A stretch of 59,239 bases of DNA, counting the filler, from Jimgerdemannia flammicorona (lineage: Eukaryota), in the NCBI GenBank assembly GCA_003990765.1. It is 2 parts of 2 records of this genome, joined end to end, with 100 filler letters (N's around TTAATTAATTAA, not from the genome) between each part and the next. Parts side by side here need not be neighbours in the genome. Positions count along the whole stretch, not along the records: positions 29,675 to 59,239 come from RBNJ01000485.1; 1 more part is not named here. One strand, given 5' to 3'. Both the position numbers and the translations under genes were made by a program. How positions within the stretch are numbered: position 1 is the stretch's first letter; every line of letters starts with the position of its first letter. The notes beneath the pieces are model-generated. The model was not told the origin of the DNA. It searched no databases and saw only the letters and a program-made list of their open reading frames with translations. Below, one piece after another: positions 1 through 59,239 of the stretch.

Positions 1-770
1 TAATAAATAGTAAAGTCTAAGAAACTATAAAAAAAAAAAAAATTAATAAATAAGCTTAAGCTAATAATAAGTATTATTATATTTAGTTTAATTATTATTA
101 AATTTATTTAACATCTCTAATATATATTAAATATTTTCTATATTAATAAATAAAAGGTTTTATATATAATAGTAAATATATATCTCTTAAATTATAATAT
201 AGCTAAATTTAGCTTTTAAAGTTTTATTTATAAATTAATAATAACTTTATTAAAAAAAAACTTATTAATAATTTTTATAATTTTCTTTTTTACTTATAAT
301 TAAAATTTTATAAAAAAGTAAATTTTTATTTTTAAATAAATTGAGTTATATTTTCAATAGAAAATGTATTTTGAAAAAAAAACCCTCTCTCTGGTTTTTT
401 TTTTTATTTTCTTAATTATGTTCTCTTTTATAAATTAAGTAATATATATTTCTTCTCTATAATACTATTAGTCTCATCAGAGAGACCTTACTATTCTAAT
501 ATATAGCTTAAAAACTTTTTAATAAATATCTATTAGAGACTTGAAGTATTTCATTATTAATTTTTTAAAAAATAATTATTATCTTATAATTAGAATTATA
601 AATTAAAATATATCTAATTATAAATTTATTCTCTAGTAATATTATCTTTTACAAAATTCTATTGAGGGTTTAAATATCAGATTACTAGTTTTTCAGATAA
701 ATAGAGATCAAGACTTCTTTTTTTTATTGAGCTTCAGTAGAATTTCCTGATTAGCTTAGAGTAGAAGAGA
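1..770. other. Extremely AT-rich, CpG-free segment, probably a terminally mutated repeat relic
   Basis: Composition only: no CpG and no ORF, with an abrupt switch to CpG-containing sequence at ~830. Confidence 0.4.
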
Positions 771-1329
771 TGTGGCTTTAACTGACAGAATTGAGCTACT
801 CTTACAAGACTTTGATTGGTGGACTAATGGTCGTTGTCATTTCAGTTGGTCTTTTTTTTGACAGTTATTTTTATCACGTCAATTATCGTGAAATCACAGA
901 TAAAAATGAACGTGACGTCCTGTTTCTTTAATCATCTAAGCCACCAGAAAGTAACATTTTACGCGACAGTCGTTTCGACGAAAAAAAAAAAAAGGATTAA
1001 CGATTAACCGTAAAGCGACGGACCATTACGACGACGACCAAGACCGTTATCTGCTGAATGACAATGATTAACTGCCAAACGACGATCGCAGGAAAACAAT
1101 TATTTACAACAACGGATCATAGAATAACTGCCGAACGACGGCGACAAAAAAAAATGGCGAATATGACCTGTAGAACGGCAATTAACCGCAGAATGCAGAA
1201 GGACGATCAACAATTAAACGGCTGGACTGGATGACGCAACGACCGGACAAGACATATGTTCTCTTCATTGTCCAAACACTATGGGTACGATTGGGACACG
1301 GGACGTCCTGTTCGGAACATAGCTGGTGA

Positions 1330-3005
1330 TCTATCCAATTGCTCACAACCAAGATGTCATGAAAATTAGCCAGATTGTTCCGCGCTGATGCTGTTTTGGG
1401 ATGCATTGGTCCCAGCACCTTCTCGCGGATCCTCAGTACCTGTTGGTGAAACGGCTCTCGTCATACTTGTCCTGGTATTTGTAGAGCCAAGCCAGATTAT
1501 TCAGAGTTGTTGTGCATTAGTCCTAACACCTGGATTATGTAAAACCCGGCCAAATTGTTGCTCAACCCAGGTGCCCTGGTTTCAATATTTTCTTGCAGAT
1601 TGCCAGCGTCTGCTGGTACAGCGATTCCGCCCTGGGCTTACGCAGAACACAGCCAGATTGTTCAGATTTATTGTTGTGTCTGGGGGTCCTGGTCGCAATA
1701 AGTTCTCGCGGACCATTGGCACAGCGGCTCTGCTTTGTCTTGTAGAGCCCACCCAGATTGTTCAGAGTTGCTGTGTCTGGGTGCTCCGATCCCAGTTCGC
1801 CAACGGTCATTGGTACCGCAGTTCCGCCTCGTCGTACTATTTCTGAGTGCTCTAATCCCAACATCTTCTCGCAAATTACCAACTCTCTTGGTAAAGCGGT
1901 TCTGCCTCCTCGGACTTGTCCTGGCTTTGTTGAGAGCTCAGCTAGAATACCGAGGAAATGACTGTGTTGGGGTGCTCTGTCCAATTGTATGTATTGAACA
2001 TATAAATATTTATGAAATGCACAACTGCTCGTTATGAGGAAGCTGTGGTCATTTGATCTTGATTATTTAGTTGTACAAAAAATTGTTTGACATGAGGAAG
2101 GCGTATATACTTCGTGTGCCTTTTCGGACTCGAGAATCATGATACTCTTGGGGGATTACTTCTCGCTTAATACAGCAACAATGTGCTTTATTTGCTGCAG
2201 ATTCTTATTACTGTTCATTGCACCATGAACGACAATTTGAACCAAGCGGTAGATCGCAAGCATGTCACTAGCAATTTTGGAACTGACATTAAAATCGACA
2301 TTACTTTTGCATTCTATACCTTCTGAGATTGTTTGTCCAAAAAAAAAAAAAAAAAAAAAAAACCATTTGTTCACAAATGAATGCGAGGGTATTGTGCCGT
2401 TGTTGGAAACGATACACGGAAATTGTGTCTGGTCGGAGAAACTCCGATGCGCCAAGGATTCGCGTTATAAATGGATTTCGCCCGCTGATTTTTTGACCGA
2501 CAAATTCCATTTTCTCCTTGTAACTGTTTGGTGTGGCATTATCAGATTTTGGATTAACTAACTTTAGATGGGCTATGAATGATCCTTCTGTAGAATCGTG
2601 CCGAGTCATAGACTAGCTCTTGCACCACTTGATTGTTTTGGTATCGTCCAATAGAGGTGTGAACCGAACAGAAGGCCTCGTTGGTAATCTTGTCACCGTC
2701 GTTCACGTTGAATGCCAGTTGGCGGAATATAGTCGCATTATCCTTATCCAAAAGTAGAAACTATCTTGTCCTTGATTCAAGCTATTTAAATATTCGATTA
2801 ACCAGCTTGTCCTTATTCCCAGAATTTGACATGAAGCCAGAAACTATAAGAATATTGTTCACGATTCGAGTAGTATTCCGGATCTCCCTATCTCATCATC
2901 TTTGATGGTCACCGGCATGTGTATATACATCTTTCGATTAGTTGCCATTGATTGTCCCTTGTAACTTCCAAAATATCCTCTCGGCATACAAATTGGATTC
3001 AGGGC
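1330..3005 (-). pseudogene. Decayed NB-ARC (STAND) + TPR-repeat protein, fungal NLR-type
   Basis: Minus-strand fragments across frameshifts occur in the expected order: NP/FVCREDILE (~2960-3000, cf. RNPxFVGRE), K*LESRTR*FLLLD (cf. Walker B WLLILDN), RILGASEFLRPDTI, LAIYRLVQIVV (cf. IHRLVQ), LPHV. Kinesin-light-chain-type TPRs follow: EKMLGLEH, LGSEHPDTATLNNLGGLY, LGPMHPKTASARNNLANF. Confidence 0.75.
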
Positions 3006-3055
3006 TTAATTAAACTAGAAACGTCGTCTTAGAAGTATTGCTAATGTTGTGAGTG

Positions 3056-3160
3056 GATGATTGATAGGAAAAATTACTTCAAGCATATTATATACGTAAT
3101 TGTGAATAGGTGATTGATGATAGGAAAAAAATTACTTCAAGTATATTACGTATGTAATTG
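3056..3160 (+). repeat. Imperfect direct duplication of ~45-50 bp
   Basis: TGATAGGAAAAATTACTTCAAG(C/T)ATATTA..TA(C/T)GTAATTG occurs twice, ~55 bp apart. Confidence 0.8.
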
Positions 3161-5672
3161 CTCCGAATTGTACCAGGATCGGTCTACCAATACAGTACGG
3201 TCTGTTTGGTGGTCCGCGTGTCCTTCTGCATTCTTTGTTTAGATCAACCGTCCATGATCTCGAGTTTTGTGTTGTTTCTGAATTGAGTCTCCGCCTCAAC
3301 CTTTTTACGTGTCCTTGAATGAACTTACTCTGCCTTAGAAAATGACTGACTTTATTGACTAAGAAACACGGTGAATATTTGTACAAAATAATACTACTAA
3401 CAATCAAAAAGCAATTGTGCCATATAACTGCGAGTTGCAATGGACTTGCGTAAATACGCGGGCTTACGGCCCAGATTATGCATGTGTGTCTTGCGTGATG
3501 CCAATCACGAGACGCTCGCACAAGACGCTCCACGAGACATTGACACAAAGACCCTGTGTTATATATGTATAATGCAGATTTCCTGATCAGTGCTCCTGGT
3601 GTTACATTATGATCGTTGCTCCTGAAATCGCATAATGGCAAACTGATCATTTACAAACACGCAACTTTCCACAAATTTACATGAGAAAATGGAATTCCTG
3701 ACAATAATGGCCAATGTATACCAAAGACAATGAGTCCAATCCTCCCGCGACCTCGATGCCATACGCGTGGGGCAGAATGTGCTTCTGACCAACAATGTGG
3801 AGCTCAAAAATGTGGTGCTGATCAACAATGGGTATCTGCAACGAGTGCATGTTCACAAATGGAAGGTGTCTCAGCCTTCTACTTTCGTTCCGTGTCATCA
3901 CCCTCGTTCCAGACTCGATCGTCCTGCCAAACGCTCTCAATGCTTCTGAGTGAACAGGTTTAAACATGTATTGAACTGTCATAATCAAGAAAATCGAGAT
4001 AAAATCGATATGCTGTTCCTTTATCACTCCATACCCTGAACTGGGAAGCAGACCAGAATGGATTGAGTGGGTCATTATAGCGTCAGATATCGCCAAGAAT
4101 CTCTTCGGTGTATATGATACATTTCGGCGATTTGATTCAGATATCAGCAGTGGCGTGGAATTATTTATTGTAAATGTTTGCAACGCATTCGAGACAGAAC
4201 ATTCCTCATGTACGCATTCGCCCAATATACAAAATATATACTCATCCAATTGATGATTATCCACGGGGGTCGGGAGTTAGCGGAGGGTTGGGTTTGAAGT
4301 AGTAAAACAGGGATTTAATTGTTACCGATGGTAGGCGTCCGAACGGGACGATGCGTCCAATTCAGAGTCAACTCATTCAAATTGCTGTAGGAGCTTTTGA
4401 TGGCTGTATTCTATCCGAGTTGACAAAAATGATCCGAACACTAAAGAATAGACGATATGGACGTCTGGACGAGTTCGCAGCTTTGACATGCATAAGCACG
4501 AAAGTAGATTTTACCGGGGTATTTCAGATTATAATGAAATGAATTCTACAGAATCCAAAATCGACAGACTGCTCACATTTATGATCGAACTCTCTCGTCA
4601 GCCATCGCTGATTACCCGGAGGCGATGTCAAATTCGTCAGGGTGAGGTCGCAGAGGCAAGGAGGGAGGCGCGATCTATAGGCAACGACACGTGAAAGCAA
4701 TACTGACAGTCAATTTATGGGGAAGACCTAGTAGATTCTAGTGGCATCTCATGTTTTTCCATTATCAAGAATGTATTTTTAACACAAACAAAATTTCCTC
4801 TGTAATCATCAAAAACATCTTTTTATTTTTATTTTCTCAAAGCCAGTCATTCAAAAAAAAAAAAACAGTTCTATTGCGTAAAGCGATTCAAGAAATTGCG
4901 CAAGAAAAGGTCCTCAAGTAACTAAACAAAAACCGGAAACGCCCTGACGACATAACATCTAGCAAAACCACTTGTTCCCTAGGCTATTCGCGACGCCGAA
5001 AACGTCACAGCCTGTCGTCATCACAGTTAACTATGGAGCGCCTTATACTTCGCTTTCCCTTTTGAATTTGTACCTGACGCCCAGGACAATTATTTAGTTT
5101 TGATCACTTAGCAAGAACACCTAGCGATGTCGTTCTGACATCATCGACAAATTCACTTACGAGGCCGCCAGGAACTAGTTGATCGTTATCGCTGGATATG
5201 GCGCGGCAAAATCGATCAGCCGAAAATACGTCCTAGTCCCAAAAAGCGAAGAGCAACGTCGTCTGGAACGACCATGCGAATCGGCAGAATTGATTATCGA
5301 CGAAATCTCAGTTTAACTCAAGGAGGCTAAACTAAGTCATTATAATACTCATCATCTAAATTAATTAATTACATTTAGTCATAGTTGGTGCCTTCTAAAT
5401 GAATTATATAATTGGGATAATGAAATTAAATACATATCTAGGTACTTTTTATCATGACTCGATAAGAAGGCTATAAATATGAAGCATTTTAAACCTTTAA
5501 AGTTATAAAAATCAGACTATATTGATTTAATGAAAAATACATTTGGAGTCAATAACCAATCATGCGATCTTAGCCTTTGTTTGGTTTAGTTCTCGTGGTC
5601 AGATACGCCATTGGTTGCACAGTAAAAAGGCTCTCAACTTCGCAATCCCCAGAAAATACGAGAAAATACGAA

Positions 5673-8600
5673 ATGGAATCCACACACTTCAATGTATCCA
5701 TTGACGTCGCTGCAAAGCGATCATATACCATCCCAAGTCGGAACAATTCGGTCATTCAGCTGCCGCGCCAAAGTTCAGTTGGTACGTTAGAGAAGACCCC
5801 GCATAGAACGACCGCCCTTTCGCCTTGTGTCGCAGAAGTCAAATCCTTTACTTATTTGCTTTCTCTTTCAAATAGGAAATGACCAAATCCATTACTTTTG
5901 GGGGACTGCTAGCATAACTGAAGATTTTTATTTTGAGATAACTCTCAAGCGTGAACACGCGCCAAGGTGTGTTCACATTGAAAGTCAAATTTCTTTATGA
6001 CCTACTGCGCTGACCGTTTTCAAACCATCCCCCCCACACACACACACCCATTGAAGCGCCGTTTGGCTAGGATTTGTATACGAAAAATGGTTCACGCTGA
6101 AGGAGGATGAAAAATTCGGACCCGGTGAGCAACATATGGGTGTTTTCTTAGAAACGTTTGCCTCTCGATAACTCCAACTAATTTAATTCAGGTCTCGAGC
6201 AGGACGCCACCACATGGAACTACGAGGCGGTAACAGGGTCCTTGAAGTTTGGAAGCATGTTATATATGCACGATCCGAGCACAGTTGATGCTGATACCAC
6301 CATTGGATTTGGCGTGACGAACTATAAAGACAACGAAGAAGACTACTGGTCGGTCATTTATATAAGAGGTGATGGCAAAGGAAAAGGTAGGGTATCTCAA
6401 CAATGAATTACATCCAATACAATGTACCGATATTGTCTTCTTATTTCTTTTCTCAACCTTATTCTCAACCACAGAGATCGTGAGAAAGGAATGTCTTCCC
6501 AACGGGCTTTATCCTGTCATCCGCCTCGTACAGTCTAGTCCAGATCTCGTGATCAACTCCACGGCGTCCTTCAAGTATCAAGGCCAGCAACTTTTTCACA
6601 TGCCACACCAAGCTCCCGTTGGACTGTTTGAGTGTTCGCCGGATCGTCGCTACGCAGCTTGCTTCAGTGGGGATGATGGGATCCTCACTCTTTGGCGTCT
6701 TTACTGTGGACAGGACCCCGAGTTCGTTCAGCATATATCTGTTCCAGATTTCACACTCAGGGAGTTTGACGACCCTGATGTTTTGTCCCGACAGCTCCCT
6801 CACGAACAGTTCAGTCTTGCTGTTTCAAACACTGTCGATGTCGAATTACCCCAACTCGTTTTAGGTCGTTATCATACCAACCTTCCTCTAGAGGACCATC
6901 AACTTCGTTTCCTGAGCTACGACGGTACAGATCGCCGTCGCATTCGTTCGAAAAATTTCGTCGGCCGTTCGTTAAATATCGTTGGCAATATCTACATTCT
7001 GGATGATGGCAAAACCCTGCTGGTAATAGATTCGGAACGCCTCTTTGTGGTGGACATGAAATTGCGATCGCTACTCCACACGTTTGATAGAAACCATTTG
7101 GACGTCATTAACTCGGTACCGGCCTTCGGACTGAGTTCAGCGCTGGCGATGGACAGCAAACCCCCGTTGAAACCACTAGGGCTGGATCATTTTCTATGGC
7201 ACAATGCCCCAAATTACACGACAATGTGGCATGTCCCGACTGGTCGTTTGGTGCAAGCTTTTCGCTACACATTTCAATTGGGCGACAAATACGACCACGA
7301 TACATGTCGCAATCTCGTCGCGTTCTACGGCATCAACGGCTTGAAGATTTTCACCACCCAGACCGGTATCTCCATTTGCGAAGCTAACCGCTTGGATATG
7401 AGTGAGATGAAGGTTGTCGGCGTGAAATTCGTTACGTTCAATCGTGATCCTCTCCTCGTGACAATTGATGGCAGTGACTTGGACTGCGTTTTAGGCGTGT
7501 GGAATCCTTTGACAGGCTTGAGAGTTAAGGAAGATATCCTGATTACGCACACGCTTTCCAATGAGTTCAAACATTCTGACGTCGTCATCGATGGCACGGA
7601 AAAATTATCGTCGATCTCTTTCGTGACACCTCTCAAGGCCACCGTCGCCCGCTTTTTTATGGAAAACCTAAACGGCACACAACCACCGCCCGTTGACAAC
7701 AATTCTTCCGAAAAATTGATACTCGAAAATCCGCCTGTGGAATATCTGCTCCATGGACAGTCCAACCAACCGTCGGTCGCAAAGCTCAAGGTGGTGCCGC
7801 ACAAAGGCCCACCTAAGGAATGCCACGTGGAAATATCGGGTTTCAAGCAACATCCAGGTAAAAGATTTATTGATTGTGACTTCTGTCATGGATAAAATGC
7901 CAAATAATCCTATTGACTATCTCATTAATCCAGTGGATATTCGTCCTGAACCGTGGAATAACCACGCGCTGGCGTGTCATTGGATATCCAACGATCGTTT
8001 TGTGGTTGTTGGCAAACACGCCGTGCAGATAATTAACGCTAGAACATCGACCTATACCAAGCACATGATAGAATTCGGGTGGTGCCTCCCCTCCGCGGAC
8101 GCAACCATCACTGTAATTAAACTCATCACACCTCAGGATGGCGAGACCGTCCAGTTGATGGAGGTGGAATACCGGCATGATGAGAAAACGCATAAAGAAA
8201 CTCTCGATATCGTAACCCTTTCAATTTCGCTCAAACATGCGTCACGTTATCTTCAATTCGCTGGGGAGAACCACAGAAGCAGGGCCAGCGCGGCGTACGA
8301 GAAAGCTTTGAAGCAGTGGTTGGAGTCGCCCGAGATCTTACTTATCAACGAGGTTGAATTCGAAACTAAGACATCCACTTTCGGTCACATGGTTCGAGGT
8401 CCGTCCGTCGCAGCTGCTACACGAACGAAAACAGTATTGAAAGCCAACGCCTACCGCCCCATTTTTTATGATAATAAGTTTTGGGATCAGAGTGCGCTGA
8501 TGGAAGCATTGGACATTGGAAATTTCGTGGTAGTCGAAGACATTGTGAGGTACTGCTTGAAAGACGTATTGAAGAAAGACGGTGCGTTGTTGGAACCTGG

Positions 8601-10316
8601 TTACGTCGCAATTGTCATCGGTGCTTTGCCAACCATTGCTCGTGCAAAGCCTCTAATGGCTGCTCTCATTGCACAGTGCATCTCACACATTCAACTTCAT
8701 CGATATATTTCTGGATATCCTGAGATGGAACTTGACACCAGGAATTTCCACAATGGCGTTTTCGCGCGCGTTGAGCAACTTTCCAATGTTGAACCTTTTC
8801 CGTCTGCAACGCAAGCTTCGGACCATAAATCTCCACTTCGAGTATGGTGGGCGAAACAACAACAAGCACTCACCGCATGGTGGAACAAGGAACGACTACC
8901 TCATCCTGTACGCCTGTGCATATCTCCTCTTTACGGCCTCAATCGCTATCCAGACGATCGGCATTTCAAGCCGAGCGTGTTTGCTCAACTCGCCTTCCGC
9001 CAAAGTCCAATGTTTGACGAGCCGGCCTTCTCTGCCGTCGTTCAATATAAATGGAATGTGTTTGCAAGGCGGTACCATCACGTTCTCCTTGCCTTGTATA
9101 CTGCCTATGCCGTCATTTATTTAATCGCCGTCAGTATTTCACCGTACACGCTCATGATCCCCGCGGTCAAAGGCATATTGATCACTCTCACTGTAGCCTT
9201 TCTGGTCTTCCTTGATATCCGGCCGTTGTTGATGCGATGGAATAGTATAACCTACTGGTTGTCCATCTACCATTGGGTCGATCGTGCTGCATTTGTCCTT
9301 GTACTTATTAGCACGATCCTCACGTCACCGGATTATGACAAAACGGTTGATCTCCAGGCGTGGACAGTTCTTTCTCTTTGGTTCTTTGTCGTCTTCAACC
9401 TTAGAGTATTCCAAGGGTTGGTTGGGGTTCTTTTTTTTTTTGGTTGTTGTTGTAATATACATGCTTTCCAACCTCATACATAACCTTTCTGTTTTCTGTC
9501 TTCCACTTTCGTTGTGTATACCAGCTTAGGTCTATTTTTCACGTTACTGGTTCGGATTCTGGGCAACCTTGGTTGGCTAGCTGTTCTCATGACGGCGATC
9601 ATTTTCGCCTTCGCTCAGGCAATGTGGGTCCTCCTCCGTAACGCACCTGCACCTGCGTCAGGCAATCCATTCGCCAGCATGGATGGTTCGCTAAACACAC
9701 TGTGGCAATTCTTGAGCAGTGACTTCAATGCGATCGACTCGTGGAATTCCGGACGATCGACAGACATTATGAGGGTACTGTTCACATTTATCAGCACGAT
9801 GGTGCTGCTAAATATGTTGAGTGAGTCTAATAATTCATTCTGCTTTTGGCCCTCCTTTCTTCGTGTCCGCTTCAAACATATAAGAATAATACACAAATAT
9901 TGCACCACATACAATTGTTTAACTGTTCCCTTCTTGCTGCGTATGCAGTTGCCGTCCTGAATAATGTGTATACTGGCACAAGGGAAATTGCCCGAAAGAG
10001 GTGGATCCGAAACAGAGCCGAGTTCATTGCCACGGTGGAAGTGTTTATGTTGTCAGCAAGACAACGACAGAACAGGTGAGGTTTAGAATGCTTTCAACGG
10101 CCTTTCGTTGTCACCGTGGTTTTTTAATCTTTCAGTTGCGAAATTTTTAGGAACTGGTTTCCAGCGATGGTGTTTTATGAGGTGTCTCCCGACAAATTCC
10201 AACGTTATGAGGAAACGGTGAAGAGCAAGCACCCCTGGATGAACTTGCAAAGTGACACGGAAAGTACTCATGTTACTCAGGTGTTAAGTGACACTGAAAG
10301 TACTCATGTAAAGTGA
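5673..10316 (+). CDS. SPRY-domain / beta-propeller-like / TRP-like cation channel protein, 9 exons, 1305 aa
   Basis: Exons are 5673-5781, 5876-5966, 6057-6124, 6192-6386, 6475-7857, 7934-9416, 9525-9820, 9949-10075 and 10151-10316. All introns are GT-AG with consistent phases, totalling 3918 nt. The N-terminus is SPRY-like (FYFEITL..VWLGFV..TTIGFGV..LYPVIRL). A WD-like segment follows (ECSPDRRYAACFSGDDGILTLW). The C-terminus has AVVQYKWN, hydrophobic helices, the spliced S6 motif LLNMLIAVLNNVY, then W...RAEFIA and RNWFP. Confidence 0.9.
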
Positions 10317-11280
10317 ACCCTTGACATAATCACACTTGATATAGTCATACCTTGATATAATTATGCTACAAGCCTCCAATATAAGGGTTATTATTTCTTA
10401 GTTCATATTATAACATAAATTTCATTAAAAAAAAAAAAAAAAAATTATGATATTTTGTGCAAATTTAAATATAAACGAACTTAAAGTGTATGAGGGGCAC
10501 GATTATAACACCCTATCTTGGTATTATCAATCAAAGGTTCACTCGTATTGGATTTATTGTTACCAAAGAGAACGTCCTTTTTCTAAATTCAAGACCCATC
10601 AATTGCAAAAGAAACCAACAAGGATCGACAATACCCTTTAAACCCTAGAAAGAACAGTCCTAGCAACTTTGAACTCGTCTAAGAACAATACCCACGTTCC
10701 AAGATCTACGCCATATAACTCGAAAGAGCAAGCAAAAAAAAAAAAAAAAACGTCTCGGACATCGCCATAAAAATCACCATCTTAGAAACATTGACAACTT
10801 GGGCAAATTCGAACTGGCCTCACCAATATTATAACTTCTGCAATGTTTTCAATACATTTTCTGGATAAAAGGCCGAATATATGCTACCGTGCGACCATAA
10901 TCGGAGCCATGATGGGAAGGCAACGGTGCTCAAAGTTCGGTACCAGGATTTTGTGATGTTACTATGTGCCACGCAAATCTATAAACCTCAGTAAACTTTA
11001 AAAGTATAGAACACCATAAAAAAAAAATAAAAAAATTAAAAATTAAAAAATGGCTTTCATAGAAATGGTTATTGATTGATTTATTATAATTCTACGAATT
11101 CAGAATTTTTATTTAAGAGGAACTTTTTATAAGGTCAGGTCAAATTTTGGCTGCCAGCATTATTCCTAAAATGAAAACACTATATAATTTTATAATATTG
11201 TATAAATTTTATAATAACTATTTGTCATAAAAATTAAAATAAATATATTAAATTAATATATTATTATTATATAATTTAAT

Positions 11281-11902
<622 letters not shown>

Positions 11903-12184
11903 ATTTATAATAATCTATATTAAAAGGATTTTTCTGAATTTTAGTTTTGATTGATTTATTTTTAATTTATAGTTTTTTTTTTTAATTCTCTTTTTATAAG
12001 TATATAAACACTTAATCCTAATTTATATTATATATATAGACAAAAGTATTCTCTTGCTACAGCAATAGCTAGTAGTCTAGAAGAAATTAGATATAGAAAG
12101 TTCTGGGACCCTCAACTCTCTCCTTTCTTTTAACTCATTCTCTTTACTATCTAGATATTCTATTCTATCTATAATAAATATATA

Positions 12185-13490
12185 TGTTATAGAGAATAAT
12201 TATACTTATTGAAGTACAAGAGTGCTTTGATATAGTTAAGTCAGATGAAATCTGAGATTTAGGCTATATATTAGCAAATGTTCAAATAGAAATATGTAAC
12301 TAGATTCAAGAAATAGAACTTGAGAAGTTTAATTACATTCAGAAGATTTAAGTAAATATATAATAACTAACTAAACTGATCTTTATTGAAGTATTCAGTA
12401 GGGGTATTTATATATAAAGAATAGAAAGAAGAAGAAACAGATAGAATATTATTAAGCTAGATGTTGAACAATAAGACATACTTGGTGGAACTTGGTAGAA
12501 TATTACAGAGAGTTATTAATTATTAATTAGTAATCAATGAAATCTTGGCAGAACTATTTAGAAAATAAGTTCTTGATAAATGACTAAGTAATTCTATACT
12601 ATTCTAAGATATTCTAAAATATTTTACTAAGTAATATAATAAAGAAAAAGATAATAATTTGACAAAAGAAAATAAAATATAGAGGATTATTACATTCTTC
12701 CTTATTTGAAAGAGAACATTGCTCTTAATGTTCATATTCATAGAGAGCTTATTAGACATTCTTGAAATTTTTAATAGGTTTTTAAGTACTATCATACTCA
12801 GAGTAGTCAATCTATTTGACAAGATACTTAGTGCAATTGTAATACATATATTTGTCAAGAATCTTATCAACTTTATACTCAATATGACTATCAACCAAAA
12901 GAAGTGCTAATGGCTGAGAAGTCTGATTCAGATACTTATATAGATTATTATAATATGATTTAAGTAAGAGATATAGAAAACAGAATATATGTAAATAGTT
13001 TATAATAGTATTAACATATATTCTATAGAGGATACTTGTTCAAATATCTCATAAGGATCAATATATTTTACTTGAAGTTTTTTTGGAAGAGTGGTTGACT
13101 TGAGATATTAAATTGAGATTTATAGTAGATAAGAGTACTTAATTTCTAATTTTGAATTCAATCTCCTATCTTCTAAGATTAGTATATTTGGCTTGTTATG
13201 TCTGAGTCTTGAGAAAGTTATCTTTAATAACTTGAATCATTATAGTCATATTGTCAATGAGATCTTAAGAGATAGAAACTTTAGAGAGTTTTTTCCCAAC
13301 TTAAGCAAGTAGGCTTAATGGAGTTTGTACATCTTGACTATATAGTAACTTAAAAGGTATGAAGTCTGTTAAGGCTTATATAGAGTTGTTATAGATAAAT
13401 TCTACAAAGATAAGATATTGTTCTCAGTTATCTTATTTATAAGAAATATAGTTTCTTAACATCTGTTCAAGAGTCTGATTTACTACTAGT
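12185..13490 (-). mobile_element. Degenerate Ty3/Gypsy chromovirus 3' end: integrase C-terminus, chromodomain, PPT and 3' LTR (12185-12694)
   Basis: Minus-strand translation gives VNQTLEQMLRNY..EFIYNNS and a chromodomain relic EYKVDKILDK..KYLVK*IDY. A purine tract precedes TGTAATA at 12694, and the LTR ends ATAACA at 12185. Confidence 0.75.
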
Positions 13491-13499
13491 AACTAATAT

Positions 13500-15000
13500 A
13501 ATGATAAATACTAATATCTAGGCTCTAACTGTCTAGCTAGCAATCTTAGCAAAAATAATTAAACAAATTACTAAATAGAACAAATTCACCAAGACCTTGC
13601 AAATTCTAACTTTTCATAAAAAAAACAGTAATATTAAAACCTTCATCAATAAAGTAGATATAGGATACCATATGAATCAATAGAATAATAATTAAATATC
13701 TATCAGAATACTCATTAATAATAATTATAATACTCTCTAACAACTGTATACTATCTTAGCAGCTCAAGTAAAAATAGTTATAACATTCTTCACTGGAATA
13801 GTAGCTAAGTTCTGATATATCTTAGAAGAGTACCCAGTAATTTGAGAAGATTGCCCTCAAGTAGGTGGATAGAACTCTATATAAAATAGACCAGATTGAG
13901 ATAACTATATAGCAGAATCAAACTCAAGACTCTACTACTGAATAAGTTCTAAAATGCAGCCTATATATAAGAAGCCTAAAATAAACTAGTTTAGATAAAG
14001 TTTTATAAGAATAGTAAAGAGAACTTAGAGATCTTTACCACTAGAATAGATGTCTACCTTAAGTTTATAAGACTTATCTATCAAAAAAACAATCTGGCTA
14101 TCAATGACATTAAGACCAACTACCTCTTTGCAGCTCTATCAGACTGGCTCACTCAGAAGATTAAGAAATAAGGCCTCTCCTAAGAATGTCTATACTATTT
14201 ATAGTACTTTGTCTAGATATAAAGAAGAGTCTATGAAATCCTTGCTATTCAGGCCTCATAAATTAAGAATATAAGAAAGACAACTAGGATAAGAGAAACT
14301 TCTTTAGAGAAATAGTGAAACTACAGAGAACCTCAATCTCTCAATAAAGATATAAAGAAGCAGCTCTATAAAAAAGAATTATGCTTTATCTATAGATAGA
14401 CAAGATATATCTCCTTCAGATGTTCTGAGAAAAAAAATCAAAGCCCTTTAAGAAAATCTAGTAACTAGACTATTATAGCTATTGAAGAAGACTCAAAAGA
14501 AAAGAACTCTGAAAATATCATCAAAGTGCAGAAAGTATAATATAATTAAGACTACTATTCCTACTAAAGCCCATTCTACTGATACTAGATATAATCTCCA
14601 CAGTAGTCAGGATCTCACAATTCTACCAAATACTAATATTACAGTATACATTAGGATTGTAATATAAGTCTCTAAAGAAATATATATCTGTCTTACTAAA
14701 AAAAAGCAGTCTGGTTAAAGAATTCAATATTGGTTTAAAAGAAGAAGTATTGATCAAGATTTTATTGAAGAAATCTATATCATCTGTGAAATTTTAGTAA
14801 TATATCATTTGAAGTCAAAGTAGACCAAAAATTGCTCAGACTATTATTGAAGTAATCTATCAAGATCTCACTATTAAAGAAGTCTCTGAACTCACTCAGA
14901 TAGACTATAGTAAGAAAGAGTTTAGATCTATTAACAAACTCTCTAGTCAAAAGATCATCACTATAAGAAAGATAATAATAAAACTAATATAAGAGAATTG
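13500..15000 (+). mobile_element. Degenerate LTR-retrotransposon gag + dUTPase relic
   Basis: Zn-knuckle relic LCFIYR*TRYISFRC (~14380-14425), then dUTPase relic KAHSTDTRYNLHSSQDLTILPN (cf. AGYDL) through DYSKKEFRS (cf. RGxxGFGS) at ~14560-14930. Confidence 0.65.
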
Positions 15001-15498
15001 CATATAGTTATGTACTATATAGACAATACTCCTATTCTATCTGAATATACTGTATGGAATATGTTAGTAAATATCATACATATCTCTCTAAGGTTTTCAA
15101 AATTCAATTTGAGAGATATTAAGCCCAATAGACTAAGAAATCTAAACTAGACCACATCCCTTATGAAGGATGAAGAGTGTAAGAGGGTTACTTATTAAGA
15201 TAACCATTATGTATTTCTGGAAGAGTTTTCTGGAAGTTCTGGATATTCTGGAAGACTGTTTTCTTTAGATCAAGATCAATTTCATATGTAGTATATCCTC
15301 TATACTTATTGAGTTCAAGATTGAGTTGATATCTCAACCAAAGTCCTTTCTCAGACTAGTTCTGGATGTTCAGGATTTTTCATATTTCAGGAAGTTCAAG
15401 AAACTAAGACCAGCTTAGTTGAATTAGAATATCACTACAGATAATATCTAATTAGAAAATTTCATGATATGGTTAGGAGTGAGATCTAATAGGGTCAA

Positions 15499-15603
15499 GT
15501 CCTTTGGGACCGCTGACACTTGAAAAAATTGGAACGATATAGAGAAGATTAGCATGGCCCCTGCACAAGGATGATACTATCTTCCTGAGTGGATAGCCCT
15601 ATA
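15499..15603 (+). pseudogene. U6: U6 snRNA retrocopy flanked by a 17-bp target-site duplication
   Basis: 5' hairpin GTCC-TTTG-GGAC, then AAAATTGGAACGATATAGAGAAGATTAGCATGGCCCCTGCACAAGGATGATAC, matching the U6 core. The ACAGAGA box is mutated to ATAGAGA and there is no oligo-T terminator. Flanks AGTG(A/G)GATCTAATAGGG lie at 15478-15494 and 15610-15626. Confidence 0.92.
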
Positions 15604-16245
15604 TGGGCAAGTGGGATCTAATAGGGAGTAGATTTACTTAAGAGTAGTTTGTAGATTATTAATTAGGTTTATTTGCTATTTATAATATTGCTATACTAGA
15701 AGTAGTTGTGTAAAGAGATATTGTTGGAAAGTATTCAAAAGTTATTCTTATCTATTCAAGTCTGAGATTCTGAGGTCTGGGAGAGGGAATATTTATACTA
15801 ATGAGAGGCTATCTAGACTATATTAGATATGAGTGTACATAGCACTTAGTATCTTGCTGAGTCAGAATGCAGTTTATATAGTATAAGTGTGAACTGATAT
15901 ATATATCAAGAGATTGTCTGACTGCTAAGTCTATATGCAGTTATATCATATAAGGCTAATGTAACTATATTAATGACTACTAGGCTATCTATAGATTTAA
16001 ATACTATCTGGGTAGTCTTTGATGACATCACTATTGATGATATTATCTCTGATGAAGTAGTTGTCTAGAAAGAGTGGTTCTTGGATTACTTCTCTCTATG
16101 TGCTCAGATAATAATATATTAGAATCTCATCACCATCCTACCGAATAGCATCATCTGTCTCCGAGCCTTTCTCTAGTAACATTCAAGTTACACAATCTTT
16201 TGGCAACTCTTTTGATACAGTTTCTGGAGATAAGCTACTAGTAAC

Positions 16246-18279
16246 ATGGTGACCAACAAGCTTCCTGAGGTACATACTGGGCAGGGTGGCCCTGGAGTAT
16301 TTGATTGACAGCAAGTAGGGAGAGGCCCTGGCTTGGGGGGAAGTATGAGGGGCCTGCTGGTAGGAGGCCATGGTGGAGGAGGGGGTGGAGCTGGCGGTCA
16401 AGAGTCTGGCAGAGTGAGCTTTGTGGAGAAGGTGAAGGGGGGTCAGCAGGGAGCTGGACTGGAGAGCTGACTGAGGGGGGGAAAGATGCTGGTGAGGGCT
16501 ACCAGGCAGCAACCTCTTGAGAGTACTTCTCTGGAGGGCCATAGGGGTAGAGCTGGGGAGATAGTGGCTGGGGTGGGGACTGCTGATAGGGGTGTGATGG
16601 GCGATCTGAAAAAAAATCTAGATGGGACTGCTGATGGTGAGCCAAGCGGTGAGAAGGGCATGAGGCCTGGGGACCTGGCAGATGATATAACAGGACTGGT
16701 GGTAACTCCATTACTCAAGAAGTCAATCTTGGAATTTGCAGTCACAATATGTTTCCAGGACTTGGCAGTGATGGCAAGAATGGTTCTGGGGCTGATTGCA
16801 AAACAGATGAGTGGGGTAGCATTGATTAAGTTCCTGAAGGGCCTAGAAGGGGTGGAGGTGGGATTTGAGGAGGCTGGGCCACTAGAGGAGGCTTTGAAGG
16901 CTGGGATGAAAGTGGGTGAAGTATGCGTACTGATGGTGAGATGCCTGCAGTGGGACCCAAGAGTAGTGCAACTTCTGGTAAAAGGAGTTCCCACTGTTAT
17001 GGCTGTAGAGATGAGGAAGAGGGTCAAGGAGATTATAGTGGAGTATGGGGAGGTAGTTGATATTGGGTTCAGAGTGTGGGAAGGAACCTCCCTCCGGACA
17101 GGAGATGTTGATGTCAGGATTCAGCTAGCTGGGCGAGAGGCTACTGGGAAGGCTTGGGACTGGCCCTCAGTGATGATGTGGGGGGCTATCTTGTGCAAGG
17201 TGATGAGAGTCAAGGGGAGTGAGGAGGAGGAGGAGGATTTGCTGGAGGTGCTGGAGGAGTTGAGTGGGGCAATTGAGAGGAGGACGAAAGCATGGAAAGT
17301 ATTTGAGGCAGCGACGCATCTTGAGGTGGTTGGAGGAAAGTGAGTCCACATCAACAAGGAGGTGTGGGAGAGGTCCCAAGGGCTTAGAAGTCAGAGGGAA
17401 TTGTTGGCAAAAATGGGGGCAGAGGCAACAAGGAAGGTGGACAATAGTGTGACTACTGGAGGCGCTGGGGCAAGTGTCTGGGCTGCTGGTGGTGGAAGGA
17501 ATGAGGAGGGGGAGCAGGTGGAGGACATAAAGGTGCCAAGCAAGAATCCATATGAAGATGGCACACTGGAGGTTTGGGAGGAAATCTGGGCAGATTCACC
17601 TTCACCCTCCCCCCTTATCAGAAGGAGTCTGGCAGTAAGAGGTAGGGTGGTGGAGGATGTGCCAATGCACAGTGCTCAGCAGGTGTGCTTTGGAGTCCCA
17701 AATGTAGAGAAAGGGAGATTGGTAGAGGTGACTGGAGAAGAGGAATTGGTGGATATTCTGGAGAAGAGATGAAATGAGTCAGCCAGTGTGAGGGCTGATA
17801 CTACGATATTGGATGGAGGGAGGCTGGTGACTCCAGGAGGGAAGGAGGTGGAAAACTTACTCTGGGTATACCAGATGATAAACAACTTGGCAGCAGAAGA
17901 GCTAGGGGAAGTCGACCTTCAAGTGATGAGCGATGAGCATTGGACAAGGATCCTGCAGAGTGATGGAGTAGAGACAGCATTGAAGGCAGAGATTCTGGCA
18001 GTATACCTGGAGGAGGAGGGGTATGAGGTAGATAAGGAGAGGGAGGCTGTGCTGGCAATTGTGGTAGATGAGCGGGCTGCCCACTGTTGGACTAAGAGGC
18101 ATGGGTTGCAGCTCTGGCAGGAGGCTTGTTTGGAGTACCACAAGGAGTTTGAGAAAAAGGAGGATGGGGAGATGGCTGAAATCCTGGCTGAATTGGAGGC
18201 TAAGAGGATCAAGGAAGCTGAAGCTACTGCTGAGTACAACCTAGACAGGGCACAGGAGGAAGTGGACATGGAGCAGTAG
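16246..18279 (+). pseudogene. LINE copy 1 ORF1 (677 codons in one frame, interrupted by nonsense codons)
   Basis: ORF-track pieces at 16486, 17362 and 17788 are all in frame with ATG 16246. Gly-rich N-terminus, SFVEKVK motif, no evident CCHC knuckle. Collinear with copy 2. Confidence 0.8.
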
Positions 18280-18310
18280 ACAGCATATCTGAAACTATAT
18301 AATCTCTCTT

Positions 18311-21300
18311 ATGAATAGTACAACCAATATTTTTTCTTTAAATGTGAATGGGCTATGGGGCACTTATCGATGTAAGAACATTTTTACTTGGCTAAAGAGA
18401 TTGGAGGTGGATCTCTTCCTCTTGCAGGATGTCAGGTGTGAGGATGACTTGGATAGATTGGAATGGATGAAGGAGTGGGGAGGTGAGGCAGTTTGGAAGG
18501 GCAAGGTTGGAATTCTGGTGCAGAAGGGCAGAGGGGAGATATAGGATGTGCAGAGCTGGGGGGATAGATTGGTCTGGGGAGAGTGGACACATGCAGGTTG
18601 GGAGCCAGTCATGGTGGGCTCCTATTACTGCTCTGTGGTACGGGGTGAGCAGGTGACCTGGGTGATGGGCCTACAGGAGAGTGGGATTCTTGTGGAGGTT
18701 GGGGTAGATGTGCTGGGTGGGGACTTCAATATGGTCTGAGACATATTGAGGGATAGAACTGATGGAGGATGAGATACTGTGGGGCAGAGTGGAGGACTGG
18801 CAATATGGGAGGAAGTGGAATGACTTAGTGCTCTGGTGGATGTGGGTAGAGAATGTTGGGGGAATAGGAAGGTGTACACACACTGGGCCAGGGGCCTGGG
18901 GATAAGGATTGATTGGATTCTGATGACCAGCTGTTGGGGTCTAGATATTTGGAAGTCACTGGAGGTAGAATGGTGTCCTTGGTCAGATCATTGGGGGCTT
19001 TTGGGGCAAGGACATTTTGGGGGGAGTGGGGATGGGCCTGGACATTGGCATCTCAATTTCTCCCTATTAGATGATAAGATTCAGTAGGGTAGTTGAGCCG
19101 AAGTCATTCAAAGGCAGGTAGAGTGCTGGAGGCAGGAGGGTGTCACAGTCGATATTCAGTGGATGAGGATGAAGGAGATGGCCAGGGCCTTCTGGAGTGA
19201 GGCTGGCATGGAGGTGGGGAGACAGAGGAGGCAGTGGGTGCAGTGGGCATCTCATAGACTATTTAGACTCTTGGAGGACTGGGCAAGATTGGCGACATTG
19301 GGGGGAGAGGAGGACTGGCATTTGATAAGGTTACAAATGGAGGTGGCTGAACTACAACAGGTGCTGTAGAATGAGGAGAAGGCTAGGGTCCAGGGTCTGG
19401 CAGCATGGCTTCATTGGCAGGGGCTGGAGGAAGGAGAGCAGCTCTTGAAGTTTCTTACAAGGGCCCTTCAGGCGAGAAGAGTGCAGCAAAAGTGGGAGGG
19501 GTGCTTAATGCTGATGGTTCATTGGTACATGGGGTACAAGACATTCTTGGCTCGTTAAAGGAGCATTGGAGTAGATTATGGAGTGAGGAGGAGGGTGGGG
19601 CAGGTGCTGAGGACATTGAGCAAGCCTTGGAGGATTGGCACCCTACCCAAGCTGCTGGGTTGGATGACTTAGTACTGCCAGTACTAGAGGAGGAGATCCA
19701 CCAGGTTCTTGCCATGACAACCTTGGGTACGGTGCCTGGAGAGGATGGTCTGCCCTGGGACTTCTGGAAAAGGATGGTGGGAGTCCCTGAAATAGTAGGA
19801 GAGATGAGGGCACTGTGTGATTGGTTTCTACAGATGGGGAGATGGGTGGGAGAACAGGACCTAGGGTTGGTGACATTGCTTTATAAGAACAAAGGGAGCT
19901 GAGAGGACTGGAAGAACTGGAGGCCAATTGTGCTACTAGATATGGACAGAAAGTTGGTTACCAAAGTGGTGGTCGCAAGGTTGCAAAAGGTGGCCCAGCA
20001 AGTCTTGGGTGAGGAGCAGCGGGGCTTTGTTGGAGGCCGGCTCATCAGGGATGGTATGGCATGGATACATGGCATTATTGAAGGGACACGAGCCAGTGGA
20101 CTGAATGGGTGTCTGGTCTTTTTGGACCAGGAGAAAGCCTATGACCAAGTGTGATAGGTCTGGTTGGTGAAAGTTTTGGATAGGATTGGGGTCCTGCAAT
20201 AGTTCAGGACTGCCATGGTCAGTCTACTGGAAGGAAGTAGGGTGGCACTCATGTGTAATGGACATAGAGGGATAGCATTTCCCCTGGGTCGGGGGGTGCC
20301 CCAGGGGGACCCACTGTCCCCCATTTTGTATGCTTTGTCTCTTGAGCCCTTCATGGACAGAATAAGGCAGAAGATAGTGGGGCTCTCTATCTTTGGCATC
20401 AGGTGGAAAGTAGGGGCATTTGCAGATGACATGGTGGTTGGTCTGGGATCAGTTGCAGATGTTGAGGAGCTCAAAGAGACAGTGGAGTGGTATGAGGCAA
20501 ACTCTGGGGCTAGGCTTAATTGACATAAGTGCGAAACAATGGTGTTAGGCAATGGTCTAGTGGGCAGGGAGATTATTGGAATGATTGTCCCTGCTGGTGA
20601 GGCAGTACAGTACTTGGGTATCTATCTGTCAGTATATGGGTTGGTTCTGCCCAGACTTTGGTGGGAGCAGTGGGTTGGCATATGGGAGGAGGCTCTGAGG
20701 TATTGAGGGGGCCATCAATTGTCTCTGGCAGGCTGCATTTTGATTCTGAACATCTATTGGCTGCCAAAGGTGTGATATCTGGCTTATCATCTGGACTTCC
20801 CAGCTTGGGTGGTGAAGCGATTGATAAAGCTGGCCAAGGGGTGGATCTGGGCTGGAAGGCAGAGTCAGATCAACTGGGAGGTATTGTTCTTACCAGTGGC
20901 AAGTGGGGGACTTGGGCTGGTCGACTTTCCTAAGAGGCTGCACTGCTTGAGAGCTTGGTGGCTGAAGAGAGCAGTGGAGTTGAGAGGGGGTGGTTGGGTT
21001 CCCCTACTGCAGAAAGTATGGGAGATGAGGTCCTCCCTGAGAGGTTTGACAGGTGATCTCCTGGCACTTATGGGTCTTCAGAACTCTGGGCAATTATAGT
21101 ACAAAGGCTTCTGGTGGGGAGTGGTGGAGGGAGCATGCCGCATTGAGATTAGGTGGCAGGGAAATGAAGGAGAGGAGGCTTGGGACTGGGCAATATAGAG
21201 ATGGGACCGAGTGTTACTAGGTGATATTCCCTTGAGTTTGACATTGGTGATGGGATCGAATGCCAATGGGGACTGGGCCAGGATCTGTGGCCTAGTAGTT

Positions 21301-22020
21301 GGCAGGGTGTGGGAATCGGTGAGGAGTGGGACTGGCATAGCATATGGGCCTGGAGTGCCAAGGTGAGGAGGTGGTTACTGCTGAAGTACTGAGTGGTCTG
21401 GTGGTGTGTGCTGAGGCGAAATGTCATGCTTAACTTCTGCTCTGGTCACCTTATCAAGGGGGGCTGCTTTGACTGTGAAGAGTGTTTTAATGTAGAGTAG
21501 GAAGGGGGATATGTACAGATGCCTGAACATTGGCTAGGGGAGTGTAAGGTGCTGAGTTCCTTTTGGCAGAATATTGGGGATCATCTAGGAGTGGTGCGCA
21601 GGAGAGCTGATGTGTGGGGGCGATGGGAAGACTTAAGGGGTAGACTGGAGGAGGGGGTGGAGAAGGAATGGCTGACATTAGGGTGGGTTTTGGCCATTTG
21701 GGTGGGGCTGGCCAGTCACTGGCTATTTGTATTTGAAGATGGGAGGAAACTTGGCTCTGAGGTCAGGCTGATGAGGTGGCATAGCCTTCTGGAAGACACC
21801 TTGACAGGCTGGTGGCTGGGCTGGGGGTTGAAAGAGGGTTGAAGACATTATTTGGTAGAATGAATTTGTAGGCAGAGTGGGGGGAGGGTTGGGGTTGTGG
21901 GTGCGAAAGTGGTTTTTATTGGTGTGAATAAGTGGAGTAGTACTTCTATGGGGATCAGGTAGTGGGAGGGTAAACTGTAAAATTATTAATAGATGGTAAT
22001 AAATGGCAGAGTCCAAGTGA
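18311..22020 (+). pseudogene. LINE copy 1 ORF2: AP endonuclease - reverse transcriptase - Cys/His finger
   Basis: APE motifs SLNVNGL, LGGDFN, RIDWIL, SDH. RT motifs PGEDGLP, NWRPI, LDQEKAYD, GVPQGDPLSP, FADD, YLGI. C-terminal CEEC..PEHWLGEC. Confidence 0.92.
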
Positions 22021-22021
22021 C

Positions 22022-22054
<33 letters not shown>

Positions 22055-22066
22055 ATCATCTGTCTC

Positions 22067-23002
22067 ATATACTGAGTAAGGAGTTGGTAGACAAAGGAGG
22101 GGTACATTATCTTCACTTTCATCAGATTCACTGTCTGTATACCTTCTGTAGATTACAGTGCTATGAGTTGCAGAGTTATAGTATACTGGCAACTGTACTT
22201 GATATTGCTCATACTTGGGTAGTAAAGTCATGGTTTAATCTTGAGAGTTATCTAGATATATAGATTGTGTTCTCTAGTCTCTTTATTGTAGTTGAAGTAG
22301 TCAGACATAAATGTGAGTTTGTACTTATGCCAGTGGTCATTATCTCAATAGGTCTCATAAGTAGTTATGAACTATTGTAAGTTTATTGATAAGGTTGGTG
22401 GGATGATCAGAGCTGACAGAGATCTTTGGCTTGAGGTCATATATATTAGCATCAGAGGGATCATTATCTTTTGCTTTGTTATCATCAAACTAAATTATAT
22501 TATAGATATTCTTTATGGCATATCAAACTTGGGGTATTTGTAGAATATAGTTATTAGAGTGTAAGAAGATTCTGTCTGTAGTTTGAATATACTCAATATA
22601 CTTGTGATTGAGTTCTTATTCTATATCTTTGATTTGGTCATAGGACAGGGTAGCAACCATTTCAGTGGTAGTAACTTAGAGGTGAGAAATAAAAGAGCTG
22701 TACTTATAGAAGAGTTCTCAATATTTATATGCAATGAGTTTCTAGTGTTGAGATGTCTGGGTAATGTCTGTATTATGGTAGTGTTTGATCATATCTTCTA
22801 GAAGATGACTGATCTGGTAGTAGTTTGAGATTTGTCTGATTTAATAGGCTTCACTAAGCATGTTCAGGACATTTCATCGGGCTTCCATAAAGTAAAGAGA
22901 TATCAGACTATGGATATTTATGAGGGATAGAGGAGGGGTGATCCAATTAATAATGGCATTCTAAATATCAGCACAGATACAGTTATAGATCTCAGTGGTC
23001 AT
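22067..23002 (-). pseudogene. Decayed ORF, candidate remote homologue of the LTR-encoded accessory protein; interrupted by LINE copy 1
   Basis: Conceptual translation MTTEIYNCICADI*NAI...ISNYYQISHLL...KLIAYKY*ELFYKYSSFISHL*VTTTEMVATLSYDQIKDIE*EL aligns by eye with RMFQDIRRAM...WQEYEIGNLL...RTAKKIHQIFRHAPWSIPNLEYVRVSDFRDLSSCRINALEARV. Confidence 0.45.
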
Positions 23003-23884
23003 GGTTATATATATTGTTTAAGAGTTATAGTTATTTGTTTTGTTTGTTCTGGTTCTTCATTTTGATATATCTGAGTACTCAGTATATATGCATTCAGTTC
23101 TGATTGATAAGATTCCATTTATATAAATCTTGGATTCTATAACTTTGAGTTGACTCAGCTTTGTATTCTGTGACTTTGGTTTGACTCAGCTTCATGATTC
23201 TATATGTGATTTCTGGATTTATTTAGAGATGATATGTAATTTTGGTGGCTTAGAGGTTTTTATTATTATTATTATTAAACATGTGGATAATAGTGAAAAG
23301 GGTTATATCAAGATGAGATGCTGATACAGCAGATATAAAAGTCAGCAGTATATATCAAGCAGTAGAGAGTTAAAAGCTTATGTGAATTTTCACAATGGAG
23401 CAAAGCAGGGAATAAAGTATTTTCTGAAGCAAGGTGCAATTGATCTGCAACCTGCTCATGATACCATAATATGTAATGATCTTTATTCAAATTTAAAAAC
23501 AAGGTTTGGTTATGAGAAATATGGATCTAACCTCAGAATTCTGGAATTAGAATAGTGCATAAGTACTTAGAATATTATCCAATCTAAACAAAAGTCTGAA
23601 TCAGACATTATTGATCTATATATGTGATGAGCCATTAAAAATCCAATATAGAAATTATTGGGAAAAGGTACTTATCATGTGAGCAACAAAGTGTTACATA
23701 TATATAAATAATACCAAAAACTGAACTAGACTAATAATGGTCATGTGTAAGTATGTAATTGTCACTTATAGGTTTAAAACTCTAAAAATTATCAGTATCT
23801 GAAGGTATAGGCATCAGGCCTAAAGCCTTATGACTGGAGTGGAGTAGAGTCTTGATACTAAAGCAAGAAGTAAGCAGAGGTAGA

Positions 23885-26800
23885 CAGTACCTTTCTCCTG
23901 TATAATTCACATTACACAAAACTTCAAGCAATGGTTTTCGACACAACTTGGAGAAAAGGTATTATAAGAATGTCATCGAGCAAGAGTTCTGATGGGTGTG
24001 CTGGGTCGGGTGGACCTGGGGCTTTTGGCTGGCAGAAGGTGGGGAGAGGTTATGGACTGGGGATGGGGGCTTTTGGAGGATCGAAGGTGGGAGAAGGCTC
24101 TGGTGGGGGACTGGTGTCTGGTGGATCTGGAGGAAGGTCTGGTCCCTCCAGCTTTGCTGACAAGGTGAAGGCAGGTGGATGGCCTACTGAGACAAGGGCT
24201 GGTACTGCTGAGGGGAAGGGCAAGGCTAGTGTCAGGAGGGGGAGTGGCCCTCAGGGGGGAGCAGTGAGTGTAGGGGCTGGTAGTGCTGTGGCTGGGGGTA
24301 TGACTGTTGATGGGAGTGTGATGGGGGATCAGGAAAAAAAAAGAGATGTGATGGCTGATGGTAGAGTGGGGCAGGAGTTCCCGATGCAGAAGGGGGACCT
24401 GGCTGATGGTGTAATGGGGCTGGTGGTGGGCCATTACTCAAGAAATCGATCTCAGAGTTTGCAGTGACACTGTGCTTCCGAGGCTTAGGAATGATGGTGA
24501 GGATGGTCTTGGGGCTTATCTTGAAGCAGGTGGCTGGAGTGGCTTCGGTGAAATTCCTGAAGGGTCTGGAGGGGGTTGAGGTGGGCTTTGAGGAGGCAGG
24601 CCCACTGGAAGAGATGCTGAGGGCTGGAGTGGAAGTTGGGGAGGTGGTGGTCCCTATGGTATACTGTTTGAGGTGGGACCACAGGGTGGTGCAGCTGCTG
24701 GTAAAGGGGGTGCCCACAGTGATGAAGGAGGAGATGAGGAGGAGGGTAGAGGAGGTGATGGTGGAGTATGGGGATGTGGTGGATATTGGCTTCTAGGTGT
24801 GGGAGGGGATGATGATTAGGATAGGTGATGTTGATGTCAGAATTTGGCTGGCAGGGAGGGAGGCCACAGGGAAGGCAGGTGACTGGCCCTCAGTATTGAT
24901 GTGGGGGGCCTTTATTTGTAAGGTGTTGAGGGTGAAGGGGAGTGAGGAGGAGGAGGAGGATTTGTTGGAAGCATTAGAGGAGATGAGTGGTGCAGTGGAA
25001 TGGCGGGCAAAGGCCTGGAAGCTCTATGAGGAGTCGACACACCTGGAGATTGTAGAGGGGAAGTGTATCCACACTGACAAGAGGCAGTGGGAGTGGGCTC
25101 AGGGGCGCTTGAGGCAGAGGGAGCTCTTGGTGAGTATGACAGGAGGGGAGAAGAGGAAGGTAGATGGGGCTGAGGGGTCTGGAGGCATCAAAGCCAGTGT
25201 ATGGGCTAGCGGAGGTGGAAAGGAGGTGGTGGTGACAGAAGAATGGGCTGCGAAGGTACTGGGCAAGGATCTCTATGCAGACAGTACTTTCGAGGTCTGG
25301 GAGGAGAAATCAGATAGCACCCCCCCCCCCACTTATCAGGAGGGGCCTGGTGGGGTGGAGAGGGGTAGCAGAAGATGTACCGATATAGGGGGCCCAGCAA
25401 GTTACCTTTGGGGTCCCCGATGTGGTGAAAGGGAGCCAGGTGGTGGTGGTTGGTGAGGATGAGCTAGTGGATGTAGAGGAGGAGTGGAATGAGGATGTCA
25501 GTATAGGTGCTGATACTATGATGCTGGATGCAGGGCAGCCGAGGACCCCTGGAGGGAAGGAGATTGGGAATCTGCTGTGGATGAGCAAGGTAATGGATAA
25601 CCTTGCAGCTGAGGTATTAGGGGAAGTGAATCTGAGGGTCATGCCAGAGGAGCACTGAACATAGATTCTGCAAGGTGATAGAGTGGTAGAGGTGCTGAAG
25701 ATAGAGATTCTTACTATATTACTAGAAGAAGAGGGTTATGAGGTGGATGAGGTGAGGAAGGCAGAGCTAGTGGTTATTGCTGGTGAGTGGGCTGCCTACT
25801 GTTGGGCAGAATGTCATAGTTTGCAGTTCTGGCAGGAGGCCTGTGGGGAGTATCAGAAGGACTTTGAGGAGAAAGAGAATGGGGCAATAGTTGAACTTCT
25901 GGAGGGATTGGAGGCATAGGGAGCTGAGAAGAAGGAACTGGCTGTGGAATATATCTTGGATTTGACACAGGAGGACTTGAGTGCAGACTTGTAGAGGAGA
26001 GGTTTAATCTTTAACAATATTCCTCATGAACAGTACAACAAACATTTTCTCTCTCAATGTGAATGGCCTTTGAGGATCTGGGCAGTATAAGAACATTTTT
26101 ACATGGCTAAAGGGATTGGAGGCTAATCTCTTTTTACTGCAGGATATATGGTATAAGGATGAGGATGATCAGATAGAATGGACTAGGGAATGGGGTGGGG
26201 CTACCACTTGGTTTGGAAAGGTGGCAATTCTGGTAAAGAAGGGTAGAGGAGATTTGGAGGGAATCTGAAGCTGGGGAGATTGCTTGGTCTGGGGTGAATG
26301 GCATCAGCCAGGGTGGGAATCAGTGTGGGTGGGCTCTTGTTACTGCCCAGTGGCTAGGGGAGAGAGAATTGTGTAGATTAAGGAGCTACTGGAGGAGGGC
26401 GTTCTCTTGGAGAAAGGGGTTGATGTTCTTGGTGGTGATTTTAATATAGTTCAAGATTTGCAGCTAGATAGGACTGATGGAGGGAGGAATGCAGGTGGGA
26501 GGAGTGGCGGTCTAGATGTATGGGAGGAGGTGGAAAACCTTAGCTCCTTAGGGGATATGGGCCGAATATGGTGGGGCGACACTAGGGTCTACACACACTG
26601 GGTGAATGGCTTAGGGATAAGAATTGACTGGATTCTGACAGCTGAATGTTGGGATGCTGATGTCTGGAAGACTTTGGAGGTGGTGTGGTGCCTGTGGTCT
26701 GATCACTGGAGACTGTTTGGACAGAGGCAGTTTGGGGGGAGTGGAGATGGATCCAGACATTGGCATCTTAACTCCTCCCTGCTGGCTGAGAAGGGGTTGT

Positions 26801-29574
26801 GGGATTCATGGGTAGAGGATGTCCAGGCAAAGATTCCACTTTGGAGGCAGGAGGGTTTGTCTACAGGTGTCCGGTGGATGAGATTGAAGGAGGCTGTGAG
26901 GGTTTATTGGGGTAGAGCTGGTAGAGAGGCAGAGAGATGGAGGAGGAGGTGAATATAGTGTACTTCAAATAGACTGAGGAGATTGCAGTTGGAGTGGGTG
27001 GATTTGCTTACATCTGATAAGATGGAGGATTGGAGATTAGAGAGGGCGAAATTGGAAGTTGTAGAACTACAACAGGTGTTGAGAGAGGAGGAGGAGACTC
27101 ATATGCGAGGAATGGCAGCCAGGCTAAGATGGCAGGGGCTTGAGGAGGGGGAGTGGCCTACTAGGTACTTGTCTAGGCTCCTCAAAGCCAGGTGGGTGAG
27201 ACATTGGTGGGATGAGATCTTAGATGCTGAGGGAGAGTTGGTGCATGGTATGCAGCAGATCCTGGGAGTATTGAAGGAGAATTGGTGAGGTCTGTAGAGT
27301 GAGAAAGAAGGGGGTGATGATGCTGAGGTGATTGGTGACACACTGGAGGAGTGGGAGCTGCCACAGGTAGAGGGGCTGGGTGACTTGATCTTACCAGTCC
27401 AGGAGGAGGAGATCCAAGGAGTCCTGGTAGTGACTAAGCTTGGGACAGCACCAGGAGAGGATGGGTTACCATGGGACTTCTGGAAGAAGATGGTAGAAGT
27501 CCCGGGGATGCTGGGAGAGATGGTGGCCCTCTGTGACTATGTTCTTCTAAATGGTATGTGGGTTGGAGAGCAGGACTTAGGACTGGTGGCCCTATTGTAC
27601 AAAGACAAGAGCCAGTATGAGGATTGCAAGAACTGGAGACCAATCATGCTTCTAGATATGGATCAGAAGTTGGTGACTAAGGTGATTGTTGTAAGGCTAC
27701 AGAAGGTTGCTCAACAGGTGCTGGGTGAGGAGCAGTGGGGCTTTGTAGGAGGTAGACTTATCAGAGATGGAACTGCCTGAGTACATGGTATTATTAAAGG
27801 AGCCCGGACCTGCAGACTGGATGGTAGACTGGTTTTTTTGGACCAGGAGAAGGCCTATGACCATGTTTGGCAGGTTTGGCTGGGCAAGGTATTGGACAGA
27901 ATTGGCATTCTACCACAGTTTTGGGCCTCTATGTTGAGTTTGTTGGAAGAGAGTAGAGCAGCGCTGATGTGTAATGGTTACAGGGGTTTGGTATTCCCCT
28001 TGGGGAGAGGAGTCCCTCAAGGGGACCCGCTGTCCCCTATCCTTTATGTGCTCTCCTTGGAACCTTTGATGGACAGGATCTGTAAGAGGGTGACTGGGCT
28101 CTCTGTATATGATGTAGAGTGGAAGGTGGGGGCCTTTGCAGATGATATGGTAGTTGGACTTGGATCAGTAGTGGATGTAGAGGCTCTTTGGGAAACCATG
28201 GAGTGGTATGAGGCACACTCTGGAGCAAAGCTCAACTGGCATAAGTGTGAGACGATGGTGCTACGGAATGGACTAGTGGGAGGGGATGTCATTGGAACAA
28301 TTGTCCCCACAGGAGAGGTGGTGCAGTATCTAGGTATCTTCCTCTCTGTATATGGATCAGTCCAACCATAGATATGATGGGAGAGGAGGGTGGACATTTG
28401 GGGGGAGGCTCTAAAAGGTTGGGGGGGTTGTCACATCTCCCTGACAGGGCGGGTGGTGATTCTGAATGTATACTGGTTCCCCAAGCTGTGGTATGTGGCA
28501 TATCACTTAGACTTTCTTGCTTGGGTGGTAAAGAGGTTGATGAAACTGGCTAGGGATTGGATTTGGGCAGGTAGAAGGGCTCAGATCAGTTGGGATACCC
28601 TTGTCAAGCCAGTGCTTAGGGGAGGCCTGGGTCTTGTTGACTTCCCTAAGCATCTACACTGCCTGCAAGCTTGGTGGTTGAGAAGGACTGTTGATCTACA
28701 GGGTGGAGATTGGGTACTGTTGATGAAGAAGGTGTGGGAGATGAGAGTCTCCCCCTGGGGGTCCTCAGGGGATCTACTCTCTTTGGTGGGTCTGAATAGA
28801 AGCCAACAGCTATGGTATAAGGGCTTCTAGTGAGGAGTGGTCAATGAGGCACACCAGATAGGCTTGTGCTGGCGTGGTAATGAGGGGGAGGTGGTATGGG
28901 GTCCAGCTATGTAGAGATAGGACTATCTGCTTCTAGGGGGAGTTCCACTTGCTGAGTTTGACATTGGAGATGGAGTGGAGTGTCAGTGGTGAATTGGCCA
29001 GGATCTTTGGCCAAATAGTTGACAGGTGGTGAGAATTAGTGAGGAATGGGACTGGGTAGGGATCTGGTCTTGGAGTACAGAGGTGCGGCAGTGGCTTCCT
29101 CCCAAGTTCAGAGTAGTGTGGTGGCAAATGTTGTGGAGGAATGTTATGTTGAACTTCCATGCTGGACATCTAGTAGATGGTGGTCAGCTGGATTGTGAGG
29201 AGTGTTATAATGTTGGACAAGTTGGGGGATTTGTACAAATGCCAGAACATTGGCTGGAGGAGTGTGAGGTGCTGGAGGACTTTTGGATAGCTGTGGGGGA
29301 CCAGCTTGGGGTTGAAAGGTGATCAGATGGAGAGAGATGTTGCTGGGAAGATCTGGAATCTAGACTTGTAGGAGGTGTCGGCAATAGATGGCTTACTGTA
29401 GGGTGGGTTGTGGCAGTGTGGGTGGGGTTGGCTAGACATTGGCTCTTTGTTTTTGAGGAGGGGTGACAGATAGGAATACAGGAGAAGTTGTTGAGATGGG
29501 AGGAGTTGGTGGGCAGATGGGGATGGTGTTTGATAAAGTGGTCTTTCATCGAGAAGGGGTAGGGGGAGAGGCTG
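23885..29574 (+). mobile_element. L1/Tx1-type LINE (copy 2, diverged subfamily); ORF1 23970-25994, ORF2 from 26026, cut by the gap
   Basis: The 5' UTR is homologous to copy 1 (CCTTTCTC..ATTCA..TTACACAA..TGGAGA.AAG). It has the same APE, RT and Zn motifs (LGGDFN, SDH, GVPQGDPLSP, FADD, CEEC..PEHWLEEC), with many stops. Confidence 0.93.
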
Positions 29575-29674
29575 NNNNNNNNNNNNNNNNNNNNNNNNNN
29601 NNNNNNNNNNNNNNNNNNTTAATTAATTAANNNNNNNNNNNNNNNNNNNNNNNNNNNNNNNNNNNNNNNNNNNN
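29575..29674. other. Artificial contig linker / gap (N44-TTAATTAATTAA-N44)
   Basis: Exactly 100 bp, symmetric, with a central all-frame stop palindrome. Confidence 0.95.
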
Positions 29675-29869
29675 TTCTTTATAAGCCACCAGATCAGAGT
29701 ACAAGAAGATCATACAGCATGCGAGATGAGCAATGATGACCAACTGTGAGTCATTGTGACCACAGCACAAGCATCCTGAAGAATATAAAAGAAGGATCAA
29801 GGAACCACAGTAGCAGCAGCCAACAAGAACCCCAATTCCAAAATAGCTCAAAGACTTACCATAAACAAA

Positions 29870-30688
29870 ATGCCTGCTGCCCGCCAAACCTCAAGGTCAA
29901 GGAATCATCAAGGTATCTCGGTCGAGGAAAGGATGTTTCAAGACATCAGAAGAGCCATGGAGACCCGCTCAAGAAGGACTCCTAGTGTCCACCTAGGTAC
30001 TGCAGACCCCTATCACTTCATCCTCTACTGCCATGAAATGGAAACAAGGATCACCATCACCACCGAATGCCTCCAAATGTGGCAGGAGTACGAAATAGGA
30101 AACCTCCTCTGCTGGGAGTTCCCACAGGCCAGCACCCAAGAGCTACAAGATGCCACTCCCATGGATATACGTGAAACAAGGACAGCTAAGAAGATCCATC
30201 AGATCTTCAGGCATGCACCATGGTCGATTCCCAACCTGGAGTATGTTAGAGTCTCAGACTTCAGAGACCTGTCATCTTGCCGCATCAATGCACTAGAAGC
30301 CAGGGTGGCTACAGAAGCCCGGTCCACTATTACCCTCAACAGCGAAGAAGTAGAAGACTTCTGGCACCCTATCCTTCAGGACAACCCAGACCAGTTCCTG
30401 CAAGGGTTGATCTCAGTATTCCAAGGCCCAAGCATCCAGGTCAGACCTCCCCAGGACCCCACATTTGTCCCTTACTTTGTGGAAGAGAACCTCATAGACT
30501 GGAGAGCTCCAGATCTTGTCCCCGATTTCCCCACCAAACGTGATGATGTCATTGGCGATGACGTCATCCTGCACGATATATCCGAAGTATGTGAGACGTG
30601 CGACCTGCATGACGAATTCGCAGATCTCATCTCCTTCAGTGATGATGATGATGATGAAGCCCCCATGGTCCTGAACTTTCTGCTCTAA
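29870..30688 (+). CDS. LTR(U3)-encoded hypothetical accessory protein, 272 aa, acidic C-terminus
   Basis: Uninterrupted ORF with an AAAATG start context. The same ORF, with stops or deletions, is present in three other LTR copies, and a diverged homologue lies at 51120-52272. Confidence 0.8.
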   Translation: MPAARQTSRSRNHQGISVEERMFQDIRRAMETRSRRTPSVHLGTADPYHFILYCHEMETRITITTECLQMWQEYEIGNLLCWEFPQASTQELQDATPMDIRETRTAKKIHQIFRHAPWSIPNLEYVRVSDFRDLSSCRINALEARVATEARSTITLNSEEVEDFWHPILQDNPDQFLQGLISVFQGPSIQVRPPQDPTFVPYFVEENLIDWRAPDLVPDFPTKRDDVIGDDVILHDISEVCETCDLHDEFADLISFSDDDDDEAPMVLNFLL

Positions 30689-30710
30689 AGTTCTTTGTTA
30701 CACTGAATAA

Positions 30711-30929
30711 TGCCAGCACTGGTATTCTCATATAATACTGGATAATGCCAGCACCGGTATTTTGAAGTGACGTGAAATTGTTCCAGCACCGGTATTTGAT
30801 GTGGTACTAAATAATACCAGCCCTAGAACTCAGTAGTTTTAGTTATTGGAATTTATATTTAGCTTTATATCTTAGCAACCATTGAATTATATTTTGTATA
30901 AATACCTCTCTTATTTCCTCTGAAATAAA
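30711..30929 (+). promoter_or_regulatory. LTR U3 motif array, TATA box and poly(A) signal
   Basis: CCAGCAC(C/T)GGTATT x3 (30713, 30748, 30783), TATAAATA at 30897-30904, AATAAA at 30924-30929. Confidence 0.6.
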
Positions 30930-31489
30930 GTCAGTTCTATCCGGTTCACTTACACACTTCCTTGCAAGCAATCTAAGAGATAACAAGACAGTTAAAGATA
31001 AGACGTTTGAGGACTATAAGACCTTGGGAAGGCACTCCAATAAGAACTTGCTTATAACAAACTTGAGTTAGTCTAAGAGATATACCTTGAAGAGAATCTG
31101 GCGTATTTGAAGAATTCAGCGACCACTACGTGACACTATATATAGATATATCTAGTATACTATATTTAGTCATAGTCTTTAAATATATATAAATACTCTC
31201 TATACTAAGTGTGTTATAACCTCAGCTCTACTTTCCTAATATATAAGAATAAAAAGTAGTATTGTTATTATATAACTCTCAGATCTGATTTGTTAATAAT
31301 TCTGAGCTTAATCAACTTGGAATATAAGCAGGGTACTCTACCAGTACAAAAACCTGAAAGCAATATCTAAACTCTACTATGAAAGACAACTAGAACTCAG
31401 TACTTTCTCAAGAACTTAGAACTTAGGACTAATATTTACTATTGATTATCTGTAATATATTAATGCTATTAGTATATAGTTTTATTATA

Positions 31490-31607
31490 GTAAATCTAAT
31501 ATACTAAAAATTGTGTATTTTTATTAAGTTATTATATTTCTAAAAATAAATTTCAAATCAGATCTATGATTCAATTTGAATTCAATTTAATTTATTTAAA
31601 AGTACTA
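31490..31607 (+). mobile_element. Right-end fragment of the hAT-type MITE family
   Basis: ..TTCAATTTGAATTCAATTTAATTTATTTAAAAGTACTA matches the decayed right end of the copies at 41184 and 51231. Confidence 0.55.
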
Positions 31608-33359
31608 ATTGTATCAGATTTATAGAGTACTACTTATATCTATATTATTATTATCAAATTAGTTTATAAACTATTTTGAAATAATGAATCAATTATAATA
31701 TATTTTTAAGATATAGTTTTAAGAGAAAATATAATAAAATATCACTAGAAGAGTATAATTATAATATATATAATTTGACAAGCAGCAGAATTATTTTACA
31801 GAAATTATAAATTAGCCATATATCATATTAGTATATTAAGCAACAAAGACTGTTTTACTGTGCCAATCTGTATAATTAGCTAGAGATACCAGAAAGATAT
31901 ACCAGTTCAGTATACTATACTAAATAAGTACACTATACTGGTCCAGTATACTGTACCATCTAGAAACTCTTACTATAGATAGCCATCTTTAATTAACAAC
32001 CTATAACCAGATAGCAACCACAATAGTATAAAATATCTCAGAGATAAGAGTGAATAAACCTCAGTCTAAAAAGTTCAAAAGCAAAAGACAAGTCTGCCTA
32101 CTATACTTTGAGTGAAACTCTACAGCTACTGCTAAGAGATTCTGAGTTTACTTTCCACTCTGGTCTACTTTTCAATATAAAAAAGAGTCTGTTACATTTT
32201 GGTTCACTTGCTAGATAAGCCAGAAGAGAATCTGAGTTATTTCTCAAAGAACTCACTGATTTAGGAAGAATTTATATTATCTATCATTTTTGAGTTATCT
32301 ATTATTCCCAGAGAGCTCACCTTAAGGAACCTTGCTACAAGTCAGTCTATCTGATATAACTTTGTAGTTGAGCCAGTTCATTTGACATAACTCCTGCAAA
32401 TGAAGTCAGTTTTTGATATAACTTACTGAGATTTCCCACCATCTAAGTTATCTGGTTATCTGAGTTATCAAATTGTCCAATATTCCCAGAAGAGCCAATT
32501 TAGGAGAATCTGCACCAAATTAAGTCAATCACCAAAACTATATAAGAAATACTACCAAGATTATCATGCTAGGAATTATATACTTTTAGAGATCACCACT
32601 CAAGAAAGAAACTACTAAATTGTCAGACTATTCTATATAAGAAATCTACTTATACTATATAGAAATCATCACGCTATATAAGAGATTGTTATGCCAGAAA
32701 TTTTATACTTTTGGAGAATGCCTTTATTATACAAATTGCTACTATATCTAAGAACTATCTCAATAAGGAAATTGATCATTATATTCAGATTAACTATTAT
32801 ACCACTAAATACCAATAAGGAATCTTAAAACATTTTGTTACTTTTGACAAAGTAATTAAGAGCTCAAGCCAAATTATACCAATCTCCAATCTTATAATTT
32901 GTTCTTATTGAGCTGGACACATTATATTTAGAGGCTCAAATAGGAATATTTCAAAATCAATGCAACTTTTTAACTTACAAATCTACAGACAAGCTGGATA
33001 TATTTATTACAATACTAATCTCTACCACTACAGAAGAACCAGTCATTACCAGCATTTGAATAGGAAAAGAAGTAATCACTTTAAGACTTACTAACTACCT
33101 AGCTTTAGAAGGATTCTAACAGGAAGTCAGCATAGTATAGAATCTCCAGTTAGTATTAACAGACTTATTACTAGACCAACTAGATCAATCAGATAATACA
33201 GACAGCCCTGCTAGAGTTTTTGACAAGCTTGTACAATAACTTGAAGATCTCATTAAATAAGTTCAATTTTCTGTAGAGGTCTCACCAATTTCACCTATTG
33301 AATCTCTACCACTAGCTATTACTGAATAAGAAGACCAAGTAGTAACTCCTTTAAGAATA

Positions 33360-33680
33360 CTCAGACCTATTCTACCTTATCCAAGATCTTCAATACTATT
33401 TTCAGGATATCCAAGTATTCCAAACTCTAGCAACAATTCAGAAAGTCAATTAGAATTAGCACCAGAATCAAAATCAGAATTAGAATGAGTACCAGGATTG
33501 AAGTCAGAACTAGAATCAGAAGACAGTGATGACAAAATAACTACTTCATTACCAACCTTTACAGGATATCCTAAAGAAGACCCAAGAGAATTCCTTGATA
33601 GAATCAAGGAATTACAGCTCTGAAGAGCCTTTCTTCTTCTAAAAGATTGCCATATATAAGGCCAACCAGTCAAAGGAATT
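33360..33680 (+). mobile_element. Retrotransposon gag N-terminal relic within an AT-rich decayed region
   Basis: LPTFTGYPKEDPREFLDRIKEL (PxFxG..EDP.EFL gag signature) at ~33545-33620. Confidence 0.55.
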
Positions 33681-34544
33681 TTCACACTGCATTTTTCTTT
33701 AAGCCACACCCATTTCAGACCTTAGACCTCAGAACAATAGGACAGACATTATTTCTATATATGAATATTCAACTCTCTTACACTAGAAGTATTATACTCA
33801 AGGTATATAAAACAGGGGTATAAGTATATTGCCCAATCTGAATATATATATAAATGATAATAAGGAGATAATGATAAAATTAAATTAAATGATAATTACT
33901 ATATTATTAAAATATACTGATATATACATAATTACTCTTATACCATTCTTTCTTTCTCTATATTATTTAGAGTTAAGGTTTCATTAGTATCTATAGGGGG
34001 TCTATTTAAAAAACATCAAATATGTCTGATCTATTTTTATGCAGAACCTTGGGACTAATTATGAGATCAAGATGCTTTAGAATGAAATAGCTCAAAAATT
34101 GCTTAAGTAAGCACAATAAGTTTGATATGGCAAGTTTATAAATATACCTATTAATATTATTATATAATATATCAATAGTATATATTAAATAGAGGGTAAT
34201 AGGTTCTGTATAGTAAATTAGCATTACAGAGTAGATGTCAATTATCACTGGAGAGTGCACAGATAAGAGTGTGAGTTATCACTACAGAATATAACAGATC
34301 AATGAGCCAATGATGACTGAGAAACATTCTCTGAATTTGAGCTCTATTTCTCTCATCTCTATATAACTAGATGTCTTTTTAAGATTGCAGCTGATTATTT
34401 ATATGTAAAAGATCTCACTGTCCTACTCAAAGTATGCAAGTTAATATATATAGTAATCTTCTTCAATTTTGAAGAGAAGGTGAACTTAGATAAAAAGCTA
34501 TTTATTAATACTAGTGCATCGCAACCCAAGCTGACCCATGTACA

Positions 34545-34950
34545 TATTTAATATGACCCGGAATTATACATCACCCATCTTTAACCTGACCCGAAATTAT
34601 ATGTCACCCATCTTTAACCCAATCCGGAATAATACATCACCTGTCTTTAACCTGACCTGGAATAATACATCACCTGTCTTTAACCCAACCCAGAATAATA
34701 TGTCACCCATCTTTAACCTGACCCAGAATTATATATCACCCATCTTTAATCTGACCTGGAAACATATGTCACCCATCTTTAACCTGACCTGGAATTATAT
34801 GTAACCCATCTTTAACCCAACCTGAGAAATATATGTGACCTGACCCGAGAAATATACATGACCCAACCTGAGAAATATATGTGACCTGACCCAAGAAATA
34901 TACATGACCCAACTCTGACCCATATTTAACCCAACACAGACCCATCTTTA
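34545..34950 (+). repeat. hAT left subterminal tandem array (33-bp unit)
   Basis: About 8 copies of CACCCATCTTTAACCTGACCYGGAATTATAYRT, then GACCCAAC/GACCTGACCC variants. Confidence 0.9.
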
Positions 34951-35116
34951 ATCCGCCTTTAAGCTATAAGATACAAAAAAATATATATTGCACATCTAAG
35001 ATATATATTTAGAATAAACAAACAGAAATATAATTAGGAATTAGAAATCAAAATGAAATCAGAAATAAATAGGAAGTAAATCAGGAAAATAAAGAACTTA
35101 CTGGTATAAATAGATC

Positions 35117-36366
35117 TTATTCTTCATCGCTATAAACCAACTGATCCTCCTTCTTCTCATATTCCAAACCATCTTCCTCCATATATTTCAAACTGCTTTC
35201 CTTTATATCCTCCTCCTCCATATCCTCCTCTGCACCAATCTCCTCTACACCAACCTCCATTTTGTCCTCCATGCTGACCTCCTGTGCTGACCTCCCCATG
35301 TTCCTCCATGCTGATCTCTCTATGTTCCTCCATGCTGACCTCCCCCATGCTGACCTCCCCATGTTCCTCCATGCCAACCTCCCCCATGCTGACATCCCCA
35401 TACTGACCTCCCCCTTACCAACCTCTCCCATGCTGACCTCTCCACCGACCTCTCTACCAGTGCCGACTCCTCCACTGGCACCGACCTCTCCCACCTCTCC
35501 ATCTCCTCCACCACCACCCCCCTCAACAAAATGCACAAGCCTACCATCCATCAGTCACATATAAAGCATTTTGTCATTCTTCACCAGTACTTGTTCAAAT
35601 ATGGCCAGCAGTTTTTCGTATTCATCCATGACAACAATTCCATCTGGACAACCTCACTTGTTCCACACTTTGGCATTCACCTTGAAGCCAGTGTGGTATG
35701 ATGAACATTCTATGATTTTCACATGGTTTTCTATTGCTCTTATGACTTCTTGCCTCAGTTGGTCATCATGTACTTTCTTAATACATTTGTTGGCCACAGC
35801 AAAAGCACACCTAATGTCCAATTTGTAAGGCCTTTTCTCTGTAAGGTTTGGGGTATTCAGAAAATTGATTTGGCAATACTTCTAGATAGTGTTTGGGCAA
35901 ACTTGATGGCAAAAATGGCAATTGTAGCAAGATTTGTACTCCAGCCCAGGCTTAGAAGCTGGAGGATATGTATATTTTGAATGTTATTAGGAAAAAAATT
36001 CGGACATTGATTTAAAAAGAAAAAAAAAAAAAACTAACTTTTTCAAGCTGCATTATTGGGATCTGGTGGGGGACCTTGTACTTGTGGACTGGTGGCAAGC
36101 TAGTGGTCAAGCTGGAGATCGGAGAGCTGAGGGTCAGTGAGCTGGGAGTCAGTGGGCTTGGCAACCTGGGTGTCAGCAAGCTCAGCAGGCTGGGTGTTGG
36201 CAAGCTCGGCAGGCTGGGTGTTGGCAAGCTTGGCAGGCTGGGTGTTGGCAAGCTGGGCATCTTTAGGGCACTGAGCTTTGAGATGGCAAGCTGAAGTGCG
36301 TCAAGCTTGAGGGGGGCCAAGTAAATACTTATTGGCCAGACAGTCATATCCACATTTTCTCAACAT
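35117..36366 (-). pseudogene. hAT-internal second gene (2 exons, intron 35959-36038): repeats, Cys motif, acidic tail
   Basis: ATG at 36366 and a GTTAGT..CTAA..CAG intron. The spliced frame runs (LANTQPA[KE])n...KPGLEYKSCYNCHFCHQVCPNT...DGRLVHFVEGG...EEDMEEED..YSDEE*. The few stops are TGA/TAG, consistent with C>T or G>A transitions. Confidence 0.65.
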
Positions 36367-36694
36367 AGTAGTGAATTAAGTGAGGTGAAGTAAAGGATGA
36401 GGTGAAGTGAAGGACGAGGCAAAAAGAATGAGAGGCAAAAGTAAGCTTTTGATATCTTAAATGTTCAAAAGCTATAACATCTTTCAGATGCTCTTTCAGA
36501 ATCTCTCTGAAATCTCTTTCAGAAGCTCTTTCTGAATCTCTTTGAAATCTCTTTCAGAATTTCTTCAAAATCTCTTTCGAAACCCATTTCTAAATTACAT
36601 ATTGTTTGCAATCTGAGGAATGAGGGTGAGGGAGGTGGAGGAATATGTGAGGGTTGTGCAAGAGGAGTAGAATGCAAGAGGAGTGGAATGCAAG

Positions 36695-37331
36695 AGGAGT
36701 GGAATGCAAGAGGAGTGGAGCATAGTGAGGAAAGCTCCAGATTGTAAGTGTAAGTGTAAGCATAAGCACAAGTGTAAGCTTTGCTCTACTCAGCTGATAG
36801 CTGATATCATGTAATATCAGCTTATTATTAGCTTGTCAGACTGAGCAGAGCAAAGCTTATGCTTATAGTTATGCTTATGCTTATGCTTGCAATCTGGAGC
36901 TTTCCTCACTGCATTCCACTCTTCTCTGTGTGATTCAGCAGGTTCTGCATAAGCTCCGATTGAGCAAGGTTTGCAACAATGTTTGAGCAAGGTTTGTGGT
37001 ATGTTTGAGTGAGATTTGCAGTGAGGTTTGAGCAAGATTTGCAAGTGAGATTTGTATAAGCCAGGCTTTACAAGTCTTGCACTTGTAAGCTCAGCCGATA
37101 GCTGATATCATGTGATATCAGCTTATATATATATCATATCAGCTTGTGACTGAGCTTGTCTAGGTTAGCATGTGCAAGACTTGCAAAGCCTGGCTTATGC
37201 AAATCTCACTTTAATCTTATATGCAAATCTCACTTGCAAATATTACTTACAAATCTTGCATTAACCTCACTGCAAATCTCACTCAAACATACCACAAACC
37301 TCACTCAAACATCATTGCAAACCTTGCTCAA
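36695..37331. repeat. Two adjacent long inverted repeats (~36695-36925 and ~36960-37331) sharing a palindromic core
   Basis: Arms are complementary (e.g. GTGAGGAAAGCTCCAGATTG / CAATCTGGAGCTTTCCTCAC and TTGAGCAAGGTTTGCAA / TTGCAAACCTTGCTCAA). The core AGCTGATATC-ATGT-(G/A)ATATCAGCT lies at 36799-36822 and 37100-37123. Confidence 0.9.
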
Positions 37332-37692
37332 TGCAAAACATGCTGAATCTCTAAAGTATGTTTGCTGTTTGCAGTTGTGTGATGGGTACCAGTTCACCAC
37401 CTGTATATATTTATTCATCCATCCTCTGTCCACAATCGATCATTGGCTATTGCAAACCACCTCACTGCTCTCTCTCTTGCTGCCCTCCAGCTTGCTGACT
37501 CCTGTTCCAGGCCCCACAGTTCCTGGCTTTTCCCACTGCTCACTGCCTCCCCCCAACTCCCTGCCCCCTAGTTCACTGCCCCCCCAGCTCATTTCCCAGT
37601 TTGCCACTCCCTAGTTTGCCACTTCCTAGCCACTTTCCAGCTCTCAGCCTCTCACTCAAGCTCCCAGTCCCTGCTATCATCAAACATTCAAA

Positions 37693-40020
37693 ATGTCTAA
37701 AGATCAAGAAGTATATTTAAGAGAAATCTCAGAACCATCAGATGATATATTGGAGGATATATTGGAGGATATATCAGATATCTCCACCAGTTCATTATCA
37801 CCAATGAGCATGAGAATAAAAATAAAAACAAAACCTGGTAATAGCTGGGTGTGAAATCTGCCACAAAGGTAGTTTTATACATTGTGCTAATAGTTGAATT
37901 CATAGGAGTGATTGGTCTCATTAGTTGTAAGGGTGAGTGGTCAGTTGTAAGTGGTTGAGGTTCTAATATAGTCTCATATCTCTCTATTCAAATAGAATTT
38001 AAAAAGTAAGCTCATCAGTTGCAACCATTACATGACTTAGAGCTATATATCAAAGGATGGCAATATCAACAATCTTAAACAACATCTCTGGAAGCATCAT
38101 AATGCCATGCTCTTACCTCTCCAGCATGCTGAGAATCCTCGCTGGTCTAAGAAAGATATTGTAAGTATAGATAGAATGGAATTTGTGAAGTACTTAGGAG
38201 GTTATTAGAAAAATAATTGATCAAATTTTATTATTACAAATAGGAACACACTAGCAAGACTTTAAGTAATGAAAATTTCTGTCAGTTAATTGCCAACTTC
38301 ATTGTCACTGGATATCAGCCATTCTCCACTATCGAAAATGCTGGCTTCAAGTATCTCCTTCACATATTACACCCTGATCTGGCCCTTCCATCGGCTGATA
38401 TGATTTCATGAGTTATTTGAAAGGAATTTGAACTATTGTGGACTCAAGTGAAAGCAAGGCTAGCAGGGCTTAAGTCAAAGGTGTCACTTATACTTGATTG
38501 TTGGATATTGGATGTTAACATCAAGGCCTTCCTTGAAATAACAGCCTATTGGATTGACAGTGATTGGAAGATACATGACATTATCTTAGACTTTGTCAAT
38601 ATCAGTGAAATAACATATATGGGTGCCAATCTTGTGAAAAGTCTGGAGCTGATAATAGATAATTTATTGCCTAGTGACAATCAAATCATTGCTGTTGTGT
38701 GTGACAATGCCAGTAACAACAATACTCTGTTTGAGAATCTCCATCATTTGCTTGCTCATATATGCTGTTTAGGGCATGTGTTGAATCTCATTGTTAATGA
38801 TGCTCTTGGTTCTCTTAGCAAGCCCATTGGAAAGCTATGGAAGTTGATAAAGAAGATCAAAAATTCAGCACAATGACAAGCACAACTGGCAAAGGTCTGT
38901 GAATCCTCCAGAATTCCCATTTTGAAGCCTCTCTTAGATGTTACAATGAGATGGAGTTCTATATATGAAATGTTAGTGCATGCTCTGGAGATTCATAAGG
39001 TAAGATTTTGAATCTATTTGTGAAGTATTTTGGTACTAAATAAATTGATATTATATTCAAATAGAGCTTGGATATATTGTGTGCCATGGATAAGCAAATG
39101 AGCCATATATCTGAAGATACATGGCAACAATTTGAATTGATTTGCCAATTTCTCGAGCCTTTTGCCAAAGTGACAACTGTGATGTCAACTTCGAAGTATC
39201 CTACAATAGTGGCTGTTATCCCACTATTTAATCAGCTATGTGATCACCTTGAAGATGTCATCAATACATATCAAACTAGTGAACATTTTAATCAGGTATA
39301 TATATGATTTTGAAAGTAATTTTATTTGTGAATTTAGGAACTAATTTAGTAAGTAATTGGGAGGTAATATGTGTATATTCTTATTTTTTATAGATAATGC
39401 TTACCACTGTTGAGAATGTACATATGAAACTTCTAAAGTATTACTGCAAGATGACACCATTACACAGTATAGCTTTGGCCTTAGATCCATGTATCAATAT
39501 GCATTATTTCTATCATGAGCAATGGAAAAAATCCTTAATTGATGAATGGAAGAATCAGATGGAACATATCTGGAAAAAGGAGTATAAGCCTGTTAATGCT
39601 ATCATTATATCCTCAATATCTCATGATGCTGATGATTTTATCAACTCAATATATGAGAAGAAACAGCATGTTGATGTGGATGATGAGCTTGAATGGTGGG
39701 TGTTGTTTTCATGTTTTTTTGGTTGGTTTGGTTAATTTTCACTCATATTTCTCTGTTTCAGTTATTTGTCAGAGAATCCAGCTGATCCTCATATAGATAT
39801 ACTGGATTGGTGGTGGCGAAATCAGTTGATATATCCTAATCTTTCATGAATGGCTTACGATTATCATGCTATTTCAGTGACATCTGTTCCATCTGAATAT
39901 ATTTTTTCTATTGCTGGTGAGCTAGTGACTGAACATTGAAACAGCTTGTGTATAAATACAATTTGTGCATGTATGTGTTTGGATTCTTGGTGGTCTTCAG
40001 ATATTTTTCACTTTCAATTG
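37693..40020 (+). pseudogene. hAT transposase, intron-containing, with nonsense mutations
   Basis: BED finger (WCEICHK..KQHLWKHH), LDCW, VCDNASNN, HICCLGHVLNL (CxxH), TMRWSS (cf. TRWNS), ALDP, LDWW..YPNL, and the hATC dimerisation motif SVPSEYIFS. Confidence 0.9.
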
Positions 40021-40077
40021 CTCTGAATATTATTCAAATATTTTCTGAATCATTTTTTCAGAGCAGAGTTCAGAGGG

Positions 40078-40350
40078 TCAGGTTCAGGGTCAGGTTCAGG
40101 GGTCGGGTTCAGGTTTGGGTTAAGAGTAAATAATGGGTTGGGTGATATACATTTCCAGGTCAGGTTAAAGATGGGTAATGTATCTTTCTGGGTTGAGTTA
40201 AAGATGGGTGACATACAATTCTGGGTCAGGTTAAAGATAGGTGATGTATAATTCTGGGTCGGGTTAGAGACGGGTGACTTATAATTCTGGGTTGGGTTAA
40301 AGATGGATAATGTTTAATTCTGGGTTGGCTGTTTTATGGATTGAGTTTCA
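40078..40350 (-). repeat. hAT right subterminal array (inverted copy of the 33-bp unit)
   Basis: Repeats of GGGTCAGGTTAAAGATGGGTGA. Confidence 0.88.
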
Positions 40351-41183
40351 GGTTAATCAGGTCAGGTTTGCAGAGCACTAATTAATACCTTATCTTATCT
40401 CAAACTACTTGTCTCTGAGATCATACAATACTATCCAGTCATATCATAGACTCTTATGGAACTGTTACTTATAGTAGATAAGTTGGTAAAATATAACTGA
40501 ACCTAATTTTGTATCTGCAAATAGGTCATGAACTCTAATTGATAAAGTGATAAATACATTGATCTATAGAGATCAAGAAGATATATTAGAAATATTCACA
40601 TTCTAGCTTACTATAAATAACATAATGTTGGATTTGAAAGTTTGGAAAGATTCTTCCTATTTACTTAATGATAATATCTATTTCCAGATACAAACTAGAG
40701 ATCATGAAAAAACATCTGAATGGTAAGTTTGAGGTCACATAGTCCAAAAAATTTTGAAACTTTATTAATATAAAGTATACCTTCAGAAATACTAGTACCC
40801 AAGTTCTAGTACATCTCAATTATTAATAAGCTTGAGATATCTATGAGATTGCTAATTGAAATATACTCAAGTTTATCCTTAAGTGCTGTTTATTATCACC
40901 ACAAACTTGACAACTTAGAAAAGAGGATCGTATTTATTTATTGTCAATATAGTATTCTAACTTATACATAATATTGATATTAGTATCAATATTATCTAGT
41001 ATATCAAATATTCAAGTTGACTCAGAAATATACTATAAAAAGAGAAGTTTTTCAAAGTTCAGCAAACTTAATAAGATCTCTGCAAACTTCTCTTTAGTTT
41101 ATTGAATTAAGATAATAGCATATCTTGATCTATAAGTATTTTTTCAGTCTGGACTAGTGATGAGGCATAGAAGTACTACTGTA

Positions 41184-41629
41184 TAGTGCTCCCAATAAAT
41201 CGAATAGAATCAAATTGGACCCAAATTCAATTTGATTCGAAAACTTCAAATCGAATTGAGGTCCAATTTGATTTGAATCAATTTGAATTGAGGTCCAATT
41301 CGATTTGAGGTCTGATTCAAACTCCATTTTAGAAATTACATACCTCGACGAATACATATCCAAATTTAATGTTCTTTAGCTTGTAAGATTTCCCATATAT
41401 AGGGGAATCTAACAAGCTAAAGATCATTGAATTTAGACATGTATTCGTCGAGATATTACATTTCTAAAAATAGGTTTTGAATCAGACCCTCAATTCGATT
41501 CAAATTTGATCAATTTGAATTCGATTCCATTTGAACTCAATTCGAATTGAAAAATCCCCAATTCAATTCGATTTGAATGACCCTCAATTCAATTTGATTC
41601 AAATTGATTCAATTCATTTGGGAGCACTA
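41184..41629. mobile_element. hAT-type MITE (446 bp), largely palindromic
   Basis: 12-bp perfect TIR TAGTGCTCCCAA, 8-bp TSD CTA(C/T)TGTA, TTCGAATT/TTCAATT subterminal motifs and a central ~170-bp inverted repeat. Confidence 0.9.
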
Positions 41630-42716
41630 CTATTGTAAGACATTTGACAATACTAAGTAATTTGAAAATCCCTCTCATACATGAGAGGAATATCTTTTAA
41701 AAGAATTTTTTTTTTTAGTTAAAGAGTTTATAAACTATTCATGAACTCACTGTAATATATATAATACTCATATATACTAGTTATTAATATCAGCTATAGT
41801 TATTTGACTAAGATTTAAGGGTTACCATATGTGTATCAAACAAACTCTTGATAAGATTAAGAGTTAGATTGACCAGGTGTTCCCAGATACCTTTTTTTAC
41901 TCAATAAAGTATATCAGACATAATTAATAAATAAATATTTATAAGAGATAGTTCCTAAAGTATTTTCTAGAGGTTGGTTGAAAGATGATATAATTGTTAG
42001 TAAAAAATATTTATTCAAAAACAAGTAAAATTAATACATACAGTTAGTTTCTACAATCTATACTCTTGAAGACTCTTCTTAGCTATTTTATATTTATCTT
42101 TCAAATGGTAAATCTGTATATTTACAACTGTTCTCTATATCTCCAGAAGTATTTATAGAGGATATATCTTATTAAGGCATGAAAATTGAAAGCACAGAGC
42201 CATACATTTTGAGCAGGCTTGATTTGTACAAATTTGGCAGATCCAATATAGTGCTGGATAATTGACTATAAAGGACATAACTACTGGATAGCAATTATGA
42301 AGTTTGCTATCTAGTCTATATATAATAATACTACTAAAAAATATATTTATAATCAGTTATCAAATAATAAAATTTTTATCTAAATAATTTTATAATTATA
42401 AATATTACCCTTTTCCTACTATAGATAGTCTGTAAAGTACCTCTGATATATATCTATAATATGAAACTACTTTTACTTTATAAAAGGAGTCTTTAGTCTC
42501 CTTAAGAGTTCCTTTAATAATTGAAAAATATGAATATATTTCAAGAGATTGCTAATAAATATATATGACAGATATATTTGAGCACATGTAAGCAGATTAC
42601 AATAAGTTTGATCAATTCTAAGTAATACCAGGATTATTATTACACTAAGTGGAAGTTTCTTCTATAGTTTGAAAAAAGAATTATAGTCTACAAATAGTGA
42701 CTATACTGACTAATTA

Positions 42717-42718
<2 letters not shown>

Positions 42719-42752
<34 letters not shown>

Positions 42753-43684
42753 CTTTTTATAGTCACTTGGACTTCCCTTTATTACTGCCATCTATAATAA
42801 TAATAATACAATGTCACCCCATCCCCTCAACTGATATCCCTCAGATCTACTCCTCTCCCCTCTATGCTCCCCTGCCAGAGGACAACCCAGTTGCCCACCA
42901 CCCAAATCCTCCTGCCACTTTTCCGGGAGATACACTGTACCAAACCCTTTTGACTCCCCCCACCTGGCCCCCACCCTCACCACCAGCCATTCAGAATATC
43001 CAGTAATAACCATTCCCAACATACCACCTTATCCCCAACCCCAACTTGCTGGCCCTCCTCAAATACATGTACCCAATGTCCAGCCATCTCAACCCATATA
43101 GCCAGAGCCCAACCGAGGGTCAGCCATTCATCTCCAACCCCTCTGACCAGCCTTCAGCAGAGCTCTTCCCATCTCCCCCCTTCCCCTTCCTCCAGGGCTC
43201 GTAGCTCTAACCAGTCTGCGATACGCCACCAAAACACCTCCAAAATGTCACACTCACTAAGCCAATGTTCAGGCATTTGTAACACTCTCTCTTCCTGTCC
43301 AACATTGAAACATTCCTCACACTCAAACATGCCACCAGCCACCAAGTGCCCAGACTGATAGTTCAACATCACATTCTGCTATAGAACCTGCCACCATACC
43401 ACCCAGAACTTGGGGAGTAGCCACCACATCACCTGCTTGCTCCAAAGCCAGAGACCATTCCAGTCCCACTCCTTGCCAATCCCAACCCTCTGCCAGGCTT
43501 CAGGCCAAAGGTCTCCACCTAAGCCCCACAAACACTCCATTCTATCACCAAGCTGGAAGTCCTCCACCAAAACACTGCCCAGCAGTAGCCTGTCTCATTG
43601 CCACATCCACAGTCCCCAATCCTCCTCTCCTTCATCACCTCACCACCGAAGTCCAATTTTCTTAGCACTATCCACCACCCCCCA
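42719..43684 (-). mobile_element. 5'-truncated LINE (copy 3)
   Basis: Poly(T) from 42719, the same 3' motif GTCCAAGTGACTAT as copy 1, and ORF2 C-terminus ECEECFNV..MPEHWLSEC. Confidence 0.92.
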
Positions 43685-44109
43685 CTTCTTGGTGATTGCA
43701 TTGAGCTTCCTGTAGTCAATGCAGAGTCTTGGGGCAAACTCTCCAGACTTACTTCCTTTCTTTGGGGCAAGGACAATGGGTGAAGCCCAGGGGCTGATAG
43801 CTTGCTTGATGATTCCAGCTTCTTCCATTTTCTTGAGTTCTGCTCACAGCCATTCTCTGTAGGCAGGTGGTATAGGTCTGGCTTTCTGGTAGATGGGCTT
43901 GGTATCACCAGTGTCAACTTTATAGTAGTACTTGGGTTCTTGATTGTGGATATCCCTGAAGTCTGTAGCAAGTACTCCTTCATTCTGGTACAGGATCTTG
44001 AGAAGTTGTTCTTCCAGGGAGAAGTTTTCTCCAATGGTATATGTGTGCTTGTTCTGGTCCTTGTCTTTCTTATGCTCAAGTTCAGTGATCTTGGTGACAG
44101 CATAGGCTC

Positions 44110-44500
44110 CTATTCTAGTAGATCCAAAGCCTTGTTCTCCTCTCTTGGTCTTGATGAGTTTGATGGCTTCAGTGATCTTGGGCTTCTTGATTTTGTAGAT
44201 CAGCATCTGGCCAATCCTGTCATACTTCTTGATTTCGAATGGGGTGGTGAGGTTGTGATTCCTAACTATGAGAAAGATCTCACCAGTGTAATCAGGGTCA
44301 ATTACTCCTCCTTTAACTGAGATTTCACTTTTGGCCAGACTGCTCCTGGTCTTGATAATTCTGGTATAGTTCTCTGGCAGCTTGACTCCAATTCCAGTGC
44401 CAAGTAGGGTGGTGGTCTGTGGTTCAAGGGTAGCATCTTGAATACTGGCAAGGTCTATTTCTATGGCTCCTTCAGTCTTGTATTCTGGGATCTTGGCTTT
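44110..44500 (-). pseudogene. dUTPase domain in Gypsy element A pol
   Basis: All five dUTPase motif regions are recognisable (DL, RSS, GVIDPDYTG, DRIGQ, RGEQGFGST). Confidence 0.9.
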
Positions 44501-46688
44501 GGGGTAAAATTTCTTGATCTTGAGGATGATGTCTGGTTCTCATTCCTCCTCATCATCACTATCAGCTTGAAGCTTGGGGGGCTGGTCATCTTCTTCAGCT
44601 TTCCTTTTTGCTTCAGCAGGTTTCTGTTGACAGATTTTCCTAACTTCACTGATACAGGACCAGCAGTCATTCAGATGTTCAGAGCAGTACATCCTAGTAC
44701 CATGAGGGCATCTTCCTTGAGAGGCATAGCTATCAATAATCTTGTTGTACCACTGCTCATCTGTGAGCTTGGGTGTCTTGTTCTTGTTCTTGTTCACCAA
44801 GTACATAAAGACTTCTGTGTCTTCTTCATCTCCTTCCTCCATATCTGATAGAACTCCTTTGTAGACATTGATATAGACTCATACCTTACTTCCTCTATAG
44901 TTGATCTATATCTTCTGGACATTGAGGTCAATGATGGCCTTGGCCTTGTGAAGCCATTGGTTGCCAATGAGGATGTCATAGTTGGTGGTGCTTGTAACAA
45001 TCATGTCTACTGGGATGGTAGCTCCTCCTATCTTGATGGGGACTTCTTGGATTTTGCCAAGGGGGGTAGCTCATGTGCCATCTGCTGTAACATAGACCAT
45101 CTTGGTGGACTCTTCAATATCCCAGCCTAGGCAGTCAATTGTCTTCTTACTCATGAGGTGTCCTCTAGCACCAGTATCAATGATGGCATCAAAGATACAA
45201 TCTTCAATCTGGCATAGAGTATAGGCTAATGTCTTGTGATTTTTCACCTGAGTCTTCAGATTCTTCCTGTGCATTGTGAGCTACTACAATCTTGTACTCT
45301 TGATTCTTGGCAGTAGTTGCAAGTTCTACTTTTAACTGCTGTCTGAAGGCAGAAACTTCAGCTAGCTGTCCAAAAGTAACATTGACCTTCTGTTTCTTGA
45401 GGTCCTTGTAGATATCATACTGGTGGATCTTGGTCTTACACAGCTTCTGTTCCTTCTTGCTTTCGCTTTCTCCTGAGACTGGAGTAGTGCCTTTAATGAT
45501 TTGGTGGACAGCTTCATCTAACTCCATATCTTGGTCAATCTCCTCAGGTTGGATCTTGCTTTGAATGGTGATAGCTGGGGTCTTCTTTGATCTTCCAACT
45601 AGCTTGCTGTTGCTCTTCTTGTCATAGGGCTTGGACCAGGTTCTGGTACCTTCAGTAGCAGGGTAGAATTTGAGCTCTTCATAGTATTCTTCATCATCAG
45701 TGTCACCAATCTCCTCAATAACTACTGCATTGGTTTGTTCTCTGGTTCTGCTAGCATTGCTTGGTTGGGTTTTGTGTCTTGTTTCAGTCATGCAGCTCTT
45801 TGCATGGTGGCCTTCTTCTCCACATCTGAAGCATGTGATATTGCATTCTTCTGTAGCAGCTGCAAATCTCTGTAATAGTCTCCTATTGGCACTTTGGACT
45901 TCTCTAACAATATTACCAAGGTGTACAGTCATCTCAGCAAACTGCTTGGTGAGTTCCTCCACTAGGTCAGCTTTGGCTGTCTTGGGGGTAGATAGGGATG
46001 GTTATCTGTTTACAACTGTAGTGAGTATGATACTGGTTGACTTTGATAGCTCTATCTTAATACCAGTTATTTTCTCCATTGAGTGTTTGGCAGGGTGTCT
46101 GGCAGTCCAATATCTCTATGCAAAGACCACTTTCTGATTAAGGGTCAGTGTAGCTGGGGTAGACTAGATTGCTAGGGCAATTTCAGGGTGAATTCCTTTG
46201 AGGAAGGTTTAATCTGCTATTTGTTCCTTGAGGCAGTCATCATAGCTAGCCAAGACAATTTGGTGGCAGATTCAGGTATAGAATGAGTTGGGATCTTCAC
46301 TGAGTCCCTGACAGATAGTGTTGAGTTGATCCTTGAGAGCTTGCTTGATCTCTTTAGTATAGTATGTTGTTCTGAGGAAGGCCTTCATGTTGGCAAGTTT
46401 GGCTGCACCATTATCAGCAATAGTGGCTGCATTGAACTTGTCTCTGGTAGGTCCTCTGAGGCTGACTGGTAGAAGGGCCAATTGTGTATCCACACCAAGG
46501 GCTCATATAGTGGTAAATTGTTCAAAGTCTTCAATGAAGATCAGGATTAACTCTTTATATCCATAAAATGTGGGAGAATGCATTTCTATCTTATCTTGAA
46601 TTCTTGCAGGGGTGACTTTTGTAGTCAGAGTAGTTATTGTGGTAGTTGTTCATTTTTTAGCTTGAAAGTGAGGGATTCATCTTGAATC

Positions 46689-46706
46689 ACCAGCCAATGG
46701 GCACCA
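46689..46706 (-). promoter_or_regulatory. Primer-binding site
   Basis: TGGTGCCCATTGGCTGG lies 3 nt inside the LTR end. The same site occurs at 59060-59074. The tRNA identity is not assigned. Confidence 0.8.
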
Positions 46707-49700
46707 AGTTGTTACATAGTAGTCACTGAGTCCTTCAAATATGTCGGATTCTCTTCAAGGTATATCTCTTAGACTAACTCAAGTTTGTTATAAGCAAGTT
46801 ATTATTAGAGCACCTTCTCAAGGTCTTATAGTCCTCAAACTTCTTATCTTTAAACTGTCTTGTTATCTCTTAGATTGCTTACAAGAAAGTGTGTGTAAGT
46901 GAACTTAACTGACTTTATTTCAGAAGAAATAAAAAGGATATTTATACAAAATATAATTCAATGATTGCTAAGATATAAAGCTAAATATAAATTCCAATAA
47001 CTAAAACAAAATGCCAGGATAGAAAAAACTGCTAAGTTCCAGTATTGGCACTGATGGTTACACAGATTCAAGATGCTGGTATAATTTTGGTAATACAGGA
47101 AAATGGTGCTGGAATAATTCTGAGTCACCTCAGAATACTAGTAGTGGAATAGCTATTATACAGAAAAAGAGTGCTGGTATAATTCAGTATAACTAAGGGA
47201 CTTAGAGCAGAATGTTCAAGACCATAGGGACTTCATTCTCATCAGAGGTCAGGATGTCTTTGAAGGAGATAAGGTCCATGAATATCTTGTCTGTCTTACC
47301 ATCATTGTTGTTGTCATCGCATAGATTATACATTTCACATATGTCATGTAAGATGACATTATTGCCAATGACATCATTACATTCAGTGAGGAAATTGGGG
47401 GCTCTCCAATCTATGAGGTTCTCTTCTACCAAATAGGGAACAAATGTAGGGTCTTAGGAAGGTCTAACCTGGATGCTTGGACCTTGGAATACTGAGATCA
47501 ATCCTTGCAGGAATTGATCTGGGTTGTCCTGGAGGATGGGATGCCAGAAGTCTTCTACTTTATCGCTATTGAGGGTGATAGTGGACGGGCTTCTGTAACC
47601 ACTCTGGCTTCTAGTGTATTGATATGGTGGGCTGATACTGAGACTCTAACATACTCCAAGTTGAGGATTGACCATGGTACATGCCTGAAGATCTGATGGA
47701 TCTTCTTAGCTGTCCTTGCTTCATATATATCTATGGGAGTAGCATCTTATAACTCTTGGGGGCTGGTCTGTGGAAACTCCCAGCAGAGGAGGTTTTCTAT
47801 TTCATACTTCTGCCATATTTAGAGGTATTTGGTAACAATGATGATCTTTGTTTCCATTTCATAGCAGTAGAGGATATAATGATAATGTTCACTAGTACCC
47901 AGGTTGACACTAGGAGTCCTTCTTGAGTGGGTCCTCAAGGCTCTTCTGATGTCTTGGAATATCCTTTCTTCAACTGAGGTATCTTGGTGGTTTCTTGACC
48001 TTGAGGTTTGGCAAGCAGCAGGCATTTCATTTGTGGTAAGTCTTTGAGCTATTTTGGGATTGGTGAGTCTTGTTGAGTTGCTGCTACTACAGTTCCTTGA
48101 TCCTTCTTTTATATTTCTCAAGATATCCATACTGTGGTCATAATGACTCACAGTTAGTCATCATTACTCATCTTTTATACCATATAATCTTCTTGTACTC
48201 AAATCTGGTGGCTTGCAAGGAAAAGCTGTCTCTTGTACTGATATCATCATTCTGGGATCACTATTATAATATATTGAAGATATATTAATCTACAGTAAAT
48301 CAGTAGAACTATACTATATCTATCTCAGATAGATACTGATCCTATAGGCTACTGGATAATCTTCTTAACTGAGTACTACTCTAATAGAAATATTAGAGAT
48401 ATCTATAGTCAAGGTGAATAGTCTAGTAGGGTCAGATACAATTAGTATTGAGGTCTCTGTAAAGAGTCTCTTGAGATGGTCTATAGCCTAAATGTACTCA
48501 GAGGTCTATTCAGTTTTAATTTCTACTCTATTGTAGATCAGACTGATCAATAGAGCTATAATAGTATAGTATCTCTGAATAAACCTTCAGTAGTATTCTA
48601 TAATACCCAGGAAGTACTAGAGTAGCTTGAGAGTAATAGAGATAGAGAGCTGATATCTTTCAGGAGTCTATTTTAATATCTTTAGTAGAGATAATATATC
48701 TCAGATATTCAATCTGGTCTTAGTAGAACTTATACTTACTTATTTTAGTATAGAGCTAGTTTTCTCCTAATCTCTTCTAGAAGCTCAAGCCAGCTAAAAT
48801 CCAATATACTATCTATAAAAAAGAACTCTTGACCATTGTCACTATACTTTAGGAATAATGTTATTTTCTTTTAGAACAATTATTCATAACCCATACTGAT
48901 TATTATATTCTATAGTATATTTATATATAGCCAATATAAACTCATAGATAAGTCTATTGAATAGAAATCATTGCTCTTTTTGATATAGAAATTAAATATA
49001 TTTCAGACAAAATCAACTATATAGCTGATGGCTTCTTTAGATATATAGAGGATGAGTTTGTCTTCATAATTGAGATAATTTTTGATCTTACTCAGCTTAT
49101 CAAAGATAGCTACCAGTAAGACAGCTCTCTATTGAAATTCCTTCAACTCTGTAAAGACCATCTCAGAACCTATGAAAAAGATAGCCAAAAGATTTACTTA
49201 CTATAATAGACTCATCTATAGAAATAATGAAAGAGTGGTAGTATTTAAGAATGATACTCTATAATTCTAAATAATATAGAAACTCTATAATATACCAATA
49301 ATAAGATATTGTAGTTTCAAGAAGTCTATAATTTCCTCTTAAGAGAGTTCTACTAGCCAAGAATAACTAAGAATATCAAAGTCTTCATGATTTTATATAA
49401 AATGTATCAAAGATTTATGAGTAGTAATAAGTTACCTATAGGACTTCTGTAATCTCTGCTCATCTCCAGCTATAACTAGAACCAAATTACTATAAACTTC
49501 ATTATCCTGCTCTCTAAGACCAAGATAGGATAAAATACTATAATAGTATTTATAGACTGTATAAGTAAATAAGCTCATTTTGCACCCACCAAGACTACTA
49601 CTACAGCTTCTGAAATTGCCAAAATCTTCTTCAACTAAGTATTCAGACTATATAATATATCTAGTACCATTATATCTGACTAAGATACTAAGTTTATAAG

Positions 49701-51119
49701 CAATTTCTAGAAGGCATTTTTCTCTCTCTATAGAATCAAACTGAAGTTCTTCATAGCTTGAAACCCCCAGACAGATGGTCAGATCAAGTATACCAATGGA
49801 ACTCTCAAGTAGATTCTTAGTATCTTTTGCTATTATAAGCAAAATAATTAGGACAAATATCTGATCTATGCTAAGTTTGTCTATAACAATAGTTAGTAAA
49901 CCTCTATAAAAAAGACTCTATTCTTTCTAAACTATGATTAATACCCAAGAACTTTAAGTATAATAGCAAAATCTGAAGTCCCAGTAGTCCAGAACTTGGC
50001 TAAGACTATATCTGACCTTATATAAATAATAAGAGATGCTCTTATAGAAATACAGAACTACTAGACTAAGTATACTAACTTGAAGTAAAGAGAAGTCTCC
50101 TATAATATTAATGACAGAGTTATGCTTAGAACAGACCATCTCTATCCAGATATCTTAATATAGCAATTATCCAAGAATCTCTGTGCTAGAAGAATTAGAC
50201 TATATAAGATTGTGAAAAAAGTTAATAAAGTTAACTATAAGCTATAACTCTCTTATAATATTTGAGTGTACTCAGTATCTCATATTAGTCAATTAGCAGA
50301 CTACTATGAGAATTATTTTTTTAAATATATAGTTCTATCATTACTCTTAATTAAGATCAATAATTATAAGAAGTTTGAAATTGAGAAAGTTCTAGATTGC
50401 AAGATCTGCAAATATATGAATATAGTTAAGAGATTTTTTCTCATAAAGTAGAAGAATTATCCTACTTATAATATTATCTGAGAAAAGAAAGAAGTACTGG
50501 AAAATGCACATAAAGCTCTCCAAGACTATATGGAAACACTCACTCTATAGTAATGAAAGAAACTATAGATCTAGACCTAGACTATATGATAAATATGAGA
50601 GAAATATATATCTATCAGAAATATATTACTAAATATTGAGAGAAAAGAAATACTATACTTAGCTTATAGAATAAAAAGATTATACTATTAAAGAACTTCT
50701 CTAGATCTCCTATATATATAGTTAAACTAGAAGAACTATATATAATTAGTACAATATGTAGTAATTATACTAGTATGATATAGTACTTATCAGCAACTAT
50801 AAAAAGTCATCTGATTGAGTTTGAATCCTCAGTCTACAGTCTGGAGAATAATATCTTAACAGAGTGACCAACTTTCTATCTAAAGTTAAAGATAGAAAGT
50901 TTCTAGCCAGTGATGTCTAATAATTATTATATAACTAGTATATACTTTACTTATAGCAACAGATCATATATTACTTTAGAAATATAATTAAAATGAAGTT
51001 ATACTAGACTGGTGAACAGATATAAATACTCAGGGTAGAAATACAGCATATCTCTCATTTTCTTTTTTTTTTATTAAAGAAAAAAATAATAATACAAGAG
51101 TATTTACTATGTATATATT

Positions 51120-52272
51120 TACTATCAAACTGCCCACTATAGCCAACCTCTTATAAGCCAGATTAACCATATTTTCAGATATATCCAGATTTCTATCTAA
51201 GGAAGAAACTGCTGCTTCAAGAACCTTAACTAGTACTCTCAATAAATTGAATTAAAGGTCTCATTTAATTTGATTTAAATTGAATCAAGGTCCAATTTGA
51301 TTTAAGATTTGATTTGAATACTATTTTTTGAAATATATATAATAACTTGACAAAAATATGTTTAAATTTAAAATCTTTAGCTTGTTAGATTCCTCTATAT
51401 AAGAGAAATATAACAATATAACAAGCTAAAAATTGTTAAATTTGGATATATTTTCATTGAGTATTATATTTCCTAAAATAGAGTTCAAATTAGACCCTTA
51501 ATTTGATTTGAATTCAATTCAATTTGAACTTAATTTGAATTGAAAAATTCCCAATTCAATTCATTTAAAAGTACTACTCTTAACCTCATCAATCAGGATC
51601 TGGGATATTATATATATCCTCAACTACTATAAAGTTATAGACAGAGTCTATCTTACTACCAGCTATCTAAAAATCTGATATAAATATGAAAATGTATACT
51701 AACTTCTCTAATGGGTATAGGACCTAACTGTTGACTAAGTTACTAACTGGGTCTATCTAGATAGATATGAGTAAAGACTGGCTAAGAAGATTTATCAAAT
51801 TATATAGTATATATCTTAGGTAATCTCCAATCTCAACTATATATAACTGAAGGACTCTCGGAGCTTCCTCTTTCTCAAGGTTGATATACTTAAGATTAAA
51901 GTAGCCAAAGAAGCCTACTTCTGAATTACTCTTAAGTTCACTAACTATGAACTCTACTAGAGTTCTCTTTTGAATGATAACTTAGACCAATAGCTCTAAG
52001 ATCTTTCTGACCTTTTTGAAGAATCACTCACCTGAATAAATATCCTCAGATATAACCAATAAGTTCTCTACTTGGATAATCCCAACTATATTAGATAGAG
52101 GATCTCTACCCCAATACCTATAGATATATAAGAACTATTTGCAGACCTCATTGACTTCTCTATATTTAACACCAAGTCAGTAACTATCCCTCTCACTGCT
52201 AAGTAGAAAGGTGATAGTAATGTAGATAAGAAAAAGAATATTCCAACCCCTCTCCTAGTACTTAATTTCTAA
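51120..52272 (+). pseudogene. Diverged homologue of the LTR-encoded accessory protein, split by a MITE
   Basis: YILNYYKVIDRVYLTTSYLKI*YKYE, RLAKKIYQII*YIS*VISNLNY, KVAKEAYF*ITL, LLNDNLDQ*L*DL, FADLIDFS and PLLVLNF* are collinear with FILYCHEMETRITITTECLQMWQEYE, RTAKKIHQIFRHAPWSIPNLEY, RVATEARSTITL, ILQDNPDQFLQGL, FADLISFS and PMVLNFLL. Confidence 0.8.
51231..51576. mobile_element. Older copy of the hAT-type MITE
   Basis: TAGTACT..AGTACTA ends, internal similarity to 41184-41629, and flanks (AC/CT)CTTAAC. Confidence 0.8.
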
Positions 52273-52879
52273 ATCAATGCAGATATTACTTTTTAAAAAA
52301 AGAGAGATATAATAGAATGAATAGTTGAGATATATATAATGAATAATTATAACCAGTAATATTATAGTAATGATATTATAATTAAGTAACATATGCTGAA
52401 TAATAAATAATATAAATAATGAATAATATAGATAAATAATATTCAGCTTATCTTCAGTAACTGGTACTATAGTAATTACTATAGCAACTATTCATTATCT
52501 AATAATTTATAGTATAAAGATCCTGATTACAAAGGTCCTGATCACAAAGATCCTGATCACAAAGATTATCTATAATTACTAAATTAGTTACTCATACTTA
52601 GCCAGAAATTACAAACTAACTTATATAAATACTTCTAGCATTCTATTCAAAATAAAGTAGTTTTAGTTCAGTCCTTAATATAAGAATCAAGTTCCCCCTC
52701 TATATATATATATTCTCTTGAGTCTTAGTAAAAACATCTAAGTAACTCTAGTATTTCTGACTAAACTCCAGAAACCTAGCTAACTTCTATCAGAACTAAA
52801 AACTGATATATAAATTCCAAAGACTTAAAAAAAACTATTATTGAATCTAAATTCTAAGGCAAATTCAGTTTGCATATAA

Positions 52880-54428
52880 TATTATGTAGTAGTCACTGAG
52901 TCCTTCAAATACATCAGATTCTCTTCAAGGTGTATCTCTTAGACTAACTCAAGTTTGTTATAAGCAAGTTCTTATTGGAGTGCCTTCTTAAGATCTTATA
53001 GTACTCAAACTTCTTATCTTTAAACTGTCTTGTTATCTCTTAGATTACTTGCAAGAGATTGTGTATAAGTGAACTAGAACTAACTTTATTTTAGAGGAAA
53101 TAAGAAGAGTATTTATACAAAATATAATTCAATGGTTGCTAAGATATAAAGCTATATATAAATTCCAATAACCAAATAAAAATGCCAGGACATGGAAAAC
53201 TGCCAAGTTCCAGGGTCAGTACAGATGGTTGCACAGGTTCAGGATGCTGGTATAATTTTGGTAATATAGAAAAATGGTGTTGAAATAATTCTGAGTTACA
53301 TCAGAATACTGGTAGAGGAACAGCTGTTACACAGAAAAAGAGTACTGGCATAATTCAGTGTAACCAAGGAACTTAGAGCAGAATGTTCAGGACTATAGGA
53401 GTTTCATCTTCATCAGAGGTCAGGATGTCTTTGAAGGAGATGAGATCTGCAAATATCTTGTCTGTCTCATTATTGTCACATAGGTTATGCATTTCATGTA
53501 TATTACATAGGATGATGTCATTGCTGATGATGTCATCATGTTTGGCAGAGAAATCAGTGGCTCTCCAATCTATGAGATTCTCTTCCACAAAATAGGGAAC
53601 AAATGTAAAGTCTTGGGGAGGTCTAATCTGGATACTTGGGCCTTAGAATACTGAGTTCAATCCTTGCAAGAATTGATCTGAGTTGTCCTGGAGGATGGGA
53701 TGCCTGAAGTCTTCTACTTCATCACTATTGAGGGAAATAGTGGACTGGGCTTCTGTAGTCACTCTGGCTTCTAGTACATTGATATGGCAGGCTGACAGGT
53801 CTCTGAAGTCTGAGACTCTAATATATTCTAAGTTGGAGATCAACCATAGTGCATGCCTGAAGATCTGATGAATCTTCTTAGCTATCCTTGCTTCACATAT
53901 ATCTATAGGAGTAGCATTTTGTAACTCTTGAGGGCTAGCCTGTGGGAACTTCCAGCAGAAAAGGTTTTCTATTTTGTACTCCTGCCATATTTGGAGGTAT
54001 TCGGTAGCAATGGTGATCCTTGTGACAGTAGAGGATATAATGATAAGGGTCACCAGTACCCAGGTTGACACTAGGAGTCCTTCTTGTACAGGTCCTCAAG
54101 GCTCTTCTGATGTCTTGGAATATCCTTTCTTCAACTGAGATGCCTTAGTGATTTCTTGACCTTGAGGTTTGGTGAGCAGCAGGCATTTCATTTGTAGTAA
54201 GTCTTTGAGCTATTTTGGGATTGGTGGACCTTGTTAGTTGCTGCTACTGTGGTTTCTTGATCCTTCTTTTATATTCCCCAAGATATCCATACTGTGGTCA
54301 CAATGATTCACAGTTGGTCATCATTGCTTATCTTATATGCCATATGATCTTCTTGTGCTCTGATCTGGTGGCTTGCAAGGAAAGACTGTCTCTTGTACTG
54401 ATGTCATCATTCTGAGATCACTATTACA
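52880..54428 (-). mobile_element. Solo LTR (1549 bp) of the dUTPase-Gypsy family
   Basis: Starts TGTAATAG (minus strand) at 54428, with a 4-bp TSD ATAA on both sides. Contains the decayed ORF 53373-54186. Confidence 0.9.
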
Positions 54429-54785
54429 ATAAATAAAGAATAAGTCTCTTATAATTATTATTATTTAAGAAAGAGCATTACTGCTACAACTACTTCTAAG
54501 TAAGTACTTTCTCACACTAAGACTTCTTAGTATACTTATATACTAAGTCTCTAAGTAATTTTTCTACAATATCCTAATTATCTAAGAATAAGAGATGAAT
54601 TAAGAAAGAGTTATTATAAGTGAATTAGTGGTGACAAAATCAGTTATGTATTCTAATCTTTTATAAATAGCTTATAATTATCTTATTATTTCAGCAATAT
54701 CAGTTCTATCTAATTTTTTTTTTTATTACTAATAAGCTAGTAACTGAGTATCAAAATAGCTTATATATAAATATATATAATTTAT

Positions 54786-57700
54786 TGTCACATAGTGGTC
54801 ACTGAGTCCTTCAAATATATCAGATTCTCTTCAAGGTATATCTCTTAGACTAACTCAAGTTTGTTATAAGTAAGTTCTTATTAGAGTGCCTTTCCAAGGT
54901 CTTATAGTTCTCAAACTTCTTATCTTTAAACTGTCTTATTATCTCTTAGATTGCTTGCAAGGAAGTATGTATAAGTGAACTTAACTGACTTTATTTCAGA
55001 GAAAATAAGAAGGGTATTTATACAAAATATAATTCAATGGTTGCTAAGATATAAAGCTAAATATAAATTTCAATAACTAAAATAAAATACCAGGATATGG
55101 AAAACTGCCAAGTTCCAGGATCTGTACTGATGGTTTCACAGGTTCAGGATACTGGTATAATTTTAGTAATATAGGAAAATGGTGCTGAAATAATTCAGTA
55201 TTACATCAGAATGCTGGTGGTGGAATAGCTATTACACAGGAAAAGGGTGCTGGTATAATTCAGTATAACTGAGGAACTTAGAGCAGAATATTCAAGACCA
55301 TAGGGGCTTCATCCTCATCAGAGGTCAGGATGTCTTTGAAGGAGATAAGGTCCACAAATTCATTGTTATTGCATAGGTCACGCATTTCGTGTATGTCATG
55401 TAGGATGACATCATCACCAATAACATCATCACATTCGGTGGTGGTGGGAACAAGGAGGTCTGGAGCTCTCCAGTCTATGAGATTCTCTTCCACAAAATAG
55501 GGGACAAATGTGGAGTGTTGGGGAGGTCTAACCTGGATGCTTGGACCTTGAAATACTGAGATCAATTCTTGCAGGAATTGGTCTGGGTTGTTCTGGAGGA
55601 TGGGATGCCAGAAGTCTTCTACTTCATCACTGTTGAGGGCGATAGCGAACTGGGCTTCTGTAGCCGCTTCTTGTAATACTCCTGCTTCAATTCATTTGGT
55701 AAAGAGGTCTATAATAACTATAATATAGCAGTTTCCTGATAGTATTACTGATAGTGGCCCAATAATATCCATTGCAATGTGGTGGAAGGGGATAGGCTCA
55801 ATTCTTGATGACTCAGGTGCCTGGTCATACTGATCTTGTTTCTGTTTTTGGCACTTGTTACACCCTTTGACAAATTGGCACAGGTCTTCTTCTATCTTGA
55901 GCCACCACATGGTTCTTCTTGCCTTGTTGTATGTGTTGGTTCCTCCTAGGTATCCTTGTTCATATACTTCCTTCATTACTTGATACTTCTTGTATTTGGG
56001 TATTACAAGCTTTTCTCCTTTCCTGAGTATGGTGTTGTCTAGTTCAAACTGTTTCCAAGTCCAGTTAATGATGGTGATTGTCCAGGGTTTGAGGTAATTA
56101 GACATCTTCCACTGCCTAAGATAGCTGATTAATCCATAGTATAGCTCTTTATTCATGTTGAATAGTCTTGATGGGGGTATTTCAGAGTATCTTTGAGAGT
56201 GCATCAGCATTGGTGTTGGTTCTTTCTGAGCAGTACTTAACAGTACAGTCATACTCTTGCAGCCTGTAGATCCATCTAGCATATATTCCTTTGGGGTTCA
56301 GAGTGTGAAATAGCCAGGCAAGAGCAGAATGGTCTGTTTGAATAGTGAAGTGTTTCCTGACTAGGTAGTAGTAGAACTTGTCTACTGCCCAAACTACTGC
56401 TAAGCATTTGAGCTTGCATGACCCATAGTTCTGTTCTGCTCTGCAGGTACCTCAGCTTGCATAGGAGATGACATATTCATATTCATCTTTCTTCTGAGCT
56501 AGGACTGCTTTAAGTCCTATAGCACTTGCATCTGTCTGCAGGATGAACTCTAGATTCCAATCTGGTCCTCTGAGAATGGGTGCTTGGGTCAACCTGGTCT
56601 TGAGTTCATTGAAGGTTTCTTAGTGTTCTTTGGTCCATTTGAATTTGGTTTCCTTCTTCAGTAGCTCATAGATGGGTGCTGCGATATTGGAGTATCCTTT
56701 GATAAATCTTCTGTAGTAGGAGGCCAGTTCAAGGAAGGCATAGACTTCTGTGGTTATCCTAGGTCTCAGGTAGGCTACAATAGCCTCAATCTTCATGAGG
56801 TCTGTAGGATTTCAAGCTGGTTGATGAGGTGTCCTAGGTAGGTAATTTCCTGAGCTGCAAACTTGTATTTCTTGGGCTTGATGTAGAGGCCATGCTCCTT
56901 GAGCTTCTTGAGGGCTAGCTGTATGTGGTTGATATATTCCTGTGCAGTATTGCTGAAGATGATCACATCATCAACATAGACAAAGAGCCATTTTCTAATC
57001 TCATTGCTAAAGACTCTGTTTACCATTCACTGAAAGCTTGCTGGGATATTGCACATTTCAAATGGCATTTGCAGGTAGATATAGGTGGTATCAGATATAA
57101 TGAAGACTGATTTCTCACTAGTATCTTGAGTGAGACCAATCTGATGGAAGCCTGAGAACAAATCCAAGGTGGTGTAGTATTTGGCTTCACTTCCAAGGGT
57201 AGTAAGAATTTATTGAATATTTGGCAAGGGCTGTCTATCCTTCTTGGTAATTGTATTGAGCTTCCTATAGTCAATACAGAGTTTTGGCACAAACTCTCCA
57301 GGCTTGCTTCCTTTCTTTGGGGTGAGGACAATGAGTGAAGCCCAGGAGCTGATAGCTTGCTTGATAATTCTGACTTCTTCCATTTTCTTGAGTTCTGCTC
57401 GCAGTCATTCTCTATAGGCAGATAGTATAGGTCTGGCTTTCTGGTAGATGGGCTTGGTATCACCAGTGTTAACTTCATGGTAGTACTTGGGTTCTTGATT
57501 GTAGATATCCCTGAAGTCTGTAGCAAGTACTCCTTCATTCTGGTGCAGGATCTTGAGAAGTTGTTCTTTCAGGAGAAAGTTTTCTCCAATGGTATATGTG
57601 TGCTTATTCTGGTTCTTGTCTTTCTTATGCTCAAGTTTGGTGATTTTGGTGGCAGCATAGACTCCTCTTCTAATAGATCCAAAGCCTTGTTCTGCTCTCT

Positions 57701-59239
57701 TGGTCTTGATGAGTTCAATGGCTTCAGTGATCTTGGGCTTCTTGATTTTATAGATCAGTATCTGGCCAATCCTGTCATGCTTCTTGATTTCAAATAGGGT
57801 GGTGAGGTTGTGATTTCTGACTATGAGAAATATCTTGCCAGTATAATCAGGGTTAATTACTCCTCCTTCCACTGAGATTTCACTTTTGGCCAGACTGCTC
57901 CTGATCTTGATAATTCCAGCATAGTTCTCTGGCAGCTTGACTCCAATTCCAGTATCAAGTAGAGTGGTGGTCTGTGGTTCGAGAGTAGTATCTTGAATAC
58001 TGGCAAGGTCCATTCCTATGGCTTCTTCAGTCTTGTATTCTGGGATCTTGACTTTGGGGTGAAACATCTTGACCTTGAGGGTAATGTCTGGTTCTCATTC
58101 CTTCTCATTATCACTGTCAGCTTGAAGCTCAGGGGGCTGGTCATCTTCTTCAGCTTTCCTTTTTGCTTTGGTGGTTTCTTACTCATGCTTCTGTTAGTGG
58201 ATTTTCCTAACTTCACTGATATAGGACCAGCAGTCATTCAGGTGTTCAGAGCAGTACATCCTAGTACTATGAGGGTATCTTTCTTGAGGGGCATAGCTAT
58301 TGATGATCTTGTTGTACCACTGCTCATCTGTGAGCTTGGGTGTCTTGGAGGTAATGGGGATGATTGTCTGTTTATGACTATAGTGGGTATGATACTAGTT
58401 GGCTTTGATGGCTCTATCTTGATGCCAGTTATTTTCTCTATTAAGTGTTCAGTAGGGTGTCTGACAGTCTAATATCTCTGTGTAAAGACCACTTTCTGAT
58501 CAAGGGTCAGTACAGCTGGAGTAGACCAGATTGCTAGGGCAATTTCAAGGTGAACTCCTTTGAGGAAGGTTGAATCTGCTATTTGTTCCTTGAGGGTATC
58601 ATTATAGCCAGCCAAGACAATTTGGTAGCAGATTTGGATATAGAATGAGTTAGAATCTTTACTGAGTCTCTGGCAGATAATATTGAGTTGATCCTTGAGA
58701 GCTTGCTTAATCTCTTCAGTATAGTATATTGTTCTGAGGAAGGCCTTTATGTTGGCAAGTTTGGCTGTGCCATTATCAGCAATAGTGACTGCATTGAACT
58801 TGTCTCTGACAGGTCCTCTGAGGCTGACTGATAGAAGGGCCAATTGTGCATCCACACTAAGGGCTTGTATGGCAGTGAATTGTTCAAAGTCTTTAATGAA
58901 GGTCAGGATTGACTCTTCAGTAGTATATTCATAGAATGTGTGGGGACACATTTCTATCTTATCTTGAATTCTTGTAGGGGTGACTCTTATAGTCAGAGTA
59001 GTTGTTGTGGTGATTATTCATTTTTTAGCTTAAAAGTGAGGAATTCATCTTGAATTACTAGCTAATGGGCACCAAGTTATCATATAGTGGTTGCTGAGTC
59101 CTTCAAATATATCAGATTCTCTTCAAGGTATATCTCTTAGACTAACTCAAGTTTGTTATAAGCAAGTTCTTATTGGAGTACCTTCCCAAGGTCTTATAGT
59201 CCTCAAACTTCTTATCTTTAAACTGTCTTATTATCTCTT
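54786..59239 (-). mobile_element. Ty3/Gypsy element B with two internal deletions: 5' LTR (59078-end), PBS, gag, dUTPase, RT, RNase H, partial integrase, partial 3' LTR (54786-55665)
   Basis: RT YVDD, RNase H LQTDAS, integrase C..CQK..PFHHIAMDIIGPL, dUTPase GMDL..RSSLA..RAEQGFGS. The Zn knuckle and protease are deleted at ~58345, and integrase is fused to the LTR ORF at ~55665. Confidence 0.93.
57670..58067 (-). pseudogene. dUTPase domain in Gypsy element B pol
   Basis: EAIGMDLAS..IRSSLAKS..GGVINPDYTG..DRIGQ..KRAEQGFGS. Confidence 0.9.

Follow-up and report, generated by a model that had tools for sequence, protein, structure and literature searches.

An ORF of 272 aa, encoding the protein P0001, lies in an LTR of a Ty3/Gypsy retrotransposon of Jimgerdemannia flammicorona (assembly GCA_003990765.1). 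The window is the whole stretch of DNA that was analysed, 59,239 nt with filler included, in which two parts of two records are joined end to end; positions 29,675 to 59,239 come from RBNJ01000485.1, and all positions given are those of the window. Coordinates of the ORF, of the LTR copies and of the retroelement features are collected in Table 1.

Table 1. Features of the LTR-resident ORF and its carrier elements in the window.
Feature	Position	Strand	Remarks
Linker N44-TTAATTAATTAA-N44	29575-29674	.	directly before LTR copy c; cuts off its upstream context
LTR copy c	29676-31135	+	ORF intact; least decayed, 28 CpG kept; ends GTGACA; first ~47 nt missing
TATA box 1, TATAAAAG	29784-29791	+	86 nt 5′ of ATG; identical in A, S and L001; proposed promoter of the LTR gene
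ORF (P0001), 272 aa	29870-30688	+	ATG to TAA; wholly inside LTR copy c, sense orientation
CCAGCAC-containing unit, three copies	30700-30800 (30713, 30748, 30783)	+	35-nt spacing; between stop codon and TATA box 2
TATA box 2, TATAAATA	30897-30904	+	kept in all four LTR copies and L001; proposed promoter of genomic RNA
AATAAA	30924-30929	+	only one in the LTR; 27 nt after TATA box 2 (26 nt in L001)
Element A, internal region	43685-46709	-	gag with CCHC knuckle, protease DTGA, dUTPase, start of RT
PBS of element A	46690-46706	-	starts TGG; 2-3 nt past the end of LTR A; followed by gag
LTR A, 5′ LTR of element A	46710-48268	-	ORF region present, broken by stops and indels; CpG o/e 0.07
LTR S, solo LTR	52880-54428	-	TTAT on both sides; ORF broken by 11-nt deletion and stops
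LTR T, truncated 3′ LTR of element B	54786-55665	-	LTR positions ~632 to end; last 137 ORF codons open
Element B, internal region	55692-59077	-	gag, dUTPase, RT YVDD, RNase H, integrase zinc finger
LTR B, last ~160 nt of 5′ LTR of element B	59078-59239	-	cut by the window end; PBS follows

The LTR is approximately 1507 nt in length, starts with TGTAAT and ends with GTGACA. These TG...CA borders are identical across independent insertions; the decayed copy A starts with TATAAT, and some ends are decayed variants of GTGACA. Outside the LTR ends, the flanking sequences of copies A, S, T and c show no relation to one another. An earlier reading made from the sequence only had drawn the borders from the solo LTR and the PBS-adjacent LTR, and they are now fixed by the 5′ LTR of element A, the solo LTR S and the truncated 3′ LTR T. 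The TG start and the 4-bp target-site duplication reported for the solo LTR were also found (TGTAAT, with TTAT on each side), where four bases in AT-rich DNA provide modest support; neither a PBS nor a purine tract adjoins this copy. LTR T sits behind an integrase remnant of element B, lacks the first ~630 nt through a deletion, and is 94.5% identical over 163 nt to the 5′ LTR of element B. The linker stands immediately before copy c; thus the first ~47 nt of this copy and its upstream context are absent, and a solo LTR cannot be told from a 3′ LTR. As a structural observation, in contigs of sequencing run X3, one of three runs of uncertain molecule type (two of them possibly RNA), the LTR end at position 31135 continues into the PBS sequence; no run among the listed matches is recorded as RNA.

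By its domain content the carrier is a dUTPase-bearing Ty3/Gypsy LTR retrotransposon with gag, PR, dUTPase, RT, RNase H and IN. On the minus strand the pol order is protease (DTGA), dUTPase (PF00692, 4e-26), RT (YVDD), an RNase H motif and Integrase_H2C2 (2e-12). Elements A and B have the PBS sequence in common (in B it follows LTR B, from 59074 downward), and in both it is followed by gag with a CCHC knuckle; no tRNA genes were found within the window. The internal region of element A is interrupted by a LINE-like fragment near 43551-43685. Element B lacks 1.2 kb that is present in element A, and the deletion fuses its interior to the middle of its 3′ LTR. No env was detected in the element parts preserved in the window, nor does the window preserve an intact pol, purine tract and 3′ LTR junction, since the deletion that brings LTR T up against integrase has taken away the end of pol and any purine tract, and the sequence upstream of copy c is lost.

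Within the LTR, the ATG of the ORF is at ~242 nt and the stop codon at ~1060 nt. In element A the ORF region is part of the 5′ LTR and precedes the PBS, and it is also found inside the solo LTR, thus the ORF does not belong to the internal region, and an LTR that begins downstream of the ORF, raised in the sequence-only reading as a possible outcome, is contradicted. The position given there, wholly inside the LTR, in sense and upstream of a TATA box and AATAAA, is upheld, with the second TATAAA and the sole AATAAA both 3′ of the stop codon, and the copy with the intact ORF is indeed the least mutated one. Four copies were also claimed, and four exist; however copy c alone is intact, A and S are full length but broken, and T carries the last part of the frame only. 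Of the three copies covering the ORF from end to end, one is thus intact.

That a single intact copy is present in the window, and that it adjoins a linker, are the points in favor of an open frame that arose by chance in a single young LTR copy, or of misdrawn LTR borders. This is very improbable, however. In 2000 shuffles of copy c the longest ATG-initiated ORF had a mean of 74 aa and a maximum of 188 aa, and none of the 2000 reached 272 aa; the LTR borders are set by three independent contexts; full-length ORFs of 271, 323, 325 and 342 aa are found in diverged lineages; and the selection signal described below is specific to the frame.

A diverged DNA homologue, L001, is present on a 1345-nt metagenome contig that has no LTR ends, so that the placement of its ORF in an LTR is presumptive. 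It carries an ORF of 323 aa with 62% identity to the window ORF. The two lineages align over the coding part and barely at all past the stop codon. Over 272 codons dN is 0.354, dS 2.13 and dN/dS 0.17, a ratio that is rough in its exact value, being from this one pair with dS saturated. By segment, dN/dS is 0.23 at codons 1-100 and 0.08 at codons 100-215, and in the first 215 codons differences at the three codon positions number 63/44/99. The ORF frame has a pN/pS of 0.33; four of the other frames give 1.08-1.39, and one, which is antisense, gives 0.57. The ORF frame is also the only one that is free of stops in both the window sequence and L001. This signature recurs among the decayed window copies. 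Compared with A, S and T, copy c has an in-frame pN/pS of 0.31, 0.31 and 0.28 and off-frame values of 0.80-1.56, with differences per codon position of 44/26/69, 47/23/71 and 22/12/40; transversions between window copies show no clear excess at third positions (8/5/9, 12/5/7, 10/3/5). A dN/dS near 1, which would have spoken against the gene in the sequence-only reading, is therefore contradicted. These comparisons show that purifying selection has maintained the open frame in at least two LTR lineages, between which synonymous sites have reached saturation, and the ORF is very probably a real gene inside the LTR.

Database comparisons show P0001 to be a member of a small orphan protein family. 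Relatives number 6 by single-sequence search and 13 by profile, and the family amounts to 5 clusters among 1.84 billion representatives. The N-terminus is MPA or MPP in 8 of 19 aligned members, at identities as low as 26-28%. All relatives are repeat-like fragments on short contigs, several of them truncated or frame-shifted; one member, P0020, is encoded on a contig of 4848 nt. When the DNA of relatives was sought, a metagenome scan gave one locus out of 380 pattern matches, and none was found among 332 in viral_contigs or 49 in genome_contigs. The absence of a recognisable domain, noted earlier from the sequence, is borne out: Pfam gave no family for P0001, and a PDB sequence-profile search returned no match at E up to 10. 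No similarity to the element's own gag was detected (best E 0.61); thus a match to gag, env or a known family, which the sequence-only reading had named as a counter-indication, was not found in Pfam, in the PDB profile search or in the element's gag. The fold search on a predicted model that it had proposed gave no Foldseek match (best E 0.63 in PDB and 0.22 in BFVD), and VIA-align against 48,161 chains gave a best Z of 4.3, with none at 5 or above and no DNA-binding fold recognised. The ESM Atlas gave a best score of 0.84 to unnamed clusters with a few Basidiomycota records, which is a lead only; together with a TPR_10 ORF, these neighbours hint at a fungal host. ATG5_HBR, the sole Pfam family seen (E 0.088 in 2 of 12 members tested), was taken as noise.

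A family with no known domain could have come from elsewhere, and LTR retrotransposons can acquire foreign sequence; a captured host gene or gene fragment should therefore be considered, which the LTR would carry as a passenger and whose constraint would be a remnant of selection on the host copy, not imposed by the element. This appears improbable, though less so than a chance frame. Of 917 candidates with lengths of 477-2000 aa, none was a significant relative in a longer, fused or otherwise different form, which is weak evidence, and the relatives have the repeat-like, fragmentary character described above. In addition, the coding signature lies between two lineages that share the same layout of TATA, TATA and AATAAA motifs, which argues that the gene diverged while in an LTR context.

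That layout, common to copy c and L001, consists of TATAAA, ~65-86 nt, the ATG-initiated ORF, a second TATAAA, 26-27 nt, and the sole AATAAA. Copy c has exactly two TATAAA motifs and one AATAAA (at 29784, 30897 and 30924), and the corresponding positions in L001 are 4, 1218 and 1244. The sequence GAATATAAAAG, 65-86 nt 5′ of the ATG, matches at 11 of 11 positions between the lineages within an otherwise diverged leader, and in neither sequence does an ATG intervene between TATA box 1 and the start of the ORF. The CCAGCAC-containing unit matches 22 times in the window, where 6.7 matches would be expected, with clusters at the equivalent place in LTRs A, S and T, and the 35-nt-spaced units look like enhancer repeats. 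It should be noted that motifs are the sole basis for both promoters, for the transcript ends and for the borders of U3, R and U5. An internal promoter, suggested in the sequence-only reading, is plausible given the perfectly conserved GAATATAAAAG upstream of the ATG in both lineages; whether the ORF has a promoter of its own is nevertheless an even call on this evidence.

The same motifs can be read in another manner, in which the gene is real but is situated in a very long R or leader region of ~1.1 kb and not in U3. Genomic RNA would then extend from after TATA box 1 to after AATAAA, and the ORF would be the first cistron of that RNA and also its 3′ end. The conservation of TATA box 1, which equals that of TATA box 2, and the position of the ORF start as the first ATG after TATA box 1 agree with such an arrangement, and an R region of ~2 kb has been predicted in rice Retrosat2, according to the accessible part of the source (PMC3485330). 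It is nonetheless unlikely: the making of genomic RNA would require a bypass of AATAAA in the 5′ LTR, and TATA box 2 looks functional, with the short fixed distance to AATAAA in both lineages and with repeats upstream.

A further alternative is a real U3 gene that has no promoter of its own and is expressed, as are sag and nef, from a spliced or 3′-coterminal RNA started in the 5′ LTR, with TATA box 1 conserved for some other reason. By the layout, any genomic RNA that finishes in the 3′ LTR would have the ORF at its 3′ end. However, four ATGs (29719-29736) precede the ORF start in read-through RNA, no splice signal was established, and the 11/11 conservation around the TATA motif within a diverged leader is left unexplained; this alternative appears slightly less likely than a long R.

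The best explanation overall, with a probability of about 0.55, is a genuine LTR-resident accessory gene, self-contained in U3 and proposed to encode a regulator. Each LTR would be a self-contained Pol II gene, in which TATA box 1 would start an mRNA of ~1.1 kb whose first ATG is the ORF start and whose end is at the single AATAAA. Genomic RNA would start ~27 nt after TATA box 2, at or just past AATAAA; the hexamer would thus be absent from the 5′ end of genomic RNA and used in the 3′ LTR only. With these borders the ORF would be in U3, R would be a few tens of nt and U5 ~185 nt, an arrangement like that of mouse mammary tumour virus, and both LTRs of an element, as well as every solo LTR, would bear an expressible copy of the gene.

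The most speculative step is that P0001 may be a nuclear regulator of the element's own expression. Residues 1-45 are basic (pI 11.9), followed by a predicted helical core (~18-185) that overlaps them in part and a short beta hairpin (200-212). The acidic tail mentioned in the sequence-only reading is confirmed as an acidic-hydrophobic, disordered segment at residues 191-272 with a pI of 4.05, which is a matter of composition and not evidence of activity. No membrane segment was detected (maximum 19-residue hydropathy 0.46). The fold model is of middling confidence, with a mean pLDDT of 59 and values below 35 in the tail; a first model made with 7 sequences (pLDDT 45.6) was set aside. The basic N-terminus, helical core, acidic-hydrophobic tail and lack of a membrane segment are more in keeping with a nuclear regulator than with a protein of the Sag or Env type. 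Recruitment of the transcription machinery would fall to the tail, and the 35-nt repeats that precede TATA box 2 may mediate it. A transactivator-like function, suggested by composition, is nonetheless doubtful, and chaperones and motifs that bind SUMO or Atg8 also feature acidic-hydrophobic tails. Inspection of the tail by eye shows SUMO-interaction-like DVIL and DLISF, and an Atg8-interaction-like F-x-x-L after acidic residues, which are too short to serve as evidence.

To our knowledge, apart from this case it is chiefly complex retroviruses, mouse mammary tumour virus (MMTV) among them, that have a gene wholly inside an LTR. The MMTV sag gene, the "LTR ORF", is a complete gene in U3 of an LTR of ~1.2-1.5 kb, upstream of TATA; because R is very short, each of the two LTRs contains the gene. 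The ORF described here is similar in that the LTR contains the whole gene, 5′ of the TATA box that would drive genomic RNA. Sag, however, is a superantigen, a membrane glycoprotein encoded by a mammalian retrovirus, and P0001 has no hydrophobic segment and no family or fold match; the likeness is one of position and not of membership in the Sag family. The carrier also differs, being a Ty3/Gypsy element with no env in its preserved parts. Lentiviral nef and foamy-virus tas/bet are 3′ accessory genes that overlap U3, and foamy viruses use a second, internal promoter and encode a transactivator whose activation region is acidic. These genes begin in the internal region and only overlap the LTR, whereas here the gene, its candidate promoter and the poly(A) signal are all within the LTR. 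No sequence or fold similarity between P0001 and 3′ accessory genes of complex retroviruses was found in the PDB profile and BFVD searches. The likeness to a Tas-like transactivator consists only of composition (the pI 11.9 N-terminus and the pI 4.05 tail) and of the repeats upstream of TATA box 2.

A literature search by title and abstract did not find an LTR retrotransposon with an ORF inside the LTR or U3; subscription journals and Repbase were outside its coverage, and an earlier description is possible. In the portions of the sources available, the matches for an ORF in an LTR mostly concern MMTV or its superantigen, and the existence of the MMTV LTR ORF is confirmed. A Blumeria preprint and papers on maize Fie2, on bdelloids and on giant transposons had, in their accessible parts, no bearing on LTR-resident genes.

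Additional ORFs (aORFs) of Ty3/Gypsy elements offer a second comparison. Plant aORFs, ORF0 of Retrosat2, brtn of Boty and CERV of Cer1 are, as is the gene here, lineage-specific orphan genes added to gag-pol whose role is mostly unassigned; brtn is reportedly an antisense gene. In the text available, Retrosat2 ORF0 lies upstream of gag-pol and was evaluated by Ka and Ks (PMC3485330), and CERV is required to export the genomic RNA of Cer1 (PMC10309623). The aORFs whose position can be read from the available portions of the sources are situated between the LTRs, whereas the ORF here is not in the internal region. An aORF review (PMC7264820) has no wording that puts an ORF in, within or inside the LTR. 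The backbone itself resembles fungal dUTPase-bearing Ty3/Gypsy elements (PosPlaTy3, Phanerochaete elements and Tuber Tmt1), with CCHC gag, PR, dUTPase, RT, RNase H and IN. In PosPlaTy3-5 of Postia placenta the dUTPase is between PR and RT, as given in the accessible part of PMC2864245. The same part describes no LTR-internal gene, in which the present elements differ, and a figure legend names an extra ORF without known function (PMC2864245). Gypsy elements that bear a dUTPase are described, in the source portions available, from fungi, rotifers and planarians.

An extension of the preferred reading, a self-contained U3 gene, is that the LTR is a complete gene whose orphan product acts in trans on LTRs of the family, as an activator or as an antagonist of silencing, and that solo LTRs serve as helper genes, a "public good"; this is possible but tentative. 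If it is true, non-retroviral LTR retrotransposons would here have their first protein gene housed in an LTR, and a "complex" regulatory layer resembling that of retroviruses would have evolved independently in a probably fungal Ty3/Gypsy lineage. U3 accessory genes, held to be typical of complex retroviruses, would thus have arisen in Ty3/Gypsy as well. The dose of the accessory-protein gene would follow the number of LTRs, solo LTRs counted, and not the number of intact elements, and recombination to a solo LTR would cease to silence the trans-acting functions of the family. With no known relative of the protein family, its function would be new biology, in retrotransposon expression, in silencing or in something unforeseen. 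LTRs are usually regarded as non-coding control regions and are masked by annotation pipelines, and orphan "hypothetical proteins" in metagenomes may be LTR-borne, which calls for caution.

As a minor observation in copy c, the motif TGAGTCA, seen by eye and too short to serve as evidence, is located at position 29749 and corresponds to a bZIP-site motif.

The open reading frame encoding P0001 lies wholly within a long terminal repeat (LTR), with its ATG ~242 nt and its stop codon ~1060 nt into the ~1507-nt repeat. The LTR copy that carries it (copy c) shows 76–78% identity to copies A, S and T, and 93.5% to the short B piece. On the sense strand the LTRs start with TGTAAT and end with GTGACA, and the DNA outside these ends is unlike between copies. 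A and B each continue identically with two or three bases, a TGG-starting primer binding site (PBS) and a gag gene with a CCHC knuckle; the LTR-to-PBS junction at position 31135 is also found in contigs of run X3. The ORF coordinates and LTR borders of the sequence-only reading are right. Its solo LTR is also borne out: S has TTAT on either flank, and no PBS or purine tract adjoins it.

Positions of the P0001 ORF, the LTR copies and the assembly linker in the window
Feature	Position	Strand	Remarks
ORF of P0001	29870-30688	+	ATG to TAA, 272 residues
LTR copy c	29676-31135	+	1460 nt, with ORF; recurs four more times, opposite strand
LTR A	46710-48268	-	repeat of copy c
LTR S	52880-54428	-	repeat of copy c
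LTR T	54786-55665	-	repeat of copy c, 3′ 880 nt only
LTR B	59078-59239	-	repeat of copy c, cut by window end
Assembly linker	29575-29674		N44, TTAATTAATTAA, N44; TTAATTAATTAA gives a stop in all six frames; artificial

The linker directly precedes copy c, whose first ~47 nt and upstream neighbour are lost; the flanks of the linker are not necessarily neighbours in the genome. T comes after an integrase zinc-finger remnant of element B, with unrelated AT-rich DNA beyond it, and displays 94.5% identity to the 5′ LTR of B across the available 163 nt. T is read as the 3′ LTR of element B, deletion-joined to pol. The window holds no preserved example of a pol/purine tract/3′ LTR junction.

In 2000 shuffled LTR sequences no ORF reached 272 aa (longest ORF mean 74, maximum 188), and a chance frame, or misdrawn LTR borders, is very improbable. 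The sole relative obtained as DNA is L001, a diverged homologue on a 1345-nt metagenome contig with a 323-aa ORF at 69-1040. Against this one homologue the window ORF gives a dN of 0.354 and a dS of 2.13 (ratio 0.17). Codons 1-100 taken separately yield 0.23 and codons 100-215 yield 0.08; the tail has diverged too far to be scored. Differences over codons 1-215 number 63/44/99 at codon positions 1/2/3. The ORF frame has a pN/pS of 0.33, compared with 0.57 for the antisense frame with which it has third positions in common and 1.08-1.39 for the four other frames; it alone is stop-free in both sequences. The ORF is a real gene.

The selection test called for in the sequence-only reading points the same way within the window. 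Comparisons of c with A, S and T give pN/pS values of the same sign as between lineages (0.31, 0.31 and 0.28 in frame; 0.80-1.56 off frame), with differences by codon position of 44/26/69, 47/23/71 and 22/12/40. However the codon-position pattern is not seen in transversions alone (8/5/9, 12/5/7 and 10/3/5), and thus the window copies by themselves are a weaker case for selection. Overall identity between copies is equal inside and outside the ORF (0.80-0.85); constraint is visible in the placement of changes, not in their number.

The ORF regions of A and S have stops and indels, while 137 codons are still open in T. CpG loss is the main mode of decay in these three copies: the 28 CpG of copy c read TG, CA or TA at 23/28 positions in A, 25/28 in S and 16/19 in T, and CpG observed/expected is 0.41 in c, 0.07 in A, 0.02 in S and 0.16 in T. 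This loss in the older LTR copies is a signature of methylation-linked deamination and not of a CpA-directed process. C>T plus G>A changes account for over half of the differences from copy c in A and in S, and for 43% of those in T.

TATAAA occurs exactly twice in copy c (29784 and 30897) and AATAAA once (30924), and the counts are the same in L001 (4 and 1218; 1244). The distance from the first TATA to the ATG is 86 nt in copy c and 65 nt in L001, and that from the second TATA to AATAAA is 27 and 26 nt, respectively. GAATATAAAAG is the same in the copy c and L001 lineages, with the surrounding leader diverged and showing indels. No ATG occurs from the first TATA to the ORF start; four are found upstream of this TATA. 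Three CCAGCAC-containing units, 35 nt apart, follow the stop codon in copy c, ahead of the second TATA; the motif is also clustered at that site in A, S and T, and the window has a total of 22 versus 6.7 expected. This motif layout, with its spacings, suggests a pair of transcription units that overlap. As a predicted promoter, the first TATA would give an LTR-contained mRNA of ~1.1 kb encoding the ORF, and the second would give the genomic RNA, with a predicted start at or just past AATAAA. The genomic RNA would then lack the hexamer at its 5′ end, and the hexamer would act in the 3′ LTR only. The putative borders that result place the ORF in U3, with a very short R and a U5 of ~185 nt, an arrangement like that of MMTV. 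A long R is a less likely possibility; in it the first TATA would mark the start of the genomic RNA. Expression of the ORF only from spliced or read-through RNA, with no promoter of its own, is somewhat less likely still. A TGAGTCA heptamer, which we take to be a bZIP/AP-1/Gcn4-type site but which is too short to count as evidence, is found at 29749-29755 (+), ~30 nt upstream of the first TATA; it is intact in LTR A and reads TGAATCA in S.

Relatives of P0001 are few: 6 among 5.8 billion proteins, raised to 13 by a profile search, and 5 among 1.84 billion cluster representatives. Every one is unnamed or "hypothetical" and is on a 0.5-4.8 kb contig. Four or more sub-lineages make up the family, and the most distant members are only 26-28% identical to P0001. 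Conserved blocks include HQIFRHxPW, WNPxLxDNPDQ, FxGPP and PYFVEENxIDWR, with PxxLNF near the C-terminus, and 8 of 19 aligned members start with MPA or MPP. An AlphaFold model from these 19 sequences (mean pLDDT 59, pTM 0.51) predicts a helical core at ~18-185 (blocks at pLDDT 70-94), then a small hairpin (200-212), while the tail is disordered. The sequence-only reading recognised no domain, and no family or fold match was detected by Pfam, a PDB sequence-profile search, Foldseek against PDB (best E 0.63), BFVD (best E 0.22) or VIA-align over 48,161 chains (best Z 4.3). P0001 is unrelated to the gag of the carrier element. A captured host gene, carried as a passenger in the LTR, is improbable: the searches gave no differently built relative, and the coding signature persists between lineages having a common LTR layout.

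P0001 has no membrane segment (maximum 19-residue hydropathy 0.46). It is basic over residues 1-45 (pI 11.9) and acidic over residues 191-272 (pI 4.05). Being soluble, basic at its head and acidic-hydrophobic at its tail, P0001 is a better fit to a nuclear regulator than to an Env- or Sag-like product. A transactivator-like role is a tentative possibility; RNA handling, silencing antagonism, and chaperone-like or adaptor functions are other candidates.

The nearest positional match is the MMTV LTR ORF (sag), the subject of most papers found on an ORF in an LTR; in MMTV the ORF lies in U3 and R is very short. However P0001 does not belong to the sag family, having neither a membrane anchor nor similarity. 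U3-resident accessory genes are already known; the P0001 gene would be one that is carried by a Ty3/Gypsy retrotransposon and encodes an orphan protein. Other additional ORFs of LTR retrotransposons include brtn of Boty, which is antisense, and CERV of Cer1; those with a described position are in the internal region, in contrast to the P0001 ORF. Retrosat2 ORF0 is described as upstream of gag-pol (PMC3485330), and a review of plant aORFs (PMC7264820) mentions no ORF inside an LTR. In literature whose coverage leaves out most subscription journals and Repbase, no report was found of an LTR retrotransposon whose LTR contains a protein gene, and thus priority cannot be firmly claimed.

The carrier is a Ty3/Gypsy element with the internal order gag, protease (DTGA), dUTPase (PF00692, 4e-26), RT (YVDD), RNase H and Integrase_H2C2 (2e-12). 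The placement of dUTPase between PR and RT is described for fungal elements (PMC2864245). About 1.2 kb of element A (44780-45973; protease and the CCHC-knuckle end of gag) is absent from element B at 58336-58347, and thus element B is an internally deleted, non-autonomous copy. At the separate deletion that joins pol to T, 55691-55695 (-), the integrase zinc finger and mid-3′ LTR frames are in phase with one stop codon between, probably a one-in-three coincidence.

Element A is truncated by a LINE-like fragment in reverse orientation (42731-43551), the third in the window. The other two are tandem copies at 16000-29574 (period ~7.72 kb, 67-74% identity), with a weak Exo_endo_phos match and RVT_1 at 2.8e-19. 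Strand composition there is extreme, with a G excess and C deficit (GC ~0.5, GC skew +0.25 to +0.53 over 13 kb). A 47% GC island at 6366-9480 (+) holds a pair of long open frames (509 and 587 aa) that overlap, neither with a Pfam match. A weak hAT-like fragment (DUF659, E 0.005; 38421-38873, +) and a TPR_10-containing frame (E 2e-6; 1565-2062, -) are consistent with a TE-rich, possibly fungal, genome. A ~330-nt repeat pair at 41248-41577 and 51244-51569 (72% identity), self-matching in reverse orientation too, may represent the ends of another, unclassified element.

Follow-up and report, generated by a model that had tools for sequence, protein, structure and literature searches.

A dead homologue of an LTR-borne ORF downstream of a decayed, plausibly chromodomain-type pol in Jimgerdemannia flammicorona

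Several retroviruses carry genes in or overlapping U3, such as MMTV sag, lentiviral nef and foamy-virus bel/tas, the last of which has an internal promoter. In LTR retrotransposons of plants and insects, sense additional ORFs that lie between pol and the 3' LTR have been described under the name aORF-3S (Vicient & Casacuberta 2020, PMC7264820), and in bdelloid rotifers types of ORF3 are common to unrelated lineages of LTR retrotransposons (Rodriguez, Kenefick & Arkhipova 2017, PMC5408684). The LTR terminus of Metaviridae is generally TGT...ACA (PMC3601003), and RIP-like C>T hypermutation has been found in retrotransposons of fungi such as the crapaud element of Podospora (PMC10787394). Additional ORFs and the sharing of ORFs between lineages, as in the rotifers, are already known, and the open-access literature that we searched yielded neither a fungal LTR with an embedded ORF nor an ORF family that occurs both within and outside the LTR. 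A gene found internally in one lineage but within the LTR of a second would offer a case for studying how the LTR boundary (PPT and integrase-recognised termini) moves; the same case would bear on how retroviruses may have gained U3 genes and on solo LTRs persisting as protein-coding units.

The window, by which we mean the whole stretch analysed here (59,239 nucleotides of the J. flammicorona assembly GCA_003990765.1, filler included), is characterised by alternating GC-rich and very AT-rich blocks and by many transposons. A repeat of ~1.5 kb with an ORF of 272 aa, our reference ORF, occupies 29675-31141, and further copies of it lie on the minus strand at 46710-48274, 52880-54428 and 54764-55665 (partial). 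These ORF-bearing repeats are the LTRs of a Ty3/gypsy family that we name family A. Behind the copy at 46710-48274 come the PBS-like ACTTGGTGCCCATTGG and then gag, protease, dUTPase (PF00692, E 1.8e-26) and RT; the 5' ends of the LTRs read TGTAATAG (TATAATAG in one copy), the 3' ends TGTGACA or TGTAACA, and the flanks are unrelated between copies. Contigs from public sequencing runs (4 runs, two only guessed as RNA) cover the family-A LTR piecemeal and confirm its 3' end at ~31135, beyond which they carry PBS or diverse other sequence. From its start the LTR runs through ~150 nt to TATAAAAG, then 86 nt to the ATG and its 272 codons; from the stop 207 nt lead to a core of TGTATAAATAC and AATAAA, and another ~215 nt to the LTR end. 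As the ORF is inside the LTR and upstream of the TATA/AATAAA core, it probably lies in U3. Relatedness of the accessory protein to the family-A gag was considered and rejected (hhalign probability 0.1).

The features on which the argument turns, in window coordinates, are as follows.

~12.7-15.5 kb, minus strand: chromovirus-2, decayed; pol stop, 25 nt, AAGGAAGAA, then TGTAATAA (12703)
29870-30688, plus strand: intact 272-aa clade-A ORF inside the family-A LTR 29675-31141, the reference ORF
48291-50556, plus strand: pol remnant of chromovirus-1, 5'-truncated and heavily mutated, 76 stops in frame
~48781-48924, plus strand: RNase H (RT_RNaseH, E 0.003)
~49537-49767, plus strand: integrase core (rve, E 0.092, weak)
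50113-50304, plus strand: Tf2-type SH3, GPY/F module (SH3_Tf2-1, PF24626; 34.1 bits, 3e-8, cut-off 30; 35.9 bits in a repeat scan)
50374-50535, plus strand: chromodomain-like match (Chromo, PF00385; 15.8 bits, E 0.013, positions 1-52 of 53, below the cut-off of 25.1)
50548-50556, plus strand: three stops in succession, end of pol
50557-51125, plus strand: spacer from the pol stop to the ORF, ~570 nt, with no significant match elsewhere in the window
51126-51230, plus strand: N-terminal block of the decayed ORF (tblastn with the relative P0007, 43% identity over 35 residues, 11-45)
51231-51578: MITE-like insertion of 348 bp, TIRs AGTACT...AATTGAATT, CTTAAC at both flanks (self-blastn)
51579-52272, plus strand: main part of the decayed ORF, in a clade with P0007/P0020/L001
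52295-52307, plus strand: polypurine tract AAAAAAAGAGAGA, 22 nt after the ORF stop
52308-52879, plus strand: proposed 3' LTR of chromovirus-1, proximal part, starting TATAATAG and interrupted at 52880
52622-52632, plus strand: TATA core TATATAAATAC, 314 nt into the proposed LTR; 18 nt on, AATAAAG (AATAAA 52651-52656)
52880-54428, minus strand: solo LTR of family A with a frameshifted copy of the clade-A ORF (54186-53376)
54433-54620, plus strand: AT-rich continuation beyond the solo LTR, either the rest of the chromovirus-1 LTR or else its flank
54621-54773: hAT fragment, 77% identical to 39803-39958, the latter being part of a hAT dimerisation domain

The stretch 51126-52272 on the plus strand is a dead homologue of the 272-aa LTR-borne ORF. 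When the intact protein was run against the window by tblastn it matched 51613-52020 (plus strand, 31% identity, residues 50-185, E 1e-9), and an HMM of 12 family members (alignment A1), from which the decayed copy itself had been left out, scored 92.5 bits on the decayed span with the MITE removed, aligning it at HMM positions 29-202. A six-frame HMM scan gave the copy an E value of 7e-27 and, apart from the four LTR copies, revealed no decayed ORF copy in the whole window besides 51126-52272. The profile match is significant for the conserved core of the family, WNPxLxDNPDQ, FxGPPI and IxW. ELFADLIDFS is read at 52132-52161 in the main frame, PLLVLNF plus stop shares its frame with the core (LLVLNF at 52252-52269, stop at 52270-52272), and in the A1 alignment DLI.F and P.VLNF are conserved motif columns near the C-terminus. 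On the strength of the HMM score, the six-frame scan and the in-frame motifs we take the homology as confirmed, and with it the collinear match to the LTR ORF, FADL..FS and VLNF motifs included, that had been proposed from the sequence-only reading. Chance similarity in AT-rich, low-complexity DNA is an explanation that has to be weighed here, since under a permissive, transition-tolerant alignment shuffled AT-rich DNA does score equally high. Against the family profile, however, 300 mononucleotide shuffles and 300 codon shuffles peaked at 3.4 and 2.3 bits, respectively, so that in this comparison, which had been named beforehand as a check, none of 600 shuffles exceeded 3.4 bits; moreover, the match is collinear across ~250 profile positions, both C-terminal motifs included, and homology to L001, the closest intact relative, is detectable by blastn at the DNA level as well (E 3.5e-21). 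The six-frame scan, the profile alignment and the shuffle controls thus lead us to reject chance similarity, the probability of which we regard as negligible.

The N-terminal block at 51126-51230 is in another frame than the main block, and the MITE that follows it explains why the decayed span measures 1152 nt instead of ~820. This insertion, a second copy of which lies at 41248-41577 (72% identical), is absent from the sequence-only reading. In the main part there is a single frameshift in a TA run at ~51605-51613, and the frame that continues over 51613-52272 shows no indel over 660 nt and 19 stops in 220 codons; no in-frame ATG remains in the decayed ORF. Neither the frameshift nor the loss of the ATG features in the sequence-only reading. 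Relative to the ORF of L001, 71 of 190 codons are identical and the nucleotide identity is 54.7%, with a purine/pyrimidine identity of 83%. The 258 nucleotide differences comprise 77 C>T, 47 G>A, 17 T>C, 20 A>G and 97 transversions, that is, C>T and G>A against the reverse transitions stand at 124 vs 37 (another tally gave 236 vs 89), and 11 of the 16 aligned stops are opposite W, Q or R codons. Hypermutation of the C>T/G>A type, either RIP-like or by methyl-cytosine deamination, accounts for most of the decay. The same C>T/G>A bias is seen in the family-A LTR copies, where mutated sites amount to 24/54, 26/56 and 15/34 at CpG and to 58/214, 52/213 and 19/108 at CpA, the overall order being CpG, CpA, CpC, CpT; as CpG comes ahead of CpA in these copies, methyl-cytosine deamination may contribute. 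Little DNA identity between the decayed copy and its relatives had been read as a sign of past purifying selection. This reading is not supported, given that 124 of the 258 differences are C>T or G>A and that blastn still recovers the homology; the low identity is largely the work of hypermutation on top of a deep divergence between clades.

That the ORF belongs to a real family under selection nevertheless holds, and is shown by 13 intact relatives with 28-90% identity to the 272-aa ORF, falling into at least two clades. A database search of 5.8 billion proteins returned 6 relatives and one of 1.84 billion representatives returned 5. All 13 come from soil metagenomes, on short contigs, most of which measure ~0.5-2.4 kb (P0009 is on a contig of 4848 bp), and a scan of metagenome contigs, which did not pick up the contig of P0009, gave 2 short loci, L001, a contig of 1.5 kb, and L002. 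Scans of prokaryote genome contigs and of viral contigs gave 0 loci of the family, the viral one with 5 relatives reported, and longer or fused forms of the protein were searched for and none was found. In the ML tree the clade-A group contains the LTR copies of the window, P0001-4 and P0008, with P0005, P0012 and P0014 beside it, and clade B contains P0007, P0020 (which is L001) and P0009 with a support of 98/95. The decayed copy groups with P0007/P0020/L001 at 93/89, on a branch that is 2.06 long and deviant in composition. In tblastn it is likewise matched best by P0020 (E 4e-29, 96.7 bits) and P0007 (E 8e-28, 92.0 bits), as against an E of 1e-9 and 50.4 bits for the clade-A 272-aa ORF. By sequence, then, the decayed copy is a member of clade B, a placement to be read with care; the intact members of this clade are found only in soil-metagenome contigs.

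At the gathering level Pfam gave no hit for any of the 14 members tested, and PHROGs gave none. A sequence profile run against PDB returned nothing below E 0.33, the top score in the ESM Atlas was 0.84, which is noise level, and Foldseek of an AlphaFold2 model against PDB found no match at E <= 0.001. The model itself, a poor one of mean pLDDT 51, suggests helices over the first two-thirds of the protein and an acidic, disordered tail that holds DLI.F and P.VLNF.

Upstream of the decayed ORF and on the same strand lies the pol remnant that ends at 50556. In this element, chromovirus-1, the 5' LTR of a family-A element on the minus strand interrupts the sequence at 48290, and the RT is missing; when the lost 5' half of chromovirus-1 was looked for by Pfam in the six frames of 31141-43502, only a hAT domain was found. 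Pfam searches of the pol frame, in which stops were read as X, place the Tf2-type SH3 above its cut-off, whereas Chromo, at 15.8 bits, stays below the 25.1 required and rve is weak. The chromodomain integrase that the earlier account places upstream of the ORF is plausible on these domain matches, in decayed form. The closest full family-A integrase, P0021, which is 81% identical to the fragment in the window, has no Chromo or Tf2-SH3 hit, so that the pol lineages of family A and of chromovirus-1 differ. That two pol lineages are involved, one with a dUTPase and no chromodomain and the other with Tf2-SH3 and a weak Chromo match, is thereby supported.

The ORF was said to end ~20 nt before a purine tract, and the gap measures 22 nt, from the stop at 52270-52272 to the tract at 52295-52307. 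In L001, the one intact clade-B contig with flanks, the stop is directly followed by GGAGGGAGGA and then by TGTAATAAG, a junction of purine tract and TGTAATA like that of the decayed copy, and a junction of this type is present in chromovirus-2 as well. On its plus strand the window has just two purine runs with T[GA]TAATA[GA] behind them, at 52295 and at 31721, and a pair of purine run and terminus arises anywhere in the shuffled 4.57-kb element in 22 of 2000 shuffles, a figure that applies to a short motif picked after it had been seen. A transition-tolerant scoring was dropped in favour of a stricter one because shuffled AT-rich DNA scored as high. The best match of the 81-nt TATA/AATAAA core of family A in the 4.4-kb element falls at 52617-52674 with a score of 43, where the null maximum is 35 and 0 of 300 shuffles reached the score. 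Allowing <=1 mismatch, TGTATAAATAC has 10 occurrences against 1.94 expected, and these include the four family-A LTRs, L002 (exact) and both chromovirus LTRs. The rest of the proposed LTR, compared with the L001 tail, the family-A LTR and the chromovirus-2 LTR, gave z values of ~0-1.7, which are not significant, and in comparisons with the 5' part, the post-ORF spacer and the U5 of family A the 81-nt core alone was significant. Neither flank, 50561-51119 or 52273-52873, had a repeat in the window that rose above shuffled controls. The LTR start had been called unrelated in sequence to the other LTR, and this is borne out for most of its length, which is unalignable, but not for the terminal motif, which the two share (TATAATAG versus TGTAATAG), nor for the core at 52617-52674, which is significantly similar. 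We asked whether a 33-nt repeat in L001 (170-202 and 1481-1513, 82% identical) might be left over from flanking LTRs and rejected this, as the remainder of both regions is unalignable.

Farther down, the proposed LTR is interrupted at 52880 by the solo LTR of family A. ATAA stands on both sides of this solo LTR (52876-52879 and 54429-54432), which is a later insertion into the LTR of the decayed element.

Based on these data we propose that a chromodomain-type Ty3/gypsy element probably carried the ORF as its last internal gene, in the order pol-ORF-PPT-LTR. The window has no second LTR copy of the element, so that we infer the LTR boundary from motifs, and the assignment of the ORF to the chromovirus-1 pol from one copy.

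A second purine run, GAGAGAAAAGAAA, is found at 50638-50650, 80 nt past the pol stop, and TATAAATAC-like strings are frequent in the AT-rich DNA here, with another at 51021. Should this run be the PPT, the LTR would begin at ~50651 and extend to ~52880 or beyond, the ORF would lie inside a long 3' LTR here too, and the post-ORF purine tract with its TATAATAG would be left over or there by chance. TATA1, ORF, spacer and TATA2/AATAAA core are indeed arranged collinearly with those of the family-A LTR, the PPT of chromovirus-2 likewise follows its pol stop closely, by 25 nt, and most metagenome contigs of the family, at 0.5-2.4 kb, are of LTR length, as assemblers give for repeats. However, what follows the run at 50638-50650 is TACTATAC and not the TGTAATA terminus of the other four LTR starts, and T[GA]TAATA[GA] is absent from the plus strand throughout 50557-51130. 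An intact PPT and terminus right behind the stop of the intact L001 is hard to take for a relic, the ORF-bearing LTRs of family A keep no purine tract after the ORF stop, and 50561-51119 resembles neither the first 237 nt of the family-A LTR nor the upstream part of L001. We therefore consider a long LTR enclosing the ORF to be unlikely.

The assignment to chromovirus-1 could also be challenged by supposing a chimera, in which the ORF, PPT and LTR of a non-chromovirus element were brought behind an unrelated chromovirus pol by nested insertion or deletion, so that no chromovirus lineage ever had the gene. There is a single copy, the 570-nt spacer between pol and ORF is featureless, and the region is crowded with nested insertions, comprising two elements and one solo LTR of family A, a MITE and a hAT fragment, all of which would suit such an origin. 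The same may be said of chromovirus-2, which runs from pol to PPT to LTR, with no accessory ORF and no HMM hit; yet chromovirus-1 and -2 are different families, and for this reason the absence of the ORF in the latter says little. Furthermore, orientation and order fit a single element, composition and decay are uniform over 48.3-52.9 kb (GC 0.26-0.31), and the stretch from pol to the ORF shows neither an LTR terminus nor a target duplication. A chimeric origin thus appears to us quite improbable.

Returning to the order pol-ORF-PPT-LTR, the ancestral element would have consisted of pol (RNase H, integrase, SH3 and chromodomain), ~570 nt with the gene's own TATA box, an ORF of ~280 codons, 22 nt, the polypurine tract and the 3' LTR. 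The copy was inactivated by C>T/G>A hypermutation, and hit later by the MITE, by the family-A solo LTR in its LTR and by the family-A element that removed its 5' part. With the gene between integrase and LTR in one element and within the LTR of a second, the repeat boundary seems to have shifted past it, a PPT shift and separate capture of the gene being candidate mechanisms.

Wherever it is sited, the gene may have a promoter of its own. TATAAAAG is conserved in L001, in L002 and in two copies of family A, where 65-86 nt separate it from the ATG, and a TATA-like TATTAAAG stands at 51071-51078, ~55 nt before the first alignable codon of the decayed copy, which suggests a putative promoter that accompanies the gene. 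Living members would be transcribed from this conserved TATA box into a short mRNA ending at the LTR polyadenylation signal, and the protein made from it would be helical with an acidic tail bearing DLI.F and P.VLNF. By analogy with retroviral accessory genes in or beside U3, it may serve the element as a regulator or adaptor, for instance by transactivation or by counteracting silencing, which is a conjecture. As the protein family is an orphan, any function found would be new.

Taken as a whole, the data could reflect an undescribed accessory gene with its own TATA and an acidic motif-bearing tail, retained across the LTR boundary by at least two unrelated Ty3/gypsy lineages, internal in a chromovirus and in U3 in the dUTPase lineage, a possibility that we put forward tentatively. 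The case rests on one dead copy and one 1.5-kb metagenome contig, and the decayed copy, being dead, is of value as positional evidence only. If true, it would be a natural record of a PPT/LTR boundary crossing a gene, or of the exchange of a cassette between elements, and every solo LTR of the dUTPase lineage would be a free-standing protein-coding gene.

Compared with the described systems, the locus, in the reading we favour, resembles aORF-3S in that a decayed ORF on the same strand follows pol and precedes the PPT and 3' LTR, in that copies and relatives share a conserved ORF, and in that the role of both is conjectural. Unlike aORF-3S, it has no ENV-like feature and no homology to described aORFs, and its host is not a plant; unlike them, too, the gene is also found inside an LTR, a situation for which PMC7264820 does not contain the phrases 'within', 'inside' or 'in the LTR'. 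The mode of decay is like RIP in its strong C>T/G>A bias, its AT-rich remnants and its stops derived from W, Q and R codons; in the family-A LTR copies, CpG is the most mutated context, ahead of the CpA preferred in canonical RIP. As with the ORF3 of bdelloid rotifers, one family of accessory ORFs occurs in different Ty3/gypsy-type lineages, one of them with a dUTPase, but while the ORF3 types of the rotifers can be recognised as enzymes or as env-like, the family described here is an orphan whose position relative to the LTR boundary varies between lineages.

With MMTV sag, lentiviral nef and foamy-virus bel/tas the gene shares neither sequence nor fold similarity, its host is not a vertebrate, and it is known here from sequence alone. 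We do not count the gene among them, but the layout is alike, a 3'-terminal accessory gene in or next to U3, and like the internal promoter of foamy viruses a putative promoter of its own lies upstream of the gene, the family-A copies being wholly inside the LTR.

The second chromovirus-like element of the window and the family-A element at 55.7-59.2 kb (of the dUTPase-bearing Ty3/gypsy family with the accessory ORF inside its LTR) are both read on the minus strand.

12300-15500 (-): second chromovirus-like element in the window, heavily decayed, with integrase, Tf2-type SH3 domain and a chromodomain-like end
57405-58067 (-): dUTPase domain (PF00692, E 1.8e-26) in the family-A Ty3/gypsy polyprotein, upstream of RT

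The accessory ORF is absent from the element at 12300-15500, where the profile HMM of the accessory protein family gives no match. The SH3 domain of this element scores E 3.8e-5, and at its 3' end the stop codon is followed after 25 nt by AAGGAAGAA (12703-12695) and then by an LTR that begins with TGTAATAA and carries the TATA-core-type motif TATATAAATAC at 12414-12404. Just downstream of this LTR, an intact-looking histone H4 coding start at ~11700-11835 (-) probably belongs to a host gene. In L001, the metagenome contig with an intact clade-B accessory ORF, a 33-nt segment (GTCAGGCGGAAC...) occurs twice with 82% identity, upstream of the ORF and ~220 nt into the sequence after the PPT (170-202 and 1481-1513).

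The family-A element at 55.7-59.2 kb contains a deletion junction at 55665-55692 (-), where the integrase core breaks off after its first part (..IDLFTK) and is fused to the middle of the accessory ORF of the LTR (..ATEAQFAIALNSDEVEDFWHP). As the two are joined directly, this element lacks its integrase C-terminus, its PPT and ~630 nt from the beginning of its 3' LTR. The LTR carrying the only intact ORF adjoins positions 29575-29674, where TTAATTAATTA between two N runs is read as an assembly gap, and thus its first ~50 nt and left flank are absent from the assembly. A further TATATAAATAC lies within AT-rich DNA at 31186-31196 (+), 45 nt past the end of this LTR (31141). Another decayed LTR may have been the site at which this LTR inserted.

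Other repeats in the window are as follows.

16564-21743 and 24288-29463 (+): two GC-rich repeats (~50% GC) with strong GC skew
42731-43551 (-): fragment related to these GC-rich repeats
39760-39990 (+): hAT transposase remnant (Dimer_Tnp_hAT, E 5.9e-17)
41248-41577 and 51231-51578: two copies of a palindromic MITE of 330-350 bp

The two GC-rich repeats share 69% identity and both contain long ORFs. A fragment at 54621-54773 is 77% identical to the hAT remnant, and a hAT-type element such as the one that left this remnant may have mobilised the MITE copies.
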